Virus record (IMG/VR): IMGVR_UViG_3300045988_154953
Direction: 5' to 3' (one strand)
DNA length: 64,000 bases
From: a virus
In this document: piece by piece, positions 1 to 64,000 of the stretch
How positions within the stretch are numbered: the first letter of the stretch is position 1
How the letters are laid out: the number at the start of each line of letters is the position of its first letter
The notes under the pieces: model-generated
Seen by the model: the letters and a program-made list of their open reading frames with translations, nothing else
The model's database searches: none
What the model was told of the DNA's origin: nothing
Program-made: the position numbers and the translations under genes

Positions 1-216
1 AAAGCATTAAAAGAAATCTGTGACAAAAACAATACAACAAAACTTGTAGCAATTCCAAGTTCAATTCATGAGTTTTTGATTCAGCCATATGATGAATCTT
101 TAGGGATAAGCATTGATGAGTTTTCTAAAATGGTAATGGAAGTCAATGCATCAACTGTTGATCCGGTTGATCAGCTTGCATCAAGAGCATTTATTATCAA
201 TAAAGAGGATTTGTAA
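1..216 (+). CDS. hypothetical protein, C-terminal part (5' end outside window)
   Basis: frame 1 open from window edge to TAA 214-216. Confidence 0.5.
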   Translation, partial: KALKEICDKNNTTKLVAIPSSIHEFLIQPYDESLGISIDEFSKMVMEVNASTVDPVDQLASRAFIINKEDL

Positions 217-294
217 TTAATATACACAATTAATGTATAAGCATACATAATGTGGTATTATTCCCACACTGAACTAAAAAGAAGGAGAGCTAGA

Positions 295-975
295 ATGGGC
301 TTAGTTTATAGTTTTAGCGAAACAAAAGAAGAGAAGTTATATGAATCTTACGGTATGGTAGTATACGGAAACGTAAACAAATATACCTGGACAATCTATC
401 CAGATAGACCAGATGAAGAAGTATATACATCCATTAGAATCGAAAAAGATGGAGAAGATATTGTAAATGAAAAGCTTGGCAATAGATGTATCTTTAAAGA
501 AGTTTTTGAAAGAACGATTGATAACTTTTTATGGTGGCTTGATCAAGACAAACCTGATCCATACGATGTAGAGAGGATGATTTTTAAGAGTTTATGTGAA
601 AATAGCTCATTATTCAACTATCGGATAGAAAACCGAAAGCAGAAAATGCTTGAAAAATATAGAGAAAATGAACGTGCCGAAAAGCGAAAAATCCAGATGA
701 AAGAACTGTTTCATCAGTTGCAGTCTATATGTGACAAAAAGAAATGGTTACTCTATCAGCATGGTGATTATCCATATTGTGACTGTTATATTTTTAAAGC
801 CAAACGTGCAAAAGAATATATCTTAGATGCAATTGCGGCAGATAAATCTAATAGAATTAAAAGTTTTGCTGATTTTGCAAAGGAACATCCAGACAATACG
901 GATGTTGAATTAATTGCATCTGGATATATTGAAAATGTTGTAAATATGCTGAAAGAGAGAGGAATAAAATTATGA
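295..975 (+). CDS. hypothetical protein
   Basis: ORF 250..975; start placed at ATG 295 behind AGGAGA RBS; no family recognised. Confidence 0.6.
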   Translation: MGLVYSFSETKEEKLYESYGMVVYGNVNKYTWTIYPDRPDEEVYTSIRIEKDGEDIVNEKLGNRCIFKEVFERTIDNFLWWLDQDKPDPYDVERMIFKSLCENSSLFNYRIENRKQKMLEKYRENERAEKRKIQMKELFHQLQSICDKKKWLLYQHGDYPYCDCYIFKAKRAKEYILDAIAADKSNRIKSFADFAKEHPDNTDVELIASGYIENVVNMLKERGIKL

Positions 976-1592
976 TTGAAATTAGAATTAATAATACTGG
1001 TGATGGCTGCTATTGGTTATATGGAGAAGATAAATTGTGGAAAAATTATATTCATGAAGATTTTGATGAACATGTGGTTTTATATGGTAACAGAAGTTAC
1101 AATGGATGTAAAGAAGCTTCATGGTATGAAAGAACTATGGAAATTCTGAATGATATTGATGATTGGGATGAGTACCCAGAAGATTTACCAGACGAAACAA
1201 ACGCAAAGTTAAAAGAGCTGTACGATGGCTGTCGGAATATTAATAACATTGTGGTAGACGTTATTAAACTTTTATATCCAAATGATAAGTTTAAAAGTGG
1301 TACACTTACAGGATATTCCCAGGGAGATTGGGAGTATTACATTGTAAAGGGAGATGTTGATACAGAACTACTTGAGGCATTATATTTTAATAAAATTTCA
1401 GATGTAACTGTATTCGATGGTAATGATAATATTAGTGGATTCATTACCGATGATGATTTATGGGAAGCAGAAAGAAATGGAACTTTAGGTAAATTGTTAA
1501 GAGAAAGATTTGACATCTCGGATGATGAAGATGTCAAAATCTATAAGGCAGATGGATACAAGGAGATTATTGATTGGCAGGAAGTTTGCTAG
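972..1592 (+). CDS. hypothetical acidic protein
   Basis: ATGA start/stop overlap with upstream gene; no family recognised. Confidence 0.65.
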   Translation: MIEIRINNTGDGCYWLYGEDKLWKNYIHEDFDEHVVLYGNRSYNGCKEASWYERTMEILNDIDDWDEYPEDLPDETNAKLKELYDGCRNINNIVVDVIKLLYPNDKFKSGTLTGYSQGDWEYYIVKGDVDTELLEALYFNKISDVTVFDGNDNISGFITDDDLWEAERNGTLGKLLRERFDISDDEDVKIYKADGYKEIIDWQEVC

Positions 1593-1610
1593 AAAAAAAG
1601 AGAGGAAATT

Positions 1611-1964
1611 ATGAAAGCATATAAGTTATTAAGAGTTTTATCAGATGGAAATCTTTACCCATTGTTTATTCATAAAACATATACCACACCATTGAATGAA
1701 TGGTTGCAGGCAGAATGTTATCCGACAAAGGGATTTGCAATTCGTAAAGGATATCATTGTACATTCACACCATATGCCCCACACCTTTCTATGAGACTTT
1801 CGAATGGAGAGCAGCGGATCTGGTGTGAATGTGAGATTGAAGACTGGAATACATACGACCGGCCAGAATCACAAGGCGGTAAATGGATTCTTGCTCAGAG
1901 AATGAAAATTCTCAGAACACTTACGGAAGAAGAAGTTAAAAATATCTTAAAAGCAGCTGCATAA
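1611..1964 (+). CDS. hypothetical protein
   Basis: tiled + strand ORF with GAGAGGA RBS; no family recognised. Confidence 0.65.
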   Translation: MKAYKLLRVLSDGNLYPLFIHKTYTTPLNEWLQAECYPTKGFAIRKGYHCTFTPYAPHLSMRLSNGEQRIWCECEIEDWNTYDRPESQGGKWILAQRMKILRTLTEEEVKNILKAAA

Positions 1965-1976
1965 GGAAGTGAAATT

Positions 1977-2282
1977 ATGATTAGTACAGTAGATACGACA
2001 TTAAGTGTGATCAATGGATATGCTTGTATAGTTCCTGTTCAATATCCAAATTGGTATGATATTCCTGAAATTGGATTTATCAATCATGGTGAATGGTCAG
2101 ATCCTTACATTGAGTACAAAGGTAAACAGATTAATTCACATATTATTGAAGATGCAATGTATGAAGAATATTGTGAAGAATGTGAGCCTGGTAAAGACAA
2201 CTTGGATGATTTTGCAATTTATATGAAAAACCATACCGAATATGTATACAATTTAATTGATGAAATAAACGTATGCATATAA
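1977..2282 (+). CDS. hypothetical protein
   Basis: tiled + strand ORF; stop TAA merges into 18-nt motif copy. Confidence 0.6.
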   Translation: MISTVDTTLSVINGYACIVPVQYPNWYDIPEIGFINHGEWSDPYIEYKGKQINSHIIEDAMYEEYCEECEPGKDNLDDFAIYMKNHTEYVYNLIDEINVCI

Positions 2283-2298
2283 ACTAATCAATATAATT
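2281..2298 (+). repeat. 18-nt boundary motif copy R1
   Basis: AAACTAATCAATATAATT; overlaps TAA of upstream gene; TTGAAT-17-TATTAT follows. Confidence 0.8.
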
Positions 2299-2340
2299 AT
2301 TTATATTGAATGAATATGATACATATGCTATTATAAGAGT

Positions 2341-2358
2341 AGACTAATCAATATAATT
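2341..2358 (+). repeat. 18-nt boundary motif copy R2
   Basis: AGACTAATCAATATAATT, 60 nt after R1. Confidence 0.8.
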
Positions 2359-2476
2359 ACGATAGGTAAAACAAATGAAATATTATGCGATTAGAGTTAC
2401 AAAAACTAAAGATATGTTTACAATATTTTTGAGTATATACAAAACCTATTAAAACAAATGCGAAAGGAAATACAAA

Positions 2477-2773
2477 ATGTTCAAAACAAGACGAATGCCT
2501 ATTTACAATTATCTGGATTTATCAACAGCTCATATTAAAGAGAAAACGTATAAATGGCTGGAAGAACAGATTGATAAGAAAACTCCATCAGCAATTGTAT
2601 ACAGAAAAGATGCTGGATTGTTTGTATGTGTTCCACCAGATATGACAGAGGAATGGAAAGTACCTGATGATCTTAGATACTGTTTATGGTGTGCATATAA
2701 ATATAACTGTAATTGGATTATCTTCGATGCAGATGCACCGGTGATTGATGACTTAGTTCAGTATGAATGGTAG
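2477..2773 (+). CDS. hypothetical protein
   Basis: tiled + strand ORF, AAGGAAA RBS; no family recognised. Confidence 0.6.
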   Translation: MFKTRRMPIYNYLDLSTAHIKEKTYKWLEEQIDKKTPSAIVYRKDAGLFVCVPPDMTEEWKVPDDLRYCLWCAYKYNCNWIIFDADAPVIDDLVQYEW

Positions 2774-2782
2774 GTGATATAA

Positions 2783-2980
2783 ATGTATACAGATACTACA
2801 AGGATTATTGAAAATGTTACAAATCAGTTTCCAGAAGCGAAAAATAAAAATTTGGAAGTAATGTATGATACTGATTCATTTGAATATCAAGTATCTAATC
2901 AAGAGTATTGTTATGCATTCTATGATGATGATCATGGTAATGGTAGAAGGCAAGTTGAACAGTTCATTAGAGAATATTGA
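2783..2980 (+). CDS. hypothetical protein
   Basis: tiled + strand ORF; no family recognised. Confidence 0.5.
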   Translation: MYTDTTRIIENVTNQFPEAKNKNLEVMYDTDSFEYQVSNQEYCYAFYDDDHGNGRRQVEQFIREY

Positions 2981-2994
2981 AAGGAATGATAATC

Positions 2995-3240
2995 ATGAAA
3001 AGAATATTTGTAAACAATGGTGATAGCATCGTATTAAACGCTGATCCAAATGAAAAAGGGTTAGAAGTTGTTAGTTTAGATTCAAACATTGGAATTAATT
3101 ATAGCTATATAATCCCAGAAGGCGAAATAGTTATGTTACTTAATTATTATAGGAATTGTAAGAGTGGATTAGAGAAATCTGATTATATCTCTAAAGGCAG
3201 AATTATTAATACTAATAGTTTAAAGCTTGAATATTTATAG
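2995..3240 (+). CDS. hypothetical protein
   Basis: ORF 2977..3240; start moved to ATG 2995 behind AAAGGA. Confidence 0.55.
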   Translation: MKRIFVNNGDSIVLNADPNEKGLEVVSLDSNIGINYSYIIPEGEIVMLLNYYRNCKSGLEKSDYISKGRIINTNSLKLEYL

Positions 3241-3283
3241 AAATTAATTTTTAACAGTAGTAAAAATGATTATGGAGGCGAAA

Positions 3284-3472
3284 ATGAAAGATTTATTTTA
3301 TTTAATCATCGGTTTATTTTATTTAATCAGCTGTTTATTTTATTTGTATGTAAGACGTAGATATATAAATAAAGATGTATATACTTTCGCTTATTATGTT
3401 TTTGTCATTGCATCTTTTTTAATGATGTTAACGTCTATTTTTTTTAATATCATCAGGAATGTAACTAGATAA
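3284..3472 (+). CDS. small membrane protein
   Basis: ORF 3266..3472; ATG 3284 follows GGAGG; two hydrophobic segments. Confidence 0.55.
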   Translation: MKDLFYLIIGLFYLISCLFYLYVRRRYINKDVYTFAYYVFVIASFLMMLTSIFFNIIRNVTR

Positions 3473-3488
3473 AAGTAAATGGTGAGTT

Positions 3489-3689
3489 ATGATTAAAATT
3501 TTAAAACAATATGCAAATGAATATGTAGCATGTTTGCCGGTGTCTTGCGAGACTGAAATCATGGATGAAGTGATAAATACAATTCACGAATTACATTTAT
3601 CCGAAGAAAAGAAAGCTGCAGCGATTGAAGATGCAAACAATGAAAAAGTGTGTAATCTAACAGATACAATAGAAATTGAATTTATTTAG
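3489..3689 (+). CDS. hypothetical protein
   Basis: tiled + strand ORF; no family recognised. Confidence 0.5.
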   Translation: MIKILKQYANEYVACLPVSCETEIMDEVINTIHELHLSEEKKAAAIEDANNEKVCNLTDTIEIEFI

Positions 3690-3705
3690 AGAGGATGTAT
3701 GAATT

Positions 3706-4887
3706 ATGATGAAATTTACAATATATGCAAAAGTTTTAAAGGAAATGATTGAAAAAGCCGCTACTACAATTGATAAGAAATCTGTATTAGAGAGTTTAAA
3801 GAGATTATATATGCAAATTGATGAAAATGAAACTTTGAGAATTTGGAGTTCTGATCTCAATCACTATGTAGAAATTAGGAATAATTCTGTATATTTAACA
3901 AGTCCAGGAATTGTAGGGATTGATATTGATGATATTAAAATCATCACGAAAATGACTGGTGAAGTTACAATTGAAGATGTATCAACAGAAAACGAAAGGA
4001 AAATTAATATAATCTGTGGAAAGAAAACAGTTTCAATTCCAGGATATGGAAATACAGATATCTTTTTACCAGATATGGATGATACCGAAATGAAGATTTT
4101 AGGTGTAAAAGAAAATTGGTTACTTGATACAATCACGAAGTTATCTACATTTACTTCTGATGATGGTCGTAATAAGATGCTAATGGTATTCAATTTTAAT
4201 ATAAAAGATAAACGAGTAGAGGCTTTGGATGGTCGAATGATTGGTATGAGATCTCTTGAAAGCCAAACAGTCTATACTGTATCTGATAATCGTTTTGATA
4301 CAGTAAAGCTTCATAGAATGTGTGTTCCGGTATTTAAGAAGTTATTAGGTAAAAAATCTGAAAGAGAAGTTATTATATCTCAGGATAAAAAATATGTGAA
4401 AGTGGAGGGAGATGATTTTACGTATATCATCAGAAGAATTGATGGGGAATATTTCAATGTTGAAAGTGTTTTGAATATTTCAGAACGATTCAGATATATA
4501 GCCAATAGAGAAAACTTTTTGGAAGTAATGAAGTATAATGATGACTTGATTAAAACTTCTAAATGTGACAGAGATTATGTAATTATGCATACAGAAAATA
4601 ATATTATGTATTCATATATAAATACAGGTAAATATGAAGCATTAGATGAATTGGAAGTTAAAGAAAATACTATGAATGATGAATTGTATATAGCATATAA
4701 TCCAAAGTTCTTAGTAGATGTATTTAATATCATTGATTCAGATGAGCCAGTATGTATAGGGAAAGATCGTGTTTCTCCATTGATTATTACAGGCAATGAA
4801 TATAGTTTTTTAATATTACCTGTAAGTATTGGAAATAAAAATTACATTACAAACTTTACAAAGAGAATTAGAGGCGAGGTGGCATAA
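3706..4887 (+). CDS. dnaN: DNA polymerase III beta sliding clamp-like protein
   Basis: 393 aa; N-terminus MKFTI..LKEMIEKAATTIDKKSVLESLKRLYMQIDENETLRIWSSDLNHYVEI follows the DnaN pattern; size fits a three-domain clamp. Confidence 0.65.
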   Translation: MMKFTIYAKVLKEMIEKAATTIDKKSVLESLKRLYMQIDENETLRIWSSDLNHYVEIRNNSVYLTSPGIVGIDIDDIKIITKMTGEVTIEDVSTENERKINIICGKKTVSIPGYGNTDIFLPDMDDTEMKILGVKENWLLDTITKLSTFTSDDGRNKMLMVFNFNIKDKRVEALDGRMIGMRSLESQTVYTVSDNRFDTVKLHRMCVPVFKKLLGKKSEREVIISQDKKYVKVEGDDFTYIIRRIDGEYFNVESVLNISERFRYIANRENFLEVMKYNDDLIKTSKCDRDYVIMHTENNIMYSYINTGKYEALDELEVKENTMNDELYIAYNPKFLVDVFNIIDSDEPVCIGKDRVSPLIITGNEYSFLILPVSIGNKNYITNFTKRIRGEVA

Positions 4888-4967
4888 TCCACATTGCTTT
4901 TGGAAGTGGGAAATGAAATTAAGTTATTCGCTGTTGTTGATAATGATTGTTTAAAGGAGTGATTAAT

Positions 4968-5141
4968 ATGATGACAAAAGAGAGCTTTGAAAAGACAAAT
5001 TATAAAATGAGTTATGAAGAGTACCTGAAATGCTACTGTGGTGAATGTAATAAAACAGATTGTATCCATAGAAATGCATATAGAAGAATACCTAAAATTG
5101 ATGGTGGACTTGGTTTATGTCCTAACCTGAAGGGAGAGTGA
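4968..5141 (+). CDS. small Cys-rich protein
   Basis: ORF 4947..5141; ATG 4968 behind AAGGAG; CYCGECNKTDC motif. Confidence 0.5.
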   Translation: MMTKESFEKTNYKMSYEEYLKCYCGECNKTDCIHRNAYRRIPKIDGGLGLCPNLKGE

Positions 5142-5146
5142 TTTAA

Positions 5147-5332
5147 ATGTACAGAGTATATAAATTAACGGATGAAGAGAAAGATAAAATTGTGCGATGT
5201 CATTGGGATGGAGATACACATTACTATGATGTATTTGAATCACAAGAAGAGTGCGATGAAGAACAGAAAAGACTAGATAAAATTGAAGCAGAATATAAAA
5301 AACAAAAAGATGATTATTTAAAAAAAGTGTAA
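5147..5332 (+). CDS. hypothetical protein
   Basis: tiled + strand ORF; no family recognised. Confidence 0.5.
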   Translation: MYRVYKLTDEEKDKIVRCHWDGDTHYYDVFESQEECDEEQKRLDKIEAEYKKQKDDYLKKV

Positions 5333-5345
5333 AGGAGTGATTAAG

Positions 5346-5553
5346 ATGTTTAAATATATTATCAGTTATGACGGTGGATTTTTAAGAGACAGCTCCGATT
5401 TTGAATGGGGGATTATTTAATTCCTATGATGAAGCAGAAGAAGAAGCTAATAATGCAAAGGAAGAATATATGAGAGATTGGGATATTGAAGGCAGTGAAT
5501 ATGATTCTGATGATTTCTGTATTGAGATTGAGGAGGTGTTATTGATATGGTAG
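5346..5553 (+). pseudogene. small gene interrupted by +1 frame change at a G5 run
   Basis: ATG 5346 behind AAGGAG stops at TAA 5418-5420; the +1 frame stays open from the GGGGG run (5407-5411) to TAG 5551-5553. Confidence 0.45.
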
Positions 5554-5828
5554 ACCAGTGGACGGGCGAATGGACGGAAAAATTAGATGAAGTAACAAAT
5601 AAATACTTTCAGAATGTCATTAAAAATTCATGGACATGGCAGCGTTTGACAGAAGAAGAGAAACAAAGATTTGTCAATCTTGATGTTTTTAATGAAATCA
5701 AAGGAAATAAAGATGCAAGAGAACAGTGGTTATTTACTATCTATGCCGGATTTTTAACTGGAGTGGGTTTTAACGGATCTATTAGATGGAGGGCGACAGA
5801 AGATAAGAAAGAAAAACCATTTTTCTAA
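5547..5828 (+). CDS. hypothetical protein
   Basis: tiled + strand ORF behind GAGGAGG; no family recognised. Confidence 0.6.
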   Translation: MVDQWTGEWTEKLDEVTNKYFQNVIKNSWTWQRLTEEEKQRFVNLDVFNEIKGNKDAREQWLFTIYAGFLTGVGFNGSIRWRATEDKKEKPFF

Positions 5829-5862
5829 AACAAAGAAATAGCAATTTCATGGGAGGAAAATT

Positions 5863-6057
5863 ATGTGGTTTTTTGAAGCAGAATACGTAAATATGGATTG
5901 TGATAGTTCTATTGATTCAGTAAGACGGAGAATAGAATTTGACGGAGATAATTTCTTTGATACTGAAAAAGAATGTTATTTATATGCTATGGAACAGGCA
6001 TTGAAAATGCAAAAGAAAAACGAATGTTTGAGTAAATTGGAATTTATAGCGTGTTAG
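5863..6057 (+). CDS. hypothetical protein
   Basis: tiled + strand ORF behind GGGAGGA. Confidence 0.5.
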   Translation: MWFFEAEYVNMDCDSSIDSVRRRIEFDGDNFFDTEKECYLYAMEQALKMQKKNECLSKLEFIAC

Positions 6058-6074
6058 AGATGGAGTGATGAATT

Positions 6075-6308
6075 ATGACAAAAGTAGAATATGCAAAGTG
6101 TGAAAAACTCATGGAAGAAGCTATTAGAAAAGCAAAAGACGCACAGAAAGATTTTATATATGCATGGAAAGAAGATGATCGATTACAACAGAAAATCTTA
6201 CGTGAAAGAGGTCAGAATCATTTAGGATATGCAAAAGGAATTAATCAAACACTTGTATGTATTGGTTTTAAGCATGAACGGATGGAAGAATTAGGGAATT
6301 TGTTATAG
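6075..6308 (+). CDS. hypothetical protein
   Basis: tiled + strand ORF. Confidence 0.55.
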   Translation: MTKVEYAKCEKLMEEAIRKAKDAQKDFIYAWKEDDRLQQKILRERGQNHLGYAKGINQTLVCIGFKHERMEELGNLL

Positions 6309-6320
6309 AAAGGATAGTTG

Positions 6321-6566
6321 ATGGAAATGAAAAATATAGATTATGCTAAGTTAGCTATGGCAATTATCAATGAGTATGAATCAGATCGTGCAGAATCTGG
6401 CAGGAAAGAAATTAGAAAAGGAATGAAACATGTGTTAGATAAATATAAATCTGAGCACGATAAAGAGATTATTGATGAAATGCTTATAACCTTTACTGGA
6501 TGGAATTTGGAAACACTTATTCAGAAGTCAGAAAAGATAAGTGATAATGAAATAGAAGAGGAATAA
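6321..6566 (+). CDS. hypothetical protein
   Basis: ORF 6318..6566; ATG 6321 preferred over TTG 6318. Confidence 0.55.
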   Translation: MEMKNIDYAKLAMAIINEYESDRAESGRKEIRKGMKHVLDKYKSEHDKEIIDEMLITFTGWNLETLIQKSEKISDNEIEEE

Positions 6567-6569
6567 TTT

Positions 6570-6854
6570 ATGACAGAAGAACAACGGAAATTTAAAGAGA
6601 AAATAAAGTATGATTTAGGTTATGATGTTGATTTTAACACATATTGCATCACAAGAGGACGTGGATGGTCTAAGTCAGATGGATCATGCGGAGCTTGTAT
6701 TAATGCAACTTTTACAGGTGATAACGGAATTACTGGAACTATAACGTTACTACTTTGTCATCCATTAAGAGTATATAACAGAAAGAAATATAAATTGATA
6801 GAAATAGATAATGTACGTACACATGATACATTTATTGAGATTGAGAAGAAATAA
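6570..6854 (+). CDS. hypothetical protein
   Basis: tiled + strand ORF. Confidence 0.55.
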   Translation: MTEEQRKFKEKIKYDLGYDVDFNTYCITRGRGWSKSDGSCGACINATFTGDNGITGTITLLLCHPLRVYNRKKYKLIEIDNVRTHDTFIEIEKK

Positions 6855-6874
6855 AAAATTGGAGATGGTAATTA

Positions 6875-7144
6875 ATGAATGCAACAATACAAAATGGTCA
6901 AGTAACGTATGTCGGTTTTAATCCGAATGATAACAACAAATGTCTTATTGAGACAAGAGGTAGTTATACATACGTGAACTATCAGGAAGATGAATTCACA
7001 CAAGTAATTTTGGGATATGTGATAAAACAGTCCAATGGAAAATATAAAGCGTTTCATGGATTAGATGAAAAGAATGCAAAGTATTTTGATACTGTTGATG
7101 ATGGAATTAAATATGTTAAATCATTCAAAACAGAAATGGAGTGA
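6875..7144 (+). CDS. hypothetical protein
   Basis: tiled + strand ORF behind GGAGATGG. Confidence 0.55.
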   Translation: MNATIQNGQVTYVGFNPNDNNKCLIETRGSYTYVNYQEDEFTQVILGYVIKQSNGKYKAFHGLDEKNAKYFDTVDDGIKYVKSFKTEME

Positions 7145-7150
7145 TAAATT

Positions 7151-7369
7151 ATGACAGTAAGAGAATTAAATAGAGATCAGTTACACGAACTGAAACAAGC
7201 ATATTATTCAGAACTTGTAAATGATGGCACTTTTGCAGAAGTGATGGGAGTTAATATTAATGAGCCGTCATATAAAATGATTACAAGTATTGATGAATAT
7301 GTTAGTGACGAATTTATTTATGAACACTATGATGGATATAGTTTTACAGAAGATGATTTTTTCCTGTAG
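7151..7369 (+). CDS. hypothetical protein
   Basis: tiled + strand ORF. Confidence 0.5.
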   Translation: MTVRELNRDQLHELKQAYYSELVNDGTFAEVMGVNINEPSYKMITSIDEYVSDEFIYEHYDGYSFTEDDFFL

Positions 7370-7390
7370 TGCGGAAAGGAGTGATGATAT

Positions 7391-7693
7391 ATGAAAGGTA
7401 CGATGAAAGTAAATAAATTAAATAAGTCAGGTCTGTATATTTCTGAAGTTGATTGGGATAAGTGTTATAAAAGTGAAAGTAATCCTGATGGAAATTTCGT
7501 AATGATAATTGAGCCATTGGAGGGATGTGATAAAGGAATTGTTTATTATGAAAAAGTAGACGGTGGATATCTTATTAAAGGTGAAGCTTATATTATAGAG
7601 GACAGAATTGATAGAATCGAAGCAGATATACGGAAATGGAAAACAGCATACAAAAAGAAACCATTTGATTATATAAAGGAGAAATTAAGTTAG
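7391..7693 (+). CDS. hypothetical protein
   Basis: tiled + strand ORF behind AAAGGAG. Confidence 0.55.
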   Translation: MKGTMKVNKLNKSGLYISEVDWDKCYKSESNPDGNFVMIIEPLEGCDKGIVYYEKVDGGYLIKGEAYIIEDRIDRIEADIRKWKTAYKKKPFDYIKEKLS

Positions 7694-7726
7694 CATGAAA
7701 CAAGATTTTCAACGGGAGGTATAAAA

Positions 7727-7957
7727 ATGTCAAAATTAAATTGGAATATAGTTCATGAATGTGATGATGAAGATGGAAATCCAACTCAGTGGTCTTCAGA
7801 AATTAATCATCCAAAATACGGAAAATATTGTTGGATTAATGATATGGGTGATTATTTTGGAGTAGAAGTTGATTATGGAGGTTTTACAGAACTAGTTGAA
7901 TGTAAGTCACTTATAAGTGCAAAAAGATGGGTGGCTACACAGTTAATGAAACGATAA
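7727..7957 (+). CDS. hypothetical protein
   Basis: tiled + strand ORF behind GGGAGG. Confidence 0.55.
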   Translation: MSKLNWNIVHECDDEDGNPTQWSSEINHPKYGKYCWINDMGDYFGVEVDYGGFTELVECKSLISAKRWVATQLMKR

Positions 7958-7981
7958 TTTACTGTAAAGATTGGAGGAAAT

Positions 7982-8182
7982 ATGATGAAACGTGATTTAG
8001 TAGATGAATTATATAAAACGGCATATAAACGATATAGAGAAAAATATCCAAACAAAGATTTTGCATCTATTCCAAATTTTTTAAATTCACTTTGGTTTAG
8101 TATTGAAGGTGAACTTAATAGAAATGGATATGATGCTGCAAGAAAATATGCAGAAGAAGCAGAGTTAATTGTATTAAGGTGA
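7982..8182 (+). CDS. hypothetical protein
   Basis: preceded by the conserved junction TTTACTGTAAAGATTGGAGGAAAT. Confidence 0.55.
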   Translation: MMKRDLVDELYKTAYKRYREKYPNKDFASIPNFLNSLWFSIEGELNRNGYDAARKYAEEAELIVLR

Positions 8183-8204
8183 ATGGTAAGATTGGAGGAA
8201 TAAA

Positions 8205-8537
8205 ATGGAATTATTAAAGGAATATTCAGAAAAATATGGATTAAAAGAAGTTGTAAATGACTATAACGATTATAGACAAACAAAAGAAAATAGTATTGTA
8301 TTCTCTAATGGGTGGGTTGCTTCCATTGTAAAAAATGATGGCATTGATGTTTATCATCCAAACGGAAAACATATCAAAGAATATAAATCCGACAAAAAGT
8401 ATTCAGTTGCGATGTGTGATTATAATGGATATTTTGACTGGGTTTTATTGAATCAATATGGAGCAATTGAAGGTTGTATTTATTGCGACACAGAATTAGA
8501 GATTTTGATTGCTTGCGAAACAATTAGGAGACTTTAA
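8205..8537 (+). CDS. hypothetical protein
   Basis: tiled + strand ORF behind TTGGAGGA. Confidence 0.6.
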   Translation: MELLKEYSEKYGLKEVVNDYNDYRQTKENSIVFSNGWVASIVKNDGIDVYHPNGKHIKEYKSDKKYSVAMCDYNGYFDWVLLNQYGAIEGCIYCDTELEILIACETIRRL

Positions 8538-8587
8538 AGAAACCACAATGAAATGAGGATTTACTAGAAAGAATGGAGGTAATAAGG

Positions 8588-8845
8588 ATGCAGAATATTA
8601 CAGAAATTATCAATATTATAGAAAAATCATGGGGAGTGAATTCTATTGGTTGTCCTTTTGGTTCATGTACAGAGGACTTTGCGAATGAAAAGATGATAGA
8701 AATTGCCAATAGACATAATTTCCCTGACGATATAATTGATTTGATTAAAGATAATCCGATTAAGTTTCCTAAATATCAGAAATTTGATAATGGGCGTGGT
8801 ATAGGTAGATACTATGCAAATTTGATAAGACAAAAGAAACGATGA
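8588..8845 (+). CDS. hypothetical protein
   Basis: ORF 8573..8845; ATG 8588 follows GGAGG. Confidence 0.55.
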   Translation: MQNITEIINIIEKSWGVNSIGCPFGSCTEDFANEKMIEIANRHNFPDDIIDLIKDNPIKFPKYQKFDNGRGIGRYYANLIRQKKR

Positions 8846-8872
8846 TTTACTGTGAAGATTGGAGGAAATATT

Positions 8873-9079
8873 ATGGATGACATGCAGTTTTCGAGATACA
8901 GTTGCGACATAAGAGAAATATTAGAAAAGACAGATCAAGAGGGTCTTGAAAATCTTGTGCGTAATGCAGTTGCTTATTCACAGAGTAACAATAATAGCAA
9001 AGTAAATTGGATCGCACAGGAGTTATTTGTAGATGTGATTCCAGATGAAATGATTGCAGAGATTTTTAATAAGGAATAA
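8873..9079 (+). CDS. hypothetical protein
   Basis: ORF 8852..9079; ATG 8873 follows the conserved junction/GGAGG. Confidence 0.55.
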   Translation: MDDMQFSRYSCDIREILEKTDQEGLENLVRNAVAYSQSNNNSKVNWIAQELFVDVIPDEMIAEIFNKE

Positions 9080-9113
9080 ATGGATATTTCACAAGGAAAA
9101 TGGAGGAGCAGAT

Positions 9114-9581
9114 ATGGAATTTAAAGAGATGATTTTTAAAGGCTTATGTGATGGAATAGTAAAGATTATCAGTAATCCAAATGATGATTGTATTGTTTGC
9201 CAGATTGGAGAATTTTGGCTTTACTTTATTGGAAGCAAAGATGAAGATTTAACACCTGATGAAGTGTATGAGTCATGTACCAAGGAACAACTTGCAGAAA
9301 TGATTTATTCAACATTGCAGGATATGAAAAAGAATGAATTTGATGAAGTTGAATATTGTAAAGCATTTTTGGAAGAAAAATATATATGTAATACAGAAAA
9401 ATCCGATAATACGAATATGATTTTATGGAACGAACTAAAGAAACACAGAGGACATAAGGTGAGTATTGTGTCATATGGAGATTGGGATAATCCAGAAGAT
9501 GTATGCTTAGAGTGTGAGGATTGTGGAGAAGTTGTACTTGATGCAGAAATTTATACATTATGTGCAAGAGAAGATATTTAA
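9114..9581 (+). CDS. hypothetical protein with C-terminal CxxC..CxxC
   Basis: ORF 9054..9581; ATG 9114 follows GGAGGAG. Confidence 0.6.
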   Translation: MEFKEMIFKGLCDGIVKIISNPNDDCIVCQIGEFWLYFIGSKDEDLTPDEVYESCTKEQLAEMIYSTLQDMKKNEFDEVEYCKAFLEEKYICNTEKSDNTNMILWNELKKHRGHKVSIVSYGDWDNPEDVCLECEDCGEVVLDAEIYTLCAREDI

Positions 9582-9600
9582 TTGAATGGAGGAAAACAAT

Positions 9601-9801
9601 ATGATGTGGACAAAATTATTTAATGTAGTCAGTATTGATAATTTAGAAGGATTGGTTTTTGCAAGATGTACCACTTATGAAAAAGCTGTTAAGGCAAAAG
9701 AGTGTTTAGAAAATAATGAATTTGAAAATATGATCGATATAGTTCAAGATGAAATTCCAGTAGATGTGATTGAAATTAATTCTCAGTTATTAGAACTGTA
9801 A
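9601..9801 (+). CDS. hypothetical protein
   Basis: ORF 9586..9801; ATG 9601 follows GGAGGA. Confidence 0.5.
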   Translation: MMWTKLFNVVSIDNLEGLVFARCTTYEKAVKAKECLENNEFENMIDIVQDEIPVDVIEINSQLLEL

Positions 9802-9876
9802 CAAGATGAATTGATTGCAGAAATTTTTAATAAGGAGTAAATGCGTGTTTCATTGGATTAGAAAGGTAGGTAAAAT

Positions 9877-10242
9877 ATGGGAAAAGGAATGAGTTTGGAA
9901 GAGTTTAGAACGGCTTTGTCAAGCGATGCGACTATTGAAAATGAAAAATTAAAAGCCGAATTAAAAACACTAAAAGAAAAATCGGAAACTGAAATAGCAG
10001 AACTGAAAGAAAAAAGTGAACAGTATGAACAATGGTGCAAACAATTAGGAAGAAGATGTTTTGTTCAGACTTGCGGAACAATGTGTGTAAGTTGTGGCGT
10101 CGAATGTTGTGATTATGCATTAACATGGGAAGATTGGGAAGCAATTACAAAGTATATGCAGAAAAACAAATTGCCACGAACAACGGAAACATATGAAAAG
10201 GTAATAAAATTCATATGTGATAGAAGAAAAAACAAACATTAA
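9877..10242 (+). CDS. hypothetical protein (coiled-coil N-part, Cys-rich C-part)
   Basis: tiled + strand ORF; KLKAELKTLKEKSE repeats, then CGTMCVSCGVECC. Confidence 0.6.
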   Translation: MGKGMSLEEFRTALSSDATIENEKLKAELKTLKEKSETEIAELKEKSEQYEQWCKQLGRRCFVQTCGTMCVSCGVECCDYALTWEDWEAITKYMQKNKLPRTTETYEKVIKFICDRRKNKH

Positions 10243-10277
10243 AATTCGCATTTCAAAAGTAGATTGGAGGAAATTTT

Positions 10278-10595
10278 ATGGTACAAACAATAAAAATATC
10301 AAGCGAGGAAATGAATTTAATTAATGATTTACTCAATCTTACAGGAAATGAAATTTATCAGAAATATGGATATAAGAGAGATGAAACAATTACGCACACC
10401 GCAAAATTTCCAAACGGAATTGAAGCAGATATTAAGTTAGTACTTTGTGAAGAAGAAGCTCCATATACAGAAGGTGTATTATTCCATAATGGATTTGAAC
10501 TGACATGCACAGAACCAGATTGTATATATGACGGTGAATGGAACTTTGAACATAATGGAATTGAATACACTGTTCTCGTGGAAGTAGAAAATTGA
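10278..10595 (+). CDS. hypothetical protein
   Basis: tiled + strand ORF behind TTGGAGGA. Confidence 0.6.
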   Translation: MVQTIKISSEEMNLINDLLNLTGNEIYQKYGYKRDETITHTAKFPNGIEADIKLVLCEEEAPYTEGVLFHNGFELTCTEPDCIYDGEWNFEHNGIEYTVLVEVEN

Positions 10596-10666
10596 AGAAA
10601 CTAAGATTTCTTTGGAAGGAGTGAAGAGAAATAAATATATTTGGAATCAAAGAAGCAAACGAATAT

Positions 10667-10915
10667 ATGACAAAAATGAGAAGTGCGGTTGGTAGACATC
10701 TTAATGATCCAGATAGTATTTACTATGGAAAGGATGGTCATTTACGGCTTGCAAGGGAATGCGGATATGCCTTGAATGACTTCTGTGAAACAGGACAGAG
10801 AGAAATCTTATCCGGTAGTTATGGAATGATTTATGTAATAGGATGTAATCTCAAACCTATCCTTGATGCAAAAGAATGGATTAATGAAATGGAAAAAGGG
10901 AAAGTGAGGAAATAA
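10667..10915 (+). CDS. hypothetical protein
   Basis: tiled + strand ORF. Confidence 0.55.
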   Translation: MTKMRSAVGRHLNDPDSIYYGKDGHLRLARECGYALNDFCETGQREILSGSYGMIYVIGCNLKPILDAKEWINEMEKGKVRK

Positions 10916-10916
10916 T

Positions 10917-11228
10917 ATGAAAAATAATTATAAAATTATAACACTATGTGGTAGTACAAAATTCAAAGATGAATTTTTAAAAGTACAAAAAGAACTTACA
11001 TTAGCCGGAAATATTGTAATTAGCGTAGGATTGTTTGGACATTCCGGGGATACAGAAGTTTGGGCAGAAGGTACAAAAGAAATGCTCGATGATATGCATA
11101 AGAAAAAAATTGATATGGCAGATGAAATTTTCGTAATCAATGTCGATGGTTATATTGGAAATTCAACAAAATCTGAAATTAAGTATGCTGAAGCACATAA
11201 TAAAAAAGTGAATTATCTTGTACATTAA
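10917..11228 (+). CDS. nucleoside 2-deoxyribosyltransferase-like small Rossmann protein (tentative)
   Basis: KIITLCGSTKF...ADEIFVINVDGYIGNSTKSEIKYA resembles the short phage NDT/DUF4406-like pattern; from memory only. Confidence 0.4.
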   Translation: MKNNYKIITLCGSTKFKDEFLKVQKELTLAGNIVISVGLFGHSGDTEVWAEGTKEMLDDMHKKKIDMADEIFVINVDGYIGNSTKSEIKYAEAHNKKVNYLVH

Positions 11229-11278
11229 GATTAAGAAACGAAAATTTCTAATGGCGATTCAAATAGGAGTGATTTTAT

Positions 11279-11644
11279 ATGAGAAATAGTTATGAAAGAT
11301 TGAAGAGTATACAGACATCCTTGGCTGAATTATCAAATAGTCTTGAGGAACAGTATTGTAAGATGTATCAAGAATGTAGAGATGAAATTATTAATGATAG
11401 AAGAGAATATGAGACAAAGAAAAATGAAATGTATTCGCTTTATGAGAAAATTTCAGATAGTGATTCAATGAGGATGACATGGATTAAGAATAAATTGCCA
11501 TGGTATATTATAAAATTTTGTAAAATTACAAGTACAGAAATATCTTTAAGAGACACAAGTATTTTTATTGGTGTAAACTTCGGTAAATCGTGTATACCAC
11601 ATTGTTATATTGAAATTACACCGAAAGATATTGGGTGGAGATAA
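11279..11644 (+). CDS. hypothetical protein
   Basis: tiled + strand ORF behind TAGGAG. Confidence 0.6.
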   Translation: MRNSYERLKSIQTSLAELSNSLEEQYCKMYQECRDEIINDRREYETKKNEMYSLYEKISDSDSMRMTWIKNKLPWYIIKFCKITSTEISLRDTSIFIGVNFGKSCIPHCYIEITPKDIGWR

Positions 11645-11676
11645 CCGTGAAACGGAAAGTACCAGGAGAAAATAAT

Positions 11677-11898
11677 ATGCTGGAAAAGTTAATAGAACAT
11701 ACATATGGAACTCATATTTACTTGAAAATGAGATTAGACAATAAAAGAATAGAAGAAATAGATGTGTACTTACGAAACGATGGAGAGCATTATGTTACAA
11801 GTGCAGATCACGGAATAGAATTGTACAGTGGTGAAAATCTTAAACAGAGACAAAAGCTGCGACAGGAAATCATTGATGCTTTTAATGAATTGTATTAG
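11677..11898 (+). CDS. hypothetical protein
   Basis: ORF 11635..11898; ATG 11677 follows AGGAGA. Confidence 0.5.
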   Translation: MLEKLIEHTYGTHIYLKMRLDNKRIEEIDVYLRNDGEHYVTSADHGIELYSGENLKQRQKLRQEIIDAFNELY

Positions 11899-11917
11899 AT
11901 AGGATGGAGGGAACAAT

Positions 11918-12100
11918 ATGAAAATAAGAGATTTATTAGAAGTATTAAATACTGACAGCGTTGTTCTTGCAAGAGAAAATGCTATTCTTGTTGATTGTGA
12001 AACACCATATGTAAATCATGTACTTAGAGAATATATGGATGAAGAAATCGAGAGAATAACACCATTAAACAATGCAATAGAAATTATATTGAAAGAATAA
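11918..12100 (+). CDS. hypothetical protein
   Basis: tiled + strand ORF behind GGAGGGA. Confidence 0.5.
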   Translation: MKIRDLLEVLNTDSVVLARENAILVDCETPYVNHVLREYMDEEIERITPLNNAIEIILKE

Positions 12101-12166
12101 AATGGCGGTTTAGAAGGGAGGTGTAGTTAGATTACAGTTGGAGAATTTTGTTTAAAAAGAACTCAA

Positions 12167-12358
12167 GTGCTTGAATTATGCATTATTAGAAAAAATGGTT
12201 GGATTACTGGGGCAGTGTGGATTGATCATGAAGACTTATTCGCAATACATCCAGATTTAAGAGAAGCCGAAGTAAGATCAGATGAATGGGGCACAATTCC
12301 CATTGTTATGAAACACGGAGATACAATTGAAGTACCGTGTCATTATATTGATTGTTAG
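12167..12358 (+). CDS. hypothetical protein
   Basis: GTG start in ORF track. Frame is open upstream to 12131 and the GGGAGG RBS lies well upstream, so the start is uncertain. Confidence 0.4.
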   Translation: MLELCIIRKNGWITGAVWIDHEDLFAIHPDLREAEVRSDEWGTIPIVMKHGDTIEVPCHYIDC

Positions 12359-12371
12359 AAAGGAGATTGTA

Positions 12372-12563
12372 ATGAAAAGAACAATAGCGGAAATTAAAAA
12401 ATCAACGGAAGAATGGTTAGATGAACGATGGATGATTGCCAATATGGAAGATACAAGACCGCAGGATATGAGTTATTACCGGGGCGCTTTAAAGGCAGTT
12501 GAATTTTTAGGTTATGATTGGCAGCGTGATGAAGATGGAAAACATACATTATACAAGAGGTAA
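12372..12563 (+). CDS. hypothetical protein
   Basis: ORF 12327..12563; ATG 12372 follows AAGGAGA. Confidence 0.5.
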   Translation: MKRTIAEIKKSTEEWLDERWMIANMEDTRPQDMSYYRGALKAVEFLGYDWQRDEDGKHTLYKR

Positions 12564-12567
12564 CAAC

Positions 12568-12738
12568 ATGAAAAAGGAAACAATTATTGCAAGTTTTATT
12601 GAAGGAATTGCTTTGAATAGTGTAATGAAATCATTTGGGATTGAATTCTTTTCAAAGAATTGGATTATTATTTTCTTAGTAGTTGGAAGTATTTTAGCAA
12701 TAATCAACGTTACTGTTTTCGGAGAAGGAGATGAGTAA
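12568..12738 (+). CDS. small membrane protein
   Basis: ORF 12514..12738; ATG 12568 follows AGAGG; hydrophobic C-half. Confidence 0.5.
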   Translation: MKKETIIASFIEGIALNSVMKSFGIEFFSKNWIIIFLVVGSILAIINVTVFGEGDE

Positions 12739-12740
12739 AT

Positions 12741-13040
12741 ATGAGATATATAAGTTATTATAAAGAATATCCAATATATGAACCGGCAGAAGGTGGTTAT
12801 TATTATCCAGGTAATTGTCTAGTTTATTCCAAAAGGAAAAGTAAACGTCAATGTCGGAAAGATTTTGAAACCATCTGGAAAGAATGCTTGAAAGAAAACG
12901 AAAGTAATCCAGAACATCCATGGATCAGAGTATACGATAATTATATTTACAAAGATAGTGAATATGTTGGCAGAGGTAAGAGCTATGTAATTGAACGGAA
13001 GCAAGGGAGTATGAGATCTGGATGGGAACCATATTGTTAA
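12741..13040 (+). CDS. hypothetical protein
   Basis: tiled + strand ORF. Confidence 0.55.
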   Translation: MRYISYYKEYPIYEPAEGGYYYPGNCLVYSKRKSKRQCRKDFETIWKECLKENESNPEHPWIRVYDNYIYKDSEYVGRGKSYVIERKQGSMRSGWEPYC

Positions 13041-13078
13041 ATATAATGGAATTTCATTAGAATTGGAGGCAAGGAAAA

Positions 13079-13228
13079 ATGAATAGAATTGATGAAATTA
13101 TTTATAAAGAGACACAGAAGGCAGATTATGAAGAACACTGCGAACAGGAATTTGTTCATCAGGAACAGCCAAACGAAGATTATTTTGAAGGCTTAAATGA
13201 TTATTTTGATGGAACAATGAATATTTGA
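13079..13228 (+). CDS. small hypothetical protein (49 aa)
   Basis: ATG behind TTGGAGGCAAGG; below the ORF-track cut-off. Confidence 0.4.
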   Translation: MNRIDEIIYKETQKADYEEHCEQEFVHQEQPNEDYFEGLNDYFDGTMNI

Positions 13229-13252
13229 AATTAGTATTTACTTTGGAGATGG

Positions 13253-13762
13253 ATGAATATTATGAAATTTGCTGCAATAAAAGCTCAGATGGGTATATGG
13301 AAATATTATGTAACTGCACTAACATATGAGGACATTTCTAATTGTGTATCACCTATTACAAAAGAAATTAGCAACAGTGATAGTTATGCAAATTTACTTC
13401 AAAGATCGATAACAGATAATGTTGAAAATATTAAGGAATATATTTTGAAACAGCCAGAAAGATTTTTTAATTCAATTGTACTGGCAATATATAATGGAAG
13501 TCCGAAATGGTACGAATTAGATATAAACGTTGAAGAATACTCTACATATAGTGTAGGTGTACTTGAAATAACACCTGGGAAGGAGATCATCTTTCCAGTA
13601 GATGGACAGCTTCGAGTAGAAGGAATAAAGAAAGCAATTATTGAAAATCATGATTTGGCAAACGAAAAAATACCTGTAATATTAGTTGGACATCAGAATA
13701 CTTCAGAAGGAAAACAAAGAACTAGACGATTATTTTCAACATTGCATAGAAGATCCTTTTGA
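13253..13762 (+). pseudogene. DGQHR-domain (DndB/ParB-Srx fold) protein, truncated remnant
   Basis: FPVDGQLRVEGI in place of DGQHR; RRLFSTL motif is cut by TGA. A DEDDA-like continuation sits in another frame and ends at TAG by 13790. Confidence 0.5.
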
Positions 13763-13834
13763 CGAAGATGATGCTCTTGATTTTGAATAGCAATAAAACA
13801 ATAAAATGGTGATTAGAAAGGAGAGTAAATAATA

Positions 13835-13999
13835 ATGAGATTTTTAAATGGATTTGCGTGTTTGGCTGGTGGAATGCTTTTGAGAAAAGTGTTAAATGGA
13901 TTTGGAATTGATATTTGTTCTGTAAAAGGATTCTTGATCTGTTTAGTTGCAGCAATAGTATATATTGGGATTATTAATCTTATATTTAAAGAAAGATAA
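13835..13999 (+). CDS. small membrane protein (54 aa)
   Basis: ATG behind AAGGAGAG; two hydrophobic helices. Confidence 0.4.
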   Translation: MRFLNGFACLAGGMLLRKVLNGFGIDICSVKGFLICLVAAIVYIGIINLIFKER

Positions 14000-14029
14000 T
14001 TAAACGGAAAGCATCAGGAGGAAAATGAT

Positions 14030-14224
14030 ATGAAAGTATTTTATTTAGTACAAGAGAATTTCGGATGCGTTATCTATGCAGATAATGAAAACGATGCATT
14101 TGAAAAAATGAAATGTCAAAGGAAAGAATTAATAGAAACTTTAGGATTACCATTAGATATTACACAATGGGGAATTGAGGAATTTACACCGGACTTATAT
14201 GATGGTGTCTTATGTTTTTATTAG
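14030..14224 (+). CDS. hypothetical protein
   Basis: tiled + strand ORF behind CAGGAGGA. Confidence 0.5.
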   Translation: MKVFYLVQENFGCVIYADNENDAFEKMKCQRKELIETLGLPLDITQWGIEEFTPDLYDGVLCFY

Positions 14225-14302
14225 AATGAAATTATAGATGCTTTTAATGAATTGTATTAGATAAGATAAAAATGGTGTTTTAGAAAGAAAGGTATAGAAA
14301 TT

Positions 14303-14602
14303 ATGAAAATACATTGGATTGTAACAAAATCGAATAGTGATAACGCAGAGGTTGAATTCTATAGATTTTATGGCTCATCAGACGAAGTAAAAGAGAAATT
14401 GTTGTTAATGGCACAGAATAGTAACATGGTAAAATTCTCTGAAATTGACGATGATAATTATCCAGTATCAACAGACAGTGTGCAGTATGACATTGATACA
14501 AAAACTTATCTTATTGTAGTAACTGATTATTATGGTGAGACAGACGAAGTATATAGTGCGAAGGCAATAAATGATATTGACGAATTACCAGAAGAATTTT
14601 AA
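14303..14602 (+). CDS. hypothetical protein
   Basis: tiled + strand ORF. Confidence 0.55.
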   Translation: MKIHWIVTKSNSDNAEVEFYRFYGSSDEVKEKLLLMAQNSNMVKFSEIDDDNYPVSTDSVQYDIDTKTYLIVVTDYYGETDEVYSAKAINDIDELPEEF

Positions 14603-14646
14603 GACAATGAAACGGAAATTTCAAAATGGTAAAAGGAGTAAAAAAA

Positions 14647-14889
14647 ATGACATTTCAAGAAGCACATAAAAATGGTAAAGGTGGATTAGTAGCAAGAAGA
14701 GAGTTATCAGAAGAAATGCTAAAAATTCGATTATCCAATTACTTTTCAGACGAAGAGATAAAAGATATTATTTTAGCGTCATCATGTTGTGATTGTTGGA
14801 CAGATGGATGTATCGCAATTGTGCAAATTGATAGCGGAAAATTTATTGCAATTGCTGATGGAAATTATATGAAACTAATCGAACCTTAA
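14647..14889 (+). CDS. hypothetical protein
   Basis: ORF 14626..14889; ATG 14647 follows AAGGAG. Confidence 0.5.
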   Translation: MTFQEAHKNGKGGLVARRELSEEMLKIRLSNYFSDEEIKDIILASSCCDCWTDGCIAIVQIDSGKFIAIADGNYMKLIEP

Positions 14890-15064
14890 AACACAATGAA
14901 AAGTAAAAACTCAAGTCTGAAAGGAGATTGATGATATGGCAATAATTAAGGCAAAATATGGAGGATATGGACACAAAACAGTTAATCGAAAAATTAATCA
15001 GTCCTACAGTCAACAATTCGGCCATTGAATGACCAAAAGTTGCACGGATTAGAAAGGATGAATC

Positions 15065-15430
15065 ATGTTGTTGACTACATTACTTCAAATAGAGCCAATA
15101 CTAGCGAAACAATTGAATAAAGAAACTACTGAAGTTGTTTTAAATTTTTTGAAGAATTATAAGTGTGGTATGTATATTTATCCCGGTGTATTTAAGCGGA
15201 AATTCAATATTTCTATTGAAGAAATATACTCATTACTTAATGAGATGGAAAAAATAGGTGTATTACAAAGTTACTATGAACTTGTATGTAGTAAATGTCA
15301 GAAAGTAATGGAAACCGTACGTCTATTTAATGAGCTTCCAGATTCATTTGTATGTGAATTATGCGGAGAAGAACTTCCAACCTTATCAAATTCAGTTTTA
15401 ATATACAAAGTGATAGCAAAAGATCAATGA
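15065..15430 (+). CDS. hypothetical protein with C4 zinc ribbon
   Basis: CSKCQ...CELCG pair; AAAGGATG RBS. Confidence 0.55.
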   Translation: MLLTTLLQIEPILAKQLNKETTEVVLNFLKNYKCGMYIYPGVFKRKFNISIEEIYSLLNEMEKIGVLQSYYELVCSKCQKVMETVRLFNELPDSFVCELCGEELPTLSNSVLIYKVIAKDQ

Positions 15431-15487
15431 TGTACTATTAACGTCTTAGAATGCACATGGCAAAAATCGGAACAGAAAGGAAACGAT

Positions 15488-15919
15488 ATGGAATACGAAC
15501 TTATTAATCCAAGTGATCCATATACATTCATTGCAGAGGACTTTGAGACAGCTGCCCTTGTAGTATTGGCATTAAGCCCGGCGTACGGAGCAGTATCAAA
15601 GGATGGCAATCAGAAGGTACCTGTGTTTATCTTCTGCCCTTCAAATATGGTGGATGAATGGTACACTGAACAGTTTGGACGAACCGCAACTGAAGGGTTA
15701 GAAGCCAAAAAGCTTCCTCTTGCAGCTAGCCTAGAGTCTATGATGCTGGGCGGATTTGAAGACAGAAAGAGATATTCTGCTGCCCTTGAAGCTATTACGG
15801 ATGAGAAAAAAAAGCAGCGATTCATTGAACAGTGGCAGGACGGGCGCAGTAGTCTCAATGACATAGGCACCCGTGCACATAAAATTGCAGAATGGATAAG
15901 AACAAAGAAAGAAGCGTAA
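15488..15919 (+). CDS. hypothetical protein, compositionally foreign
   Basis: visibly more G+C-rich than its flanks; no family recognised. Confidence 0.6.
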   Translation: MEYELINPSDPYTFIAEDFETAALVVLALSPAYGAVSKDGNQKVPVFIFCPSNMVDEWYTEQFGRTATEGLEAKKLPLAASLESMMLGGFEDRKRYSAALEAITDEKKKQRFIEQWQDGRSSLNDIGTRAHKIAEWIRTKKEA

Positions 15920-16145
15920 AGCAGATTAACGTAAATCTTGAAATTGGATTGAAAGGAAACACTGGAATGATTGATATATTGGAAGCAGCGCGCTATTTGG
16001 TGCAGCCATTGGTTGTACTCAATTATATATGTATGATATCAAAAAGGATTATAAAGAGTGTTTAAAGGATGATATTGTATTGCAACTTGTAAAACATAAA
16101 TAAAATGATCAAATGAAAAGCATATCTTAAAAGGATGGTGAGTAA

Positions 16146-16286
16146 ATGAAAATTTGTTATATATGTGGAAGAAAATCTGTTATACAAGAATTTGTATGGA
16201 AAAATGATAAATGTATATTAGTAGAGAGATGTTGCAATCCATATTGTAAAACATATAATCCATATCTTATGTGGAGATGGAAATAA
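16146..16286 (+). CDS. small Cys-rich protein (46 aa)
   Basis: ATG behind GGATGGTGAG; CYIC...CCNPYC. Confidence 0.35.
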   Translation: MKICYICGRKSVIQEFVWKNDKCILVERCCNPYCKTYNPYLMWRWK

Positions 16287-16323
16287 AAGTGCGATGAAAA
16301 CCGCATTTGATTGGAGGAAAAAT

Positions 16324-16467
16324 ATGAAAAAGTGGTTAAACAAACAAGTAAGCGCATTTGTACTTGGTTTTCTTGACAACTTAAAGGAGCATAGATCAAC
16401 ACCAGACAATGTGCTTGATGCATTAAATATAGTAACTGAATTTATTGTAAATAAATATTGGAGATAA
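16324..16467 (+). CDS. small hypothetical protein (47 aa)
   Basis: ATG behind TTGGAGGA. Confidence 0.4.
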   Translation: MKKWLNKQVSAFVLGFLDNLKEHRSTPDNVLDALNIVTEFIVNKYWR

Positions 16468-16545
16468 AGTAAATGAAGATGGACAAGAATATGCAACAGT
16501 CGATTTATGTTGTGAAATTCCTATTCAGTGTCTTGAGGTGATTTA

Positions 16546-16776
16546 ATGAGTAGAAGAGAAATTTATGTATGTGATTGCTGCGGAAAAGAAATTCCAGTTG
16601 TTAAGAGAAAAGACATTTTTGGAGTAGAAAGAGAATATTTACAGAGTGGACATTTAGAAGCGTTATATTCTGTTGGAAAGAATTTATCAATGCTTGGAGT
16701 TGATTTTTGTAAGGATTGTGCTCACAAAATTGATATAGAAATTATGGAATGGAAAATGAGTGTACTTAGTAAATGA
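16546..16776 (+). CDS. zinc-ribbon protein
   Basis: CDCCG...CKDC; GAGGTG RBS. Confidence 0.55.
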   Translation: MSRREIYVCDCCGKEIPVVKRKDIFGVEREYLQSGHLEALYSVGKNLSMLGVDFCKDCAHKIDIEIMEWKMSVLSK

Positions 16777-16800
16777 GTATATTTCAATGAGGTAGGAATC

Positions 16801-17193
16801 ATGTTAGAAATGAAGAATGGATTTATAGTAACAGATAATGATTGTATGCAGTGTCGGAAAGATTTAGGAGAAAGAAAGTTTCTATTTATTCAAGCAATTC
16901 TTATGGACGGAGATAATAAATATTGTGTAGTAGCCAATGCGGAAGATTTAAAAGAAATGTCATTGAATGATATTGAAATGGCAATTTATGGTTATTACGA
17001 TAGTATAAAAGCAATGGAAGAATCTTACAAGTTGCCACTTGGTCAGTTAGATGATCTTGTTGCAGAATGTTCCTTTGAAAATCATCCATATTATGATTGT
17101 GAGTATAAAAGCGAAATTGTAACATTGGAAAGAGCAGAAGAAATTATTCAGAAGTTTATTGATACAAACGGAGAAGTATTCGAAGAAAAGTAA
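16801..17193 (+). CDS. hypothetical protein
   Basis: tiled + strand ORF behind GAGGTAGG. Confidence 0.6.
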   Translation: MLEMKNGFIVTDNDCMQCRKDLGERKFLFIQAILMDGDNKYCVVANAEDLKEMSLNDIEMAIYGYYDSIKAMEESYKLPLGQLDDLVAECSFENHPYYDCEYKSEIVTLERAEEIIQKFIDTNGEVFEEK

Positions 17194-17207
17194 TGAGAGT
17201 GTAAAGC

Positions 17208-17396
17208 ATGGATAAAATTCAAGAACAGAAAAATGCAGAATGGAGAAGAAAAGCAAGTAAGCAATTAACACCAAATAGAGTTATAAGAAGATGGAAAAAT
17301 GAGTATGCTTGTTGTCCGGTGTGTAGAAGAGGAGTTGTAAGAGAAGATAATTTTTGTTGTAATTGTGGTCAAGCACTGGACTGGTCGTTTGATTAA
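17208..17396 (+). CDS. zinc-ribbon protein
   Basis: CCPVCRRG...CCNCGQ. Confidence 0.5.
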   Translation: MDKIQEQKNAEWRRKASKQLTPNRVIRRWKNEYACCPVCRRGVVREDNFCCNCGQALDWSFD

Positions 17397-17433
17397 AACA
17401 GATAAAAAACGCATTTAATAAGGAGATTATAAA

Positions 17434-17601
17434 ATGAGAAGAAAAAGTATTCTTATAGATATCCCAGTCATAGCATATCAAACCTGGTGCATTTCATGGA
17501 TATATCCAGATGAAGATGAATTTGCTGACAATATGGATTCAGCTTTTGATGATATTAAGAAAAGATATCCATATGATGAAACAAATAAACATATTAAATA
17601 A
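17434..17601 (+). CDS. small hypothetical protein (55 aa)
   Basis: ATG behind AAGGAGA. Confidence 0.4.
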   Translation: MRRKSILIDIPVIAYQTWCISWIYPDEDEFADNMDSAFDDIKKRYPYDETNKHIK

Positions 17602-17668
17602 ATACAATGGAAGAAATTTAAAAAATATCCAGATGAAAGCCTCGTTTCAAAGGAGGGATAATACTTAG

Positions 17669-17887
17669 ATGAATGTAGCAACGTATGAGACAACACCAGA
17701 GGTACATAAGAAAGGTACATTCTTCTTTACAGATTGTGGCCATGAGATGTATTCAATCAGAGGTGATATGGCTTATCATGGTTGTTTATGTCCTGGCTGC
17801 TTCTCAAAAGGAAAAGAGACAGTATTATATATTCGTGGGTCAAAAGAAGCTAACGAATATTGGAATAAAAATAAATATAATCATTAA
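17669..17887 (+). CDS. zinc-ribbon protein
   Basis: AAGGAGGG RBS; CGHE...CLCPGC; preferred over the overlapping ORF 17685..17900. Confidence 0.55.
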   Translation: MNVATYETTPEVHKKGTFFFTDCGHEMYSIRGDMAYHGCLCPGCFSKGKETVLYIRGSKEANEYWNKNKYNH

Positions 17888-18047
17888 AGGAGTTATATAA
17901 AAATGTGTAGTACATTAAAGTAAGTTATGCAATATTAATTTATTACTTGATTATTTTAGATAATATAATACGGAGATGAAAACCTTAATTTAGAAACATG
18001 AGGAAAACTATAAGAATATAAAGACAATAGAAATGAGGTGAAAAATT

Positions 18048-18263
18048 ATGAAGAATAGAAAGAAACAAAAAATTAGGATTTACAATACTAGAGAGGCCAG
18101 GACTGTAGCGGAGAGAAATGGTTGGTATTTAGCTCGTACAGCCGGTGATCATTACATCTACAAACATCCAAATAACAGCAAAATTCTTACCATTTCTCAT
18201 GGATTAAATCGGATTGTATGGCAACGTGTAGTAAGAGAATATAATTTAGATTTGAGTAAGTAA
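18048..18263 (+). CDS. hicA: HicA-like mRNA interferase toxin
   Basis: 71 aa; ERNGWYLARTAGDHYIYKHPNNSKILTISHG matches the HicA (YcfA) GSH-H..H pattern with G-D-H. Confidence 0.55.
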   Translation: MKNRKKQKIRIYNTREARTVAERNGWYLARTAGDHYIYKHPNNSKILTISHGLNRIVWQRVVREYNLDLSK

Positions 18264-18376
18264 ATACATATTAATTTGTACATTGAAAACTAAACATGGG
18301 CATTTTATAGGACAGCTAAAGTGATATAATATAACCATAAACAAAGAAAACGTGAAGAAACACAGGAGGTAGAATT

Positions 18377-19000
18377 ATGTTAGCAGCATTACTTTTTGGA
18401 GCAGCGATTGTAGTTAGTGGAGTTTGTGCATTTAAAGATGATGTAAGTACAAAAGCCAGTTCGAGGAGAATTGATGAAAAAGGGAATGTTCATTATTATG
18501 ATCGAAAAGGTCAAGATTACATTAACGGCGAAAAGGTTATTGATACATGGTTTTATGACAAAGATCATAACTTTCATCCTGTAAAAAAAGGCGCTAACAC
18601 AGGTAAGATTTATCAGGACAAGTATCAGGATAATATGGACAGACTTGCTAGGGAGAGCTTAGAGAATAAAAAGAGAGCTATAAAAGGGGGATATTTGGGA
18701 TATGTAAAATATATTCCACAAACAAAATGTTGGGGATTTGCAGAAGTGTCTACAGATAAGATCATTGCATGTTTATTCGGAGTTGGCAAGGTATATAGAA
18801 AGTTTTATTGGAGTGGAATAGGTACATGTGAGGCTGATATTGTCCATTTTGCTAAAGGTGACTATGGTGTTCCGATAAGCAAAGAAGAGTATGAAAATTT
18901 GAAGAAAAATTTCGGAGATACGTATACAGCTTCTTGGCCATTTTCTGATGATGAAGTTTCAGACTATTATATGTGTTATGATCATGAAGCAGATAAGTAA
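18377..19000 (+). CDS. membrane-anchored hypothetical protein
   Basis: N-terminal hydrophobic helix; AGGAGG RBS. Confidence 0.65.
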   Translation: MLAALLFGAAIVVSGVCAFKDDVSTKASSRRIDEKGNVHYYDRKGQDYINGEKVIDTWFYDKDHNFHPVKKGANTGKIYQDKYQDNMDRLARESLENKKRAIKGGYLGYVKYIPQTKCWGFAEVSTDKIIACLFGVGKVYRKFYWSGIGTCEADIVHFAKGDYGVPISKEEYENLKKNFGDTYTASWPFSDDEVSDYYMCYDHEADK

Positions 19001-19110
19001 ATAACTATGACGTTGGAAATGGAAACTGGTTTAAGCGAAAGAATGTAAATAGTTTTGAATATGCATTAAAAGAATTAGAGTGAAAATAATTAGATAAATG
19101 AGGCGATAAT

Positions 19111-19410
19111 ATGACATATACAATAGAATTTAATTCAACTCAACTTACGATGGATATCTGCAAGAAAGCAGATGATATTATATCGTCTGGTATGATTGAA
19201 GAAGTATTACCGGGCCTTGTCTCGTTTCATGATTTAGATGAAGGGGATGTAGAAGAGGCAATGCGCTTTATTCTGAAGCGTTTCAAAAATCCGGTATGTG
19301 ATATTGCAAGAGAACAGTATAAGGGGTGCTTTTGTTCTCTTGAATATATTCAATTTGGAATTAAAAATATCGAGCAATTAAGTAAGATATTTAAACCAGA
19401 GATTTTATAG
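19111..19410 (+). CDS. hypothetical protein
   Basis: tiled + strand ORF. Confidence 0.55.
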   Translation: MTYTIEFNSTQLTMDICKKADDIISSGMIEEVLPGLVSFHDLDEGDVEEAMRFILKRFKNPVCDIAREQYKGCFCSLEYIQFGIKNIEQLSKIFKPEIL

Positions 19411-19456
19411 GGCGTAACGATAAATCAAAAGTTTCATAGAAAATGGGATGAAATAA

Positions 19457-19732
19457 ATGCTTAATGCGACTAATTGGAAAGAATTAAAGAAACAATTGAA
19501 ACAGATACAGGGTAAGGCTATATTTAAGTTGGAACGTGTTAATAGTATGAATGACGGAACGTTCTATAGAGTATTACACCAGGTAAAACCACATGAATTA
19601 GTTTTCTTTGATGGAAAGCAACAAGTATATTTACAAGTAAATACAGAAACAGAAAATAAAATTGTATACTTTGAAAATGGTTTTAGAATTGGAAACTGCA
19701 CTTATATATTAGATAGAATTATGGAGGTATAA
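19457..19732 (+). CDS. hypothetical protein
   Basis: tiled + strand ORF. Confidence 0.55.
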   Translation: MLNATNWKELKKQLKQIQGKAIFKLERVNSMNDGTFYRVLHQVKPHELVFFDGKQQVYLQVNTETENKIVYFENGFRIGNCTYILDRIMEV

Positions 19733-19734
19733 TC

Positions 19735-19959
19735 ATGAATGCTGTCCAAGAAGAATGGGAGAAAATGAGAATTGCATATCAAAATAGGTACGCAAAAATG
19801 TGTAAAAAGATAAAGGAAAATGAATTTAATACCGATAATCACGGAGCTTTACTTGAAATGAGCTATGTTTTGATTACTGTGTTTGGATTGACGAATAAAC
19901 AGGTACAAGAAATTGAAAGAAATGACGGATTTACAAATGCAGATGTGAAAAATACGTAG
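19735..19959 (+). CDS. hypothetical protein
   Basis: tiled + strand ORF behind GGAGGT. Confidence 0.55.
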   Translation: MNAVQEEWEKMRIAYQNRYAKMCKKIKENEFNTDNHGALLEMSYVLITVFGLTNKQVQEIERNDGFTNADVKNT

Positions 19960-19987
19960 AGCTGCCAATTGGTAGCTCTTTTATTTT
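19958..19987 (+). terminator. rho-independent terminator
   Basis: AGAGCTGCCAA/TTGGTAGCTCT inverted repeat followed by TTTTATTTT. Confidence 0.65.
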
Positions 19988-20008
19988 AGTTAAGGATAGA
20001 GGTGTGCT

Positions 20009-20569
20009 ATGAAACAAAAACAATTCAAATGGACAGAAAGCGAAATTAGATACCTTGAAAGGAATTATATTAAGCAACCAGTAACAATTACAGCTAAACA
20101 TCTTGGAAGAACCAAAAATTCCGTGAAGCATAAAGCTAGTAAATTAGGTATCTGTAATTATAGATATGAATATATAAACGCAACAGAAGCAGCCAAATGT
20201 TTTGGTATTTCTACTTGTCATTTTATAAAACTTGTTGATAAGGGATTGCCATATGAATTTTCTGTTATGTATGAACATCAAAATATGTTATTGTTTTCAG
20301 CGGAAAATATATGGAAATGGATGGAAGAAAATAAGCACATTATTAATTGGGCTAAATATAAGAAAGGGAGTCTTCTTCCAGAACCGCAATGGTTAAATGA
20401 TGCTATTTCTGAATACACAACTCCGAATAAACATAAAAGAATTTCTGAATCAGAGATAAACAATATAAAAATAATGCAAAAGCGTGGAATGACAAATAGA
20501 GAAATTGCTACAATACTTGGAAGAACTTATTATTCAGTTAAAACTATTTCTAAAACTTTATGGAAATAA
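20009..20569 (+). CDS. DNA-binding protein with two HTH/Myb-sigma4-like segments
   Basis: WTESEIRYLERNY...GRTKNSVKHKASKLG and RGMTNREIATILGRTYYSVKTISK. Confidence 0.5.
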   Translation: MKQKQFKWTESEIRYLERNYIKQPVTITAKHLGRTKNSVKHKASKLGICNYRYEYINATEAAKCFGISTCHFIKLVDKGLPYEFSVMYEHQNMLLFSAENIWKWMEENKHIINWAKYKKGSLLPEPQWLNDAISEYTTPNKHKRISESEINNIKIMQKRGMTNREIATILGRTYYSVKTISKTLWK

Positions 20570-20627
20570 AACAAATGTTCTGATATAATAGTATATAGAA
20601 TAATTTATTTAATATTGGAGGATTAAT

Positions 20628-21023
20628 ATGAATACAATGAAAATAACCGATGTTTATGGTAAAGAAAGTATTGTCGATGTAAGCCAAAAAAAACTTTATT
20701 TATATTCCAACAAAAACAATAGATCTGAATGGCAAGCTCCCATTGTAAAAGATGGAATTCATGTAACGAATGTGTGGGTAAATTATATTGTACCAGAGCG
20801 AATTGATGATATTGAAAGAAGATGTGAATCAAGTGAAAGTGTTGTACAAATTGGTTATCATATTGAATTAAATAATTGTAGAGATAGTGATAGCGATAAA
20901 AGGATTTGGAATAAGCTGATTGACTACGTTACAATACACCAGGAAGATTTCTTCGATGAATATGGTGATTGGCTGCCAGGGCTAGAAGTTACAGACGATA
21001 TGATACGGAAATGGATCAAATGA
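20628..21023 (+). CDS. hypothetical protein
   Basis: tiled + strand ORF behind TTGGAGGA. Confidence 0.6.
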   Translation: MNTMKITDVYGKESIVDVSQKKLYLYSNKNNRSEWQAPIVKDGIHVTNVWVNYIVPERIDDIERRCESSESVVQIGYHIELNNCRDSDSDKRIWNKLIDYVTIHQEDFFDEYGDWLPGLEVTDDMIRKWIK

Positions 21024-21035
21024 TTGATTTGACAT

Positions 21036-21067
21036 GGAGGTATAGTTAATTCTATATCTCCTTTTTT
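21036..21067 (+). terminator. rho-independent terminator
   Basis: GGAGGTATAG-ttaatt-CTATATCTCC then TTTTTT. Confidence 0.75.
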
Positions 21068-21074
21068 AATAATA

Positions 21075-21103
21075 TTGACAGCTGTACGCTATTAGCGTAT
21101 AAT
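21075..21103 (+). promoter_or_regulatory. sigma70/sigmaA-type promoter
   Basis: TTGACA, 17 nt, TATAAT (consensus hexamers). Confidence 0.7.
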
Positions 21104-21133
21104 AGATGTATAAATTGAAGGGAGATTTTGATA

Positions 21134-21628
21134 ATGAGTAGAGATTTTTTAATTGTTGATACAGCGTATAATACTAATGAATATCCAGGAAATGTCATTG
21201 TAAAAGTCAATGATGAATATTATTTAATTCCAACATTAAACAGAAATTCTAATGATTTGACTTCATTTAAGAAAATTGAACATGAAGTTATTAAGAATAA
21301 AAACTTAACTGAAATTCCTCGTTACAGATATACAACGCTAGAACTGGAAAAGCGTGAAGGTCATAATATTCCAATAGGGAGAGCAATCACAGAAAAGGAA
21401 CTTGATGAATTAAAAGAAGAGTTACATTTAACGGATGATGATATTTCTGAATCGTTTGAAGAAACAATCGGTGCTATTTACGGAGAAAAATCTGAGAAGA
21501 AATTTAGATGTATTCAGATTAGTGTAGAAGAAGTATACGCTGTTCAGATCGAGGAAAAACTTAAAAAGAAGGGAATTCAGGCAGCGAATGTAACTGCTGG
21601 TAAAATTAATATTAGAATTCCAGTATGA
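21134..21628 (+). CDS. hypothetical protein; frame continues across TGA into an HTH domain
   Basis: ATG 21134 behind AGGGAG; TGA 21626-21628 is followed in the same frame by TLREFRKHTRMSQ... Confidence 0.55.
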   Translation: MSRDFLIVDTAYNTNEYPGNVIVKVNDEYYLIPTLNRNSNDLTSFKKIEHEVIKNKNLTEIPRYRYTTLELEKREGHNIPIGRAITEKELDELKEELHLTDDDISESFEETIGAIYGEKSEKKFRCIQISVEEVYAVQIEEKLKKKGIQAANVTAGKINIRIPV

Positions 21629-21658
21629 ACTTTAAGAGAATTTCGAAAACATACAAGA

Positions 21659-21796
21659 ATGTCTCAATCTGTTTTTGCTTTTTACTTTGGATTATCTGTT
21701 AGAAATGTACAAGAGTGGGAACAGGGAAATAAAGCAATGCCTCCATATTTGCTTAATTTATTAGAACGCATATGGGAATTAGAAGGACATGATTAA
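21659..21796 (+). CDS. XRE-type HTH segment (antitoxin/COG2944-like), N-terminally incomplete as a stand-alone ORF
   Basis: MSQSVFAFYFGLSVRNVQEWEQGNKAMPPYLLNLL; helix 1 (LREFRKHT) lies upstream of the first ATG, in frame with 21134..21628. Confidence 0.45.
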   Translation: MSQSVFAFYFGLSVRNVQEWEQGNKAMPPYLLNLLERIWELEGHD

Positions 21797-21808
21797 GGGA
21801 ACGAAGAC

Positions 21809-22015
21809 ATGAACGAAGTATTGGAACGGCGTTTAGCTGCAAAGAAACAAGATTTAAAAAATGAACAAGAATATTTTAAAATCGACATGCAGCATATTGA
21901 GCAGGCTAGTTATGAAGATAATGCAATTAACGCGTTACTCAGCATGAAGAAATTAAAAACAGAAATTTCAGAGTTGGAACTTGTATTACAAATGTTAAAA
22001 ACAGAGAAAAAATAG
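21809..22015 (+). CDS. hypothetical coiled-coil protein
   Basis: tiled + strand ORF. Confidence 0.5.
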   Translation: MNEVLERRLAAKKQDLKNEQEYFKIDMQHIEQASYEDNAINALLSMKKLKTEISELELVLQMLKTEKK

Positions 22016-22037
22016 AGTTTGCATTGGAGAGTATGTT

Positions 22038-22385
22038 ATGAAAAACAAGTTGGAAAACTTAAATAATATTAAATCTGTAAGCTTCTGTGATTATACAAGC
22101 TATGATTCGGATAAGTGCCACGATGGTGGTAGCTACGCATTCTATAAGGACTATAAACGGGATGATAATGGAAAGTGGTATGCTGTATATAGAACAACTG
22201 CTGATTTTGATTATTGCCCTTGCTGCGGAAGTTTCAATAATCATTATGAAGATTATGAATCAGGTTATAGCTGTGGTGAATTTGAGACAGTAACGGATGA
22301 GGAGCTGTTAGATATTATCAACAGCTTCGAAGAAACAGAAGATGAGTATATTGAGTTTAGATATAAAGAGGGGAGTGTGAAGTAA
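22038..22385 (+). CDS. hypothetical protein
   Basis: tiled + strand ORF behind TTGGAGAG. Confidence 0.6.
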   Translation: MKNKLENLNNIKSVSFCDYTSYDSDKCHDGGSYAFYKDYKRDDNGKWYAVYRTTADFDYCPCCGSFNNHYEDYESGYSCGEFETVTDEELLDIINSFEETEDEYIEFRYKEGSVK

Positions 22386-22387
22386 TT

Positions 22388-23089
22388 ATGCAATATAAAG
22401 GTGTATACGCCTGCGGTCATGAAGGAACAGTCAGAATTAGCGGAGGTAAAGCTGCTGATAGAGAATGGAAAGCTAGTAAAGCTTTTGAACATGATTGCCC
22501 AGATTGCCAGAAAAAAGCAAGAGAAGAGGAAATAAGAGTAATAAATGAAGAATCCGCCTCTGATTCCAAAAAATTGAGGTTTCCAGAGCTTGAAGGCTCG
22601 CCTAAGCAAATTGCTTGGGCAAATACAATTAGGCTTAAATTCTATGATTTCTGTGTAGAACGTGGGATTTCTCCTGATGAAGTTATCGATAACGAAACAT
22701 CTGCAAGTTGGTGGATTGATACTCATACTTGTGATGAACAGTTTGTTGCAGAATACGGAAAAGAACCGGAGCAAGAGCCATGTCGAGAGATAACTTATGA
22801 TGCAGATGATGACATTTTTACTTTAAAACTCTTAGACGGTGATAAACAGAATGAGAAATTTATGAAATCACTTGAAAAGATTGAAAATGTAAATTGGGTA
22901 TCTGATACAGGAATCACTATACAGACAAAAAAAGTATTGAAAGTTAAACGTTTAGTATATAGATATTGCTTTGAGATTGATAAGAATACTGCTGATAGAT
23001 TAGAGATTGATAAATCAGAGTATGATGAAGGACTTAAACGAGCAATTGAAGACCAAAAAATATTAAAACGCATTGAGGGAGGAAATTAA
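22388..23089 (+). CDS. hypothetical protein with N-terminal Cys/His cluster
   Basis: YACGHEG...HDCPDCQKK; tiled ORF. Confidence 0.65.
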   Translation: MQYKGVYACGHEGTVRISGGKAADREWKASKAFEHDCPDCQKKAREEEIRVINEESASDSKKLRFPELEGSPKQIAWANTIRLKFYDFCVERGISPDEVIDNETSASWWIDTHTCDEQFVAEYGKEPEQEPCREITYDADDDIFTLKLLDGDKQNEKFMKSLEKIENVNWVSDTGITIQTKKVLKVKRLVYRYCFEIDKNTADRLEIDKSEYDEGLKRAIEDQKILKRIEGGN

Positions 23090-23092
23090 AAA

Positions 23093-23431
23093 ATGGCACG
23101 AATACCAGATAATATTGAATTGAATGGAACATCTTTTAAGTTAGATATATTTAGAGAAAAAACATATACAGACATTCTTGAGAGATATAACATTCCTTAT
23201 ACTATATTAAAAGAATCAGAACAGGTAGCATACGGATTTGGAATTGGAGTATATTGTGAAGTTTACAAATATGTCAGTCCAAAGACAGATCGTGATTGTT
23301 ACGTATATGAATACGTGGAAAATCATGGGCCAGATGGATTTGGTAGCTATGTGGCAGTTACCTATTCTGATGAAGAAATTAATATTGTTGAGCTGTACGA
23401 TGTTATTATGGCTTCTTTGAGACCGGAATGA
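23093..23431 (+). CDS. hypothetical protein
   Basis: tiled + strand ORF behind GAGGGAGG. Confidence 0.6.
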   Translation: MARIPDNIELNGTSFKLDIFREKTYTDILERYNIPYTILKESEQVAYGFGIGVYCEVYKYVSPKTDRDCYVYEYVENHGPDGFGSYVAVTYSDEEINIVELYDVIMASLRPE

Positions 23432-23466
23432 TATAAATGAAATATAAATAATATGGAGGAGAAAGA

Positions 23467-23874
23467 ATGCATGTGAATATATTCGAAACAAAATCAGATG
23501 ATGAATTATCTGTACTGTATGAGCAATTCCTTGAAGCAGAAAAGATAGGTAGTTTTTCAGACGATAATGAATTAGGAAAAATTAAAAAAGAATATCAAGA
23601 GGATTTTGGAGCGAATACGATGTTAATGCTCCAGATCGAATTAACACATACCATAGCAGATAGATGGTATAAAAACAAGAAGAATCCAGTTAGAAAATAT
23701 AAATATAAAGTTGACTTATCAGCCGATGATGCAACAGTTGGATATATTCAACTCACTTCAGAAGAAGCAAAGATTGTAGAATATGCAACGAATGAAGAAA
23801 ATTGGGATATTGTTAAGCAAGGTGAATATAGTGGTTTGTTTGAAATTGATGTGAATAATCCAATTGAAATCTAG
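23467..23874 (+). CDS. hypothetical protein
   Basis: tiled + strand ORF behind GGAGGAGA. Confidence 0.6.
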   Translation: MHVNIFETKSDDELSVLYEQFLEAEKIGSFSDDNELGKIKKEYQEDFGANTMLMLQIELTHTIADRWYKNKKNPVRKYKYKVDLSADDATVGYIQLTSEEAKIVEYATNEENWDIVKQGEYSGLFEIDVNNPIEI

Positions 23875-23897
23875 GTTCATAATGGAGGTATATAGAT

Positions 23898-24137
23898 ATG
23901 AAAGACATGAATATTACAGGAAATGCAATTGAAAATTTGTTAATATCATATGCGGATCATAAAGCACAGGAAAAATTATTTATAGAAGAAACAAATTTTG
24001 ATATAGATAAATTAGAAGCAAATTCAGAATTTATGTATCATAAAGGGTTTTGTGAATGTGCAGAAAGATGGATTAGATGTATCGGTATAAGTCCAAATAG
24101 TCCTATAATTGAGCAGATGATTAAGGATAATATGTAA
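23898..24137 (+). CDS. hypothetical protein
   Basis: tiled + strand ORF behind TGGAGG. Confidence 0.55.
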   Translation: MKDMNITGNAIENLLISYADHKAQEKLFIEETNFDIDKLEANSEFMYHKGFCECAERWIRCIGISPNSPIIEQMIKDNM

Positions 24138-24176
24138 ATTTAGGAATCCAAGTTTTAAATGAAAATGAGGAATGAT

Positions 24177-24440
24177 ATGATAAAAGAAATTTATGATTTT
24201 TGTGATTGTTTAAATTTGTACGCAATTGAATATAGTGGAAGAGGTATGTTTGGTGAGAAATGTATTGGCATTATTTGCAATGATCCTTTGAATATATTAA
24301 TGGAATTGATTGTGTATATCATGGATAATTATGATTATACAGGTGAGCAAATTAAAGAAAATCTTGGTAAACCTGAATGGGATGATATGGGGTTAGAAAA
24401 AATCTTATATTTCCCATTTATAAAATTAGACAAAATCTAA
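24177..24440 (+). CDS. hypothetical protein
   Basis: ORF 24159..24440; ATG 24177 follows GAGGA. Confidence 0.55.
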   Translation: MIKEIYDFCDCLNLYAIEYSGRGMFGEKCIGIICNDPLNILMELIVYIMDNYDYTGEQIKENLGKPEWDDMGLEKILYFPFIKLDKI

Positions 24441-24458
24441 GTTTCAGGAGGTGATTTT

Positions 24459-24674
24459 ATGAATAAATGTGACTGGTGTAATACAGATCTATATAAAGCA
24501 ACTTACTATGGAGATGCTGATTTTGATATGGAACATACTATAGAAGGTGATAATTTGGTGTGCTTGTCTATACTGTGGAATTCAAAGTCAAAAAAGTTTG
24601 GATTATATGCCGGTGGTGAAAGTGAGGCTTTCGTAAATATTAATTATTGTCCTAAATGTGGAAGAAAATTATAA
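24459..24674 (+). CDS. zinc-ribbon protein
   Basis: CDWC...CPKCGRKL; AGGAGGTG RBS. Confidence 0.55.
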   Translation: MNKCDWCNTDLYKATYYGDADFDMEHTIEGDNLVCLSILWNSKSKKFGLYAGGESEAFVNINYCPKCGRKL

Positions 24675-24725
24675 TTAAAAAACCAATGAATAAATGATTT
24701 CATAAAATGGAGATGAATTTATACT

Positions 24726-25202
24726 ATGGAATTTGCAAAATATTATAATGTGTCAAAAATTGTAGAAAAAATGCAGAAAACAGGAGAGATTGACTGCTAT
24801 CCTACAGATGATGATAAGTTTGAAGGTGTATACGTTTGTATGGATACTAATGATTTTTGGATAAGCAGAATCAACAAAGGATATAACGGAAAATACGAAA
24901 GAGAAGATGGGAAATATCTTGTAGAACGTAACAAGATCAGTATCTATGATGTTATGGATAAATTGCATGAATGGTATGGAAAGAAGTTACCGGAATTCAA
25001 TGAAAAAGATTTGGGTTATGAACAGAAAAATAAAGTTCATGATTATCTGAAGAAATTTAAATCAAAAGATATTTGCAGAGCAGTTATTTTCTTGGATGAT
25101 TTTGACGGATTATCAAATTGGGATAATTATGAGGCGAATTCTTTAGAAGAGGCTATAGATATTATTGATGGTGGATACGGAATTCTTTCATTAGTAGAAT
25201 AA
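24726..25202 (+). CDS. hypothetical protein
   Basis: tiled + strand ORF behind TGGAGATG. Confidence 0.6.
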   Translation: MEFAKYYNVSKIVEKMQKTGEIDCYPTDDDKFEGVYVCMDTNDFWISRINKGYNGKYEREDGKYLVERNKISIYDVMDKLHEWYGKKLPEFNEKDLGYEQKNKVHDYLKKFKSKDICRAVIFLDDFDGLSNWDNYEANSLEEAIDIIDGGYGILSLVE

Positions 25203-25228
25203 AAACTATTACGAAAGGAATGGATGTC

Positions 25229-25465
25229 ATGTTTAAATGGAAAGATTATGAAGAAATCACAGCATTGTTTATTGATGGAATAAACGAAAACATAGCAATT
25301 TTAAGATATAAAGATTTTCAGTTGATAGATGTAGCTACAGGATTAAAAGTGAAAATGAAATCGTCTAATATTGATGAAGCTAAAATTGATGCAGAAAATT
25401 ATTTGAAAGAATTGTGGTACAGAGTAGAACGTAATTACAAGAGAAATCTTGATGCATTGAAATAA
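25229..25465 (+). CDS. hypothetical protein
   Basis: ORF 25220..25465; ATG 25229 follows AAAGGA. Confidence 0.5.
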   Translation: MFKWKDYEEITALFIDGINENIAILRYKDFQLIDVATGLKVKMKSSNIDEAKIDAENYLKELWYRVERNYKRNLDALK

Positions 25466-25612
25466 GAGGTATATTTTATGAAAAAAAGGAAATGGATTTA
25501 CGACTATGTAACAGTGGGGAATAAAACATATCAGTTTAAAAATGGAAAATTAAAATGGACTATTAGATGGGAATAGATCCAAGTTTTCATGAAATGAAAT
25601 GGAGGATAAATT

Positions 25613-25834
25613 ATGAAAAACGAAAGGTATGCAGTTGCTTATAATGATAAAATCGGAAATGGATTTACGGAAACGGAACCTTGGATTCTTGATGACTTTG
25701 ATGATATAAGACAAAGTAGAATAAAGGCAAATGGATTGATCAGATCGGGGTATAAGAATGTAACAATGTTTAAAATCTGTGGTCAACCGCCAGAATGTAT
25801 TACATGGTCATATGTAAAGAAACATGAAATTTAA
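25613..25834 (+). CDS. hypothetical protein
   Basis: tiled + strand ORF behind TGGAGGA. Confidence 0.55.
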   Translation: MKNERYAVAYNDKIGNGFTETEPWILDDFDDIRQSRIKANGLIRSGYKNVTMFKICGQPPECITWSYVKKHEI

Positions 25835-25866
25835 CTTTCATTAAAAAAGAAAGAAGGAATAATAAT

Positions 25867-26025
25867 ATGGAAAAGAAAATATTTACTTTAGAATTAACAG
25901 AAGAACAGGCTAAATGGGTTAGAATTGCACTTGATACAAATGGAGATAAACAAGATGAGGCAGGTCATAAAAATAGGGCTGAATTTCTGTATGGACTTGC
26001 AGAAAAATTAAGAATGAAAGAATGA
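25867..26025 (+). CDS. small hypothetical protein (52 aa)
   Basis: ATG behind GAAGGAA; its stop lies inside the conserved junction sequence. Confidence 0.45.
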   Translation: MEKKIFTLELTEEQAKWVRIALDTNGDKQDEAGHKNRAEFLYGLAEKLRMKE

Positions 26026-26057
26026 TTTACTCTGAAGATTGGAGGAGATGATATAAA

Positions 26058-26237
26058 ATGTATGAATGGTCAAAAGAGATTATGGAAAAGATTGCTGCTG
26101 CAAAATGTCTTACAGAATCAGAATTGCGTGAGACGGAAATAGCGTTGAGAATGCATGACATCAATACAGACATATTAGATGAAGCTATAGGTTTGTCAAA
26201 TGACGGAAAATATGAATTAAAATATAAAATATTATAA
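26058..26237 (+). CDS. small hypothetical protein (59 aa)
   Basis: ATG behind TTGGAGGAG of the conserved junction. Confidence 0.45.
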   Translation: MYEWSKEIMEKIAAAKCLTESELRETEIALRMHDINTDILDEAIGLSNDGKYELKYKIL

Positions 26238-26283
26238 GTGCTGAAATGACGATTCCATGATTATGGAAAGCAGGTGATATAAA

Positions 26284-26823
26284 GTGAAAATAACAAGATT
26301 TAAAGATATTCCTCAATTGACAAGAGCTGGAACGTACAATATTAATGTTCCATTAACTCATATTTTAAAAACGCTTTCAGAATGGGAAGAAGATGAATAT
26401 TATCGTTTACAATTAAATCCTAATTTTCAACGTGGGCATGTATGGACAGAAAATCAACAAATTGCATATGTTGAATTTCTACTACGTGGAGGAAAATCAG
26501 CAAAGGTAATTTATTTTAATAAACCAAGTTGGCAGACGGTTGAACCTATTAATGGATATGATGATTTTGTATGTGTTGATGGTTTGCAAAGAATTACAGC
26601 GGTAACTAAATTTTTAAAAAATGAAATTAAAGTTTTTGGTAGTTACTATAAAGATTTTGAGGACAAAATACCTCTCAGTGTAGACCTAATCTTTAATGTA
26701 AACGATCTTAAAAATGAAAAAGAAGTTCTTCAATGGTATGTTGATATGAACGCTGGTGGAACGCCACATAAAAACGAAGAGATTGAACGAGTAAAACAGA
26801 TGATTGAAGAGTTAGAGAAGTAA
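26284..26823 (+). CDS. DUF262-type ParB/Srx-fold protein
   Basis: FQRGHVW and VCVDGLQRITAV (DGQQR-like) motifs; GTG start behind CAGGTGA. Confidence 0.6.
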   Translation: MKITRFKDIPQLTRAGTYNINVPLTHILKTLSEWEEDEYYRLQLNPNFQRGHVWTENQQIAYVEFLLRGGKSAKVIYFNKPSWQTVEPINGYDDFVCVDGLQRITAVTKFLKNEIKVFGSYYKDFEDKIPLSVDLIFNVNDLKNEKEVLQWYVDMNAGGTPHKNEEIERVKQMIEELEK

Positions 26824-26997
26824 ATGGATAGATGGAGATATGCAGTTCATTATTGTGAACACCATGAATGTAAAGACTGTTATATTTACAAAAACAATTT
26901 AGATACTCGAACAAAAGATGAATATTTTGATACTCCATGTTGTGAGAACATTCACGATTACTTAAAAAGAAAAGATCTGAATGAATTGCCATGGTGA
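26824..26997 (+). CDS. small Cys/His-rich protein (57 aa)
   Basis: HYCEHHECKDC...TPCCENIH; ATG overlaps the upstream stop (TAAATG). Confidence 0.4.
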   Translation: MDRWRYAVHYCEHHECKDCYIYKNNLDTRTKDEYFDTPCCENIHDYLKRKDLNELPW

Positions 26998-27007
26998 TGT
27001 GATATAA

Positions 27008-27214
27008 ATGGAATGGTCGTGTCCTGTTTGTGGTGCAAAACATGATAGAGACATTAACGCTGCAAAAAATATACTGGCGGAGGGATTACGACAAATAGCA
27101 TAAGAAGAATAACTATATAGGGCAGGGACTGCCCAAATTTACGCCTGTGGAGATAGTAGGTCACGAGGTCTGTGAAGCAGGAAGCCCATTGGCTTTAGAC
27201 AATGGGTAGTTCAC
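27008..27214 (+). mobile_element. tnpB: IS200/IS605-family remnant: last ~30 codons of tnpB plus right-end/omega-RNA-like structured tail
   Basis: [31 protein letters not shown] is the Zn-finger/RuvC-III end of TnpB. It is followed by a G+C-rich tail with GGGACTGCCC and GAAGCCCATTGGCTTTAGACAATGGGTAGTTCAC hairpins. Confidence 0.6.
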
Positions 27215-27295
27215 TTTGAGGCGAAAAGATATGTATGGATTCTCAAGCATTGCTTCAATAAGAAATGATTTGACTTTTAAATATGGGGTAATATA

Positions 27296-27736
27296 ATGGC
27301 GTATTTTATATTAGATCAATGTGCAGAAGATGCAGCTGAAGTGATTTGGGGTAGAAAGAAAATTGTAGGGAATAGAATCGTTGACTGTGATCCAGAGATT
27401 GATGAACAGAAACAAGAAAATACAGATTATGGATGGCTTGCTCCAAATGGGAAATTTCATCTTGTTAAGTTTGGAAATCATCAGGTATGGGCTTCACAAT
27501 ATCTTTTAGATGAATATCGAAAAGGAAATATTGAATCAAAATACAATGAAGATCCGTCTGACAAATTATGTGAAATGGGATTTATATTGATTCATAATCC
27601 ACATGGGTACAATTTCTCTGTTACAAGAAATTGTAATAAAAGGATAACAACTAGACAAGAAAATTTTCTTATTGAATATTTTGAGCAACGCAATATGAAG
27701 GAATGGTTATATAAAATATACAGAGGTGAAATTTAA
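27296..27736 (+). CDS. hypothetical protein
   Basis: tiled + strand ORF. Confidence 0.6.
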   Translation: MAYFILDQCAEDAAEVIWGRKKIVGNRIVDCDPEIDEQKQENTDYGWLAPNGKFHLVKFGNHQVWASQYLLDEYRKGNIESKYNEDPSDKLCEMGFILIHNPHGYNFSVTRNCNKRITTRQENFLIEYFEQRNMKEWLYKIYRGEI

Positions 27737-27755
27737 TTTAAACGGAGGTAATGTA

Positions 27756-27914
27756 ATGGAAAAATTAGTTCAGAAAGTAAAATGGGCTTTACCTGGTTCA
27801 CCAGTACAAGAAATGTTTATGTATTGTGATGCTAGTGTTGAGGCAAATCAAGAGATGCAGGAAGTGTTAGAGAAATTATATCAATACGAGAATAATAAAC
27901 TGGAGGATGATTAG
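27756..27914 (+). CDS. small hypothetical protein
   Basis: ORF 27726..27914; ATG 27756 follows GGAGGT. Confidence 0.45.
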   Translation: MEKLVQKVKWALPGSPVQEMFMYCDASVEANQEMQEVLEKLYQYENNKLEDD

Positions 27915-27915
27915 C

Positions 27916-28107
27916 ATGAGCTATATACGTTGCCCGAATTGTTGGAAAAGTGATGGAAACGATGATATTATTTTGAGTAAGAAAATCATATGCATGGATA
28001 CTTCCGATTGTCAGATATCAGTTAAGAAACAGTGTGATATATGTGGAAAGATATACGAAGTGATAGCAGAGTATAAATTTTCACACGAAATGTTAGGAGA
28101 ATATTAA
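27916..28107 (+). CDS. zinc-ribbon protein
   Basis: ORF 27907..28107; CPNC...CDICG; ATG 27916 follows GGAGGA. Confidence 0.5.
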   Translation: MSYIRCPNCWKSDGNDDIILSKKIICMDTSDCQISVKKQCDICGKIYEVIAEYKFSHEMLGEY

Positions 28108-28277
28108 TGACAGAGCAAGATATTAAATGCTGCCAGTGTGGAAAGTTTATTTTAACAGAGCAGCTCACAGATGATAATAAGATCAGATGTATAAAGGGAA
28201 GTTATGATGATGGATATTATACAAACGATGATAAGTTCTATTGCCTGGAATGCGCTGAAAAGTTGGGATTGGAGTGA
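28107..28277 (+). CDS. small zinc-ribbon protein (56 aa)
   Basis: CCQCG...CLEC; TAATG overlap with the upstream stop. Confidence 0.45.
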   Translation: MTEQDIKCCQCGKFILTEQLTDDNKIRCIKGSYDDGYYTNDDKFYCLECAEKLGLE

Positions 28278-28282
28278 TATGA

Positions 28283-28741
28283 ATGGATACAGAGAAATAT
28301 AACGGAGATATCATTAGAATTGATCGATTGATTGAGTTTTTGCCAACTGAACATTGGTCATGGGATAAAACAGGAGAAATAAACTTAGACGATATTTCAG
28401 TTGCGATGCATGATACCATTCCAGAAATTTCTGAACCGTATGGTGACAGTTGGAAACATCCGATTTTGGAACAGAAATCAAGGGAATGGCATATAGGGAG
28501 AATTATTTATTTTATCAATCACCCAACGGAAATAAGAGATATTGAGATTGATAATGAATGCAGTGGTAATTTTATTCTTCCACAACCAATTATTGTAGAT
28601 GGTTGGCATAGATATGCAGCCGCTAGATGGTTATATGATCAAGGCAAATTATCTAAAATCCATTGCAGATATGGTGGAAGAATGGATGTTTTAGAATATC
28701 TGCAAGGGAAACTGGATGATTTATCGCTGGAAGCCGTATAG
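28283..28741 (+). CDS. ParB-like nuclease (Srx-fold) domain protein
   Basis: PIIVDGWHRYAAARW (DGxHR motif). Confidence 0.45.
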   Translation: MDTEKYNGDIIRIDRLIEFLPTEHWSWDKTGEINLDDISVAMHDTIPEISEPYGDSWKHPILEQKSREWHIGRIIYFINHPTEIRDIEIDNECSGNFILPQPIIVDGWHRYAAARWLYDQGKLSKIHCRYGGRMDVLEYLQGKLDDLSLEAV

Positions 28742-28776
28742 CAAATAAACGATGATTTCTTATAAAGGAGAAAAAT

Positions 28777-29001
28777 ATGTATAGAAAATCAATCAAATCA
28801 TTTAACAATTTGGAACATGGAGATTTAATTATAAGTCCCATTGACAATGAAATTACACAATTTTATATTGATAAAGATGGTAATAAATATCTTGCTGGTA
28901 AAAAATCGTTATTTGATTTATTCCAATTTGATGAAAAAGATTTTTATTTTTATGATGGGAATAAACAAATAGGAGAAGTTGATAAAGATTATTTCAAATG
29001 A
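28777..29001 (+). CDS. hypothetical protein
   Basis: tiled + strand ORF behind AAGGAGA. Confidence 0.5.
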   Translation: MYRKSIKSFNNLEHGDLIISPIDNEITQFYIDKDGNKYLAGKKSLFDLFQFDEKDFYFYDGNKQIGEVDKDYFK

Positions 29002-29035
29002 AAAATTGCTTTCAATGGTAGATGGAGATGATTAT

Positions 29036-29299
29036 ATGAAAAGAATTAAAATGAAAAATAATACAACAAAATTTGTGTGGGACGGAGATAACTGTGTTGG
29101 TAAATACACAGAACTTATAGAACAGTACCATTATGATTTAGAAGAAGAAAAGATGGAACACAAAATAGAAATGGAATTAAATGGATGGAATGATTCTGGG
29201 CAGGTCAAGGAAATGGTAAGTGGTTCTTTAATGCCGGGAGCGAAAAATCCTCCCGTACATGTTTGGTTTGGAAGTTATTATAAAACAATTAGAGAGTAG
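29036..29299 (+). CDS. hypothetical protein
   Basis: ORF 28979..29299; ATG 29036 follows GGAGATG. Confidence 0.5.
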   Translation: MKRIKMKNNTTKFVWDGDNCVGKYTELIEQYHYDLEEEKMEHKIEMELNGWNDSGQVKEMVSGSLMPGAKNPPVHVWFGSYYKTIRE

Positions 29300-29501
29300 A
29301 TGAAAGATTGTTTTCATGTATTTTTTATACTTGTAATTCTATAGAACGTTATCACCATAAAATTTATGAAAAGGAGATTGATATAATATAAAGGTACAGA
29401 GAACGGAGCAACAGAATATAAGAAAAGGACATCCGATATTTGAAATTGTTGATAGATATTGCTTTTATTCTAAAAATGTATATAATGAAGCGAATTATCT
29501 C

Positions 29502-30596
29502 ATGCGACAGGAATTTATAAACAATGGAAATAAGCTTAATGCTAATGACATTCAGAAACATATGCAGGATATGGATTGCTATAAAGAATGTGGATCACAG
29601 GCAGCACAGAAAACAATTCAAATGTTGGATAAAATGTGGAAGTCATTTCTTGTGTCAATAAAGGACTATTACAAAAATCCTGCTAAATATTTGGGCAAAC
29701 CAAAAATTCCAAAGTATTTGAAAAAAGATGGGAGACAAGTGTTTTCGTTGAAGAATATTCAATGTTCATTAAAAAATGGGTTGTTTAGAATCTCTTTTAA
29801 ACCGTTCAAAGGATATACAGTGAGAACACATGCGGATGGGAAACTAATACAATGTAGATTTATACCGAAAGGTTTATATTATGTAATGGAAATCGTCTAT
29901 GAAATTGAAGTACCAAATATTTCAGAAACTTCTAACAGAGTGGCTGCTATTGATATTGGAGTTGATAATTTCATAACTATGGTAAACAACATTGGTGAGA
30001 ATCCAATAGCTGTTAAAGGTGGAATTATTAAGTCGATCAATCGGTTTTTTAATAAACAGAAAGCAAATATTCAATCAGAGTTGAAAAAAGTTAATGGGAA
30101 AGATTGGTCAAAGAAGTTACAAAAACTTACAGACAAGCGATACGAAATGATTAAATACCAAATGCATTGTATAAGTAAGTATGCAGTTGATTGGTGCGTC
30201 TTGTATGGAATTGATACATTAATTGTAGGACATAACGATGAATGGAAACAAAAGAAACAAGGTATGCAGAACTTTACTTACATTCCTTATGAACTGTTTA
30301 TTCAGATGCTTGCATATAAATGTGAAAATAACGGAATCAGGTTCGTAGAGAATGAAGAGACATATACTTCTGGAACATCATTTTTTGACAATGAAGATCC
30401 TGTAAAAGAGAATTATAATAAGGAACGCAGAGTTTATAGAGGATTATTTATTGCAGATTGTGGAAAGAAGATAAATGCAGATGTAAATGGGGCATATCAG
30501 ATATTAAAGAAGGTAATTCCTGATGCGTTTAGCAATGGAATAGAGGGTGCAGGTTCACATCCAACAATTATTAACTTGGCTATGCTGATATCGTAA
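29502..30596 (+). CDS. tnpB: TnpB-like RNA-guided endonuclease (IS200/IS605 accessory protein, clostridial Zn-finger-less type)
   Basis: RuvC triad candidates AIDIGVDNF / ENEETYTSG / NADVNGAYQI. The TnpB-like N-terminus (IKVQRTEQQNIRKGHPIFEIVDRYCFYSKNVYNEANYL) continues in frame upstream to 29382 with no ATG/GTG/TTG. Confidence 0.7.
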   Translation: MRQEFINNGNKLNANDIQKHMQDMDCYKECGSQAAQKTIQMLDKMWKSFLVSIKDYYKNPAKYLGKPKIPKYLKKDGRQVFSLKNIQCSLKNGLFRISFKPFKGYTVRTHADGKLIQCRFIPKGLYYVMEIVYEIEVPNISETSNRVAAIDIGVDNFITMVNNIGENPIAVKGGIIKSINRFFNKQKANIQSELKKVNGKDWSKKLQKLTDKRYEMIKYQMHCISKYAVDWCVLYGIDTLIVGHNDEWKQKKQGMQNFTYIPYELFIQMLAYKCENNGIRFVENEETYTSGTSFFDNEDPVKENYNKERRVYRGLFIADCGKKINADVNGAYQILKKVIPDAFSNGIEGAGSHPTIINLAMLIS

Positions 30597-30656
30597 TGTA
30601 AATGGGTTGATAAATCCCGATGAATCAGACATTTCAACAGACAATGAGGTGATGTT

Positions 30657-30881
30657 ATGACAGTACAGGATTTTATCTATAAAGGAAATGTGAGAATTAT
30701 TTCTATTCCAAAAAGAGAACTATTACCGGCGAGTATATATCCTGAGCTTATAGGTAGGATAGGGAGAGTGATTAGGATATCTGGTAATAATGTTGGTATT
30801 ATGATAGATAATAAACATAACAATTGGAGTCAATATGGCTGCTTCTGGTTTGATCCAGAATGTTTAGAATTTGTGAGGTAA
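30657..30881 (+). CDS. hypothetical protein
   Basis: tiled + strand ORF behind GAGGTGA. Confidence 0.55.
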   Translation: MTVQDFIYKGNVRIISIPKRELLPASIYPELIGRIGRVIRISGNNVGIMIDNKHNNWSQYGCFWFDPECLEFVR

Positions 30882-30886
30882 ATATA

Positions 30887-31045
30887 ATGGATAATTTCAT
30901 GAATGAACCGGAAGAAAAAGAATGGACAGCTACGGACATTGTAAGAGAATATGAACAGTACCAGGACAAGAAGGTTGTAGCTAAGATATTTTGTATTACG
31001 ATTGGAGAAGTGAATAAGATACTAAAAGATACACAAAGGGTATGA
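30887..31045 (+). CDS. small hypothetical protein
   Basis: ORF 30860..31045; ATG 30887 follows GAGGTAA. Confidence 0.45.
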   Translation: MDNFMNEPEEKEWTATDIVREYEQYQDKKVVAKIFCITIGEVNKILKDTQRV

Positions 31046-31105
31046 AAAGGTGTTAAAAGGTATATAAAGGTGTGCAAAGGTATCAAAAGTGATAAGGTGA
31101 TAACA

Positions 31106-31285
31106 ATGAACAGAGTTGTGGAGATTTTGGTGCGTAGAGATGGAATTACAGAAGCCGAGGCAAAATCAATACTCAATGATGTAAGGCAAATGTTCAAAGA
31201 ATGTAATTATGATTCAGACGAATGTGAAGATATTATGGCTTGTGAACTTGGTTTAGAATTAGATTATCTTTTGGATGTTTTATAG
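31106..31285 (+). CDS. small hypothetical protein
   Basis: ORF 31070..31285; ATG 31106 follows AAGGTGA. Confidence 0.45.
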   Translation: MNRVVEILVRRDGITEAEAKSILNDVRQMFKECNYDSDECEDIMACELGLELDYLLDVL

Positions 31286-31304
31286 AATTAATATTCCACA
31301 AATT

Positions 31305-31322
31305 AAACTAATCAATTTAATT
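31305..31322 (+). repeat. 18-nt boundary motif copy R3
   Basis: AAACTAATCAATTTAATT. Confidence 0.8.
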
Positions 31323-31339
31323 ATAAATGATTAAATGTA

Positions 31340-31367
31340 TTGAAATTTCCATAATTTATTGTATAAT
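31340..31367 (+). promoter_or_regulatory. sigmaA-type promoter of the rep cassette
   Basis: TTGAAA, 16 nt, TATAAT; 17 nt downstream of R3. Confidence 0.55.
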
Positions 31368-31401
31368 GGAAATTACTAAAATAAGAACGGGGGAAGATTG
31401 A

Positions 31402-32460
31402 ATGAATGGGTTTGATTATTATTATGGAATGGAAGCCGAACAGTTCTCATTCTATCGTGTTCCACGCCTGCTGATAAAGGATGAAAGATTTAAGAAATTG
31501 TCCAGTGACGCAAAATTATTGTATGGACTTATGCTTGATCGTATGTCACTGTCTATAAAAAATGAATGGTTTGACGATGAAAATCGTGCATATATCATTT
31601 ACACCATAGATAGCATAATGGAGGATTTGGGATGCGCTAAAGAAAAGGCTATAAAGGTATTGGCAGAGCTTGATTCTGTAAAAGGAATTGGTCTGGTAGA
31701 AAAGGTTCGCAGAGGACTTGGAAAACCGGATATAATTTATGTGAAAAATTTTGCTTCTATTACTGAGCAGATGGACGAAAAAGAGCCAGCAAATGCTGAT
31801 AAAATCACAGAAGTCAGAAAATCGAACTTCAAGAAGTCAGAAAATCGAACTTCAAGAAGTCAGAAAATCGAACTTCTGGAAGTTCGGAAATCAAACCTCA
31901 AGAAGTCGGAGAATCGAACTTCTGGAAGTTCGGAAATCAAACCTCAAGAAGTCGGAGAATCGAACCCTAATTATACTAACTATAATCAGACTTATATGAA
32001 TCAGACTAATTATAACCAGACTGAGTTGAGTTATTCCAATCCTATCAATCAATCTAGAATAACATGGCATAAAGAGGATGCGATAGATACGATGGATAAT
32101 GCACAGTCCTACATAAATTTGATTAAAGACAATATCGACTATGACCATCATATGAAATATGATGATTATGGAAAATGTGAGCTTTATGAGGAATTGTTTC
32201 AGGTGATCTGTGAGGTTGTATGTGTAAATCATAAAACCGTGAGAATTGCAGGGGAAGATTATCCGTATGAGCTTGTGAAGTCAAGATTTTTGAAACTGAA
32301 CGGTAGTCATTTGGAGTATGTGATTGATCGCATGAAGAATGTGAATGCAAAGATAAAAAACATAAAAGCATATATGATCACAGCGTTATATAATGCTCCA
32401 AATACAATGAATCATTTTTATCAGCAGGAAGTGCGGTGCGATTTATATGGAATTCCATAA
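31402..32460 (+). CDS. RepA_N-type replication initiator
   Basis: N-terminal FYRVPRLLIKDERFKKLSSDAKLLYGLMLDRMSLS...IIYTIDSIMEDLGC winged-helix pattern of Firmicute RepA_N initiators; central 23-bp iteron array inside the ORF. Confidence 0.65.
   Translation: MNGFDYYYGMEAEQFSFYRVPRLLIKDERFKKLSSDAKLLYGLMLDRMSLSIKNEWFDDENRAYIIYTIDSIMEDLGCAKEKAIKVLAELDSVKGIGLVEKVRRGLGKPDIIYVKNFASITEQMDEKEPANADKITEVRKSNFKKSENRTSRSQKIELLEVRKSNLKKSENRTSGSSEIKPQEVGESNPNYTNYNQTYMNQTNYNQTELSYSNPINQSRITWHKEDAIDTMDNAQSYINLIKDNIDYDHHMKYDDYGKCELYEELFQVICEVVCVNHKTVRIAGEDYPYELVKSRFLKLNGSHLEYVIDRMKNVNAKIKNIKAYMITALYNAPNTMNHFYQQEVRCDLYGIP
31809..31969 (+). repeat. 7 x 23-bp tandem direct repeats (putative iterons/origin) inside rep
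   Basis: units AGAAGTCAGAAAATCGAACTTCA (x3) then alternating GGAAGTTCGGAAATCAAACCTCA / AGAAGTCGGAGAATCGAACTTCT. A 23-nt period makes successive units read in all three frames. Confidence 0.85.
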
Positions 32461-32476
32461 ACTAATCAATATAATT
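32459..32476 (+). repeat. 18-nt boundary motif copy R4
   Basis: AAACTAATCAATATAATT; overlaps the rep TAA. Confidence 0.8.
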
Positions 32477-32507
32477 TAGAGGATTATAAAAAAGCGGAGG
32501 GTAAAAT

Positions 32508-33506
32508 ATGAATGGAATTACAGAATATGAGATGACGTTTCAACGAAAAATAAATAAAATTCTTGAAGAAAACAAAAATTTATATGGATTTTATGGGTTT
32601 ATGACGAATATTTCAATTTCTTCTGCATATAACTATTTAAGACATATCGAAAGATTCTTGTTGTATCTTGATGGAAAACCTTTAAACGAATTGACGATTG
32701 ATGATTTTACCGGATACATGATTAAAATCCAGAGGAAAGATAACGGAGAGAAAGTTACATCATCGTATAAAATTACTGTGTATTCAGCCTTAAAAAAATA
32801 CGGAAAATACTTAGTAGGATCACATCAGTTAGAAAGTAATCCTATGGACTTTGTAGATCGACCAAAGGCAACAGAGAGTCAAGAAACTATTTCAAAACGA
32901 GAAAATGGATATTTGACAACAGGTGAAATTAAGTCTTATATATCCGCAGTTAAACATGGGAGTGGCAATGATAAAAGTATAGCAATGCAAATGGAATGGA
33001 AAGAAAGAGATATGGCGATTATAATGATTTTCTTAAACACTGGTATAAGATGTTCAGCCCTAATGAAGCTTGATGTGAAAGATATAAATTTTCAACAGAA
33101 GACATTATCTGTTATTGACAAAGAGTCAAAATATAACGTATATAATTTATCTGATGAGATATTAAATATCATTAAAGATTGGCTAGATAAGAGGCGTTTA
33201 TTACTTTTTGGCACAGAAAATGATGCTTTGTTTATTTCTAATCGAAGAACACGTATGACACAAAACGCAATTTCTTATGTTGTCCAAAAATATGCATCCG
33301 ACATAAAAGGCAAACATATAACACCGCATAAATTAAGAGCAACATATGGTACACAGTTATACAACGCCACAAAAGATATTTATTTTGTGCAGCAGTGCTT
33401 AAAACATAATAGTCCAAAAACATCCGAATTATACATCAGAGGAAATGATAATAGCAATCAAACTGGCAAAGCTTCTGACATCATGAAGTATATAACACTA
33501 AACTAA
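32508..33506 (+). CDS. tyrosine recombinase/integrase
   Basis: SAM-like N-domain; catalytic candidates NTGIRCSAL (R), HKLRATYGT (H-x-x-R), LKHNSPKTSELYIR (H...Y). Confidence 0.75.
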   Translation: MNGITEYEMTFQRKINKILEENKNLYGFYGFMTNISISSAYNYLRHIERFLLYLDGKPLNELTIDDFTGYMIKIQRKDNGEKVTSSYKITVYSALKKYGKYLVGSHQLESNPMDFVDRPKATESQETISKRENGYLTTGEIKSYISAVKHGSGNDKSIAMQMEWKERDMAIIMIFLNTGIRCSALMKLDVKDINFQQKTLSVIDKESKYNVYNLSDEILNIIKDWLDKRRLLLFGTENDALFISNRRTRMTQNAISYVVQKYASDIKGKHITPHKLRATYGTQLYNATKDIYFVQQCLKHNSPKTSELYIRGNDNSNQTGKASDIMKYITLN

Positions 33507-33517
33507 TCATTTTAACA
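33500..33517 (+). repeat. 18-nt boundary motif copy R5
   Basis: AAACTAATCATTTTAACA; contains the integrase TAA; TTGATA-17-TATTAT follows. Confidence 0.7.
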
Positions 33518-33604
33518 TTTGAAACTTGATAAAATCCCAAATATAGTGTATTATAAAGGTAAATATCTATATAATTCATTGTTTGGATTTTTAAGGAGGG
33601 AAAT

Positions 33605-34876
33605 ATGTTAAAAGATAGGAGGACACTTGAATTATATTTAGAAAATTGTAATTTTGATATAGCCATAGATAATGAGAAATGTAAAGAAATATACGATTAT
33701 GCAAATCTAATTTATAATATTCCAAAGTCTTTAGTTTTAGATTATATGACTCAAAGAAAGTCTTTGGCTGAAGCATCTGAATTTGAATTGTTTATATTAT
33801 TAGATTCAATTCTCAAATTCACAAAAAATGAAAGTAAACTTACGACATATTTTACAGAAAAGGAGTTAAATTTTTATTCCACAGAAAAATTTCAAAACGA
33901 AAATATAAAATTTCCATTGGAATTTAAAGCTATACAAATAACAAATGATCAATGGATCGGAAAAATTAATGTTAAAACTTTAATGAAATTTCGTAAAGCG
34001 CAGCTTATCAATTACGATGCAAATACTCAACGTGTAATGACGAGGATTGTTCGTAATGAAAAAGTTGAATGGAAGATAACAACCAATAAAAAATCTGTAA
34101 ACGAAATTGCTAGAGAATATGAGAACAATACGTTTATTCCGAATACCATTACATTAAATATTCCTACAGATAGTGACGCAGACTTTTATTATGACGAAGA
34201 AACATGTACACTTATTATAAATAAACTTGAGCACTTTAATATAACAGATGGGTATCACAGATACTTAGCAGAAGCAGAAACGAGTGATAAAATTCCTGAT
34301 TTCGATTATCCGATGGAATTAAGAATCATTAATTTTACGGACGATAAAGCTAAAAGGTTTATATCCCAGGAAGAACATAAAAACCATATGAAAAAACTAG
34401 ATAGCAAATCAATGGATATGAATAATATGGCGAATATTACCGTAGAGAGATTGAATGACAATGTGAATTTTAATTTAAAAGGATTGATATCTCGAAATAG
34501 AGGAATCGTAAATTTTCCAATTCTTGCTGATTTAGTTGAGTATTTTTATTTTAAAAATACCCCTAAAAGTAAATCCAGGATAACAATGATACAAACAGTT
34601 AAGGAATTGACAGATAAAATCAATGAATTTACAGAATGTTATCCTGAATATCTTGAAAAAGAAATAGATTATAGTACAATATTATCTATGATGTTTTGTT
34701 TCAATTACTACAAAGATACAAACAAACCAAATATAAATGAAATAATCATTCGGCTTGCAGATAGAATAAGAAATACAAAAAATCCAACACTTCGTGATAA
34801 AAGATCTACTCCTAAAAAGATGAGGTTAGTTGAACAGGAATTATTAGAAGTTTTAAATGAGATGGAGGGAAAATAA
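33605..34876 (+). CDS. DGQHR/DndB-like ParB-Srx fold protein
   Basis: 423 aa; HFNITDGYHRYLAEAE core motif with the upstream Q/R-rich strand pattern typical of DndB-like proteins. Confidence 0.45.
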   Translation: MLKDRRTLELYLENCNFDIAIDNEKCKEIYDYANLIYNIPKSLVLDYMTQRKSLAEASEFELFILLDSILKFTKNESKLTTYFTEKELNFYSTEKFQNENIKFPLEFKAIQITNDQWIGKINVKTLMKFRKAQLINYDANTQRVMTRIVRNEKVEWKITTNKKSVNEIAREYENNTFIPNTITLNIPTDSDADFYYDEETCTLIINKLEHFNITDGYHRYLAEAETSDKIPDFDYPMELRIINFTDDKAKRFISQEEHKNHMKKLDSKSMDMNNMANITVERLNDNVNFNLKGLISRNRGIVNFPILADLVEYFYFKNTPKSKSRITMIQTVKELTDKINEFTECYPEYLEKEIDYSTILSMMFCFNYYKDTNKPNINEIIIRLADRIRNTKNPTLRDKRSTPKKMRLVEQELLEVLNEMEGK

Positions 34877-34877
34877 T

Positions 34878-35636
34878 ATGCATGATACAAGTTGTTTTTA
34901 TAATGAGGAGTTAAAAAATAGATTTATTAATGATAAATCAGAAGAAATTATAAGCGTAACATCCATGTATTATATGTTCAAGAAAGTTGCAAAGATAGAA
35001 ACGGAATTGAATAAAGATTTATGTGATTGGAATTATTACGAAATAATGGAGTATTATAAATTACTTAATTGTTCTTCAATACAACCATTAATCATTATAA
35101 ATGCAATATTTTCACAGTATACACAATTTTGTTTGATGAACAATATTGTAAAAGACAGCCAGAATCATTATACAGAAGTTAAAAGAGAAATATTAATCAA
35201 ATGTATCAATAAATTAATATTGGATAAAAAATGCGTGGATCGAGAACAAGTTTTAACATGGATAGATGAATTGCCGAATCCGAAAGATCAATTTATTATG
35301 CTTGGTGTATTCGAATTTGGAAAGAGAAGAAATTACTATGATATTGCAAATGCTAAACCTGAAGATGTAGATTTACGAAATTGTACATTGAAACTGGAAA
35401 ATAGAACAGTAAAAATTTCAGAAAAATTAGTAGAGATAATAAAAGATTGCATGAGTACAAATTACTACTTTTCAGTTTCTGGTTCATTCTTAAAGAGAAT
35501 GCCGTTAATTTACGATGGACACATTGTTAAAAAGTATCCAAACGAGGAAATTAAATCAACCGATTATGCAAAGGAAGAAACATTTATCAAAGTCTTACAA
35601 GAAGTTTTAAATATCTTGGTGTTGAAAAATGGATGA
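34878..35636 (+). CDS. integrase-like (SAM-like N-domain) protein without a clear catalytic set
   Basis: ORF 34857..35636; ATG 34878 follows GGAGGGA. The layout resembles the recombinase core-binding domain, but no R-H-R-Y set is seen. Confidence 0.4.
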   Translation: MHDTSCFYNEELKNRFINDKSEEIISVTSMYYMFKKVAKIETELNKDLCDWNYYEIMEYYKLLNCSSIQPLIIINAIFSQYTQFCLMNNIVKDSQNHYTEVKREILIKCINKLILDKKCVDREQVLTWIDELPNPKDQFIMLGVFEFGKRRNYYDIANAKPEDVDLRNCTLKLENRTVKISEKLVEIIKDCMSTNYYFSVSGSFLKRMPLIYDGHIVKKYPNEEIKSTDYAKEETFIKVLQEVLNILVLKNG

Positions 35637-35821
35637 ACGGAGTGGCATTGGTAAATTCTGGCAAAATATATTCGATCAATCAAAAAGCGAAAGAATTAAA
35701 TATTTCTGGTAGAGATGTAATAAATAGCGATCATATAAAAGAAATAAATAATCAATATGATTCTAATATTGAAATAAATGCGCGTACATTTATTTTACAA
35801 TATGAAGATTACCTGGCCTAA
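35633..35821 (+). CDS. small hypothetical protein
   Basis: ATGA overlap with the upstream gene. Confidence 0.45.
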   Translation: MNGVALVNSGKIYSINQKAKELNISGRDVINSDHIKEINNQYDSNIEINARTFILQYEDYLA

Positions 35822-35846
35822 CCGGCTAGGTAATTTTATAAAATTT

Positions 35847-35864
35847 AAACTAATCAGTTTAATT
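35847..35864 (+). repeat. 18-nt boundary motif copy R6
   Basis: AAACTAATCAGTTTAATT. Confidence 0.75.
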
Positions 35865-36019
35865 ATTCTATATTAATAGGAGGTGAGGATTTATGATTGC
35901 GATATGTACAAAATTTCAAAAAGAACACTTGTTCTCAGACGAATAGTATGATATACTATTACCAGAACATATGTACACCATTTAATTAAATGTAATTTTA
36001 AACAGGAGGAAACGCGATA

Positions 36020-36355
36020 ATGAAGGAACACACTTTTTCAAATGTAAATAATAGAGTTGATAGATCTGCAATTATAGAAAAGTTAGAATATATATTGAAT
36101 GCTGCAAAAAATGCTGCTGATACATTTATGATATATATTTCTAACGATAACTTTGAATGCAGAAATAATGTTGATGCAAATGATTTTGAATTAGACGAAA
36201 AAGATTTTCATTTATCATATGGATCTTATGAGTTACATATTAATTTAAACGAAACTGATATAAAATATTTAGCAGCGGAGGAAAATAATTATGAAGGAGA
36301 ATTATTTATTTTTTCGTTAGTTAAATATAATACAGAAATCAGCATGGTCTTCTAA
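36020..36355 (+). CDS. hypothetical protein
   Basis: tiled + strand ORF behind CAGGAGGA. Confidence 0.6.
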   Translation: MKEHTFSNVNNRVDRSAIIEKLEYILNAAKNAADTFMIYISNDNFECRNNVDANDFELDEKDFHLSYGSYELHINLNETDIKYLAAEENNYEGELFIFSLVKYNTEISMVF

Positions 36356-36380
36356 TATTGGAAGTCCATCGAAAATATAT

Positions 36381-36398
36381 AGACTAATCAATATAATA
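36381..36398 (+). repeat. 18-nt boundary motif copy R7
   Basis: AGACTAATCAATATAATA. Confidence 0.7.
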
Positions 36399-36516
36399 TT
36401 TATTGATTGATGATACATATACATATATGTATATGATAGTTGATATATTTTATTTTTTATTTGACGTAGCTGCTCAAATGCAGCTACGGACATAAAATAA
36501 ATCGAAAGGAAGATTA

Positions 36517-36666
36517 ATGATAAATGCAATTGTGTGGATTGTCATTGGAATTGTTATGTTCTTGTATTTATTTGCATGTTGTAAAGTTGGTTCAGATGCA
36601 GATGATTGGATGGATGAAAAATTCAATGAAGAAAATAAAAATAAAAAAGATGACACGCATTATTAA
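36517..36666 (+). CDS. small membrane protein (49 aa)
   Basis: ATG behind AAAGGAAG; MINAIVWIVIGIVMFLYLFACC TM helix; preferred over the overlapping ORF 36524..36706. Confidence 0.45.
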   Translation: MINAIVWIVIGIVMFLYLFACCKVGSDADDWMDEKFNEENKNKKDDTHY

Positions 36667-36732
36667 TAATATTAACAATGAAGATAACTTTGATACAAAA
36701 TATTAAGATTACTTAGAAGGAAAAATAATCAA

Positions 36733-36843
36733 ATGACAAATCAGGAATTTTTAGAATTATGTGTAGAAAAGGTAAAGAGTTATACAAATAAACATTTGGA
36801 TAAGACAGACATGATAGAAATTACAAATGAAGATGTGTTTATA
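36733..36843 (+). pseudogene. 5' part of a gene split by IS insertion (paralog of 57303..57608)
   Basis: ...ITNEDVFI ends exactly at the IS left end; the paralog reads ...LSNVFIVWSCKTLQNYK. Confidence 0.65.
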
Positions 36844-36922
36844 AAGAAGGCGAGAACACTCGCCACTTTAGTGGTGAGATGAATCGCCGACAAAGAGAGA
36901 ATATACATATGAGGTGATAATC

Positions 36923-36991
36923 ATGAAAGTAACGCATGGTCATGGATATGTGTATTCAATTCAATATCATATTGTTTGGTGTGTTAAAGCT
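36923..36991 (+). pseudogene. tnpA: tnpA (IS200 Y1 transposase) N-terminal stub
   Basis: MKVTHGHGYVYSIQYHIVWCVK, then loss of similarity; runs on into tnpB. Confidence 0.5.
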
Positions 36992-37027
36992 ATATTAAAA
37001 ATCAAAAACGAAAGTGAGGTGAAGACG

Positions 37028-38128
37028 GTGGAAAAGGCATATAAATATAGAATATATCCAAATAAAAAGCAAAAAGAACTTATTCATAAAACTTTTGGAT
37101 GTACTAGATTCGTATATAATACATATCTTGCAAAAAGAATTGAGAAATATGAAAAAGATAAAATCACATTTACTTATATACAATGTGCAAATGATATGAA
37201 AAATCTTAAAACTGAATTAGGATGACTTAAAGAAGTTGATTCTACTGCTCTTCAATCATCCCTTAAAGATTTAGATGTTGCTTATCAAAAATTTTTTAAA
37301 GAGCATGCTGGTTATCCAAAGTTTAAATCAAAGAAAACACATAAATATTCTTACAAGTCAAAATGTACTAATGAAAATATCCAGTATTGTGACAAGCATA
37401 TAAAATTACCTAAGCTTGGAATGGTAAAAACAAGAAACAAATTAATACCACAAGGAAGAATACTTAATGCAACTGTGTCACAAGAATCTAGTGGTAAATA
37501 TTATGTATCACTCTGCTGTACTGATGTAGATATAAAACCATTGGAAAAGACTGGAAATTCAATTGGAATTGATTTAGGAATTAAAGAATTTTGTATTACA
37601 TCAGATGGTGAAATGATAGAAAATCCAAAATATCTCAAGAAGTCTTTAGACAAACTTGCAAAGTTACAAAGAGAGTTGTCTCGAAAATCAAAAGGTGGTT
37701 CAAATTGTAATAAAGCAAGAATTAAGGTTGCAAGACAACACGAGAAAATTACAAATCAGAGAAAAGATTTTTTGCAGAAATTATCTACTAAAATTATTAA
37801 ATACAACGACATTATTTGTATTGAAGATTTACAAGTTAAAAACATGATTAAAAATCATAAACTTGCAAGAAGTATTGCAGATGTATCATGGTCTGAGTTC
37901 GTTAGACAGTTAGAGTACAAAGCTAATTGGTATGGTAAACAGATTGTAAAAGTAGATAAGTTCTTTGCAAGCTCACAGACTTGCAGTGTTTGTGGGTATG
38001 TTAATAAAGAAACAAAGAATCTTGGTATTCGTGAATGGGATTGCCCGCAATGCGGGACACATCATGATCGAGATATAAATGCTGCTATAAATATCTTAAA
38101 TGAAGGATTAAGAGTTTTGGCAGCATAA
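37028..38128 (+). pseudogene. tnpB: tnpB with a single in-frame TGA
   Basis: VEKAYKYRIYPNKKQ start; [42 protein letters not shown] 37223-37225 sits where homologs have Trp (ELG*LKEVDS); ORFs 36914..37225 and 37421..38128 share one frame. Confidence 0.7.
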
Positions 38129-38230
38129 TCATTTAAGAACGGTTGGAACAGGCGGGATAGCTTGGTAGATATTCTTGCAATGGTAAGAAGTTCCCAAGAA
38201 TCATGCCACTTTAGTGGTGTGAGGTTCAAA

Positions 38231-38383
38231 GTATGGTCATGTAAAACATTACAGAACAATAAGGCGCTGCTTAGTACAACGGTGACTGATGGTATGTATT
38301 ATGAGCTGACTTATAACGGAGATAAAAAAGAATTGTATTTCGATGCATATAAAAAATGGGAAAACATTAAGTATAGTTTGTAG
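38231..38383 (+). pseudogene. 3' part of the IS-split gene
   Basis: VWSCKTLQNNKALLSTTVTDGMYYELTYNGDKKELYFDAYKK aligns with the C-terminus of 57303..57608. Confidence 0.65.
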
Positions 38384-38394
38384 GAGGAACAAAA

Positions 38395-40368
38395 TTGAGT
38401 AAATTAGATGAAATAAAAACACTTATTGCAAAATTAAACGAAGCCGCTTACTATTACTATCAAAAAGATGACCCAATTATAAGTGATAAACGGTATGATG
38501 AGTGGTATGATCAACTTGTGCAGCTTGAAAAAGAAACAGGAATTATATTAGCCAGTTCACCAACTCAAACTGTGCAGGGTTTCTTATTGAAGGATTTGAA
38601 AAAAGTTAAGCATATGCGACCTATGCTTTCTGCAAACAAGTCTAAAGATGTAAATGATATTAAAAAGTTCCTTAGTAATAAAAGGGGAATTGTTAGTTGG
38701 AAGATGGATGGTCTGACAATTGTATTAACGTATAAAGCAGGAAAGTTTATACAGGCTGTTACCAGAGGTACTGGAGAGATTGGTGAGGATGTAACCCATA
38801 CAATGAGAATGTGCGAAAATATTCCTTTGACTATCCCATATCCAATTGATATGACTGTACGTGGTGAATGTGTTATCTCATGGAACGAGTTTACAAGAAT
38901 AAATGATAAACTTATTGATAAATATAAACATCCTCGCAATTTAGCTGCAGGTACTGTTAGACAGCTCGATTCTAACATTGTTAAAGATAGAAAGATTATA
39001 TTTAAAGCTTTCGAGCTTGTGCAGGATGATAATTATAATCATCCAAAAGTCGCTGAGAAAATATATGATATTGGTGAATCATTTAATTTCTTATCTGAAT
39101 GTGGCTTTGATGTAGTTGAACACAATATTGTCACAAGAGATACTGTAGACACAATGATCGAAAAGTTTGACCCAGATCAATATGCATATCCTGTGGATGG
39201 ATTGATTTTTACATATGATGACTACGTATACGGAAAGCAACTTGGAACAACCTCTAAGTTTCCTCTGAATATGATAGCTCTTAAGTGGGAAGACGAGTTG
39301 TACGAAACTGTTTTAAGAGATATTGAATGGAATACAACTCGTACAGGTGTTATTAATCCTGTAGCCATATTTGATGAGATTGACTTGGATGGTGCTTTAA
39401 CAACTAGAGCAACGCTTCATAATGTATCTATCATTGAGTCGTTAAAATTAGGGATTGGTGATATTATTCAAGTGTACCGTTCAAATAAGGTTATCCCTAA
39501 AGTACATGACAACTTAACCAGAAGTAATACATATATTATTCCAAGCAGATGTCCTTGTTGTGGCGGTCACGCAATTGTAAAGAATGAAAATAATTCTAAG
39601 ATTTTATATTGTATAAATCCAGATTGTTCAGCAAAATTTACTTCTAAACTCGAAAATTTTGTAAGCAGAAATGGAATGAATATTGTTGGATTAAGCGGAC
39701 AAACGATTGAACAAATAGTTAATAAGGGATACGTGAATACATTTACAGATATTTATCACTTGTTAGAATATAAAAAAGAATTATCTACAATTCCTAAGAT
39801 GGGTGCTAAGTCAGTATCAAAATTATTAAATGCAATTGAAGATAGCAGAAAAACAGATTTAACTCATTTGATTACAGCTTTATCTATACCACTTATTGGA
39901 AAATCAACAGCGAAAGATATTGCAAAATATTGTCATGATGATGTTGATAAATTTGTATTTATTATGAATAACACATCTCTTGAATTAGCTGCAATTGATG
40001 GGGTTGGTGTGGCCGCTACAAAATCATTAGATGATTGGTGGAGTGAAAACGCAGATTTATTTTATGAATTATTGAAAGAATTAGATGTTGAGAAACCAGA
40101 AGATGCTTCTTTATCGACATCGGATGGAATTGATTTAACAGGTAAGACATTTGTTATTACTGGATCTCTAAATCATTTTATTAATAGAGATGCTTTAAAA
40201 GATAAGTTAGAAAACATGGGTGCGAAAGTTTCTGGTTCTGTAAGTAAAAATACATTTGCACTTATTTGTAATGACAAGGATAGTAATAGCGGCAAATCTA
40301 AGAAAGCAAAAGACATTGGAGTAAATGTTTGGAGCGAAGAAGATTTATTGATATTTATTGGAGAATAG
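38395..40368 (+). CDS. ligA: NAD-dependent DNA ligase
   Basis: 657 aa; adenylation motif WKMDGLTIV (KxDG), C4 Zn finger CPCCG...CINPDC, HhH region, C-terminal BRCT (GKTFVITGSL); TTG start behind TAGGAGGA. Confidence 0.9.
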   Translation: MSKLDEIKTLIAKLNEAAYYYYQKDDPIISDKRYDEWYDQLVQLEKETGIILASSPTQTVQGFLLKDLKKVKHMRPMLSANKSKDVNDIKKFLSNKRGIVSWKMDGLTIVLTYKAGKFIQAVTRGTGEIGEDVTHTMRMCENIPLTIPYPIDMTVRGECVISWNEFTRINDKLIDKYKHPRNLAAGTVRQLDSNIVKDRKIIFKAFELVQDDNYNHPKVAEKIYDIGESFNFLSECGFDVVEHNIVTRDTVDTMIEKFDPDQYAYPVDGLIFTYDDYVYGKQLGTTSKFPLNMIALKWEDELYETVLRDIEWNTTRTGVINPVAIFDEIDLDGALTTRATLHNVSIIESLKLGIGDIIQVYRSNKVIPKVHDNLTRSNTYIIPSRCPCCGGHAIVKNENNSKILYCINPDCSAKFTSKLENFVSRNGMNIVGLSGQTIEQIVNKGYVNTFTDIYHLLEYKKELSTIPKMGAKSVSKLLNAIEDSRKTDLTHLITALSIPLIGKSTAKDIAKYCHDDVDKFVFIMNNTSLELAAIDGVGVAATKSLDDWWSENADLFYELLKELDVEKPEDASLSTSDGIDLTGKTFVITGSLNHFINRDALKDKLENMGAKVSGSVSKNTFALICNDKDSNSGKSKKAKDIGVNVWSEEDLLIFIGE

Positions 40369-40373
40369 GTGGA

Positions 40374-40967
40374 ATGACGGAAGAAACAATATTAGAATAT
40401 AAAATTAGTGATCATGCTCAGAAAAGATATGCTGAACGTATCATTGGAAAAGATAATCAGGTTGAAATAAATCGTTTTGTAACTGAAAATAAAGACAAAA
40501 TTAAAACTGATATTAATAAAATGATTCAGTATGGAGAAATGATTTACGCCGGTATTCAATCTCAGAAAGATAACAAAGGAAAAGTAATAAATGTTTTCCT
40601 AAAGGATTGTTGGGTTGTTTTAGTGAATATACAAACACATATTGTTGTGACACTTTACAAGATTGATCTTGGATGTGGAGATGAATTCAATCAGATATAT
40701 GTTTCGAAAATGTTAAACAAGTTGAATGAGAAAAAGAAATTATTAGCGGAAACAAAATTTAATGTCGCTAAAGAATCTGAAGAATATAAAAATTTAATTT
40801 CTGATGCACAATCCCAAATCAACGAATATAAGAGTATGGTTAAAAATCTCGAATCAATGTGTATTGGATATCAAACTATCATTGATAATAACACTGTTAA
40901 AATAAAACAGGCAGATAGAGAAGTTGCTGACATTGTAAATACACTTATTAACAAAAAAGAATTTTAA
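40374..40967 (+). CDS. hypothetical coiled-coil protein
   Basis: ORF 40329..40967; ATG 40374 follows TAGGTGGA. Confidence 0.55.
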   Translation: MTEETILEYKISDHAQKRYAERIIGKDNQVEINRFVTENKDKIKTDINKMIQYGEMIYAGIQSQKDNKGKVINVFLKDCWVVLVNIQTHIVVTLYKIDLGCGDEFNQIYVSKMLNKLNEKKKLLAETKFNVAKESEEYKNLISDAQSQINEYKSMVKNLESMCIGYQTIIDNNTVKIKQADREVADIVNTLINKKEF

Positions 40968-40983
40968 ACTAGTCAATTTAATT
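40966..40983 (+). repeat. 18-nt boundary motif copy R8
   Basis: AAACTAGTCAATTTAATT; overlaps the upstream TAA; TTGACA at 40991 follows. Confidence 0.75.
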
Positions 40984-41020
40984 ATTAATATTGACAGATA
41001 TATATAATTGTGATATCTTT

Positions 41021-41038
41021 AAACTATTCAATATAATT
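41021..41038 (+). repeat. 18-nt boundary motif copy R9 (degenerate)
   Basis: AAACTATTCAATATAATT. Confidence 0.6.
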
Positions 41039-41064
41039 TTACTTTTTTGAAAGGAGAATAAAGC

Positions 41065-41454
41065 ATGAGTAAATTATTCAAATGTAGTATTTGCGGTAGA
41101 GAATATGATAATGTTAATGATTTTCTTAAATGCGTTACAAATTGTGCTGCGGATGTAAAGAGAAAAGAAAAAGAAGAAAGCGAACAAAGATTGGCGGAAA
41201 TCAATGCAGCTATCAATGGTGTTAAGCAAGCGAAGGCGTATTATGATCAGAAATTGAAAGAATTTAAAGAAAAGTATCCAAAAGAATATGAATTGAATTT
41301 TAGAAATGACTCTGGTTGTTTTTGTAATTGTTGTGATGATATTGCAAAAACTGTTCCAAAAAGTAAAAAAGACACAAATAATTCAAGTATAAAAACAACA
41401 TATGATTTTCAGGATACTGTAAATGAGATGTTAAATCTACTTAAATTACAATAG
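41065..41454 (+). CDS. hypothetical protein with N-terminal zinc ribbon
   Basis: CSICGREY...CVTNC; AAAGGAGA RBS. Confidence 0.6.
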   Translation: MSKLFKCSICGREYDNVNDFLKCVTNCAADVKRKEKEESEQRLAEINAAINGVKQAKAYYDQKLKEFKEKYPKEYELNFRNDSGCFCNCCDDIAKTVPKSKKDTNNSSIKTTYDFQDTVNEMLNLLKLQ

Positions 41455-41463
41455 GTGAGTTGT

Positions 41464-42222
41464 ATGAAGTATAAAGTTGGAGATAGAGTTAAGATTAGAG
41501 AAGATTTGATAGTTGGTAAGAAGTATGGAGGTAAAATTCTAACAGAAGTTTTTGCAAGATATCGTGGTAGAATTAGCATAATTGATTTTTGTTATACTAA
41601 TTCTAATACTTATGAAATCAAGGATAGTCTTTTAAGTTTTCCAGAAGAAATGATTGAAGGATTTGCAGAAAATAAAACAAAGGAGAATGTTGAAATGCAT
41701 TATAGTAATATCAAAGGAGAAACTGAGAAATTTCATAAATTAGAAGAATGTGTCTCACTATTTGTAAAAATTAAAGATTATGTGATTATTGTACCAAATA
41801 AAGTTGTTGAAGTATTATTCGAAGATAGTAAAACTGAGAAAATGGTATGCCAGGAAAAGGATGATTTTGATATCAGAAGATGCTTATTCATTGCATTAGC
41901 AAAACATATGTACAAACAAGAATATACATTCGAAGGAATTGAGTATAAAGCAAATGAAATGATGTATATGAAAAAATATGTTAAGATGGTAGACAATGTA
42001 ATCAAAAAACATATCAAAGGTGAATTGGTTGTACAGAAGAAGAAACAACAAGAGCAGGAAGAAAAGGAGCGTATTGCTAGAAGACGAGCTAAAAGATATG
42101 CTTATAAAGAACGTCGTAAACAGAAAGAAGAAGCTCGTCAGATTGAAATGCAGAAAGAAGCTTATCTTAAAGCAATGAAAGAGTATGACTTAGAGAAAGC
42201 TGAAAAGAAAAAGAGTAAATAA
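41464..42222 (+). CDS. hypothetical protein with Lys/Glu-rich tail
   Basis: ORF 41455..42222; ATG 41464 follows AGGTGAG. Confidence 0.6.
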   Translation: MKYKVGDRVKIREDLIVGKKYGGKILTEVFARYRGRISIIDFCYTNSNTYEIKDSLLSFPEEMIEGFAENKTKENVEMHYSNIKGETEKFHKLEECVSLFVKIKDYVIIVPNKVVEVLFEDSKTEKMVCQEKDDFDIRRCLFIALAKHMYKQEYTFEGIEYKANEMMYMKKYVKMVDNVIKKHIKGELVVQKKKQQEQEEKERIARRRAKRYAYKERRKQKEEARQIEMQKEAYLKAMKEYDLEKAEKKKSK

Positions 42223-42227
42223 CGCAG

Positions 42228-42245
42228 AAACTAATCAATTTAATT
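42228..42245 (+). repeat. 18-nt boundary motif copy R10
   Basis: AAACTAATCAATTTAATT; lies directly before the RBS of the ATPase gene. Confidence 0.8.
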
Positions 42246-42266
42246 TTACAGTTTGAGGAAATATAA

Positions 42267-44867
42267 ATGAATGGATTAAACAAAAATGAGGTTCTTGAAA
42301 GTAGAAGAACTTATGGAAGTAATAAGCTTCCAGAACCTAAAATGAAGAAATGGTATGATTTTGCTATACAAGCATTAACAGAAAAAATTACATTAATTTT
42401 AATCGCAATTGCAGTTTTACAGTTAGTTCTTGGAATAATTGGAGTTTCGGAAATTTCAACTCCAATTATGATTATTATCGTACTTGCAATCGTAACAATA
42501 CTTGGTATAAAAACAAATCTTGGAGTACAAAGATCAGCTGCCGAATTACGAGCGAGAACAGCAACCAGATATTGTGATGTAATTCGTAATGGAGAACTTC
42601 AAACAATAAATAAAGATGAACTAGTAGTTGGTGATCTTGTATGTGTGAGAATGGGACAAGAAATATTTGCAGATGGTTATTTGATTGAAGGTAAAATTTC
42701 AGTAAATAACGCTGCTATTAATGGTGAAACAAAAGAATGTAAGAAAACACCAATTGAAGGATACAAACATATAAAAACAACATCTACAGATGCTTATACA
42801 AATCAAAACTGTTTATTCGCAGGAACTACAGTTATGGCCGGTGAAGGTAAAATGATTGTTACAGATGTTGGTGTTAATACTATAAATGGTGATACACTTG
42901 TTAAAATGCAGACTCTTGAAGCACCTAAAACAGCTCTTGATATTGCACTTGATAATTTATGTGATTTTATCTCAAAATGGGGTACAATTGCAGCATTTGT
43001 AGCATTTGTTATTCTCATGATAACTAGTGTCATGCAAGTTGGTTTTGTGGAATATTTTAGTGGTGATATTCTTGATATTATTCATAAAATTGCATTGAAT
43101 TTTTCTGTAGCAGTAACAATTATTGTAGCTGCTGTACCAGAGGGTCTTCCAATGATTGTCAAGCTTGTTACAAAACAGAATGTTAATACAATGGAAAAAT
43201 TTAATATTCTTGCAAAAAATCCTGGAAAGATTCCAGAACTTGCTTATGTTGATATCATTTGCACAGATAAAACTGGTACATTAACAACAGGAATTATGAC
43301 ACCAAAGAAAATCATTGATGGATATGGAAATGAAGTTGATCAGAAATCAATTCTTTGGAGTAATATTAAAGATAATATTTGTTTAAATAATAGTGCTGCG
43401 TTTGATTCAGATGATAATATTACAGGCGGGAATTCAATTGACAGAGCACTTCTTGGACTGGTTTCTTCGGAACAATATAATGAAATCATTAACAGATATT
43501 CTGTTAAATTAAAACAGGTATTTAGTAGTGAAAATAAGTATTCTGCATTTACATGTTCTGATGGAGTTACATATTATAAAGGTGCTCCAGAAAAACTTAT
43601 TGACTCATGTACATCAGTTTTAAATTCTGGAGTAGAAATATTTTCTGATAACAACAAAAAGAAATTATATGAACATATTAAGGAAATGACAGAAAAGTCA
43701 ATGAGATGTATTGCTTTAACAATGAGTAATGAAGATTTGGTTGAAAATCAGCTTCCAAATAATATGACGTTTCTTGGTGTTATTGGAGTAGTAGATCCTG
43801 TAAGAGATGAAGTACCTGATGCTGTTAAAACAGCTCATGAAGCGGGTATACAGGTAATTGAAATTACAGGTGATTGTCTTGAAACAGCGAAAGCAGTTGC
43901 TGCGGAATGTGGAATTTACAAAAACGGTGATCTTGCCATTACAAATGATGAGTTTGAAAAAATGTCTGATGATGAAGTTAAATTAATCATTCCTAGATTG
44001 AGAGTTATTTCAAGATGTTCACCAAATACAAAATTAAGACTTGTAACTATTGCTCAAGAAGTAGGAAAATCAGTTGCCATGACAGGTGATGGAGTTAATG
44101 ATTCACCAGCATTAAAGAAAGCAGACGTTGGTTTTGGAATGCAAAGCGGATCTGATGTAGCAAAAGAAGCATCAGACATTATATTGACAGATGATAATTT
44201 TGCAAGTGTTGTAAAAGCAGTCGAACTTGGCAGAACATTCATGCACAATATTATGATGTTCCTTGAGTTTCAGCTCCCTATTAATATTTCACTTTTAATT
44301 TTGAGCGTAATTTATCCTATCATTGCGACAGGTGCATTACTTGCTTCTGTTCAAATTCTGATAATTAATATTATCATGGATTCTTTGAATTCATTATCAT
44401 TTGGTGGTGAGCCACCGAAAGAAGAATATATGCTAGAGAAACCTATTAAAAAAGGATCTGGACTTTTTATTAGAGGAGCAAAGAAACGAATTGCTGTTAG
44501 TACGATCACGTTTATTGTTTTATATGCGATTATTACATTTACTCCAATTAAGAATATGTTTTCGTCAGAAACAGAAGCTATGACCGCAAGATTTGCATTA
44601 CTTTGTTTTATGGCTGTGTTCAATGGGTTTAATATCCGTACAGAACATATGAATTTATTTAAAGGAATCGGAAAGAATAAGTTGTTTTTATATATTGCAA
44701 TTGGAATTTTTGTAATGACGATTGTTTTATGTAATGTTGTAGGATCATTCATTAAAGTGACTCAGTTGGATTCAATACATTGGTTAACAATTATTGCATT
44801 ATCATTTATTGTTATTCCAGTTGATCTTATCAGAAAGGTAATCGACCGTAAAACTAAGGAGGCATAA
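42267..44867 (+). CDS. P-type cation-transporting ATPase (type II, Ca2+-ATPase-like)
   Basis: ICTDKTGTLTTG phosphorylation site, ITGD, MTGDGVNDSPALKKADVG hinge, N- and C-terminal TM bundles. Confidence 0.85.
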   Translation: MNGLNKNEVLESRRTYGSNKLPEPKMKKWYDFAIQALTEKITLILIAIAVLQLVLGIIGVSEISTPIMIIIVLAIVTILGIKTNLGVQRSAAELRARTATRYCDVIRNGELQTINKDELVVGDLVCVRMGQEIFADGYLIEGKISVNNAAINGETKECKKTPIEGYKHIKTTSTDAYTNQNCLFAGTTVMAGEGKMIVTDVGVNTINGDTLVKMQTLEAPKTALDIALDNLCDFISKWGTIAAFVAFVILMITSVMQVGFVEYFSGDILDIIHKIALNFSVAVTIIVAAVPEGLPMIVKLVTKQNVNTMEKFNILAKNPGKIPELAYVDIICTDKTGTLTTGIMTPKKIIDGYGNEVDQKSILWSNIKDNICLNNSAAFDSDDNITGGNSIDRALLGLVSSEQYNEIINRYSVKLKQVFSSENKYSAFTCSDGVTYYKGAPEKLIDSCTSVLNSGVEIFSDNNKKKLYEHIKEMTEKSMRCIALTMSNEDLVENQLPNNMTFLGVIGVVDPVRDEVPDAVKTAHEAGIQVIEITGDCLETAKAVAAECGIYKNGDLAITNDEFEKMSDDEVKLIIPRLRVISRCSPNTKLRLVTIAQEVGKSVAMTGDGVNDSPALKKADVGFGMQSGSDVAKEASDIILTDDNFASVVKAVELGRTFMHNIMMFLEFQLPINISLLILSVIYPIIATGALLASVQILIINIIMDSLNSLSFGGEPPKEEYMLEKPIKKGSGLFIRGAKKRIAVSTITFIVLYAIITFTPIKNMFSSETEAMTARFALLCFMAVFNGFNIRTEHMNLFKGIGKNKLFLYIAIGIFVMTIVLCNVVGSFIKVTQLDSIHWLTIIALSFIVIPVDLIRKVIDRKTKEA

Positions 44868-44868
44868 A

Positions 44869-45645
44869 ATGGGATTATTTGGTAAATTATTCAAAGGGAA
44901 CAAAGTTGATACGAAAGAAAATGAAGCTATACTAAAAAATAGCACAGTTAGTCAAAACGTGATTGACATGTCTAAGTCATCAGAAAACTTAAATAAAGTT
45001 CTGATCAATATGTCTAAAACCGGAAAAATTGATATGACAAAACATGTTGCACGAGTTGCACTTGCTATGGATTATTCTGGCAGTATGTATAATTTGTATG
45101 ACAATGGATCTGTACAGAATGTTATCACAAGACTTCTTCCTATCGCATTGAAATTCGATGATAATGGTGAACTTGAAGCTTGGTTGTTTTCTAATGGTAA
45201 AGAAAGACTTGCTGCAGTAACAACTGAAAATTATAAAAACTATGTAAAAAAAGTAATGATGAAGTCAGGAATGAGAATGGGCGGTACAAATTATGCGCCT
45301 GTATTGGAAGATATGGTGATGTATTATAAAGATATTGAACCAAGCACTGTTCCAGCATTTATCATTTTTATTACAGACGGAGAAAATTTCGACACCGATG
45401 AAACGAATAGAATTATAAAAGAGTTATCAAACTATAATATTTTTATTCAATTTATTGGTATTGGTAATGAAGATTTTAAATACCTTAAATCCTTAGATAA
45501 CATGAAAGGTAGAAAACATGATAATACAGGGTTTACAGCTGTAGAGGATATGAACAAAATGACAGACGAAGAGTTGTACACAGAAATACTTAGACAGTAT
45601 AGTGCTTGGTATGAACGTAGTAAAGGAGTAAATAAATATGAGTAA
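44869..45645 (+). CDS. vWA domain protein of the TerF-C-terminal/TerY type
   Basis: MIDAS LAMDYSGSM, FITDGE; directly upstream of the TerD gene. Confidence 0.6.
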   Translation: MGLFGKLFKGNKVDTKENEAILKNSTVSQNVIDMSKSSENLNKVLINMSKTGKIDMTKHVARVALAMDYSGSMYNLYDNGSVQNVITRLLPIALKFDDNGELEAWLFSNGKERLAAVTTENYKNYVKKVMMKSGMRMGGTNYAPVLEDMVMYYKDIEPSTVPAFIIFITDGENFDTDETNRIIKELSNYNIFIQFIGIGNEDFKYLKSLDNMKGRKHDNTGFTAVEDMNKMTDEELYTEILRQYSAWYERSKGVNKYE

Positions 45646-46276
45646 TGTAATTAATATGAGTAAGAATCAGAAAATTAATATGACTAAAGATAATGGTGAG
45701 GCAATTAAGAATTTCTTCATTGGTGTAAATTGGGATCAAAATAGATATGCTGGAGAAGCAGATATTGATTTTGATATCAATGGTTTCTTAACAAATTCTG
45801 ACAGAAAAGTAATATACCCAAAAGATATTGTTAATTATAATACATATAATAGCAACGATTATCCATGGGTTGAATATTCCGGTGATAATTTAACAGGTGA
45901 TAATTCTATAGGTATTACATTTGATGGAAAGCATTATGATGAGTATTTTATTGTACACGCTGATTTATTTCCAAATGATAGAACAGATTTTACTATTTGC
46001 TTAACAATTTATAGAGCGGTTCAAAGATTGCAGAATTTTGGTATGATAAGCAATGCTTCAATGATGATTTGTGATTATGATGATCCAAGTGATAAAAAAT
46101 GGGAGTTTAACCTTTCTGAAGATGAAAAATTTGAAAATTTAAATGCTGTAGAAATAGGAAGACTTTATCGTTACGGTAACGGATTTAAATTTCAAGCACT
46201 TGGATCAGGATATGTCGGTGGAATGACAGAGCTGTTCAAAAACTTTGGATTAGATATTGATGAAGGTAGGGATTGA
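45638..46276 (+). CDS. terD: TerD-family (Ca-binding stress) protein
   Basis: INMSKNQKINMTKD...FIGVNWD...ADIDFDINGFL follows the TerD beta-sandwich pattern; overlaps the upstream gene by 8 nt. Confidence 0.6.
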   Translation: MSNVINMSKNQKINMTKDNGEAIKNFFIGVNWDQNRYAGEADIDFDINGFLTNSDRKVIYPKDIVNYNTYNSNDYPWVEYSGDNLTGDNSIGITFDGKHYDEYFIVHADLFPNDRTDFTICLTIYRAVQRLQNFGMISNASMMICDYDDPSDKKWEFNLSEDEKFENLNAVEIGRLYRYGNGFKFQALGSGYVGGMTELFKNFGLDIDEGRD

Positions 46277-46279
46277 TAG

Positions 46280-47011
46280 GTGGCTGCAATTATAATTGTT
46301 ATTACCATTATTATAGTTGGTGTATTATTTTTCACAAAGACAGGCAAAAGATTGAGACTTAGAGCGTCAGGCACAGCAGAAGAAATGATAACAAAAGATG
46401 CTGCAACACCAAATGGAGCTAAAGCACACTATAATGCCGTTATTTCAAAAAAAGAAGAAGAATATCAGAACGTAAACAAATTTTATACTGAAACGCTTGG
46501 AAACATTAAATTCTATGAAACACAATTGCGTTCATTGCAAAAAGAAAATATGCAGTTAAACCTTAATATTAATAATTGTGTTGAGAAAAACGATGATAAT
46601 GGTGCTAAAGTATATTTAGGTCGTCAACAAGAAGTAAATGATAAGATTGATATTATCAAAAATACTTTAGTTGAATTACGAAGAAATTCTGAGCTTCAAA
46701 AGGAAAATTTAGATACATTATATGAAAATATTAATAATTTAAAGTCCGAAAAGGAAACTTCAGTTTTGACTCTTGAAGCAGCTGAGATAACAAAATCATT
46801 AAAATCCGCTCCTGGTGTTTATTCGCAAGAAGAAGATAAAATGCTTGAAAAAGTACGCGATGGAGTAAAGAAAGCTAAGAAAGAAGCAGATGGCGTTAGT
46901 ATCGCTTATGAAAATTCAATGGATGTTCAACAGAAACGTCTTGATAAGAAAATGAAAGATGACGAAGTTAATAGAAAGCTTAAACAACTAAAAGATGCTA
47001 AGAAAAAATAA
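46280..47011 (+). CDS. membrane-anchored PspA/IM30-like coiled-coil protein
   Basis: N-terminal TM helix, then long heptad-rich region with a VEKNDDNGAKVYLGRQQE segment like PspA 'AL..G.EDLAR.AL'; GTG start. Confidence 0.45.
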   Translation: MAAIIIVITIIIVGVLFFTKTGKRLRLRASGTAEEMITKDAATPNGAKAHYNAVISKKEEEYQNVNKFYTETLGNIKFYETQLRSLQKENMQLNLNINNCVEKNDDNGAKVYLGRQQEVNDKIDIIKNTLVELRRNSELQKENLDTLYENINNLKSEKETSVLTLEAAEITKSLKSAPGVYSQEEDKMLEKVRDGVKKAKKEADGVSIAYENSMDVQQKRLDKKMKDDEVNRKLKQLKDAKKK

Positions 47012-47027
47012 ACTAATCAATTTAACA
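47010..47027 (+). repeat. 18-nt boundary motif copy R11
   Basis: AAACTAATCAATTTAACA; overlaps the upstream TAA. Confidence 0.75.
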
Positions 47028-47034
47028 AAAAATA

Positions 47035-47066
47035 TTGACAGAAAATAATATATATGATATTATAAT
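47035..47066 (+). promoter_or_regulatory. strong sigmaA-type promoter of the RNA array
   Basis: TTGACA (47035-47040), 17 nt, TATTAT (47058-47063); an overlapping TATAAT at 47061-47066. Confidence 0.65.
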
Positions 47067-47096
47067 CATGTCAGCAAGGATAGTTTTTGTAAAATT

Positions 47097-47114
47097 AAAC
47101 TAATCAATATAATT
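47097..47114 (+). repeat. 18-nt boundary motif copy R12
   Basis: AAACTAATCAATATAATT; followed by the hairpin CAAATGG/CCATTTG. Confidence 0.8.
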
Positions 47115-47144
47115 TCCAAATGGTTTAAAATTTCCATTTGTTGA

Positions 47145-47232
47145 AAGAATCTGGTGTACGGAGCACGATAAATTGTTTTATTTAATTATAAAATAATTTG
47201 TAAGAAATAAGTTCAATTCTTATTGATTCTTC
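47145..47232 (+). ncRNA. tRNA-like RNA T0 (long 12-bp hairpin in place of the anticodon arm)
   Basis: acceptor AAGAATC/GATTCTT, D arm TG-GTGT-ACGGA-GCAC, T arm ATAAG-TTCAATT-CTTAT, central AAATTGTTTTAT-TTAATT-ATAAAATAATTT. Confidence 0.45.
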
Positions 47233-47354
47233 TTTGGCTTGCTGAAGCCAATCTCATACTTTTCATTCCATATCTTCTTTATAAGCTCTGATCCAGTTTT
47301 GAAGAATACATTGGAAGATGTTCACTTACTCATCTATAAAAAAGTAAGTAATAT

Positions 47355-47437
47355 AGGAGTGTGGTGAAATTGGATAGACACCCCAGATTTTGATTCTGGT
47401 GTCGCAAGACGTGTGGGTTCGAGTCCCACCACTCCCG
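47355..47437 (+). tRNA. class II (long variable arm) tRNA, apparent anticodon UUG
   Basis: acceptor AGGAGTG/CACTCCC (A1:C72 mismatch), 3-bp D stem GTG/CAC with GG loop, AC arm CCAGA-TTTTGAT-TCTGG, variable arm TGTCGCAAGACGT, T arm GTGGG-TTCGAGT-CCCAC, G73; no encoded CCA. Confidence 0.7.
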
Positions 47438-47636
47438 CTATGAACAAACTCCGAAGTACAAGGATAGTAGTTCAGAATGGATCCATAAAACAATTAAAAC
47501 ATCAAAAATACGCTGTTTTATTTCTTTATATTTAAATCTCGGTTTGGAGTTTGTAAGAAACAGTCTTTAGGTTACGTTAATATCTAGAAAACTTACCGGA
47601 GTTCGGCACTCTGGAGTGGATGTCTACCACTCAAGT

Positions 47637-47706
47637 TGCACTGCTAATGGATTAGCTGCTAAGTAGTCATTGGCCATGCAGAAAGGTTCGATTCCTTTCA
47701 GTGCAA
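47637..47706 (+). ncRNA. tRNA-like RNA T2 (irregular D/anticodon region)
   Basis: acceptor TGCACTG/CAGTGCA and T arm AAAGG-TTCGATT-CCTTT are perfect. The best anticodon arm is GCTAA-GTAGTCA-TTGGC (AGU, C37), which is non-standard. Confidence 0.4.
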
Positions 47707-47963
47707 TTAAATTCTTTATTTCAGAGAAGTGAATAATCAGCATTAGGCTTAACACAAATGATAAGCATAAACTTGTTGCCAAGTGATTCTTGTAAAAAGA
47801 TTATAGAGTAAACTATTAAAAATCCTGCAAATAATCTCGTAGATCAGAGATTATCAGATATCTAGTCAATAAAAGGCGTTCACGACATCTGACAGAGAAT
47901 ATTAATTATTATGAAATGTATAAAATTAATGCGGATCATTTGCTTAGAATCATGATTCAGGTT

Positions 47964-48026
47964 TGTTCATTGGTGTAAAGGTGCATATCAGAAATGATGG
48001 TTCTGGTTCGACTCCAGAATGAACAA
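47964..48026 (+). ncRNA. tRNA-like RNA T3, only 63 nt, no pairable anticodon stem
   Basis: acceptor TGTTCAT/ATGAACA, D arm TG-GTGT-AAAGGT-GCAT, T arm TCTGG-TTCGACT-CCAGA; only 15 nt between the D and T arms. Confidence 0.45.
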
Positions 48027-48126
48027 TTATCTCATAAGTAGAAATGAGATGTGAGGACGCTATCCAAAATATAAGAAATAGTAAGCTTATGGATTGCTTG
48101 TACAAATATGCTGAAAATCCACACTT

Positions 48127-48200
48127 AGGAAATTAGCTCAGTTGGTGAGAGCGGCGGCCTTATAAGCCGTGTGTGCTGGGTTCAAGTCCCAGATTTCCTA
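48127..48200 (+). tRNA. tRNA-Ile (anticodon UAU)
   Basis: AGGAAAT-TA-GCTC-AGTTGGTGA-GAGC-G-GCGGC-CTTATAA-GCCGT-GTGTG-CTGGG-TTCAAGT-CCCAG-ATTTCCT-A; anticodon 48161-48163; no encoded CCA. Confidence 0.85.
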
Positions 48201-48387
48201 TTCAATATAAAATAAGTATAAATGAACCATATAAAATATTCATATGTCATTCACTCCTGTTTTTACATACAATCTTTTTGGTTCATTAAATTCTATTTTG
48301 TATTTAGGCGATTTCTGCAATTCAAAGAAATTATAAAGTTATAATTAGACTTAAAATCTAATCGATAAAATTATATCGTCTAGTAAT

Positions 48388-48456
48388 GGCTTCATGGCGT
48401 AAAGGTTAGCGCAATAATCTAGTAATGAGGATCTGGTTCGAATCCAGATGAAGCCA
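48388..48456 (+). ncRNA. tRNA-like RNA T5, 69 nt, no pairable anticodon stem
   Basis: acceptor GGCTTCA/TGAAGCC, D arm TG-GCGT-AAAGGTTA-GCGC, T arm TCTGG-TTCGAAT-CCAGA. The centre AATAATCTAGTAATGAGGA cannot form a 5-bp stem; paralog of T3. Confidence 0.45.
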
Positions 48457-48504
48457 GCAGTATTTATTACTGTAATTCTTTTATATACCCTCCAATACAA
48501 CAGA

Positions 48505-48558
48505 TAGACACTAACAGCAATTTTTACATATGGTATTAAAAATATTTATGGTGTCTAG
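48505..48558 (+). ncRNA. ACAGCAA-module RNA S1 (stand-alone)
   Basis: TAGACAC-TA-ACAGCAA-[TTTTTACATA tgg TATTAAAAA hairpin]-TATTTATG-GTGTCTA-G. Confidence 0.6.
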
Positions 48559-48564
48559 AATATG

Positions 48565-48682
48565 GAAGACGTAGGGAAGTGGCCAAACCCAACAAAGAAT
48601 AGTGGTTAGCTACTTAATCGCTTACAGCAAAGTTAATTGTAAAACAGGCAAGTTTTCGTGAGTTCGAATCTCACCGTCTTCC
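48565..48682 (+). ncRNA. tRNA body T6 (class II-like) with the ACAGCAA module in the anticodon position
   Basis: acceptor GAAGACG/CGTCTTC, D GGG-AAGTGGCCAAA-CCC, ACAA...TTGT flanks 41 nt containing CTT-ACAGCAA, variable arm AAAAC-AGGCAA-GTTTT, T arm GTGAG-TTCGAAT-CTCAC. Confidence 0.55.
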
Positions 48683-48688
48683 AAACCT

Positions 48689-48811
48689 CGTCAGATAGTT
48701 TCAATTGGTAAAACACTGCTTAAATCAAATGTGATTAGTTAATTAATCACTAACAGCAATATTCTTATGATGGGCCTGGCAGAACTATAGGTTCGAATCC
48801 TATTCTGGCGA
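48689..48811 (+). ncRNA. tRNA body T7 with a 57-nt insert replacing the anticodon loop
   Basis: CGTCAGA-TA-GTTT-CAATTGGTA-AAAC-A-CTGCT[57 nt: ...GTGATTA-gttaat-TAATCAC-TA-ACAGCAA...]GGCAG-AACT-ATAGG-TTCGAAT-CCTAT-TCTGGCG-A. Confidence 0.6.
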
Positions 48812-48813
48812 TT

Positions 48814-48871
48814 TAGACGGATACAGCAATTTAATGGATAAGACTTTTAATCTTAATACCAAGCCGTCTAG
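48814..48871 (+). ncRNA. ACAGCAA-module RNA S2 (stand-alone)
   Basis: TAGACGG-AT-ACAGCAA-[34 nt with a TAAGA/TCTTA hairpin]-CCGTCTA-G; starts 2 nt after T7. Confidence 0.6.
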
Positions 48872-48877
48872 TATATG

Positions 48878-48992
48878 AGGAATATAGCTCAGTTGGTAGA
48901 GCATCGGACAATACAAAAAAGAGTCTAGTTATAGACTTGAACAGCAAATTATAAAACTCTGACTGTCGTTGGTTCGAATCCAACTATTCCTC
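48878..48992 (+). ncRNA. tRNA body T8 with a 49-nt insert replacing the anticodon loop
   Basis: AGGAATA-TA-GCTC-AGTTGGTA-GAGC-A-TCGGA[49 nt: ...GAGTCTA-gtta-TAGACTT-GA-ACAGCAA...]TCTGA-CTGTC-GTTGG-TTCGAAT-CCAAC-TATTCCT-C. Confidence 0.6.
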
Positions 48993-48994
48993 AT

Positions 48995-49060
48995 TAGGTG
49001 CAATTACAGCAAAAAGAAAAGCGTATAATTTGGGATTATAATAGCAAAAACTGCACCTAG
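48995..49060 (+). ncRNA. ACAGCAA-module RNA S3 (stand-alone)
   Basis: TAGGTGCA-ATT-ACAGCAA-[TATAAT ttggg ATTATA hairpin]-TGCACCTA-G; starts 2 nt after T8. Confidence 0.6.
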
Positions 49061-49066
49061 TTTGTC

Positions 49067-49193
49067 AAGTGGGTAGCTCAGTGGTAGAGCACGATAATAA
49101 GATAATGTGTCGAGTACTTTAGTGACACTTACAGCAATTTTTCTTTTTTGCATTTTAAGCACGATGTCGTAGGTTCGAGTCCTGCCCCACTTG
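49067..49193 (+). ncRNA. tRNA body T9 with the ACAGCAA module inserted between the D arm and the variable loop
   Basis: AAGTGGG-TA-GCTC-AGTGGTA-GAGC...GTGTC-(12)-GACAC-TT-ACAGCAA...ATGTC-GTAGG-TTCGAGT-CCTGC-CCCACTT-G. 8-nt direct repeat AGCACGAT at 49088 and 49158; a possible weak UUU arm TTTGC-ATTTTAA-GCACG. Confidence 0.55.
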
Positions 49194-49196
49194 TTT

Positions 49197-49269
49197 TAGA
49201 TGATAACAGCAATTCACGAAAATATAAACACATTTATTAAACAAGTATAAAAGTTATAAAATCATCTAG
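49197..49269 (+). ncRNA. ACAGCAA-module RNA S4 (stand-alone)
   Basis: TAGATGA-TA-ACAGCAA-[49 nt]-TCATCTA-G; starts 3 nt after T9. Confidence 0.6.
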
Positions 49270-49276
49270 CGATTAT

Positions 49277-49335
49277 AAGACAGTTACAGCAACACTATTA
49301 TATAAAAGACTTAAAATTTAAAACAAAACTGTCTT
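49277..49335 (+). ncRNA. ACAGCAA-module RNA S5 (stand-alone)
   Basis: AAGACAGTT-ACAGCAA-[34 nt]-AACTGTCTT (9-bp perfect closing helix). Confidence 0.55.
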
Positions 49336-49341
49336 GGAATC

Positions 49342-49359
49342 AAAGTAACTTTACAACAA
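49342..49359 (+). promoter_or_regulatory. module-like leader element of the vWA gene
   Basis: AAAG-TAA-CTTT mini-hairpin followed directly by ACAACAA; about 10 nt upstream of the AAAGGAGA RBS. Confidence 0.35.
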
Positions 49360-49384
49360 TTTTGGTTCAAAGGAGAATAAATTT

Positions 49385-50938
49385 ATGTTTATGAACGATT
49401 TAAAAGAAACGTTAAATGAAGATTTTAATGAATCTATCACCGAAAATAATGCCAATGGTTATAGAACAACAGGAAAAGAACTGTTGGATATGAACTTTAT
49501 GGTATCTTCGATGAGAAAAATGAGTGATAAACAAATTATTGATAAATTTGTAAAAGCTTTCTATGAAAATAAAATGTATGCAATTAAATGGTTGTATTAC
49601 GTAAGGGATGCTCGTGAGGGAGTTGGCGAGAGAAGATTGTTCAGAGTTTGTATGGAATATCTTGCAAAGAATCATACAGACATTGCAAAAGCCATGATCC
49701 CTTTGACAGCTGAATATGGTCGTTGGGATGACTTATTATCTTTACTTGATACAGAATTAGCTGACAATGTTATTAAATTATTTGGTGATCAGCTTACTGA
49801 AGATATGAAAAACTTGAAATCAAATAAACCTATTTCATTATTAGGTAAATGGATGCCTAGCTGCAATGCATCATCTAGAAAAACTAGAAAACTGGGTGTA
49901 GAGATTGCGGAAAAGCTTGGTATTTCTGAAAGGAAGTATAGAAAGATGCTTTCTGCCATCAGAAAATATCTTGACGTTGTAGAAGTTAAAATGGCTGCAG
50001 GACAATGGGATCAGATTGATTATTCAAAAGTTTCCTCAAGAGCTAATTTAATTTATAATAACGCTTTTCTGAGACATGATGAAGAACGTAGACGTAAATA
50101 CCTTGAAAGCTTGCAAAAAGGCGAAACAAAGATTAATGCCGGTGTATTATTTCCACATGATATTGTACATAAGTATTATAACTTAGATTATTGGCGTATC
50201 AATATTAAAAATTATGATACAGCACTTGAAGAAATGTGGAAGGCATTACCAGATTATGTGAATGGTGCTGGTAATACAATTTGTGTTGCTGATGGGTCTG
50301 GAAGTATGTACACAAGAGTAGGTGGCACAAATGTAATGGCGATTGAAGTAGCAAATGCTTTAGCAATTTATTTTTCCGAAAGATGCTCTGGACAGTTTAA
50401 GGATAATTATATAACCTTTAGTATGAATCCGAAACTTGTTAGTTTTAGTAGAGCTAAATCTTTAAAAGAGAAAATAGAAATTGCTTTAAAACACACCGAA
50501 TGTGCTAATACGAATATTGAAGCCGTATTTGATTTGATTCTTAAAACAGCAATTAGAAAAAATATGAAACAGGATGAATTACCGCAGAATATATTGATTT
50601 TATCGGACATGGAGTTCGATAGTTGTGTTGAATACAATAGAAGTAGCAGATGTAATCTCAATAGACCTACCAAAAGATTATTTAAAGTATTTGAAGAAAG
50701 ATATGCTGAACATGGCTATAAACTTCCAAGATTAGTATTTTGGAATATTTGTAGTAGAACTGGTACAATTCCTGTAAAAGAAAATGATTTAGGTGTAGCA
50801 CTTGTAAGTGGTTTCAGTCCGGCAGTTGTTAAGATGGTACTTAGTAATAGTACAGATCCACTTGAATGTTTACTTGAACAGTTGAATTCAGAAAGATATC
50901 AGCCGGTAGAAGATGCAATCAAGGATTTAGTTGCTTAA
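49385..50938 (+). CDS. large helical N-domain + C-terminal vWA/MIDAS protein (DUF2828-like; Ro60/TROVE-like layout)
   Basis: 517 aa; about 290 aa of predicted helical repeats (YGRWDDLLSLL, GKWMPS, LFPHDIV), then MIDAS CVADGSGSM and LILSDMEFD. Family name is from memory, not searched. Confidence 0.6.
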   Translation: MFMNDLKETLNEDFNESITENNANGYRTTGKELLDMNFMVSSMRKMSDKQIIDKFVKAFYENKMYAIKWLYYVRDAREGVGERRLFRVCMEYLAKNHTDIAKAMIPLTAEYGRWDDLLSLLDTELADNVIKLFGDQLTEDMKNLKSNKPISLLGKWMPSCNASSRKTRKLGVEIAEKLGISERKYRKMLSAIRKYLDVVEVKMAAGQWDQIDYSKVSSRANLIYNNAFLRHDEERRRKYLESLQKGETKINAGVLFPHDIVHKYYNLDYWRINIKNYDTALEEMWKALPDYVNGAGNTICVADGSGSMYTRVGGTNVMAIEVANALAIYFSERCSGQFKDNYITFSMNPKLVSFSRAKSLKEKIEIALKHTECANTNIEAVFDLILKTAIRKNMKQDELPQNILILSDMEFDSCVEYNRSSRCNLNRPTKRLFKVFEERYAEHGYKLPRLVFWNICSRTGTIPVKENDLGVALVSGFSPAVVKMVLSNSTDPLECLLEQLNSERYQPVEDAIKDLVA

Positions 50939-50944
50939 AAAGAA

Positions 50945-51010
50945 TAGATACGCACAGCAATTAAGAAGTTTGGTTTAGGTTCACATCCTTTTTCAAATAT
51001 TTGTATCTAG
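50945..51010 (+). ncRNA. ACAGCAA-module RNA S7 (stand-alone, 3' of the vWA gene)
   Basis: TAGATAC-GC-ACAGCAA-[42 nt incl. T-loop-like AGG-TTCACAT-CCT]-GTATCTA-G. Confidence 0.55.
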
Positions 51011-51035
51011 ATAAAAAATAGAAACGTTAAAAGTT

Positions 51036-51064
51036 ATGCGTCAGTAAAGTTGCTGACGCATTTT
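51036..51064 (+). terminator. rho-independent terminator closing the RNA/vWA operon
   Basis: ATGCGTCAG-taaagttg-CTGACGCAT followed by TTT. Confidence 0.7.
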
Positions 51065-51081
51065 ACAAATAGGAGAAGTAA

Positions 51082-51372
51082 ATGGTTTTTTGTAGTGATG
51101 ATAGAAAAGAATTAATTGTGACATGTAAATGTGGATGCCAGGATTCAATTCATGTGAAAATAGATAAAGAAAGTCCAGACTATTATTGTTTGGTTACTTA
51201 TATGAATGGTAATTGGAGTAGAGATCAAGGAGATAAGATTCATAGAACAATTGGAAGAAAACTTAAGAAAATCTGGAGTATTATTCGCAATAAAGATTAC
51301 TATTATTCAGATATTATTATGAGAAAGTCAGATTTCAAGATATTAAAAAATTATATTAATGAGATTGAGTAG
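51082..51372 (+). CDS. hypothetical Cys-rich protein
   Basis: TAGGAGAAG RBS; CKCGC motif. Confidence 0.55.
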   Translation: MVFCSDDRKELIVTCKCGCQDSIHVKIDKESPDYYCLVTYMNGNWSRDQGDKIHRTIGRKLKKIWSIIRNKDYYYSDIIMRKSDFKILKNYINEIE

Positions 51373-52377
51373 ATGCACATGTTACAAATTTTAGAATTGT
51401 TTGGTGGTATTGGAAGTCCAAGAGTAGCACTTCGCAATTTAGGTATTCCAGTAAAAGCCATTGACTATGTTGAAATTGATGCAAAGGCTGTAAGAAGTTA
51501 TAATGCAATGTTCGCATCGGAACTTCCTTATAAAACACAATCAGTTATTGGTTATAATTTACAACCAGATATCCTTATACATGGGAGTCCATGTCAGACC
51601 TTCAGTATAGCTGGTCATCAAGGTGGATTAACAAAAGAAAACGGTCGTATAAATAGAGGTGCCGGGGCTGATGAAGGATCTGGTTCGCAGTCATCTCTTA
51701 TGTGGGAAACAGTTAATATTATAAAACAAATGGGTGAATGGAAACCTAAAATTGTCATTTGGGAAAATGTAAAGAATATAACAAGCAAATATATGATACA
51801 TAATTTTGTTAAGTATCTTAACGTAATGGAAGAAATGGGATATACAAATTCATATGAATGTCTAGATGCAAGAGATTTTGGAATACCACAAGCGAGAGAA
51901 AGGGTATTTACAATTTCCTGTTTAAATGGCACAAAATTTAATTTTAAAACTTTGAAACATACTAAAATGAGACCTTTACAGAATTTTTTAGAAGATAATG
52001 TTTCTGAAAGATATTTAGTAACGCAGCCAAGTATTCTTTCTACCATCGGCAATACAAAAACGATCAAGAGAGCAACCGTAATTAAAGATTATGTATATAC
52101 AATTACAGAACGTCAAGATAGATGCCCGGCACAAATTATTGATGTTGGAAATGGCAAGTATAGATTTTTAACAGAATTAGAATGTTGGAGATTATTTGGA
52201 TATTCAGATGATGACTATTATGCTGCGGAAGCTGCTAATCCAAAACGTAAGAATGCGATTGTGAATAGAACTTTGTATCGACAAGCTGGTAATAGCATAG
52301 TGGTTCCAATATTTGAATCTATATTTGAACAGTGTTTAGATATATTAAATTATAATAAAGCAACAGTAGAGGAATAA
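51373..52377 (+). CDS. DNA (cytosine-5)-methyltransferase
   Basis: motif I LFGGIGS, IV GSPCQTFS, VI WENVKN, VIII QARERVF, X GNSIVVP. Confidence 0.85.
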   Translation: MHMLQILELFGGIGSPRVALRNLGIPVKAIDYVEIDAKAVRSYNAMFASELPYKTQSVIGYNLQPDILIHGSPCQTFSIAGHQGGLTKENGRINRGAGADEGSGSQSSLMWETVNIIKQMGEWKPKIVIWENVKNITSKYMIHNFVKYLNVMEEMGYTNSYECLDARDFGIPQARERVFTISCLNGTKFNFKTLKHTKMRPLQNFLEDNVSERYLVTQPSILSTIGNTKTIKRATVIKDYVYTITERQDRCPAQIIDVGNGKYRFLTELECWRLFGYSDDDYYAAEAANPKRKNAIVNRTLYRQAGNSIVVPIFESIFEQCLDILNYNKATVEE

Positions 52378-52457
52378 TAATTAAATGAAGATTTTCAATT
52401 TTGGATTACATCTATTATCCATTGGAAATTTAGATGTTGTTAAAGTAGGAGGAAAAA

Positions 52458-52670
52458 ATGGATTGGATTAAATGTAGCGATAAACTTCCAGAAAATGACG
52501 AAAGATTTACAAATAGGAAAGCAATAGATGTATTAGTTACTACTAAATACAAAAGAGTAAGAAAAGTGCAACGAATATACGATAAATATTCAGGTATGTG
52601 GCATTGGAGTGGAAAAGCTAATTTACCAATTGCTTGGATGTATATGCCGGAACCTTATAAAGGAGATTAG
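52458..52670 (+). CDS. DUF551-like phage protein
   Basis: MDWIKCSDKLPEND...WHW...PIAWMYMPEPYKG matches the remembered DUF551 pattern. Confidence 0.5.
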   Translation: MDWIKCSDKLPENDERFTNRKAIDVLVTTKYKRVRKVQRIYDKYSGMWHWSGKANLPIAWMYMPEPYKGD

Positions 52671-52672
52671 AG

Positions 52673-53320
52673 ATGAGTAGCTGGACTTACATAAACGGTA
52701 CTATTACAGCAGAACCATTAGGACGAACGCAAGCTGAAAAAAGATATATTCTCGAAACAGTTTTAAATCATTTACCCATTGTCACAGGATCTGAAGGAAA
52801 TATGGATGTATATATCATTCAAAAAAATGGTTATAACAGTTCATTATCGCACGATGAGTTTGGAGAAAGAACCAATAATTTAGTAGATAGATATGGCAAT
52901 AAATCTTTTGATAGAGGGTGGATGAGAGTTCAGGATGAATATATCTTAGTCGTCAATGCTGCATTACGAGACAGAGAATTTGGTCAGACGTATAGAGAAT
53001 TCATAAAGTGGCTTGTAAGGCTCTGCAAACGAGTGATGTGTGAAGATGTCCTTGTTGAGATAAAGGGTTATAACAAGTCAACAGTAATCAAAGATAGAAA
53101 TATTCAAAATAAAGCGTATTCCTGGAAGAGTGTATTCGATAGTTTGTTTGAGGATCCAAGTTGGTGTAATAAAACCGAAGAACCTAATTGGACAGAATAT
53201 CTTATGTGGGACAGAGCTAAAGATTCATATTATCCAATGAAGCTGGCATATAAGTATTTTAATGATGAAGAAAATGACAAAGAAGTCGAGAGAAGAAAAA
53301 CATGGAGAAAGCATGAGTAA
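52673..53320 (+). CDS. hypothetical protein
   Basis: tiled + strand ORF. Confidence 0.65.
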   Translation: MSSWTYINGTITAEPLGRTQAEKRYILETVLNHLPIVTGSEGNMDVYIIQKNGYNSSLSHDEFGERTNNLVDRYGNKSFDRGWMRVQDEYILVVNAALRDREFGQTYREFIKWLVRLCKRVMCEDVLVEIKGYNKSTVIKDRNIQNKAYSWKSVFDSLFEDPSWCNKTEEPNWTEYLMWDRAKDSYYPMKLAYKYFNDEENDKEVERRKTWRKHE

Positions 53321-53558
53321 TAAAATTGATAGGGTGTTGTCGATAGATATAAATTGTATATATACTCCAGACAATGAAAATTTATATCCAATAACGTTAC
53401 ATATGGAACAGCTTTCTAATTGCACAATTAGATTTTCAGATAATGGGAAAACATCAAATGATTTTAAAATAGATGAATCACAAGTCCTTAGTAATTTAAA
53501 AATAAAAACAGATTCGGCCTCATGTAAGTTTAAAGAAACAGTTTGCGCAGGTATATAA
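53313..53558 (+). CDS. hypothetical protein
   Basis: ORF 53262..53558; ATG 53313 follows GGAGAAAG and overlaps the upstream stop. Confidence 0.5.
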   Translation: MSNKIDRVLSIDINCIYTPDNENLYPITLHMEQLSNCTIRFSDNGKTSNDFKIDESQVLSNLKIKTDSASCKFKETVCAGI

Positions 53559-53864
53559 ATGAAATTTAAAGAAAAGTTATATATATTTTTAGAACGATCT
53601 AAGTTGTCAAATTCAGAATATTTGACAATGAAAGAAAAAGCAAAAAAATTTGATGAGATGTTAGCTGCAATTAGTATGGAAACAAACGCAGAATACTTAC
53701 CTGTTGAACGCCCAAATGGATGTGTCATTGCAAAAGTACTGATATCAAAAAGTTTGACTATTTCTGTTAATATACCAGACTTAATGAAAGGTGCAGGTAT
53801 TGTATATGATAGACAGCTTACGAATATAAAGGTTATCGAAGAAGAAAAGAATGGAGACAAATGA
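53559..53864 (+). CDS. hypothetical protein
   Basis: TAAATG junction with the upstream gene. Confidence 0.55.
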   Translation: MKFKEKLYIFLERSKLSNSEYLTMKEKAKKFDEMLAAISMETNAEYLPVERPNGCVIAKVLISKSLTISVNIPDLMKGAGIVYDRQLTNIKVIEEEKNGDK

Positions 53865-53868
53865 ATAA

Positions 53869-54432
53869 ATGAGTTCAACAAAAGATAATACATATACTGA
53901 CACAGATGAAAGAACATTTTATTTATCAGATGATGTTGATAATGAATCTGTTGGTAAATTAGTATGGAATATTTTATATCAGATTCGAAAAGATGATGAA
54001 AAAGACGAAAAGGAAAAAGAATATAAACGTGATCCAATTAGGTTATATATTAATTCCTATGGCGGAAATGTCTATGATATGTGGGGACTGATTGATATTA
54101 TTCTTAATAGTAAAACACCAATTTACACATACTGCACTGGATATGCCATGAGTGGAGCCTTTAAAATTTTCTTAGCAGGACATAAAAGATATTGTTATAA
54201 ACATTCAACATTTATGTATCATCAGATGAATTGTTGGCGAAGTGGCAAATATCAGGATTTAGTAGAAAACAGAGAAGAAATGGATTGGTTAAATAAAAAA
54301 ATCGAAGAGTATGTAATTAATAGAACTAATCTTACTGAATGTGATATTAAGGATATTCGTGAAAAGAAAAAAGATTTCTATATTCATTCTGACAAAGCAA
54401 TCAATTTTGGAATTGTAGACGAGGTTTTATAA
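53869..54432 (+). CDS. clpP: ClpP-family serine protease
   Basis: INSYGGNVYDMWGLIDII, nucleophile context TGYAMSGAF, His context FMYHQ. Confidence 0.7.
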   Translation: MSSTKDNTYTDTDERTFYLSDDVDNESVGKLVWNILYQIRKDDEKDEKEKEYKRDPIRLYINSYGGNVYDMWGLIDIILNSKTPIYTYCTGYAMSGAFKIFLAGHKRYCYKHSTFMYHQMNCWRSGKYQDLVENREEMDWLNKKIEEYVINRTNLTECDIKDIREKKKDFYIHSDKAINFGIVDEVL

Positions 54433-54449
54433 AACAAGGAGGTTTCACT

Positions 54450-54623
54450 ATGAGTAGCATTTCTGCTGGCGAATTAAAATATATCCTCAGTAGGTATCCA
54501 GATGATTATGAAGTTATCATGGAAATCACCACAAAGTACGATGTTGAAGCAGGAACGACTATTTCCTTCATCAATGGAATGAAAGTAAATCATGAAACCA
54601 AAGAAATTAGATTGATGAATTAG
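54450..54623 (+). CDS. small hypothetical protein (57 aa)
   Basis: ATG behind AAGGAGG. Confidence 0.45.
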   Translation: MSSISAGELKYILSRYPDDYEVIMEITTKYDVEAGTTISFINGMKVNHETKEIRLMN

Positions 54624-54634
54624 GAGATTGAATT

Positions 54635-55213
54635 TTGAAAATAGATAAAAATAATCCAAATAGAGATTTTTTCTTACACAATTTGAAAAATATTATAAAA
54701 ACCGACAATGGATATATTCTTCAGAAGTGTTACAAAGAATTAGATAATGAAGAAATTATTGCGATAGGTGATGCTTCTTTAATGGACTATTCAAAGCACA
54801 ATTGCGATATATGTATCCATCATACTTCACTGGATTCTTGTTTAATCAGAAATCAATTAGAAAAACTACCACCAAATCATTTTAGATATTGTAATACCAT
54901 AAACAAGTGTGATGCCTATGAACCGATTCAGGAGCTTACCATTATAAAATCTAAAGAAGAAATGGTTCAGTTTATTGAAAAGACAGAGAATTTCTTTGGA
55001 TGTCCAGAGGATTATGAAAGCTATTATGGTTTTGAACGAATCTGGGACGAAGAAGGAGATGGCAGCATTCTTGAGACAACTAGAGAATATTACGATAGAG
55101 GTGGCGATTTTACAAACATTCCTGATAAGTTCCCGTGCGTAATATATTTTGGAATAATCGATGATGATTGTGTAAGAAGTGATCATTTAAAATGGATTTA
55201 CATTGGAAAATAA
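54635..55213 (+). CDS. hypothetical protein
   Basis: TTG start behind TAGGAGA. Confidence 0.6.
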   Translation: MKIDKNNPNRDFFLHNLKNIIKTDNGYILQKCYKELDNEEIIAIGDASLMDYSKHNCDICIHHTSLDSCLIRNQLEKLPPNHFRYCNTINKCDAYEPIQELTIIKSKEEMVQFIEKTENFFGCPEDYESYYGFERIWDEEGDGSILETTREYYDRGGDFTNIPDKFPCVIYFGIIDDDCVRSDHLKWIYIGK

Positions 55214-55217
55214 GATT

Positions 55218-55595
55218 ATGGATAGATTAAGAGAAATTGGAACTATATCTGGAAAATATAGAGATTTAGAACATGAGATCAGAAGACTATTAAAAAATGA
55301 ATATGATGCATATATTCAAGAAAAACAAAATTTTACAATAAATCCATATCATTGGAGTAATAATAAGCGAAGAATGTATGGTCTCTGTACATTAAGGGGA
55401 AATGCAAATAAATTTCGTTCAAAAAAATTTCAATCGTTTAGAATAAATGATTGTATTTTCGATTTTATTACAGATGTAATGGATGAGTGTATTAAAAATG
55501 AAATTTTAGAATCATTAAACTATTTTGTTGAAATAAATGATATCACTTTAGGAGATAAAGATTTTGTTTGGAATTACAAACAGGAGGAAGTTTAA
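55218..55595 (+). CDS. hypothetical protein
   Basis: ORF 55203..55595; first ATG after the upstream stop. Confidence 0.55.
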   Translation: MDRLREIGTISGKYRDLEHEIRRLLKNEYDAYIQEKQNFTINPYHWSNNKRRMYGLCTLRGNANKFRSKKFQSFRINDCIFDFITDVMDECIKNEILESLNYFVEINDITLGDKDFVWNYKQEEV

Positions 55596-55598
55596 ATT

Positions 55599-55943
55599 AT
55601 GGATAGATTGTTACGAGAAAGTGATGTAATAAAAGTGATAAATGAACATACGAATGATGGAAAAATTGATAAGGATATTAGATACATTCTTGAAAATATC
55701 GAGACAGCATCTATAGATATTCCACCTTTAATGCTGAATGCAGAAAGGTCAGAAGCGTGTGATGAAAGTCCAAGGCCAAGGAAAGAAAAACGAGTGCAGT
55801 TATTCGAAAATAATAATCTTATCTTGGATCATCGTGGAAACAAATATTACTTATCATTCTTTGATGATGATGGTAAATTTCGTAGAGAAGTTACAATTAT
55901 ATTAAAGGATGACTATAAAGTTGTACTTTCTAATGGACAATAG
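55599..55943 (+). CDS. hypothetical protein
   Basis: tiled + strand ORF behind CAGGAGGA. Confidence 0.6.
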   Translation: MDRLLRESDVIKVINEHTNDGKIDKDIRYILENIETASIDIPPLMLNAERSEACDESPRPRKEKRVQLFENNNLILDHRGNKYYLSFFDDDGKFRREVTIILKDDYKVVLSNGQ

Positions 55944-55953
55944 GTAATTAATA

Positions 55954-56157
55954 ATGGAAAAGTTATTGATAGATAGTATAGAGTATCAACAAAAAGTTTT
56001 GGATTGTATAGGCTCTGGAGAAATTGATAAATTTTTTGGAGTAACCTATTTTAAAAATCTTCCAGAGTCCGATGTGTGCAAACAAGCTATGATTTATGGA
56101 ATGACTATTGCATCTATGATAACAAGTAGATGTGATCGAATCGTCATTAAGGTATGA
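55954..56157 (+). CDS. hypothetical protein
   Basis: tiled + strand ORF. Confidence 0.5.
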   Translation: MEKLLIDSIEYQQKVLDCIGSGEIDKFFGVTYFKNLPESDVCKQAMIYGMTIASMITSRCDRIVIKV

Positions 56158-56272
56158 TCAATGGTAAGAATAAAATTCAAAAATGGTAGTTATAATGATG
56201 GAATGGATTCATTTAATGCTGCATTAGGTAGTTTTTCAATGTTTAAAGATTTAGTGGAGTTAAAAGATTGAT

Positions 56273-56560
56273 ATGAAAGTAATTGAATTAATCAATAGAC
56301 TAAACGAAATTGGTTATGATGAAAATACTGAATTGACGTTTAGTTGTATAGATGGCGATTCTGGAGAATATTATGATATTCCATTTGAAGAAATTTCTTG
56401 TGGAGAAGACCTCACAGGTGAACCTTATTGTAATGATGTGATTGATATTGAAGTAAATGTCGATGCAGCGGAAGACTATATAAAAGACAAATCGAATAAC
56501 CGCGTATATGATATAGTTAATCATTTAATAGAAGTTTTAAAAGGATATGATCTGTATTAA
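56273..56560 (+). CDS. hypothetical acidic protein
   Basis: tiled + strand ORF. Confidence 0.55.
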   Translation: MKVIELINRLNEIGYDENTELTFSCIDGDSGEYYDIPFEEISCGEDLTGEPYCNDVIDIEVNVDAAEDYIKDKSNNRVYDIVNHLIEVLKGYDLY

Positions 56561-56670
56561 ACAAAATCGAAAATCATAACAACTATATATAGTGTACATA
56601 TGATATATACAGACTATATATAGATATAAAAAGCTATTGAAATTCCGATTTCAATTGGAGGTGGAGAAAA

Positions 56671-57204
56671 ATGAATTTAAAATCAAAAAACGAGCAATCA
56701 AATAAAAAAACAAAAGTAACAAGTCTCGATATTATAGTAACTATGTATGGAGATAAACCATATTATGAAATTAAATACAAAAAATTGGGAGATGATTCTT
56801 ATTATATCGGTTACAGTTCTTTTAGTTTGAATCTTGTTCTTGATTGGAAGAGGGAACATTTCGAATTAGTTGAATGTAGAGATAGTGATAATTACGAAAC
56901 GATTATTGAACGATTAGAGCGTTTTGTAGATGCTCTTGATGAGGGGATTGATTCTATCTATGAACATCCCATGACAAATAAAGAAATTATTGATTATTTG
57001 GTATCGACTGGATTATACGAAAACACTGAAGGTGATATGTTCTATGAAAAGAAAATGCTTGATGAAAATAAAACAGTTCCAATTAGAGATTTGGTAGAAA
57101 GATTTGTTGATGTAGATAAGGAATTTAATGGAGAACCTTGGAACATCATGCAAATTCTAAAGAATATAGACATGGTTATTCCAGTAGAGGATAGAAAATG
57201 TTGA
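56671..57204 (+). CDS. hypothetical protein
   Basis: TTGGAGGTGGAG RBS. Confidence 0.65.
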   Translation: MNLKSKNEQSNKKTKVTSLDIIVTMYGDKPYYEIKYKKLGDDSYYIGYSSFSLNLVLDWKREHFELVECRDSDNYETIIERLERFVDALDEGIDSIYEHPMTNKEIIDYLVSTGLYENTEGDMFYEKKMLDENKTVPIRDLVERFVDVDKEFNGEPWNIMQILKNIDMVIPVEDRKC

Positions 57205-57302
57205 AATTGTAGCAGAAGAAAATTTTACCAAAGAGGATGTAAAATTGAGCATGATGCTGCGGTTGCTTATGATTTGGATATTATTTATGAGGAGGATTAA
57301 TT

Positions 57303-57608
57303 ATGATTATTACAGGAATGGATCACTTTCAGAGTGTATGTAAAAAGAAACTTGTTGAGTGGTACAACAATAGTGTTAAATGGCGCAACAATAATAGACG
57401 AGTAGATGCTCCCCAGATACCACAGATTGATTTAAGTAATGTATTTATTGTTTGGTCATGTAAGACTTTGCAGAATTACAAGTGCCTTGCATCAACTACC
57501 GTCAGTGGAGATGGAATCTATGCTGAATATACATACAATGGTGACAAACAGGAGCTGTATGAAGATGTGTACAAGAAGCTGACGAATACTTGTCATACAA
57601 AGGAATAG
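57303..57608 (+). CDS. hypothetical protein; intact paralog of the IS-split gene
   Basis: C-terminal FIVWSCKTLQNYKCLASTTVSGDGIYAEYTYNGDKQELYEDVYKK matches 38231..38383. Confidence 0.65.
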   Translation: MIITGMDHFQSVCKKKLVEWYNNSVKWRNNNRRVDAPQIPQIDLSNVFIVWSCKTLQNYKCLASTTVSGDGIYAEYTYNGDKQELYEDVYKKLTNTCHTKE

Positions 57609-57720
57609 ATGAAATTTTATAAAATTGGTATCTCCTAAAACCATTAGAAAATAAGGGATTTAGAAATCAAAAAAGTGAACAAATCATATTATACGATTAG
57701 TTGGAAAGAGGTAAAATAAT

Positions 57721-57981
57721 ATGCCAGAGAAATTTTCAGTACAAGTCAAGAAAATAAATATTCAAGAATTTAATACTCAAATACAGAATTTTGAAAAATA
57801 TAATGATTTCAAACCATATATTTTTGTAAATCACGAAACAATAAAAGAATTAGATTCTATTATTGGAAGTGGAAGTGAACTTTGTACCTTTAAGGAATCT
57901 AATTGTTTTGTAGGAAAATTCACAGGACATAAAGTATATCAGGATAACACGTTAGGATATGGCGAGGTTGAATTGAGGTGA
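57721..57981 (+). CDS. hypothetical protein
   Basis: tiled + strand ORF behind AAGAGGT. Confidence 0.55.
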   Translation: MPEKFSVQVKKINIQEFNTQIQNFEKYNDFKPYIFVNHETIKELDSIIGSGSELCTFKESNCFVGKFTGHKVYQDNTLGYGEVELR

Positions 57982-57985
57982 GAAT

Positions 57986-58354
57986 TTGAGTTGTAAGTAT
58001 CCAGAAAATAGTAGAAGTTATATGTTTTGTATTGGATGTAAAGAAGCAGATTCTTGTTCAAGTTCAACATTCAACATTCCAATGCCAGATAATGTAAAGC
58101 CACCAAAAAATTCTATTCCAACAGCTGCTGAAGCAAAAAATGTAACTGAGTTGGCTATAGAGAATTCTATCACCAAACAATTAGAAGAATTATCATTTAA
58201 AATAAATACAGCAATTCATAAAGGAAAATATGACATTACAAACGATGGTATTTTGGATCTAGAAGTAAAAAGAAGATTAGAAGATCTCGGTTATAATATT
58301 ACAATTGGGAATCAATATAACGAATCATATTATACGATTAGTTGGAAAGGATGA
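57986..58354 (+). CDS. hypothetical protein
   Basis: TTG start behind GAGGTGAG. Confidence 0.55.
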   Translation: MSCKYPENSRSYMFCIGCKEADSCSSSTFNIPMPDNVKPPKNSIPTAAEAKNVTELAIENSITKQLEELSFKINTAIHKGKYDITNDGILDLEVKRRLEDLGYNITIGNQYNESYYTISWKG

Positions 58355-58359
58355 AAATA

Positions 58360-58593
58360 ATGAAGCCATTAATTTATTTCGATTTTGAAGAATGTAGTGA
58401 TAAAGATAGCGTAATAATCAAAAAATGTAGATTAGAGGAAATTTTAGATGAAGTATATCAGGCTGGATGTGAAGATGGGATGAGAGGATATCCGATTTCT
58501 AAATATACTTATACCACAACAAATAATAAATTAAAAATCAATAGTGATGCTCTTGGTAAAAGGTCTGATATTGAATTTACATGTAATGGATAA
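58360..58593 (+). CDS. hypothetical protein
   Basis: ORF 58342..58593; ATG 58360 has the best spacing from GGAAAGG. Confidence 0.5.
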   Translation: MKPLIYFDFEECSDKDSVIIKKCRLEEILDEVYQAGCEDGMRGYPISKYTYTTTNNKLKINSDALGKRSDIEFTCNG

Positions 58594-58632
58594 TATTTTA
58601 GATGAAAGCGTTGTTTCAACTGGTGCATTTTT

Positions 58633-58806
58633 ATGGAAAAAGTTATAAATGGACGAAAAATCATTGAAATTGCTTTAAATCCTATGTATACGACAAATGA
58701 TGATTATAAAAGCCTGGAAAATCAAGGATTTAGAGTACGTTGGATGGAAGAGAATGAAGGTAATGATAAAAATATTTTTCAACTTATAGTTGATGAAAAC
58801 CAATGA
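58633..58806 (+). CDS. small hypothetical protein (57 aa)
   Basis: open frame between neighbours; weak RBS. Confidence 0.35.
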   Translation: MEKVINGRKIIEIALNPMYTTNDDYKSLENQGFRVRWMEENEGNDKNIFQLIVDENQ

Positions 58807-58820
58807 AAGGTTGATTTCAA

Positions 58821-59009
58821 ATGAAAAGGTTAATTAATTATATACGAAGTTGCTTTTGCAAACATGACTGGGAATTAATTTTTGATACTTATGCATATGG
58901 AGAACATTTAGATGGAACACCTTATAAATATCCATTATATCGTATGAAAACTTATCGTTGTAAAAAATGTGGAATAGAGAAGAAATATAAAAGCTGTGAT
59001 AACAGTTGA
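58821..59009 (+). CDS. zinc-ribbon protein
   Basis: CFCKH...CKKCG. Confidence 0.5.
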   Translation: MKRLINYIRSCFCKHDWELIFDTYAYGEHLDGTPYKYPLYRMKTYRCKKCGIEKKYKSCDNS

Positions 59010-59054
59010 AAGAAATCTTTCATGGGATGTGTGAAAGAATGGTGGTAAATTAAA

Positions 59055-60386
59055 ATGGAGGCTATGAACTGGAACCCGGTATTAAGCAAGTTTGTAGAAA
59101 TTAAAAATGAATTCAAAAAGAAACTTGGATATATAACTTACTATTATACTGAAGGTTACACAAACGAATCTCAAACTTGTTTAGAAAGATGGGTAGAATA
59201 TTTAAATGGTATTAAGCCGTTTAATCAATATCAAGAGTATGCAGATTTGCTTTCATGTCTTGAATTAAATCAATATGGAGATTTTCTTCTTTTAAGATAT
59301 GGAAGATATAGTAACATTTATGATGGTGAAATTGAAAAGTCTGGTGAGGATTTTTGGGATAGATATGAGGGTTTTTACAGAGAATGTAGAAGTATAGTAA
59401 TTGATGTAAAAAATGATTGTATTGTACTTTGCCCATTTCGCAAATTTTTTAATCTAAATGAGTTAGAAGAAACTAGTGAAGAAAACATTAATAAAAGAAT
59501 TGAGAACGCATCACTTATAGAATTTTCAAATAAATTAGATGGATCGATGCAAACAGCTACATGGTACGATGGTAAAATTATTATGGCTGGAAGTCAAGCA
59601 ATAAATCCAGAAAAATCGTGGAGATTACAGGATGGATACAGAATGATTCAAGCGTTGCCTGGATATGAGCAAATGCTTAAAATGCATCCTAACTTTACAT
59701 TTATATTTGAATATATCTCTTTGGCCGATGCTCATGTAGTAAAATATAAAAAAGAGCAAGAAGGTCTATATCTTATTGGTATTAGAGATAATTTAACAGG
59801 ACATGAACTTAGTTATCGTAAGGTGATAGATATTGCTAATCATTTTAATATTCCAACAACGGTATTATTTGATAAAACACTTGGACAAATCTTAAATGAA
59901 TTAGATAACAAAAGTTCAGAAGAAGCAGAAGGCTTTGTTATTAACATTGATGAATATAAAGTTAAAGTGAAATATAATGATTATGTACATATTCATAAAG
60001 CACTGTCTAAACTCTCTTCAATAAATCTTATTATTCGTTCTATTGCAGATGATCAGTACGATGATCTCTTATCTAAACTTCCAGCAGCTTATCATGATAG
60101 TGTAAAAAAAGTAGCTGCTATCGTATTCAGATATATAAAAGATACAGAACGAACTTCTAACGAATATTTTCAGCAAGCTCCAAAAACTAGTCAAAAAGAA
60201 TTCATGATCTGGATTGATAGAAATGTTCCTAAAAAGTTCCGTGGATTTTGTAGGGAATTGTATTTTGGAAACGAAATTAATGTAATTAAATTCAATCAAT
60301 CTGGAGATCCAAAATATTTAAAATTAAATCAAATGGGAGTAAATGATTACTCTACATTATTCACACAGGAGGAAGAAAATGAGTAA
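59055..60386 (+). CDS. ATP-dependent RNA ligase (Rnl1/T4 RnlA-like nucleotidyltransferase)
   Basis: motif I FSNKLDGSM (KxDG), motif IV EGFVINI, motif V KVKVKYNDY; 443 aa. Confidence 0.65.
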   Translation: MEAMNWNPVLSKFVEIKNEFKKKLGYITYYYTEGYTNESQTCLERWVEYLNGIKPFNQYQEYADLLSCLELNQYGDFLLLRYGRYSNIYDGEIEKSGEDFWDRYEGFYRECRSIVIDVKNDCIVLCPFRKFFNLNELEETSEENINKRIENASLIEFSNKLDGSMQTATWYDGKIIMAGSQAINPEKSWRLQDGYRMIQALPGYEQMLKMHPNFTFIFEYISLADAHVVKYKKEQEGLYLIGIRDNLTGHELSYRKVIDIANHFNIPTTVLFDKTLGQILNELDNKSSEEAEGFVINIDEYKVKVKYNDYVHIHKALSKLSSINLIIRSIADDQYDDLLSKLPAAYHDSVKKVAAIVFRYIKDTERTSNEYFQQAPKTSQKEFMIWIDRNVPKKFRGFCRELYFGNEINVIKFNQSGDPKYLKLNQMGVNDYSTLFTQEEENE

Positions 60387-61269
60387 ACCTATACTTTGGG
60401 TTATGGTAGGACTTTCGGGAAGCGGTAAGTCAACGATTGCTAAAAAAATTGCTGCTGATAATCCTAATACACTAATAATATCGTCAGATAATATTCGTGA
60501 AGAAATAACCGGTGATTATGAAGACCAGGAACATAACGCAGAAGTATTTAATATTTTTCATGATAGAATTCTCAAGAATCTTGAAAATAAACAGAACGTC
60601 GTAGCCGATGCTACAAATCTTACAATAAAATCCCGTAGATCAATTTTGAATAAAGTGAATGGATTAGATATTGAGAAAATATGTGTTATTATTCCAAAAC
60701 CATTTGAAAAGTGTAAAGAAGATAATTTACATAGAGAGCATCCTGTACCAGAAGATGTATTAAATAAACAGCTCAGAAGATTTCAAGTACCATTTAAAGA
60801 AGAAGGGTGGAATGAAATTAAAATCCATTATTTACAAAAAGATGGATATGAACCAAATGAGATTCGTTTCTTAGATATGGAAAGTTTTGATCAGAAGAAC
60901 CCGCATCATACTATGGATTTACTTGAGCATTGTACACATGCAACAGACATGTTTATCGAAAAACACAAATATTCGCCAGAATTTATAATTGGTGCTTTAT
61001 ATCATGATATTGGTAAGCTGTACACACAAACATTTGATGAAAACGGTATAGCTCATTACTACCAGCATCATGCGGTCGGTTCATATTTGTATTTTACTAG
61101 TATGTATCCAATAGGGAATCCTGTATTAGATACATGTTTTCTTATCAACTATCATATGATGCCATTTAGTTGGGAAAGCGATAAGTCAAAGAAAAAGTGG
61201 AAAAAGATATTTGGTAATTATAAATATCAAATGCTTTTAGATTTTAATGAATGTGACAAGGCGAGATAG
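60379..61269 (+). CDS. P-loop polynucleotide kinase fused to an HD phosphohydrolase domain
   Basis: ATG 60379 overlaps the ligase stop; Walker A GLSGSGKST; C-terminal H...HDIGK (ALYHDIGKL) and YQHH. Confidence 0.65.
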   Translation: MSKPILWVMVGLSGSGKSTIAKKIAADNPNTLIISSDNIREEITGDYEDQEHNAEVFNIFHDRILKNLENKQNVVADATNLTIKSRRSILNKVNGLDIEKICVIIPKPFEKCKEDNLHREHPVPEDVLNKQLRRFQVPFKEEGWNEIKIHYLQKDGYEPNEIRFLDMESFDQKNPHHTMDLLEHCTHATDMFIEKHKYSPEFIIGALYHDIGKLYTQTFDENGIAHYYQHHAVGSYLYFTSMYPIGNPVLDTCFLINYHMMPFSWESDKSKKKWKKIFGNYKYQMLLDFNECDKAR

Positions 61270-61350
61270 GGATAATAGAACAGTAAAGGATATGATCTAT
61301 GAACTTATTAAGACATGTAGTGGTTCACAAGTGAGTAGGAGTGAAGCGAA

Positions 61351-61737
61351 TTGACGTTTGAAGAAAAAATACATGAATGTTGTCTACGATCAGATATAGC
61401 ATATGAAAAAATTCTTTTTTCTCCATGTGAAAAAGATTTGTATATCTTATATCCATCAGAATTAGCAAATGAACAGATTATTAAAGACAACATTCCAAAG
61501 ATGCTAAAAGTAATTAGAGAATATATAAAAGAGTCTGAGTTATATAATGGATACATGAATAGAGTTGATAAGTTTCATTTTGATTCACAGAAAACAGCAA
61601 TGATAAATGAAACGCATAGGCATCAAGAAAAAGCAGATGAACTGGCAGAAATTATGAATGAAGGAATTAGTCCTTATGCTTGGTATTATTATGATGTCAT
61701 GCAATATGGATATATTGTGTATTTAGATAATATTTAA
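61351..61737 (+). CDS. hypothetical protein
   Basis: TTG start behind TAGGAGTG. Confidence 0.55.
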   Translation: MTFEEKIHECCLRSDIAYEKILFSPCEKDLYILYPSELANEQIIKDNIPKMLKVIREYIKESELYNGYMNRVDKFHFDSQKTAMINETHRHQEKADELAEIMNEGISPYAWYYYDVMQYGYIVYLDNI

Positions 61738-61751
61738 GGAGGGAACTAACA

Positions 61752-61934
61752 ATGGCAGAAGCAACAAGATTATGTCCAGTTTGTAGGACAATCATGAAAT
61801 CAGCAGCTTACAAGGTTGGAAAACAAGATGGAGTTGAAAGATTGGAAAATAATATTTTTACACCTGATGGTGTTGGTATTATCGGAAAACTTTTAGTATG
61901 TCCGAAATGTGGGAATGTAGCAGTGGTGAAATAA
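61752..61934 (+). CDS. zinc-ribbon protein
   Basis: CPVCRT...CPKCG; AAGGAGGG RBS. Confidence 0.55.
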   Translation: MAEATRLCPVCRTIMKSAAYKVGKQDGVERLENNIFTPDGVGIIGKLLVCPKCGNVAVVK

Positions 61935-61937
61935 AGT

Positions 61938-62357
61938 ATGGAGAAAATAATTAGATATATGTGCGATTACTGCGGTGAATTGTTTAGCTCAGAAGATCGG
62001 TGTTTGGAACATGAAGAGTCACACGGGAAATCAGAAAAAGCCAATGAGATGCTTGATGCCGGTAATACGCTTGAAGAGATAAATACAGAATGCCATTTGT
62101 GGTCTGAAATACCTGATTATTTAAAGAATGTGACAAAAGATAATTGTTTCGTTATTAGTTATTGGCAATGTTGTGAAAAACCAGCTTACAGAATAGTTTC
62201 TATCACTCATAAAGGAAAATTGAGATTATTTGGTTGTGGTTCTTGGTCAGGTTATTACGGTAGTGAGTTAAATATCAGTGATAATAATTTAAAAAATCCA
62301 AGACTAAAAGAAGAGTTATTTGTTGATCCAAGATACGAAGAATTGTATGGATATTAG
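61938..62357 (+). CDS. protein with N-terminal C2H2-type zinc finger
   Basis: YMCDYCGELFSSEDRCLEHEESH. Confidence 0.6.
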   Translation: MEKIIRYMCDYCGELFSSEDRCLEHEESHGKSEKANEMLDAGNTLEEINTECHLWSEIPDYLKNVTKDNCFVISYWQCCEKPAYRIVSITHKGKLRLFGCGSWSGYYGSELNISDNNLKNPRLKEELFVDPRYEELYGY

Positions 62358-62366
62358 GAGTTTATT

Positions 62367-62663
62367 ATGAAAATTAAATCAGATGGTTATTTTGGAGAAA
62401 ACATAACATTTACATGCGATCATTGTGCATGTATGTATGAAGTTGAATCAAAAGATGATTGGAAAATAAATCAAATTTCAACTCTAGCAGATTATGGTTT
62501 CAAAAAGATTCCAGAATACAATGTTGTTTGTCCAAAATGTAAGTGTGAAAAATATTTAGGTTTTCAGACAACAGATGTGCCATTCATGATTAATGGAATT
62601 ATTGACATTTTATCAGAGCGAAAAGATTGGGAAACAAGATTTCAAGTAAAATTAGAGGGTTAA
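62367..62663 (+). CDS. zinc-ribbon protein
   Basis: CDHCAC...CPKCKC; TAGGAG RBS. Confidence 0.55.
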   Translation: MKIKSDGYFGENITFTCDHCACMYEVESKDDWKINQISTLADYGFKKIPEYNVVCPKCKCEKYLGFQTTDVPFMINGIIDILSERKDWETRFQVKLEG

Positions 62664-62668
62664 TGAAT

Positions 62669-63106
62669 ATGGAATTAGTTAATATAAATTTATTCGCTGA
62701 AGGATTTTATTCAGGAAGTATATATGAAGATAATATTTGGATCAAAAAATCTTCATATGAAAAATTAACAGATAATTTTCCAACTGAAATTTACATCGGT
62801 GATTTAGATGGGAAATATAGTGAAGTAGAAGGTAATATTAAAATTCAAAATTATTGGCACACAGATGAAGAATATGCGAAAAGCCTGTCAGACCATGAAA
62901 ATGACGGTGATTACCTTAAAGATTCTTTGATCAATTTATACGAAGAAAATGGTCTTGACTGGGAAGCGGAGCAACAAGAAATCAAAGAATATTTTGATGG
63001 TATTGATGTTTGGAAAACCATAGAAGTTTTTATCCTATCCAGCAAAGTCGATAAATTAAATAAATTCGTTAAAACTTTAATAAATCAAGGTAATAATAAT
63101 GATTGA
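62669..63106 (+). CDS. hypothetical protein
   Basis: ORF 62627..63106; ATG 62669 (or 62663) after the upstream stop. Confidence 0.55.
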   Translation: MELVNINLFAEGFYSGSIYEDNIWIKKSSYEKLTDNFPTEIYIGDLDGKYSEVEGNIKIQNYWHTDEEYAKSLSDHENDGDYLKDSLINLYEENGLDWEAEQQEIKEYFDGIDVWKTIEVFILSSKVDKLNKFVKTLINQGNNND

Positions 63107-63299
63107 TACAGAAATTAAATTAAGAGGATCTGCCGCAAAAGAATTTCATAAGATGATGACTTCCGTGGATATTGATTCACTGAATGCAAGAGATAAATTC
63201 ATTTCAAATTTGAATTATGATGTTGATGAAAATGGCATACTATCAATTGATATCTATGATTTAGATATTGATTTAAGTGTTATGCAAAATGAGTTTTAG
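63099..63299 (+). CDS. hypothetical protein
   Basis: 8-nt overlap with the upstream gene. Confidence 0.5.
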   Translation: MIDTEIKLRGSAAKEFHKMMTSVDIDSLNARDKFISNLNYDVDENGILSIDIYDLDIDLSVMQNEF

Positions 63300-63320
63300 T
63301 AGAGTAAACGAGGTAAATAT

Positions 63321-63542
63321 ATGGTAGGTACATTAAAAGAAATCACAGAAAATTATGAAAAACTACATAGACTTGAGATGATAAATACTATTCTTAGAAG
63401 GACATCAGAATATGTCAGCGATATAGTAGGAAGAGTATGTGATGATTTCGATGATTGCGAAGAATTTGAGGATTATATCACAGAGAGTGTGATTAAACAT
63501 GTCAAAGAAAATTTTGAAGTTTTAGAAAAATATATTAAATAA
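63321..63542 (+). CDS. hypothetical protein
   Basis: tiled + strand ORF behind CGAGGTAA. Confidence 0.5.
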   Translation: MVGTLKEITENYEKLHRLEMINTILRRTSEYVSDIVGRVCDDFDDCEEFEDYITESVIKHVKENFEVLEKYIK

Positions 63543-63561
63543 ATACAAATGGAGAAAAATT

Positions 63562-63828
63562 ATGGAAATGATTTGTGTTGCCAAATGTACAGCGATTCAT
63601 AAAGAATCTAAGGCTCAGGGATTCTCCACTTTAAAAGTTGGAGATGTTGTTTACTTTTCAGCTGAACTTGCTGCCACTGGAAGAAGTAACAATGGAACAT
63701 ATGCAGCGTATGTTTGTATCGAAAATGAAAGAACATCAGAAATAGGGTATAAATCTTTTAATGAGCTTGGACGTTTACTTAGTAACTTCGAATTCGAACA
63801 GCTAAATGATAAAGAGGTAACTATATGA
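63562..63828 (+). CDS. hypothetical protein
   Basis: tiled + strand ORF behind TGGAGAAA. Confidence 0.55.
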   Translation: MEMICVAKCTAIHKESKAQGFSTLKVGDVVYFSAELAATGRSNNGTYAAYVCIENERTSEIGYKSFNELGRLLSNFEFEQLNDKEVTI

Positions 63829-64000
63829 AAATTCTAACAAGATTATTTACGAAGAATTTCACAAAACTTCCTCTGTTTTGGGTTACATTCAACTGGCAGC
63901 TATTCAAAACGAATGGCTCCAGAGGTTCTTGTATGTGTCATACCCATCCATGTTTAAAAAATGATGAACACATTATAAAAACTTTGAACGGATTATGTGA
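63825..64000 (+). CDS. hypothetical protein, N-terminal part (3' end outside window)
   Basis: ATGA overlap with the upstream stop; frame open to the window edge. Confidence 0.45.
   Translation, partial: MKILTRLFTKNFTKLPLFWVTFNWQLFKTNGSRGSCMCHTHPCLKNDEHIIKTLNGLC

What the first reader, a model, noticed from the sequence alone, without database searches (positions are those of the whole stretch)
48565..49193. Four tRNA bodies carry the ACAGCAA module where the anticodon loop should be, in a circularly permuted topology
T6-T9 have clean acceptor, D and T arms with canonical GG and TTCGA(A/G)T loops.
- T7 and T8 also have good anticodon stems (CTGCT/GGCAG and TCGGA/TCTGA), but these enclose 57 and 49 nt instead of 7.
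- T6 encloses 41 nt.
- T9 carries the insert between the D arm and the variable loop, flanked by an 8-nt direct repeat AGCACGAT (49088, 49158).

Each insert is a local hairpin followed by NN-ACAGCAA. In T8 the hairpin is GAGTCTAG-tta-TAGACTT. That is the 3' end (..GTCTAG) and the 5' end (TAGAC..) of a stand-alone unit joined by a short loop.

I could not find any simple excision that regenerates a 7-nt loop with U33 and a purine at position 37. These therefore do not look like ordinary intron-containing tRNAs. The inserts are also far too short for group I or II introns.

Competing readings:
(a) tRNA scaffolds that display the module, a mirror image of bacterial YrlA-type Y RNAs, which combine a protein-binding stem with a tRNA-like domain;
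(b) a novel protein-dependent mini-intron that needs the phage RNA ligase and kinase/HD;
(c) a small mobile element that targets anticodon loops.
Basis: partly seen in the sequence, partly recalled or inferred. Interest (0 to 1): 0.85.

Follow-up and report, generated by a model that had tools for sequence, protein, structure and literature searches.

The report
tRNA-embedded partner RNAs of phage Ro60-like protein
Four tRNA-shaped RNAs and six small hairpin RNAs next to a phage gene for a Ro60-like protein all carry one conserved module (a helix followed by ACAGCAA), which looks like an undescribed and very widespread relative of the Ro60/Y-RNA particle.

Summary
T6-T9 are genuine tRNA bodies. 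Each carries a hairpin plus NN-ACAGCAA, a circular permutation of the stand-alone units between them.

The module does not replace the anticodon loop. It sits just 5' of it. T9 and 20 relatives keep a complete anticodon arm, with the insert in the 5' strand of the stem. T8 keeps a U33/A37-type heptamer. Simple excisions that restore a 7-nt loop do exist.

The array lies directly upstream of a DUF2828+vWA gene on the same strand. The predicted fold of that protein matches Ro60. The helix+ACAGCAA module accompanies DUF2828 genes in 68 of 70 related loci. It also does so in Felix O1, Listeria LP-125, Campylobacter NCTC12673 and mycobacteriophage Kingsolomon. In Kingsolomon one module carries a YrlA-like permuted tRNA domain.

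About 60% of the best-scoring stand-alone units (73 of 121) contain an anticodon stem-loop mimic.

Best reading: these are Y-RNA-like ligands of a Ro60-like phage protein that tether it to tRNA or anticodon-arm shapes. A protein-dependent intron is not excluded. A mobile element is unsupported. Binding and function are inferred, not shown. I found nothing matching in Rfam 15 or the searched literature.

The parts
47035..47063 (+). Best sigma-70-like promoter (TTGACA-17-TATTAT with an extended -10 TG), at the head of the tRNA/ncRNA array. It probably drives the array and the Ro60-like gene.
   Evidence: 11 of 12 hexamer matches. No terminator-like site lies inside the module array. Co-transcription is inferred.
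48505..48557 (+). Stand-alone unit S1: helix P1 formed by the two ends (TAGACACTA/TGGTGTCTA), with ACAGCAA at 48514-48520.
   Evidence: (model R1, 46.1 bits, E 1e-10)
48564..48683 (+). T6: class-II (Tyr-like) tRNA body. Module hairpin at 48601-48622, ACAGCAA at 48624-48630, anticodon-like TTGTAAA at 48637-48643.
   Evidence: (ARAGORN at relaxed threshold). The L002/L009 homologue has a perfect GTA anticodon arm 3' of the module.
48689..48811 (+). T7: tRNA body. Anticodon stem at 48716-48720/48778-48782, module hairpin at 48731-48750, ACAGCAA at 48753-48759. The loop segment (ATGGGCC-like) is non-canonical.
48813..48871 (+). Stand-alone unit S2: P1 TTAGACGG/CCGTCTAG, ACAGCAA at 48823-48829, and an inner anticodon-arm mimic TAAGA-CTTTTAA-TCTTA (Lys-UUU-like).
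   Evidence: 64.8 bits, E 4e-16; the minimum-energy fold equals the consensus
48878..48992 (+). T8: tRNA body. Anticodon stem at 48904-48908/48958-48962, module hairpin at 48921-48938, ACAGCAA at 48941-48947, heptamer ATAAAAC at 48951-48957 directly before the 3' strand.
   Evidence: (tRNA model, 51.8 bits). The anticodon stem covaries with the L007 orthologue (TCGGA/TCTGA against TTTGG/CCAAG).
48993..49061 (+). Stand-alone unit S3: 10-bp P1, ACAGCAA at 49006-49012, inner hairpin TATAA-TTTGGGA-TTATA (Pro-UGG-like with G37).
   Evidence: (39.1 bits)
49067..49193 (+). T9: Asn/Lys-type tRNA body with an intact but split anticodon arm. Nucleotides 27-28 are at 49092-49093, the insert is 49094-49148 (hairpin 49107-49128, ACAGCAA 49131-49137), and TGC-ATTTTAA-GCA-CG is at 49149-49163.
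   Evidence: 43 bits; 21-member family: 95.6% of cells paired, covariation score 0.57 against 0.17 in shuffles
49196..49271 (+). Stand-alone unit S4: P1 TTAGATGAT/ATCATCTAG, ACAGCAA at 49206-49212.
   Evidence: (19.9 bits, E 0.006)
49276..49336 (+). Stand-alone unit S5: P1 TAAGACAGTT/AACTGTCTTG, ACAGCAA at 49286-49292.
   Evidence: (50.2 bits)
49337..49368 (+). Conserved 5'-UTR hairpin (GAATCAAAG...TTTTGGTTC) just before the ribosome-binding site AAGGAG (49370-49375). Its loop holds an ACAACAA variant.
   Evidence: Read directly. It is present in L002 and L007 with a compensating change. Function not tested.
49385..50938 (+). Gene for a 517-aa DUF2828 + DUF7788(vWA) protein with a predicted Ro60 (TROVE ring + vWA) fold and an intact MIDAS motif (D303, S305, S307, T376, D408).
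   Evidence: pLDDT 87, pTM 0.86; top 6 PDB matches are all Ro60/TROVE, E 7e-8 to 4e-5
50945..51009 (+). Stand-alone unit S6, directly after the stop codon of the Ro60-like gene. ACAGCAA at 50954-50960.
   Evidence: 31.6 bits, E 2e-6
59055..61269 (+). Context only: T4 Rnl1-type RNA ligase (59055-60386) and a P-loop polynucleotide kinase (60343-61269). These are the classic enzymes for repairing cleaved anticodon loops.

Best explanation
T6-T9 are tRNA-derived non-coding RNAs. Each carries the recognition module of the phage's own Ro60-like protein, the DUF2828+vWA gene at 49385-50938. The module is a short helix (P1) followed on its 3' side by two variable bases and the single-stranded heptamer ACAGCAA.

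In the six stand-alone units, P1 is formed by the two RNA ends and encloses a variable hairpin. In about 60% of the best-scoring family members (73 of 121 distinct model hits) that hairpin mimics an anticodon stem-loop. In T6-T9 the same module is circularly permuted. P1 is closed by a loop, and the 'variable domain' is a whole tRNA body with its normal acceptor ends. The insert sits just 5' of the anticodon: inside the 5' strand of the anticodon stem in T9, and at the 5' edge of the loop in T8.

The whole array is probably transcribed with the protein gene from the promoter at 47035 and cut into units, partly by tRNA-processing enzymes.

By analogy with Ro60/Y RNA and the tRNA-like YrlA, the protein would bind P1+ACAGCAA. 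The tRNA or anticodon-arm part would then dock the particle onto, or act as a decoy for, proteins that recognise tRNAs.

Shown here: motif invariance, covarying helices, strict linkage and shared strand with the gene across very distant phages, and the predicted Ro60 fold of the protein. Inferred: physical binding, processing and the cellular role.
For: 1. Protein. The AlphaFold model (pLDDT 87) has Ro60/TROVE structures as its six best PDB matches over about 550 columns. The best is the Thermus phage phiLo Ro60, 9KOP. Nine of 46 homologues weakly hit Pfam vWA_Ro60, and the PHROG name is 'RNA-binding protein'.

2. Linkage.
- In 70 loci with 3-kb flanks, ACAGCAA occurs 382 times upstream on the gene strand and 14 times on the other strand. 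77% of the gene-strand upstream copies have a P1 helix, against 23% of random positions. 68 of 70 loci have a structured module.
- All 204 hits of the covariance model R1 (E<=1e-3) are on the gene strand.
- In 845 kb of unrelated viral DNA, 20 of 21 hits fall in the 7 stretches that encode a DUF2828 homologue.

3. Reach. Modules flank the DUF2828 gene in phages absent from the training set: Felix O1, Listeria LP-125, Campylobacter NCTC12673 and mycobacteriophage Kingsolomon. A 37%-identical homologue (L001) has a single module in its 5' UTR. Hosts this different argue that a phage-encoded factor, not a host factor, reads the motif.

4. Structure. For the stand-alone units, P1 is 98.7% paired and all 7 pairs covary. 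The anticodon-like stem is 88.5% paired. For the T9 family, the cloverleaf, the split anticodon stem and the module hairpin are 95.6% paired.

5. Link to Y RNAs. Kingsolomon L212:4544-4671 is P1 + ACAGCAA + a permuted T arm, closed acceptor stem and D arm. It scores 37.9 bits on Rfam YrlA. Canonical phage Ro60 likewise has upstream Y-like RNAs with a conserved motif in a bulge next to the 5'-3' stem (PMC12135203).

6. ACAGCAA is invariant in 118 of 121 distinct model hits.
Against: - No binding, expression or processing data exist for any of these RNAs.
- Sequence-only comparison of the protein with solved structures finds no Ro60, so homology rests on a predicted fold.
- The RNAs lack the YrlA/Y-RNA motif GNCGAA and get no Y_RNA or YrlA hit in the window, even at E<=5.
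- The T9 family keeps a flawless anticodon arm, family-specific anticodon triplets persist (GCC, GUU, GGG), and an RNA ligase and kinase are encoded nearby. All of this fits a splicing model equally well.
- In T8-type RNAs the anticodon heptamer is not a closed 7-nt loop unless the insert is removed, so 'display of an anticodon loop' fits them poorly.
- The alignment used for the anticodon-arm statistics (A3) was hand-picked for visible loops.
Confidence: 0.6

Rival explanations
1. The inserts are a new kind of protein-dependent mini-intron. A nuclease excises hairpin+ACAGCAA, and the phage Rnl1 ligase and kinase reseal the anticodon arm to give working tRNAs. The Ro60-like protein acts as a chaperone or specificity factor.
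For: - Precise removal of 49094-49148 from T9 gives a canonical 5-bp stem with a 7-nt loop. The same holds for all 21 family members.
- ARAGORN finds U33/R37-restoring excisions for T7-T9.
- Family-specific anticodon triplets and encoded CCA ends persist.
- An Rnl1-type ligase and a polynucleotide kinase lie 8 kb downstream. RtcB lies near the homologous gene in Listeria LP-125.
Against: - The same module occurs in many more stand-alone units that contain no tRNA body. In Felix O1, LP-125 and NCTC12673 the modules detected were all stand-alone units, lying next to uninterrupted tRNAs.
- The insertion point varies (26/27, 28/29, 31/32).
- Many Gly-type members would give A33 rather than the near-universal U33, with no consistent U on either flank.
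- Close orthologues differ in the restored anticodon: T8 gives AAA against UAC in L007, and T9 gives UUU against GUU.
- Bulge-helix-bulge-like geometry is not enriched over shuffles.
- No group I or II intron hit was found, and 42-57 nt is far too short.
- No candidate endonuclease was identified.
Confidence: 0.12
2. The helix+ACAGCAA units are only cis-acting elements. They would be processing or spacer signals for maturing the tRNA array, or operators through which the protein represses its own mRNA. They would have no role as stable partner RNAs.
For: - The units lie between tRNAs, and one usually sits directly before the gene's ribosome-binding site or in its 5' UTR (L001).
- The outer base pairs of P1 are conserved (AAGRC/GYCTT), as expected for a cleavage signal.
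Against: - Up to 11 or more copies occur per locus, some after the stop codon, and some on the opposite strand beside the gene in L093.
- Elaborate and diverse inner domains (anticodon-arm mimics, whole tRNA bodies, a YrlA-like domain) are maintained by covariation. A spacer or operator does not need these.
Confidence: 0.1
3. The module is a small mobile element that inserts into anticodon arms of tRNA genes.
For: - The module is found at slightly different positions of the anticodon arm in different tRNA families.
- The L002 T6 homologue has AGAGA on both sides of the insert.
Against: - None of 193 distinct ordinary tRNAs in the same loci is an uninterrupted twin of any of the 111 embedded ones (best normalised score 0.64).
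- Each tRNA family keeps its insert at the same site across phages whose Ro60-like proteins are only about 50-60% identical to the window's.
- The T9 'direct repeat' is a stem palindrome.
- All copies are on one strand and confined to the neighbourhood of one gene.
Confidence: 0.03

Closest known systems
YrlA-type bacterial and phage Y RNAs with Ro60/Rsr (Rfam RF02553; Chen et al. 2014, PMC4201824)
   Same: - Small RNAs are encoded beside, and on the same strand as, a ring-shaped Ro60-fold protein with a vWA domain.
- A helix carries a conserved purine-rich motif on its 5' strand.
- The second domain mimics tRNA (T arm, D arm, acceptor stem).
- Several RNAs occur per locus.
- One family member (Kingsolomon, L212:4544-4671) has exactly the YrlA topology and hits the YrlA model at 37.9 bits.
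   Different: - The protein belongs to Pfam DUF2828/DUF7788, not TROVE.
- The motif is ACAGCAA rather than GNCGAAN0-1G.
- No window RNA reaches any score on the YrlA or Y_RNA models.
- In T6-T9 the tRNA part is not permuted. It has real acceptor ends and keeps the anticodon segment, and the protein-binding helix is the closed element.
- Most units carry only an anticodon-arm mimic or another hairpin.
- Arrays are longer, with up to about 10 or more copies.
Thermus phage phiLo Ro60 with Yrl1/Yrl2 (PDB 9KOP; PMC12135203)
   Same: - It is the best structural match of the window protein.
- It is phage-encoded.
- Two Y-like RNA genes lie directly upstream of the gene, each with a 5'-3' stem next to a bulge holding a short conserved motif.
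   Different: - Its motif is the canonical CGAA.
- No tRNA bodies or anticodon-arm mimics are reported.
- Only two RNAs are present.
- Binding was demonstrated experimentally there and not here.
Intron-containing tRNA genes (archaeal bulge-helix-bulge introns, bacterial group I introns in anticodon loops)
   Same: A tRNA gene is interrupted in the anticodon arm, and precise removal would restore a normal arm in the T9 family and in T8.
   Different: - The insert lies 5' of the anticodon rather than at 37/38.
- There is no bulge-helix-bulge enrichment and no group I/II signature.
- The same element exists free-standing without a tRNA.
T4 tRNA repair (PrrC anticodon nuclease countered by Pnkp and Rnl1) and RtcB/Rsr/YrlA RNA-repair operons
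   Same: - The window encodes an Rnl1-type ligase and a polynucleotide kinase.
- Listeria LP-125 has RtcB 1.3 kb from its DUF2828 gene.
- The commonest anticodon-arm mimic is Lys-UUU-like, and tRNA-Lys(UUU) is the PrrC target (my own knowledge).
   Different: No link between the Ro60-like particle and repair or nuclease evasion has been tested. The co-occurrence was not examined systematically.

Membership tests
tRNA (Rfam RF00005) | Cloverleaf with acceptor, D and T arms, scoring above the family threshold. | tested here: met
   T8 scores 51.8 bits and T9 43 bits against a threshold of 29. T7-T9 are called by ARAGORN with its intron option, and T6 at a relaxed threshold. Acceptor and T arms covary in the T9 family.
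tRNA (functional decoder) | Uninterrupted 5-bp anticodon stem closing a 7-nt loop with U33 and a purine at 37. | tested here: not met
   All four carry a 42-57-nt insert in the arm. ARAGORN without the intron option finds none of them. Many relatives have A33.
YrlA / Y RNA | Encoded within a few kb of a Ro60-type protein gene and on the same strand. | tested here: met
   The array ends 49 nt before the gene. The protein has a predicted Ro60 fold. All 204 model hits are on the gene strand. Caveat: the protein is in Pfam DUF2828, not TROVE.
YrlA / Y RNA | GNCGAAN0-1G (bacterial) or GGUCCGA-type motif on the 5' strand of the terminal stem. | tested here: not met
   The invariant motif is ACAGCAA in 118 of 121 distinct hits.
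YrlA / Y RNA | Match to the Rfam covariance models RF02553 or RF00019. | tested here: not met
   No hit in window 46900-49500 even at E<=5. Only the Kingsolomon relative gives a sub-threshold YrlA hit (37.9 bits against 69).
YrlA / Y RNA | RNA ends lie in the protein-binding stem, and the tRNA-like domain is permuted with a closed acceptor stem. | tested here: not met
   In T6-T9 the ends are at the acceptor stem and the binding helix is closed by a loop. The stand-alone units do have their ends in the stem.
YrlA / Y RNA | Physical association with the Ro60-type protein. | not testable with these tools
   Needs immunoprecipitation or gel-shift assays.
Ro60 / TROVE proteins (for the neighbouring gene) | HEAT-repeat ring plus a C-terminal vWA domain with a MIDAS motif. 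| tested here: met
   Foldseek top 6 are 9kop, 9nf8_A, 9nep_A, 1yvr, 1yvp_B and 9nen, each with probability 1.00 and TM 0.41-0.57. D303, S305, S307, T376 and D408 are invariant. This rests on a predicted structure only.
Ro60 / TROVE proteins (for the neighbouring gene) | Sequence-level match to Pfam TROVE or to solved Ro60 chains. | tested here: not met
   A profile search of PDB sequences finds no Ro60. Pfam gives DUF2828 and DUF7788, with vWA_Ro60 only weakly in 9 of 46 homologues.
Archaeal-type tRNA intron | Bulge-helix-bulge motif bracketing the insert. | tested here: not met
   Candidate counts (6, 4, 1, 8) are no higher than in shuffles (3.4, 4.6, 2.3, 7.7), and none brackets the module consistently. 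This was a crude pattern test.
Group I / II intron | Ribozyme core of at least about 200 nt. | tested here: not met
   Inserts are 42-57 nt, and no intron family was hit at E<=5.
Mobile insertion element (MITE-like) | Empty sites in relatives, target-site duplication and scattered copies. | tested here: not met
   No empty-site twins were found. The apparent repeat in T9 is a stem palindrome. Copies are confined to one strand beside one gene.

The most novel reading that the evidence does not exclude
The Ro60-like protein and its ACAGCAA RNAs form a phage counter-defence particle. It would present mimics of anticodon arms, either free or in full tRNA bodies with the loop opened just 5' of the anticodon. 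These would act as decoys or docking sites for host anticodon nucleases or tRNA-modifying enzymes, working alongside the phage's Rnl1/kinase or RtcB repair enzymes. The repertoire of mimicked anticodons in each array (Lys-UUU, Pro-UGG, Ser-UGA, Asn-GUU, Cys-GCA, Tyr-GUA, Gly-GCC and others) would then record which host tRNAs are under attack.
Probability: 0.2. Interest if true: 0.9.

Novelty: new variant of a known kind. Interest (0 to 1): 0.78.

Why it matters
- **Scale.** DUF2828 'RNA-binding proteins' are found in at least 710 GenBank phage records. These include laboratory workhorses such as Felix O1, KVP40, Listeria P100-like phages, Campylobacter phages and cluster L mycobacteriophages. 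Thousands more occur in metagenomes. None has an assigned partner or role.
- **Testability.** If the helix+ACAGCAA RNAs are their ligands, the Ro60/Y-RNA type of particle is far more common in phages than the few canonical cases suggest. It also becomes directly testable in tractable phage-host pairs.
- **RNA biology.** The family shows one protein-binding module joined to tRNA shapes in both circular permutations, and to bare anticodon-arm mimics. This points to tRNA-directed biology (repair, nuclease evasion or modification) rather than general RNA quality control.
- **Annotation.** These 'intron-containing' or 'undetermined' tRNA calls in phage genomes should not be counted as decoding tRNAs. 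The RNA family is missing from Rfam 15.

Tried and rejected
- ARAGORN with default settings and Rfam at gathering thresholds missed T6, T7 and all modules.
- Nucleotide BLAST of the array against GenBank phages found only generic tRNA similarity.
- A first protein-based scan of viral contigs with a single sequence returned one locus. That locus happened to be decisive.
- A collection scan for three spaced ACAGCAA copies mostly returned coding Gln/Thr/Ala repeats. It is useless as a reverse test of association. I reused those stretches as a negative-control set for the covariance model.
- A profile search of PDB sequences found no Ro60. Only the structure route worked.
- My automatic assignment of the 'anticodon heptamer' in all 111 embedded tRNAs mis-handled split-stem and class-II cases. 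I rely on the curated T9-family alignment and on inspection for the others.
- Literature searches for DUF2828, for ACAGCAA with phage, and for Ro-like/TROVE with phage tRNA found no description of these RNAs. The library lacks most subscription journals, so an earlier description cannot be excluded.
- Promoter or terminator readings of the module were rejected. P1 covaries, and the motif is identical in phages of Mycobacterium, Campylobacter, Listeria, Salmonella and Clostridia.
Full report
**1. What is in the sequence**

Window 47035-51009 is a one-strand array of tRNA genes and small structured units around one protein gene.

ACAGCAA occurs nine times between 48514 and 49292, always on the + strand. 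A tenth copy lies at 50954, just after the gene. The whole window has 16 copies on both strands against 8.4 expected.

A pairing scan sorts the ten copies into two topologies.
- **Stand-alone units (six):** 48505-48557, 48813-48871, 48993-49061, 49196-49271, 49276-49336 and 50945-51009. The strand just 5' of ACAGCAA pairs with a strand 30-60 nt downstream.
- **Embedded units (four), inside T6-T9:** the same strand pairs with a strand just upstream and forms a closed hairpin.

The order 'partner strand, GRCAC-like strand, two bases, ACAGCAA' is the same in both.

**2. The tRNA bodies are real**

- The Rfam tRNA model hits T8 (51.8 bits) and T9 (43 bits), with inserts of 48 and 68 nt.
- ARAGORN finds none of the four by default. 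With introns allowed it finds T7, T8 and T9, and T6 at a relaxed threshold.
- Single-sequence folds recover the acceptor stem and module hairpin in all four, the D arm in T8 and T9, and the T arm in T6 and T8. The z-scores are modest, -1 to -3.
- The strong evidence is comparative (section 5).

**3. The neighbouring gene encodes a Ro60-like protein**

ORF 49385-50938 matches Pfam DUF2828 and DUF7788, with a weak vWA hit.

A profile search against PDB sequences finds nothing relevant. An AlphaFold model built from 46 homologues is confident (pLDDT 87, pTM 0.86). Its six best Foldseek matches in the PDB are all Ro60/TROVE structures, aligned over about 550 columns with E from 7e-8 to 4e-5. The top match is the Ro60 of Thermus phage phiLo, 9KOP.

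The vWA metal site (D303, S305, S307, T376, D408) and many basic residues of the N-terminal ring are invariant. Nine of 46 homologues weakly hit Pfam vWA_Ro60. PHROG 850 names the family 'RNA-binding protein'.

**4. The module travels with this gene family**

- A homologue only 37% identical (L001) has one unit, GCGCACT-A-ACAGCAA...AGTGCGC, in its 5' UTR.
- Closer relatives (75-79% identical) have 9-11 copies upstream and up to 4 downstream, all on the gene strand.
- In 70 viral loci with full 3-kb flanks, ACAGCAA occurs 382 times upstream on the gene strand and 14 times on the other strand. 77% of the gene-strand upstream copies have a P1 helix, against 23% of random positions. 68 of 70 loci hold at least one structured unit.
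- A covariance model of the stand-alone unit (R1) gives 204 hits at E<=1e-3 in 710 kb. Every hit is on the gene strand.
- In 845 kb of unrelated viral stretches, 20 of 21 hits fall in the seven stretches that encode a DUF2828 homologue. The other hit is at the very end of a stretch.
- The model finds units in cultured phages that were not used to build it:
  - Felix O1: three units (a fourth ACAGCAA copy is visible by eye), within the tRNA array that follows the gene, some directly between annotated tRNAs.
  - Listeria LP-125: two units upstream of the gene.
  - Campylobacter NCTC12673: two units between tRNA-Tyr and the gene.
  - Mycobacteriophage Kingsolomon: two units downstream of its 'Ro-like RNA binding protein'.
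- ACAGCAA itself is unchanged in 118 of 121 distinct hits.

The motif is identical in phages of Mycobacterium, Campylobacter, Listeria, Salmonella and gut Clostridia. That argues for a phage-encoded reader, and the one gene that is always adjacent is the obvious candidate. This last step is an inference.

**5.

*Stand-alone units.* In an alignment of 45 units, P1 is 98.7% paired and all seven pairs covary. An inner 5-bp stem closing a 7-nt loop is 88.5% paired and all five pairs covary. Sliding the partner columns drops pairing to 33-47%. That alignment was hand-picked for visible loops.

The less biased figures are these.
- 241 of 439 modules have a 7-nt loop with T at position 2 and a purine at position 6, on a stem of at least 4 bp, within 45 nt downstream. 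Shuffles give 58. The count includes T loops of embedded tRNAs. The loop start peaks 14-18 nt after the motif.
- 73 of 121 distinct model hits have such a loop. The model itself was built from the hand-picked set, so this figure is not fully independent.

The loops read like anticodon loops: CTTTTAA (Lys), TTTGGGA (Pro, with G37), CTTGAAA, CTGTTAA (Asn), CTGCAAA (Cys) and CTGTAAA (Tyr). In the window, S2 carries TAAGA-CTTTTAA-TCTTA and S3 carries TATAA-TTTGGGA-TTATA.

*Embedded units.* I collected 111 distinct tRNA bodies with an internal ACAGCAA.

A 21-member family that includes T9 aligns cleanly. It supports the following elements, with 95.6% of cells paired and a covariation score of 0.57 against 0.17 in shuffles:
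- a cloverleaf;
- the module hairpin;
- a complete but split anticodon arm. The two outer pairs (27-43, 28-42) bracket the insert and covary (CG/GC to AU/CG). Three inner pairs close a 7-nt loop, mostly CTGTTAA.

In T9 the arm reads CG(49092-93)[49094-49148]TGC-ATTTTAA-GCA-CG. The module is thus a 55-nt bulge in the 5' strand of the anticodon stem. The 'AGCACGAT direct repeat' is the palindromic stem next to the D stem.

In T8 the 5' strand (48904-08) and 3' strand (48958-62) enclose the insert plus the heptamer ATAAAAC. The L007 orthologue has ATTACAC, and its stem covaries.

Gly-like, Pro-like and Tyr-like families keep GCC, GGG/UGG and GUA triplets just before the 3' strand. Many have A rather than U at position 33.

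The general rule is that the module is inserted just 5' of the anticodon. It does not replace it.

**6. The link to known Y RNAs**

Canonical Ro60 binds Y RNAs through a terminal stem with a conserved motif. Bacterial YrlA adds a permuted tRNA-like domain and the motif GNCGAAN0-1G (PMC4201824). Phage phiLo Ro60 has two Y-like genes directly upstream of its own gene (PMC12135203).

No window RNA hits the Y_RNA or YrlA models, even at E<=5.

In Kingsolomon, however, L212:4544-4671 has this layout:
- P1 (TGGACCCC/GGGGTCCA);
- ACAGCAA (4553-59);
- then a T arm, a closed acceptor stem and a D arm.

That layout is the YrlA topology, and it scores 37.9 bits on RF02553 (threshold 69; E 6e-7 in a search of that 391-nt stretch, 6e-5 across the five phage loci). 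It is flanked by two ordinary stand-alone units, one with a CTGCTAA loop.

The same module is therefore joined to a tRNA shape in both circular permutations within one family. T6-T9 are the unpermuted-tRNA version.

**7. How it most likely works (confidence about 0.6)**

- The array and the gene are probably one transcript from the promoter-like site at 47035-47063. No terminator-like site lies inside the module array (inferred).
- The tRNA bodies would be released by RNase P and RNase Z. How the stand-alone units are released is unknown.
- The Ro60-like protein would bind P1 plus the single-stranded ACAGCAA. This geometry, a helix followed by a 3' single strand, recalls how Ro60 holds RNA on its outer surface and in its cavity (my own knowledge of the Ro60 structures).
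- The variable domain (an anticodon-arm mimic, another hairpin or a full tRNA body) would be the effector end. In the same way, Y RNA loops tether Ro60 to other proteins (PMC4201824).
- The unit next to the ribosome-binding site could also allow autoregulation. This is speculative.

The window also encodes an Rnl1-type RNA ligase and a polynucleotide kinase. LP-125 has RtcB 1.3 kb from its homologue. Ro60-type proteins have been proposed as platforms for RNA repair in jumbo phages (PMC7824862). A role in the conflict over anticodon loops is thus plausible but untested.

**8. Rival explanations**

*Protein-dependent intron (about 0.12).* Excision would restore perfect arms in the T9 family and in T8, and ligase and kinase genes are present. 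Against this:
- the module is far more often free-standing;
- the insertion point varies;
- many members cannot regain U33;
- close orthologues would regain different anticodons;
- bulge-helix-bulge geometry is not enriched;
- no endonuclease is apparent.

*Purely cis-acting processing or operator element (about 0.1).* This does not explain the elaborate, covarying inner domains or the high copy numbers.

*Mobile element (about 0.03).* No empty-site twins exist among 193 ordinary tRNAs. Insert positions are fixed within families across diverged phages, and all copies sit on one strand beside one gene.

*Chance.* Excluded by sections 1 and 4.

**9. Novelty**

Nothing in Rfam 15 matches the module. 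Full-text searches found no description of an RNA partner for DUF2828 proteins. The library omits most subscription journals, so this is not proof of absence.

I rate this a new variant of a known kind, the Ro60/Y-RNA particle. The differences are:
- a new protein branch;
- a new recognition motif;
- long arrays;
- anticodon-arm mimics;
- tRNA chimeras in the opposite permutation to YrlA.

The closest relatives of the window's protein in genome assemblies are in Lachnospiraceae and other Clostridia. This suggests a gut Firmicutes host.

Noticed in passing
window 47355-47438: A class-II tRNA (long variable arm, with BLAST neighbours annotated tRNA-Leu) has the anticodon loop TTTTGAT, that is anticodon UUG (Gln codon CAA). 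The same gene is in L007:1886-1965. A Leu-type body reading a Gln codon would be unusual.
   Followed up: no
window 48388-48456; L007:2971-3035: T5 is a 69-nt tRNA-like RNA (44.8 bits) whose anticodon stem does not pair. The RNA at the corresponding position in L007 has ACAGCAA directly abutting the D stem, with no hairpin and no anticodon arm. That is a minimal form of the chimera. In the window the motif has decayed to AGCGCAA.
   Followed up: partly
window 47146-47232, 47590-47710, 47943-48025: Further irregular tRNA-like sequences lie upstream of the module array. They have T-arm-like GGTTCGA motifs, and ARAGORN returns 'tRNA-???'. None carries ACAGCAA.
   Followed up: no
window 49337-49368: A conserved hairpin (GAATCAAAG...TTTTGGTTC) sits immediately before the ribosome-binding site of the Ro60-like gene. 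Its loop contains ACAACAA. It is present with a compensating change in L002 and L007, and could be a translational control element.
   Followed up: partly
window 29502-30596 and 37421-38128: Two TnpB-like ORFs (OrfB_IS605 + Cas12f1-like TNB domain) lie near a RepA_N protein, a tyrosine integrase and a DndB-like protein.
   Followed up: no
window 42267-47011: Immediately upstream of the array lie a P-type cation ATPase, a vWA-TerF-like protein, a TerD protein and a PspA/IM30-like protein. This is a tellurite-resistance-type stress module in a phage.
   Followed up: no
L210:1977-2528 (Listeria phage LP-125): A sub-threshold but strong ROOL RNA hit (87.4 bits against a threshold of 99.1, E 2e-16) lies among the tRNA genes about 1 kb upstream of the DUF2828 gene and its ACAGCAA units.
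   Followed up: no
L212:4544-4671 (mycobacteriophage Kingsolomon): A YrlA-like RNA (37.9 bits on RF02553) has a terminal stem that carries ACAGCAA instead of GNCGAA. It is flanked by two stand-alone units, downstream of the gene annotated 'Ro-like RNA binding protein'.
   Followed up: yes
L093:11479-11594 (giant-virus MAG contig): Two model hits (E about 1e-6) lie next to a DUF2828 homologue that is only 25% identical. Here they are on the opposite strand from the gene.
   Followed up: partly
window 58199-58254: A weak model hit (18.4 bits, E 0.018) with an ACAGCAA at 58208 lies inside ORF 57986-58354. It is probably chance.
   Followed up: no
L070, L085: Two DUF2828 loci (50-53% identical) have no ACAGCAA and no model hit within 3 kb. 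They may use a variant motif or encode the RNAs elsewhere.
   Followed up: no

Follow-up and report, generated by a model that had tools for sequence, protein, structure and literature searches.

The closest described systems are the Ro60/Rsr proteins with their Y RNAs, and the comparison made here draws on the Salmonella rsr-yrlBA-rtcBA locus and on the Thermus phage phiLo Ro60 with Yrl1 and Yrl2 (PMC4201824, PMC12135203). In phiLo, the ligands of Ro60 are two Y-like RNAs whose genes immediately precede its own (PMC12135203), and bacterial Y RNAs mimic tRNA (PMC4201824). The present analysis concerns a stretch of 64,000 nucleotides from a large gut phage (IMG/VR record IMGVR_UViG_3300045988_154953), hereafter called the window. 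A gene of the DUF2828 family lies there among small RNAs built on a common module, in which a short stem encloses the motif ACAGCAA. This arrangement recalls the Ro60/Rsr particles in several respects. The protein combines a helical domain with a MIDAS-bearing vWA domain and resembles Ro60 in fold over its full length, the RNAs are encoded beside the gene, within a few kb and on the same strand, and RNA ligase or repair genes are found nearby. As in Y RNAs, a stem joining the 5' and 3' ends is combined with a loop that carries a short conserved motif near its 5' side, a likeness of architecture that is analogous only, and a part of the RNAs seem to contain tRNA-like cargo domains.

The locus also departs from these systems. 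Unlike Ro60, the window protein has no TROVE match by sequence and belongs in Pfam to DUF2828/DUF7788. The module motif is ACAGCAA and not the (G)NCGAA, GNCGAA(N)G or GGUCCGA of Y RNAs, and no Rfam Y RNA is matched. The arrays contain 6 to more than 10 RNAs, against 1-4 Y RNAs, and what these carry as cargo is, as a rule, a bare anticodon-stem-loop mimic. The conserved part of the module, which will be called the handle, is also found in circularly permuted form within tRNA genes and, in contrast to Ro60/Rsr systems, copies of the module stand in the leader and in the trailer of the DUF2828 gene itself. On balance, we infer that the DUF2828 protein binds these co-transcribed RNAs through the new handle and that together they probably constitute a particle of the Ro/Y-RNA type.

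The DUF2828 protein and its fold

The gene and the landmarks of its product are the following.

49385-50938, + strand: ORF DUF2828/DUF7788, 517 aa, ATG start, RBS AAGGAG at 49370-49375
aa 1 to ~290: helical N-domain
aa ~297-490: vWA domain
50291-50305, + strand: MIDAS residues D303-G-S305-G-S307, completed by T376 and D408

The original prediction described this ORF as the sole protein gene of an operon, and indeed no other substantial ORF is present between the promoter-like site and the terminator-like hairpin listed in the next section. It also proposed about 290 residues of helical repeats followed by a vWA domain with a MIDAS; in the AlphaFold model (pLDDT 78, pTM 0.71, with some low-confidence loops) the N-terminal ~290 residues are almost all helical and precede an alpha/beta vWA domain. 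The tentative assignment to DUF2828 was correct, with matches to PF11443 (DUF2828; 3e-40, 138.6 bits for a cut-off of 29) and PF25043 (DUF7788; 1e-43, 149.6 bits for a cut-off of 27.1). A full-length match to PHROG 850, labelled 'RNA-binding protein' (1e-138), completes the picture of a clear member of the family. The motif CVADGSGSM is encoded at 50282-50308, and D303, S305, S307, T376 and D408 are invariant in an alignment of 59 homologs sharing 39-56% identity. In the same alignment, near-invariant basic and aromatic residues are clustered in the N-domain.

DUF2828 is a very large family, matched by more than 7,000 proteins when clustered at 90% and counting some 6,900 clusters at 50%. It is encoded by 710 isolated phages, among them Felix O1-like, Listeria P100/A511-like, Staphylococcus, Enterococcus and Campylobacter phages, and relatives are also present in giant viruses. 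Relatives of some DUF2828-carrying phages are used in biocontrol. Close homologs in mycobacteriophages already bear the SEA-PHAGES label 'Ro-like RNA binding protein'. This name, like the PHROG 850 label, is based on remote similarity only, and a literature search found no published function, RNA partner or motif for the family.

A comparison of the model with the PDB by Foldseek supports the Ro60/TROVE-like domain order that had been proposed from the sequence. The nine best matches are all Ro60/TROVE structures (E 2.5e-8 to 2e-4, TM 0.38-0.53), including the Ro60 of Thermus phage phiLo (9kop, 9l5y), Xenopus Ro (1yvr, 1yvp, 2i91) and human Ro60 (9nen, 9nf8, 9nfa). Their alignments span 512-593 columns, which corresponds to the full length, and they are the only full-length matches; all other vWA proteins in the PDB align over only ~200-260 columns with E >= 7e-3. 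A phage TROVE protein in BFVD also matches the model (TM 0.56). The similarity predicted in this way is moderate, with a TM of about 0.5. At the level of sequence, what the profiles seem to recover is the Ro60-type vWA domain only, and not TROVE. Indeed, TROVE PF05731 gave no match at E <= 1 with the window protein or with any of the 59 homologs, and phmmer with the single window protein found nothing among PDB sequences. The Pfam family vWA_Ro60 (PF25045) is matched by 8 of the 59 homologs (best 1e-5), and the four top PDB sequences retrieved with the family profile are Ro60/TROVE proteins, with weak E values (0.075-0.6) and over the vWA domain only.

The RNA array and its conserved handle

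The features of the transcription unit are given below, with bit scores from R1, a covariance model of the module.

47035-47063, + strand: sigma-70-type promoter-like site, TTGACA-17-TATTAT with an upstream TG; best in the scan, 11/12 matches
48503-48558, + strand: stand-alone module, R1 44.4 bits; terminal stem UAGACAC/GUGUCUA encloses ACAGCAA
48601-48630, + strand: permuted handle, hairpin 48601-48622 and ACAGCAA 48624-30, inside the tRNA-like gene 48563-48679
48731-48759, + strand: permuted handle, hairpin 48731-48750 and ACAGCAA 48753-59, inside the tRNA-like gene 48688-48809
48812-48871, + strand: stand-alone module, R1 56 bits; interior hairpin 48839-48855 with loop CUUUUAA
48921-48947, + strand: permuted handle, hairpin 48921-48938, replacing the anticodon loop of the tRNA-like gene 48878-48992
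48993-49060, + strand: stand-alone module, R1 38 bits; interior loop UUUGGGA, tRNA-Pro UGG-like
49107-49137, + strand: permuted handle, hairpin 49107-49128, inside the tRNA-like gene 49067-49193
49195-49269, + strand: stand-alone module, R1 33 bits
49275-49336, + strand: stand-alone module, the genuine leader copy, R1 53.7 bits; ends 49 nt before the ATG
49336-49369, + strand: separate leader hairpin GGAAUCAAAG/UUUUGGUUC (computed fold), abutting the RBS, with ACAACAA 49353-59 in its loop
50943-51010, + strand: stand-alone module, the trailer copy, R1 37.6 bits; begins 5 nt after the stop codon
51036-51061, + strand: terminator-like hairpin of 11 bp, GC-rich, followed by UUUU; -16.2 kcal/mol

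The promoter-like site, which follows an ORF ending at 47011, is the probable start of the unit formed by the RNA array and the DUF2828 gene. The hairpin at 51036-51061, missed in a pattern scan because of its short U tract, is its probable terminator. The window contains 16 copies of ACAGCAA (8.4 expected), nine of them within 48514-49292 and one at 50954; its complement UUGCUGU, sought as a pairing partner, is absent from the array. A further R1 match, at 58197-58255, lies inside a 122-aa ORF, has a weak stem and was treated as chance. When Rfam was run on 46900-51200, only tRNA was significant; non-tRNA matches at E <= 1 were far below the gathering score and none overlapped a module. The modules of five related loci (L006-L010) were likewise matched by no Rfam family at E <= 0.1.

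The module consensus is a 7-bp stem of the form 5'-[A/U]AGRCNC..ACAGCAA..(24-60 nt)..GNGYCU[U/A]G-3', ending in a fixed CUUG or CUAG. The handle consists of this 7-bp helix, with [A/U]AGRCNC as its 5' strand, and of the single-stranded ACAGCAA that comes 1-3 nt after that strand. Among 47 seed sequences, 85.9% of stem cells are paired, as against 65.2% after shuffling, and the covariation score of 0.61 (0.225 shuffled) was reached in none of 500 shuffles. In 43 independent R1 matches, pairs 3-9 are 100% paired with compensatory changes at every pair, and the motif is exactly ACAGCAA in 40. Pairing was controlled by comparing duplex energies with those of shuffled arms, an earlier helix-length control with G-U pairs at random positions being uninformative in AT-rich DNA; the duplex of the 13 nt preceding the motif with the downstream sequence has an energy of -10.0 kcal/mol, compared with -7.0 for shuffled arms (p = 3.5e-41). 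The handle takes two forms with identical strand consensus, one being a terminal stem and the other a hairpin within tRNAs. A helix and ACAGCAA kept to one consensus in two topologies is what would be expected of a protein-binding site. A host promoter or a self-cleaving ribozyme is unlikely, given a motif that stays identical from phylum to phylum and a conserved unpaired part of only 7 nucleotides.

The interior of the modules frequently imitates tRNA. A hairpin of the anticodon type is present in 71 of 184 interiors (about 39%), compared with 14 of 184 shuffled controls, and the mimic of tRNA-Lys(UUU) is the most frequent. The loop CUUUUAA of module 48812-48871 is such a mimic; in the ortholog of a related locus (L003, 4639-4697) the loop is kept and the stem shows compensatory changes. 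Similarly, the L003 and L001 orthologs of module 48993-49060 retain a UUUGGGG/UUUAGGA loop. Some modules contain instead T arms or whole tRNA bodies, in an arrangement that differs from YrlA. The circularly permuted copies of the handle lie within tRNA-like genes, two of which are recognised by the Rfam tRNA model despite their inserts (48878-48992, 51.8 bits, 48-nt insert; 49067-49193, 43 bits, 68-nt insert). A stand-alone module can be compared with armless or truncated tRNAs and tRNA mimics, as its terminal stem is followed by a connector, a hairpin of the anticodon type (Y-U-NNN-R-A loop), another connector and the strand that closes the stem; in contrast to these, it has no CCA or acceptor identity and its connector is the invariant ACAGCAA.

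The gene carries a module at each end. The original prediction had placed a leader copy just upstream of the RBS, as a mini-hairpin with ACAACAA. A module does stand in the leader, at 49275-49336, and in most related loci one is found 50-140 nt upstream of the DUF2828 start codon; the site chosen was nevertheless the wrong one. ACAACAA sits in the loop of the different hairpin at 49336-49369, whose stem is conserved with compensatory changes and whose loop sequence varies (L001, L003, L014). As the loop is not conserved and R1 gives no score, a degenerate module was ruled out at this position. The full module announced just after the stop codon is, on the other hand, a true copy by its R1 score. 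Of 160 related loci, 23 have a module no more than 200 nt beyond the stop, and trailing modules are also present in Staphylococcus and Mycobacterium phages. Autoregulatory leaders, such as those of ribosomal proteins or of T4 RegA and gp32, similarly have a presumed RNA target in the 5' UTR beside the RBS, but the module is in addition a free-standing, multi-copy RNA.

Linkage of gene and module in distant phages

The partnership of protein and modules had been put forward from this single locus, and a survey of homolog neighbourhoods extends their association to very distant phages, in which the gene lies in or beside tRNA/ncRNA arrays and is flanked on its own strand by the ACAGCAA stem module. 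An exact copy of ACAGCAA is found within 350 nt of the gene in 13 of 14 distant loci, with hosts spanning six phyla. Thirteen of the 14 loci come from named phages, of Listeria, Staphylococcus, Enterococcus, Bacillus, Campylobacter, E. coli, Mycobacterium, Fusobacterium, Vibrio and Sinorhizobium and of the Lak group. In the flanks, the motif is counted 363 times on the gene strand and 31 times on the opposite strand for IMG/VR loci, and 205 versus 40 times for GTDB loci. The IMG/VR loci were collected by an alignment-based scan, a single-protein query having given only one locus. Within 200 nt of the gene ends, ACAGCAA is present in 52/80 loci on the gene strand versus 1/80 on the opposite strand in one metagenomic set and in 52/80 versus 3/80 in the other, that is 104 of 160 versus 4 when pooled. 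Covariance-model matches fall on the gene strand in 26/26 and 43/43 cases.

A single module constitutes the 5' UTR of the gene in Fusobacterium FNU3, in Sinorhizobium phiN3 and in two further loci (L006 and L048). In Vibrio V09 the motif is in the 5' UTR of DUF2828, with no evident stem. The exact motif is absent from the 3-kb flanks of a few homolog loci (L058, L061, L091). Genes for RNA metabolism were also seen in the vicinity: an Rnl1-like ligase and a polynucleotide kinase are encoded in the window, RtcB is found 1.3 kb downstream of the DUF2828 gene in a Listeria phage, and Thg1-like genes are near it in 6 loci.

A proposed particle of the Ro/Y type and its alternatives

In the explanation that is favored here, the ORF would encode a Ro60-like RNA-binding protein, co-transcribed with an array of small RNAs that have one handle in common. 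The protein would bind this handle in the way that Ro60 binds the conserved stem of Y RNA, an analogy, and each RNA would present a variable cargo, mostly an anticodon-stem-loop mimic (tRNA-Lys UUU being the commonest), sometimes a T arm, or a whole tRNA-like body where the handle is permuted into a hairpin. The copies in the leader and after the stop codon may serve to load the protein in cis or to exert feedback on its own mRNA. The particle would most likely act in a conflict over tRNAs. Host enzymes that attack anticodon loops, by cleavage or by modification, could find in it a decoy or be sensed by it, or it could offer a platform on which tRNAs are repaired. Such a role is proposed on account of the anticodon-loop mimicry and the loose gene neighbourhood, and of those only.

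A first alternative, rather unlikely in our view, is that the modules are processing or stability signals for another factor, for instance RNase P, E, III or Z of the host or a different phage protein, and that DUF2828 merely resides in the same arrays. Stand-alone modules do abut tRNA 3' ends directly, and their fixed 3' CUUG/CUAG could be a cleavage site. In a pattern scan of the collection using one arm variant, the DUF2828 gene was absent from the stored part of the contig for 30 of 49 full modules, and arrays may exceed 7 kb with no such gene in the stored stretch. Yet the hosts represent at least six bacterial phyla with differing RNases, and their phages carry an identical motif. In addition, the single 5'-UTR copy has no adjacent array in FNU3, phiN3, V09 and mycobacteriophages. 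The only gene common to all module neighbourhoods is DUF2828. The T4 and T5 tRNA arrays also speak against this explanation, as they do without the motif: no R1 match better than E = 2 was obtained in their tRNA regions. These clusters likewise hold small stable RNAs among phage tRNAs, probably released by tRNA-processing enzymes (T4 rnaC/rnaD; T5 RNAI, RNAIII and RNA1-3), but R1 matches none of them, and the annotation of the T4 and T5 stretches examined shows no DUF2828 gene.

It is less probable still that the protein is a vWA/MIDAS module for protein interaction, for instance in the virion, in assembly or as cofactor of a chaperone, with no RNA binding and a Ro shape that is convergent or vestigial. 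Proteins are the usual ligands of vWA domains, the homolog of Pectobacterium phage CBB is annotated 'structural protein', and TROVE goes undetected by sequence. This view is difficult to reconcile with full-length fold matches restricted to Ro60, with the basic/aromatic cluster of the N-domain, and with a gene found persistently within ncRNA arrays and strand-linked to a conserved RNA motif.

The module is very improbable as a small mobile or selfish DNA element, MITE-like or a homing cassette, spreading in phage genomes and their tRNA genes. It is indeed multi-copy and inserted in tRNA genes, and in one tRNA-like family a direct repeat of 7-9 nt flanks the insert (49089-95 and 49159-65 in the window). 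With this one exception the flanking repeats do not exceed those of shuffled controls, their length distribution being the same, so that target-site duplication was rejected. Moreover, every copy in a locus is on the transcribed strand, G-U pairs and compensatory changes preserve an RNA helix, arm sequences vary between copies, unlike after recent transposition, and the copies of the window occupy stable orthologous positions in L001 and L003. Finally, a ligand-sensing riboswitch or leader controlling DUF2828 expression, suggested by the module often being the sole 5'-UTR element of the gene, is hardly credible for a conserved part made of 7 single-stranded nucleotides and a generic stem with a freely variable interior, copies of which also stand downstream of the stop codon, within tRNAs and in arrays with ten or more members.

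The proposed Ro/Y-like particle was not encountered in the literature: searches for DUF2828, for Ro-like RNA binding protein, for ACAGCAA with phage and for anticodon decoys returned no description of this gene-RNA pairing as an RNA-protein particle. The pairing recurs in phages whose hosts belong to at least six bacterial phyla, which points to a particle that is widespread. A wider and more tentative reading is that DUF2828 and the ACAGCAA-handle RNAs are possibly a second, unrecognised and far more widespread Ro/Y-like RNP, the RNAs of which would be programmable tRNA mimics for decoying, sensing or repairing damage by host systems that target tRNA. Bare anticodon stem-loops, with tRNA-Lys UUU foremost, and handle-tagged tRNAs would then be directed against anticodon nucleases and other tRNA-targeting immunity. 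Several of the hosts are genetically tractable, which makes the hypothesis directly testable. If it is true, the large orphan family DUF2828 would become a defined ribonucleoprotein with a conserved RNA partner, and Rfam would gain a new class of small RNAs. Many 'gene-free' stretches and failed tRNA calls in large phage genomes would thereby be accounted for, and the biology of Ro and Y RNAs would be tied to the arms race between phages and bacterial defences over tRNAs.

A probable transcription unit and its protein product

The probable unit under study extends from a near-consensus promoter to a strong hairpin. The elements below include two copies of the module, a stand-alone RNA whose terminal 7-bp stem encloses ACAGCAA, as matched by R1, the covariance model built in this analysis.

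Elements of the transcription unit
47035-47063, +: near-consensus promoter (promoter scan)
49275-49336, +: leader module, a full module and the real leader copy
49336-49369, +: separate leader hairpin, stem conserved, loop variable
49385-50938, +: ORF, 517 aa, with AAGGAG 5' of its start
50943-51010, +: trailer module (R1 match), a genuine copy
51036-51061, +: strong hairpin, then UUUU (fold)

In line with the original statement that the operon has one protein gene, ORF 49385-50938 is the only substantial ORF from promoter to terminal hairpin. Its product matches Pfam DUF2828 (3e-40), the family proposed earlier, and DUF7788 (1e-43), with VWA_2 below threshold; PHROGs assigns it to family 850, 'RNA-binding protein' (1e-138). 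The vWA domain with a DxSxS MIDAS is borne out by residues D303, S305, S307, T376 and D408, which are invariant in 59 homologs (39-56% identity).

At the sequence level this protein is only weakly Ro-like. A PDB search with the single sequence returned nothing, and the top four PDB matches of a 59-sequence profile were Ro60/TROVE chains (E 0.075-0.6) over the MIDAS region only; 8 of the 59 homologs match Pfam vWA_Ro60 and none matches TROVE. The predicted structure, on the other hand, is clearly Ro-like. When an AlphaFold2 model (71 sequences, pLDDT 78, pTM 0.71) was compared with the PDB, the nine best matches were all Ro60/TROVE, from Thermus phage phiLo, Xenopus and human, with 512-593 aligned columns, TM 0.38-0.53 and E 2.5e-8 to 2e-4, in agreement with the layout first read from domain order. 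The remaining matches cover the vWA domain alone (~200-260 columns, E >= 7e-3). In the viral structure library BFVD, the fold family takes in giant-virus proteins (Pithovirus, Marseillevirus, CroV and Mimiviridae; TM 0.67-0.78) and extends to a less closely related phage TROVE protein. Mycobacteriophage members carry the public label 'Ro-like RNA binding protein', and the homolog of Pectobacterium phage CBB is listed as a structural protein of the virion. As a protein, then, the product adds a member to a family that is known but uncharacterised. This family numbers 7,373 proteins when clustered at 90% and 6,894 clusters at 50%, and 710 isolated phages carry it.

The window originates from a 207-kb contig of a human gut metagenome, and all its genes lie on the + strand. 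The gene content fits a large phage, with genes for a sliding clamp, a DnaD-like loader, an NAD-dependent DNA ligase, a prohead protease and a C5 DNA methylase, as well as an Rnl1-like RNA ligase (59055-60386, phrog_562, 4e-41) with a polynucleotide kinase (60343-61269, phrog_505), a T4-type tRNA repair pair located ~8 kb 3' of the operon. One transposase-like and two integrase-like genes occur at 29502-30596, 32508-33506 and 34857-35636. No close isolated phage was found by DNA-level comparison of the window. The host clade is likely Lachnospiraceae or other Clostridia, judging by the closest protein relatives in genome assemblies, which come mostly from these groups.

Structure of the RNA module

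ACAGCAA occurs 16 times in the window against 8.4 expected, with copies concentrated at 48514-49292, plus 50954. The 13 nt 5' of the motif pair with sequence 15-130 nt downstream at -10.0 kcal/mol, against -7.0 for shuffled arms (p = 3.5e-41). The resulting consensus is 5'-[A/U]AGRCNCNN-ACAGCAA-(24-60 nt)-NNGNGYCU[U/A]G-3', and the median module length is 68 nt. Alignment of 47 sequences gave 85.9% pairing in the proposed helix, whereas shuffling gave 65.2% and sliding the helix 26-44%. The helix contains 111 doubly changed cells where 41.5 were expected; none of 500 shuffles reached the observed covariation. Across 43 independent R1 matches all seven inner positions of the helix form pairs in 100% of cases, with compensatory changes at each, and the motif is exactly ACAGCAA in 40; Synechococcus phage B3 carries the variant UCAGCAA. 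No family of Rfam 15 matches the module.

R1, run on the full 64 kb with filters off, found six stand-alone copies and no other convincing match. A weak match at 48303-48383 (18 bits, E 0.12), just 5' of an odd tRNA (48388-48456), may be a degenerate module. The full module predicted after the stop codon is genuine. A leader copy before the ribosome-binding site also exists, at 49275-49336 rather than at the 'mini-hairpin + ACAACAA' (49342-59) originally proposed; the latter is the loop of the separate hairpin, whose stem is kept in related phages by compensatory changes while the loop varies.

Linkage of module and gene across phages

The linkage between gene and module is the decisive evidence. 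The DUF2828 gene lies inside or beside a tRNA array in Enterococcus VRE9_2, Listeria LMTA-57, E. coli phage heid (Felixounavirus), Campylobacter CP81, Bacillus KoopaTroopa and Synechococcus B3. The survey of homologous neighbourhoods suggested by the original prediction revealed structured RNAs: of 14 distant loci (26-41% identity), 13 have an exact ACAGCAA no more than 350 nt from one end of the gene and on the same strand as it. These thirteen comprise phages of Enterococcus, Listeria, Escherichia, Mycobacterium (two phages), Fusobacterium, Campylobacter, Staphylococcus, Bacillus, Vibrio, Sinorhizobium and Prevotella (Lak), and one IMG/VR contig; the fourteenth contains variant motif copies.

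Strand distribution around the DUF2828 gene (gene strand; opposite strand)
Flank motifs, 80 IMG/VR loci: 363; 31
Flank motifs, 80 GTDB loci: 205; 40
Loci with a copy <=200 nt from a gene end, IMG/VR: 52/80; 1/80
Loci with a copy <=200 nt from a gene end, GTDB: 52/80; 3/80
R1 matches, 14 distant loci: 26; 0
R1 matches, GTDB loci: 43; 0

The 5' UTR of the gene consists of a promoter and then a single module in Fusobacterium phage FNU3, Sinorhizobium phage phiN3 and two further loci (L006, L048), that of Vibrio phage V09 has the motif and no evident stem, and in phages of Staphylococcus and Mycobacterium the modules come immediately after the stop codon. T4 and T5, whose tRNA regions likewise contain stable small RNAs, served as negative control; R1 gave no match in these regions better than E = 2.

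The reverse test, from module to gene, is weaker. A scan for one arm variant yielded 49 full modules, 19 of which have the DUF2828 gene in the stored stretch, always on the same strand (median distance 348 nt); the gene accompanies 2 of 74 chance matches. The other 30 belong to very long gene-poor arrays, the gene being absent from the stored part of the contigs. One such locus, L105, is gene-poor over ~7.8 kb (1900-9700; ORFs listed for L105 only), with modules every 1-3 kb on one strand; L130, L153, L173 and L222 are similar, and none of the five has a DUF2828 gene within the stored stretch. Such stretches represent ncRNA arrays of very large size in gut phages.

Other neighbours of the gene were also recorded. 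The tRNA/ncRNA region of Listeria phage LMTA-57 (L008) combines the DUF2828 gene and three modules with a ROOL RNA (3476-4027, 88.5 bits, just below gathering score), a drum RNA (989-1087) and an RtcB ligase (7856-9067). In six loci (L013, L028, L030, L033, L034, L074) a Thg1-like gene, from the family that includes tRNA 5'-end repair enzymes and tRNA-His guanylyltransferase, is at most 3 kb away from the DUF2828 gene, and L013 and L091 contain a polynucleotide kinase homolog.

tRNA-like cargo and a probable Ro-type particle

An anticodon-type hairpin (stem of at least 4 bp, 7-nt loop, U at the second and purine at the sixth position) is present in 71 of 184 distinct short module interiors, against 14 in the shuffled control. 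The implied anticodons include UUU (20), UGA (8), GUU (5), GCA (4) and UGG (3). Window examples are 48839-48855 (loop CUUUUAA) and a hairpin with UUUGGGA within 48993-49060; in their orthologs the loop is kept and the stem covaries. T arms and whole tRNAs occur in further interiors.

A second topology is common (103 copies): here ACAGCAA comes after a 7-bp hairpin whose strands fit the same consensus, and the unit is inserted after the D arm or replaces the anticodon loop of tRNA-like genes, as in a tRNA-Tyr(GUA) of a related locus (L003 4325-4445). With helix and single-stranded tail kept, this permuted unit behaves like a protein-binding handle. Four window genes carry such an arm:

48563-48679, 48688-48809, 48878-48992 and 49067-49193: tRNA-like, with an added hairpin + ACAGCAA arm that either follows the D arm or replaces the anticodon loop

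ARAGORN detected none of the four; the Rfam gathering scan reported 48878-48992 only, and 49067-49193 emerged in the E-value scan only. In the latter, the handle is flanked by a 7-nt direct repeat, GCACGAT (49089-49095 and 49159-49165), conserved in the L003 and L013 orthologs and not general among embedded handles, which may provide an alternative D-stem pairing. The array's first kilobase (47100-48120) contains no ACAGCAA. It includes an odd ARAGORN 'tRNA-???' (47146-47232), two T-arm elements classified by no tool (~47560-47700 and ~47930-48020), and a class-II tRNA (47355-47437; also L001 2886-2965) with a long variable arm, phage tRNA-Leu-like yet with anticodon UUG, which may decode in a reassigned or unusual way.

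While the Ro-likeness of the protein is already implicit in databases, neither Rfam nor the searchable literature, which includes few subscription journals, gave a description of the partner RNA, of its motif and two topologies, or of how widely it occurs; these may be previously undescribed. Protein and handle RNAs probably form a Ro/Y-RNA-like particle. Among precedents, phiLo Ro60 comes nearest: it binds two Y-like RNAs whose genes lie immediately 5' of its own (PMC12135203). A further precedent for a tRNA-mimic RNA beside a Ro-type gene is bacterial YrlA, encoded beside rsr and rtcB (PMC4201824). The leader and trailer copies suggest that cis-loading or feedback may take place. Much less certain is the biological role, which might lie in the conflict over tRNAs, with the particle as decoy, sensor or repair platform. 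Three observations point this way: the mimicry of anticodon loops, above all that of tRNA-Lys(UUU), which anticodon nucleases classically target; the Rnl1 ligase and polynucleotide kinase of the window; and the RtcB or Thg1-like genes near homologs.
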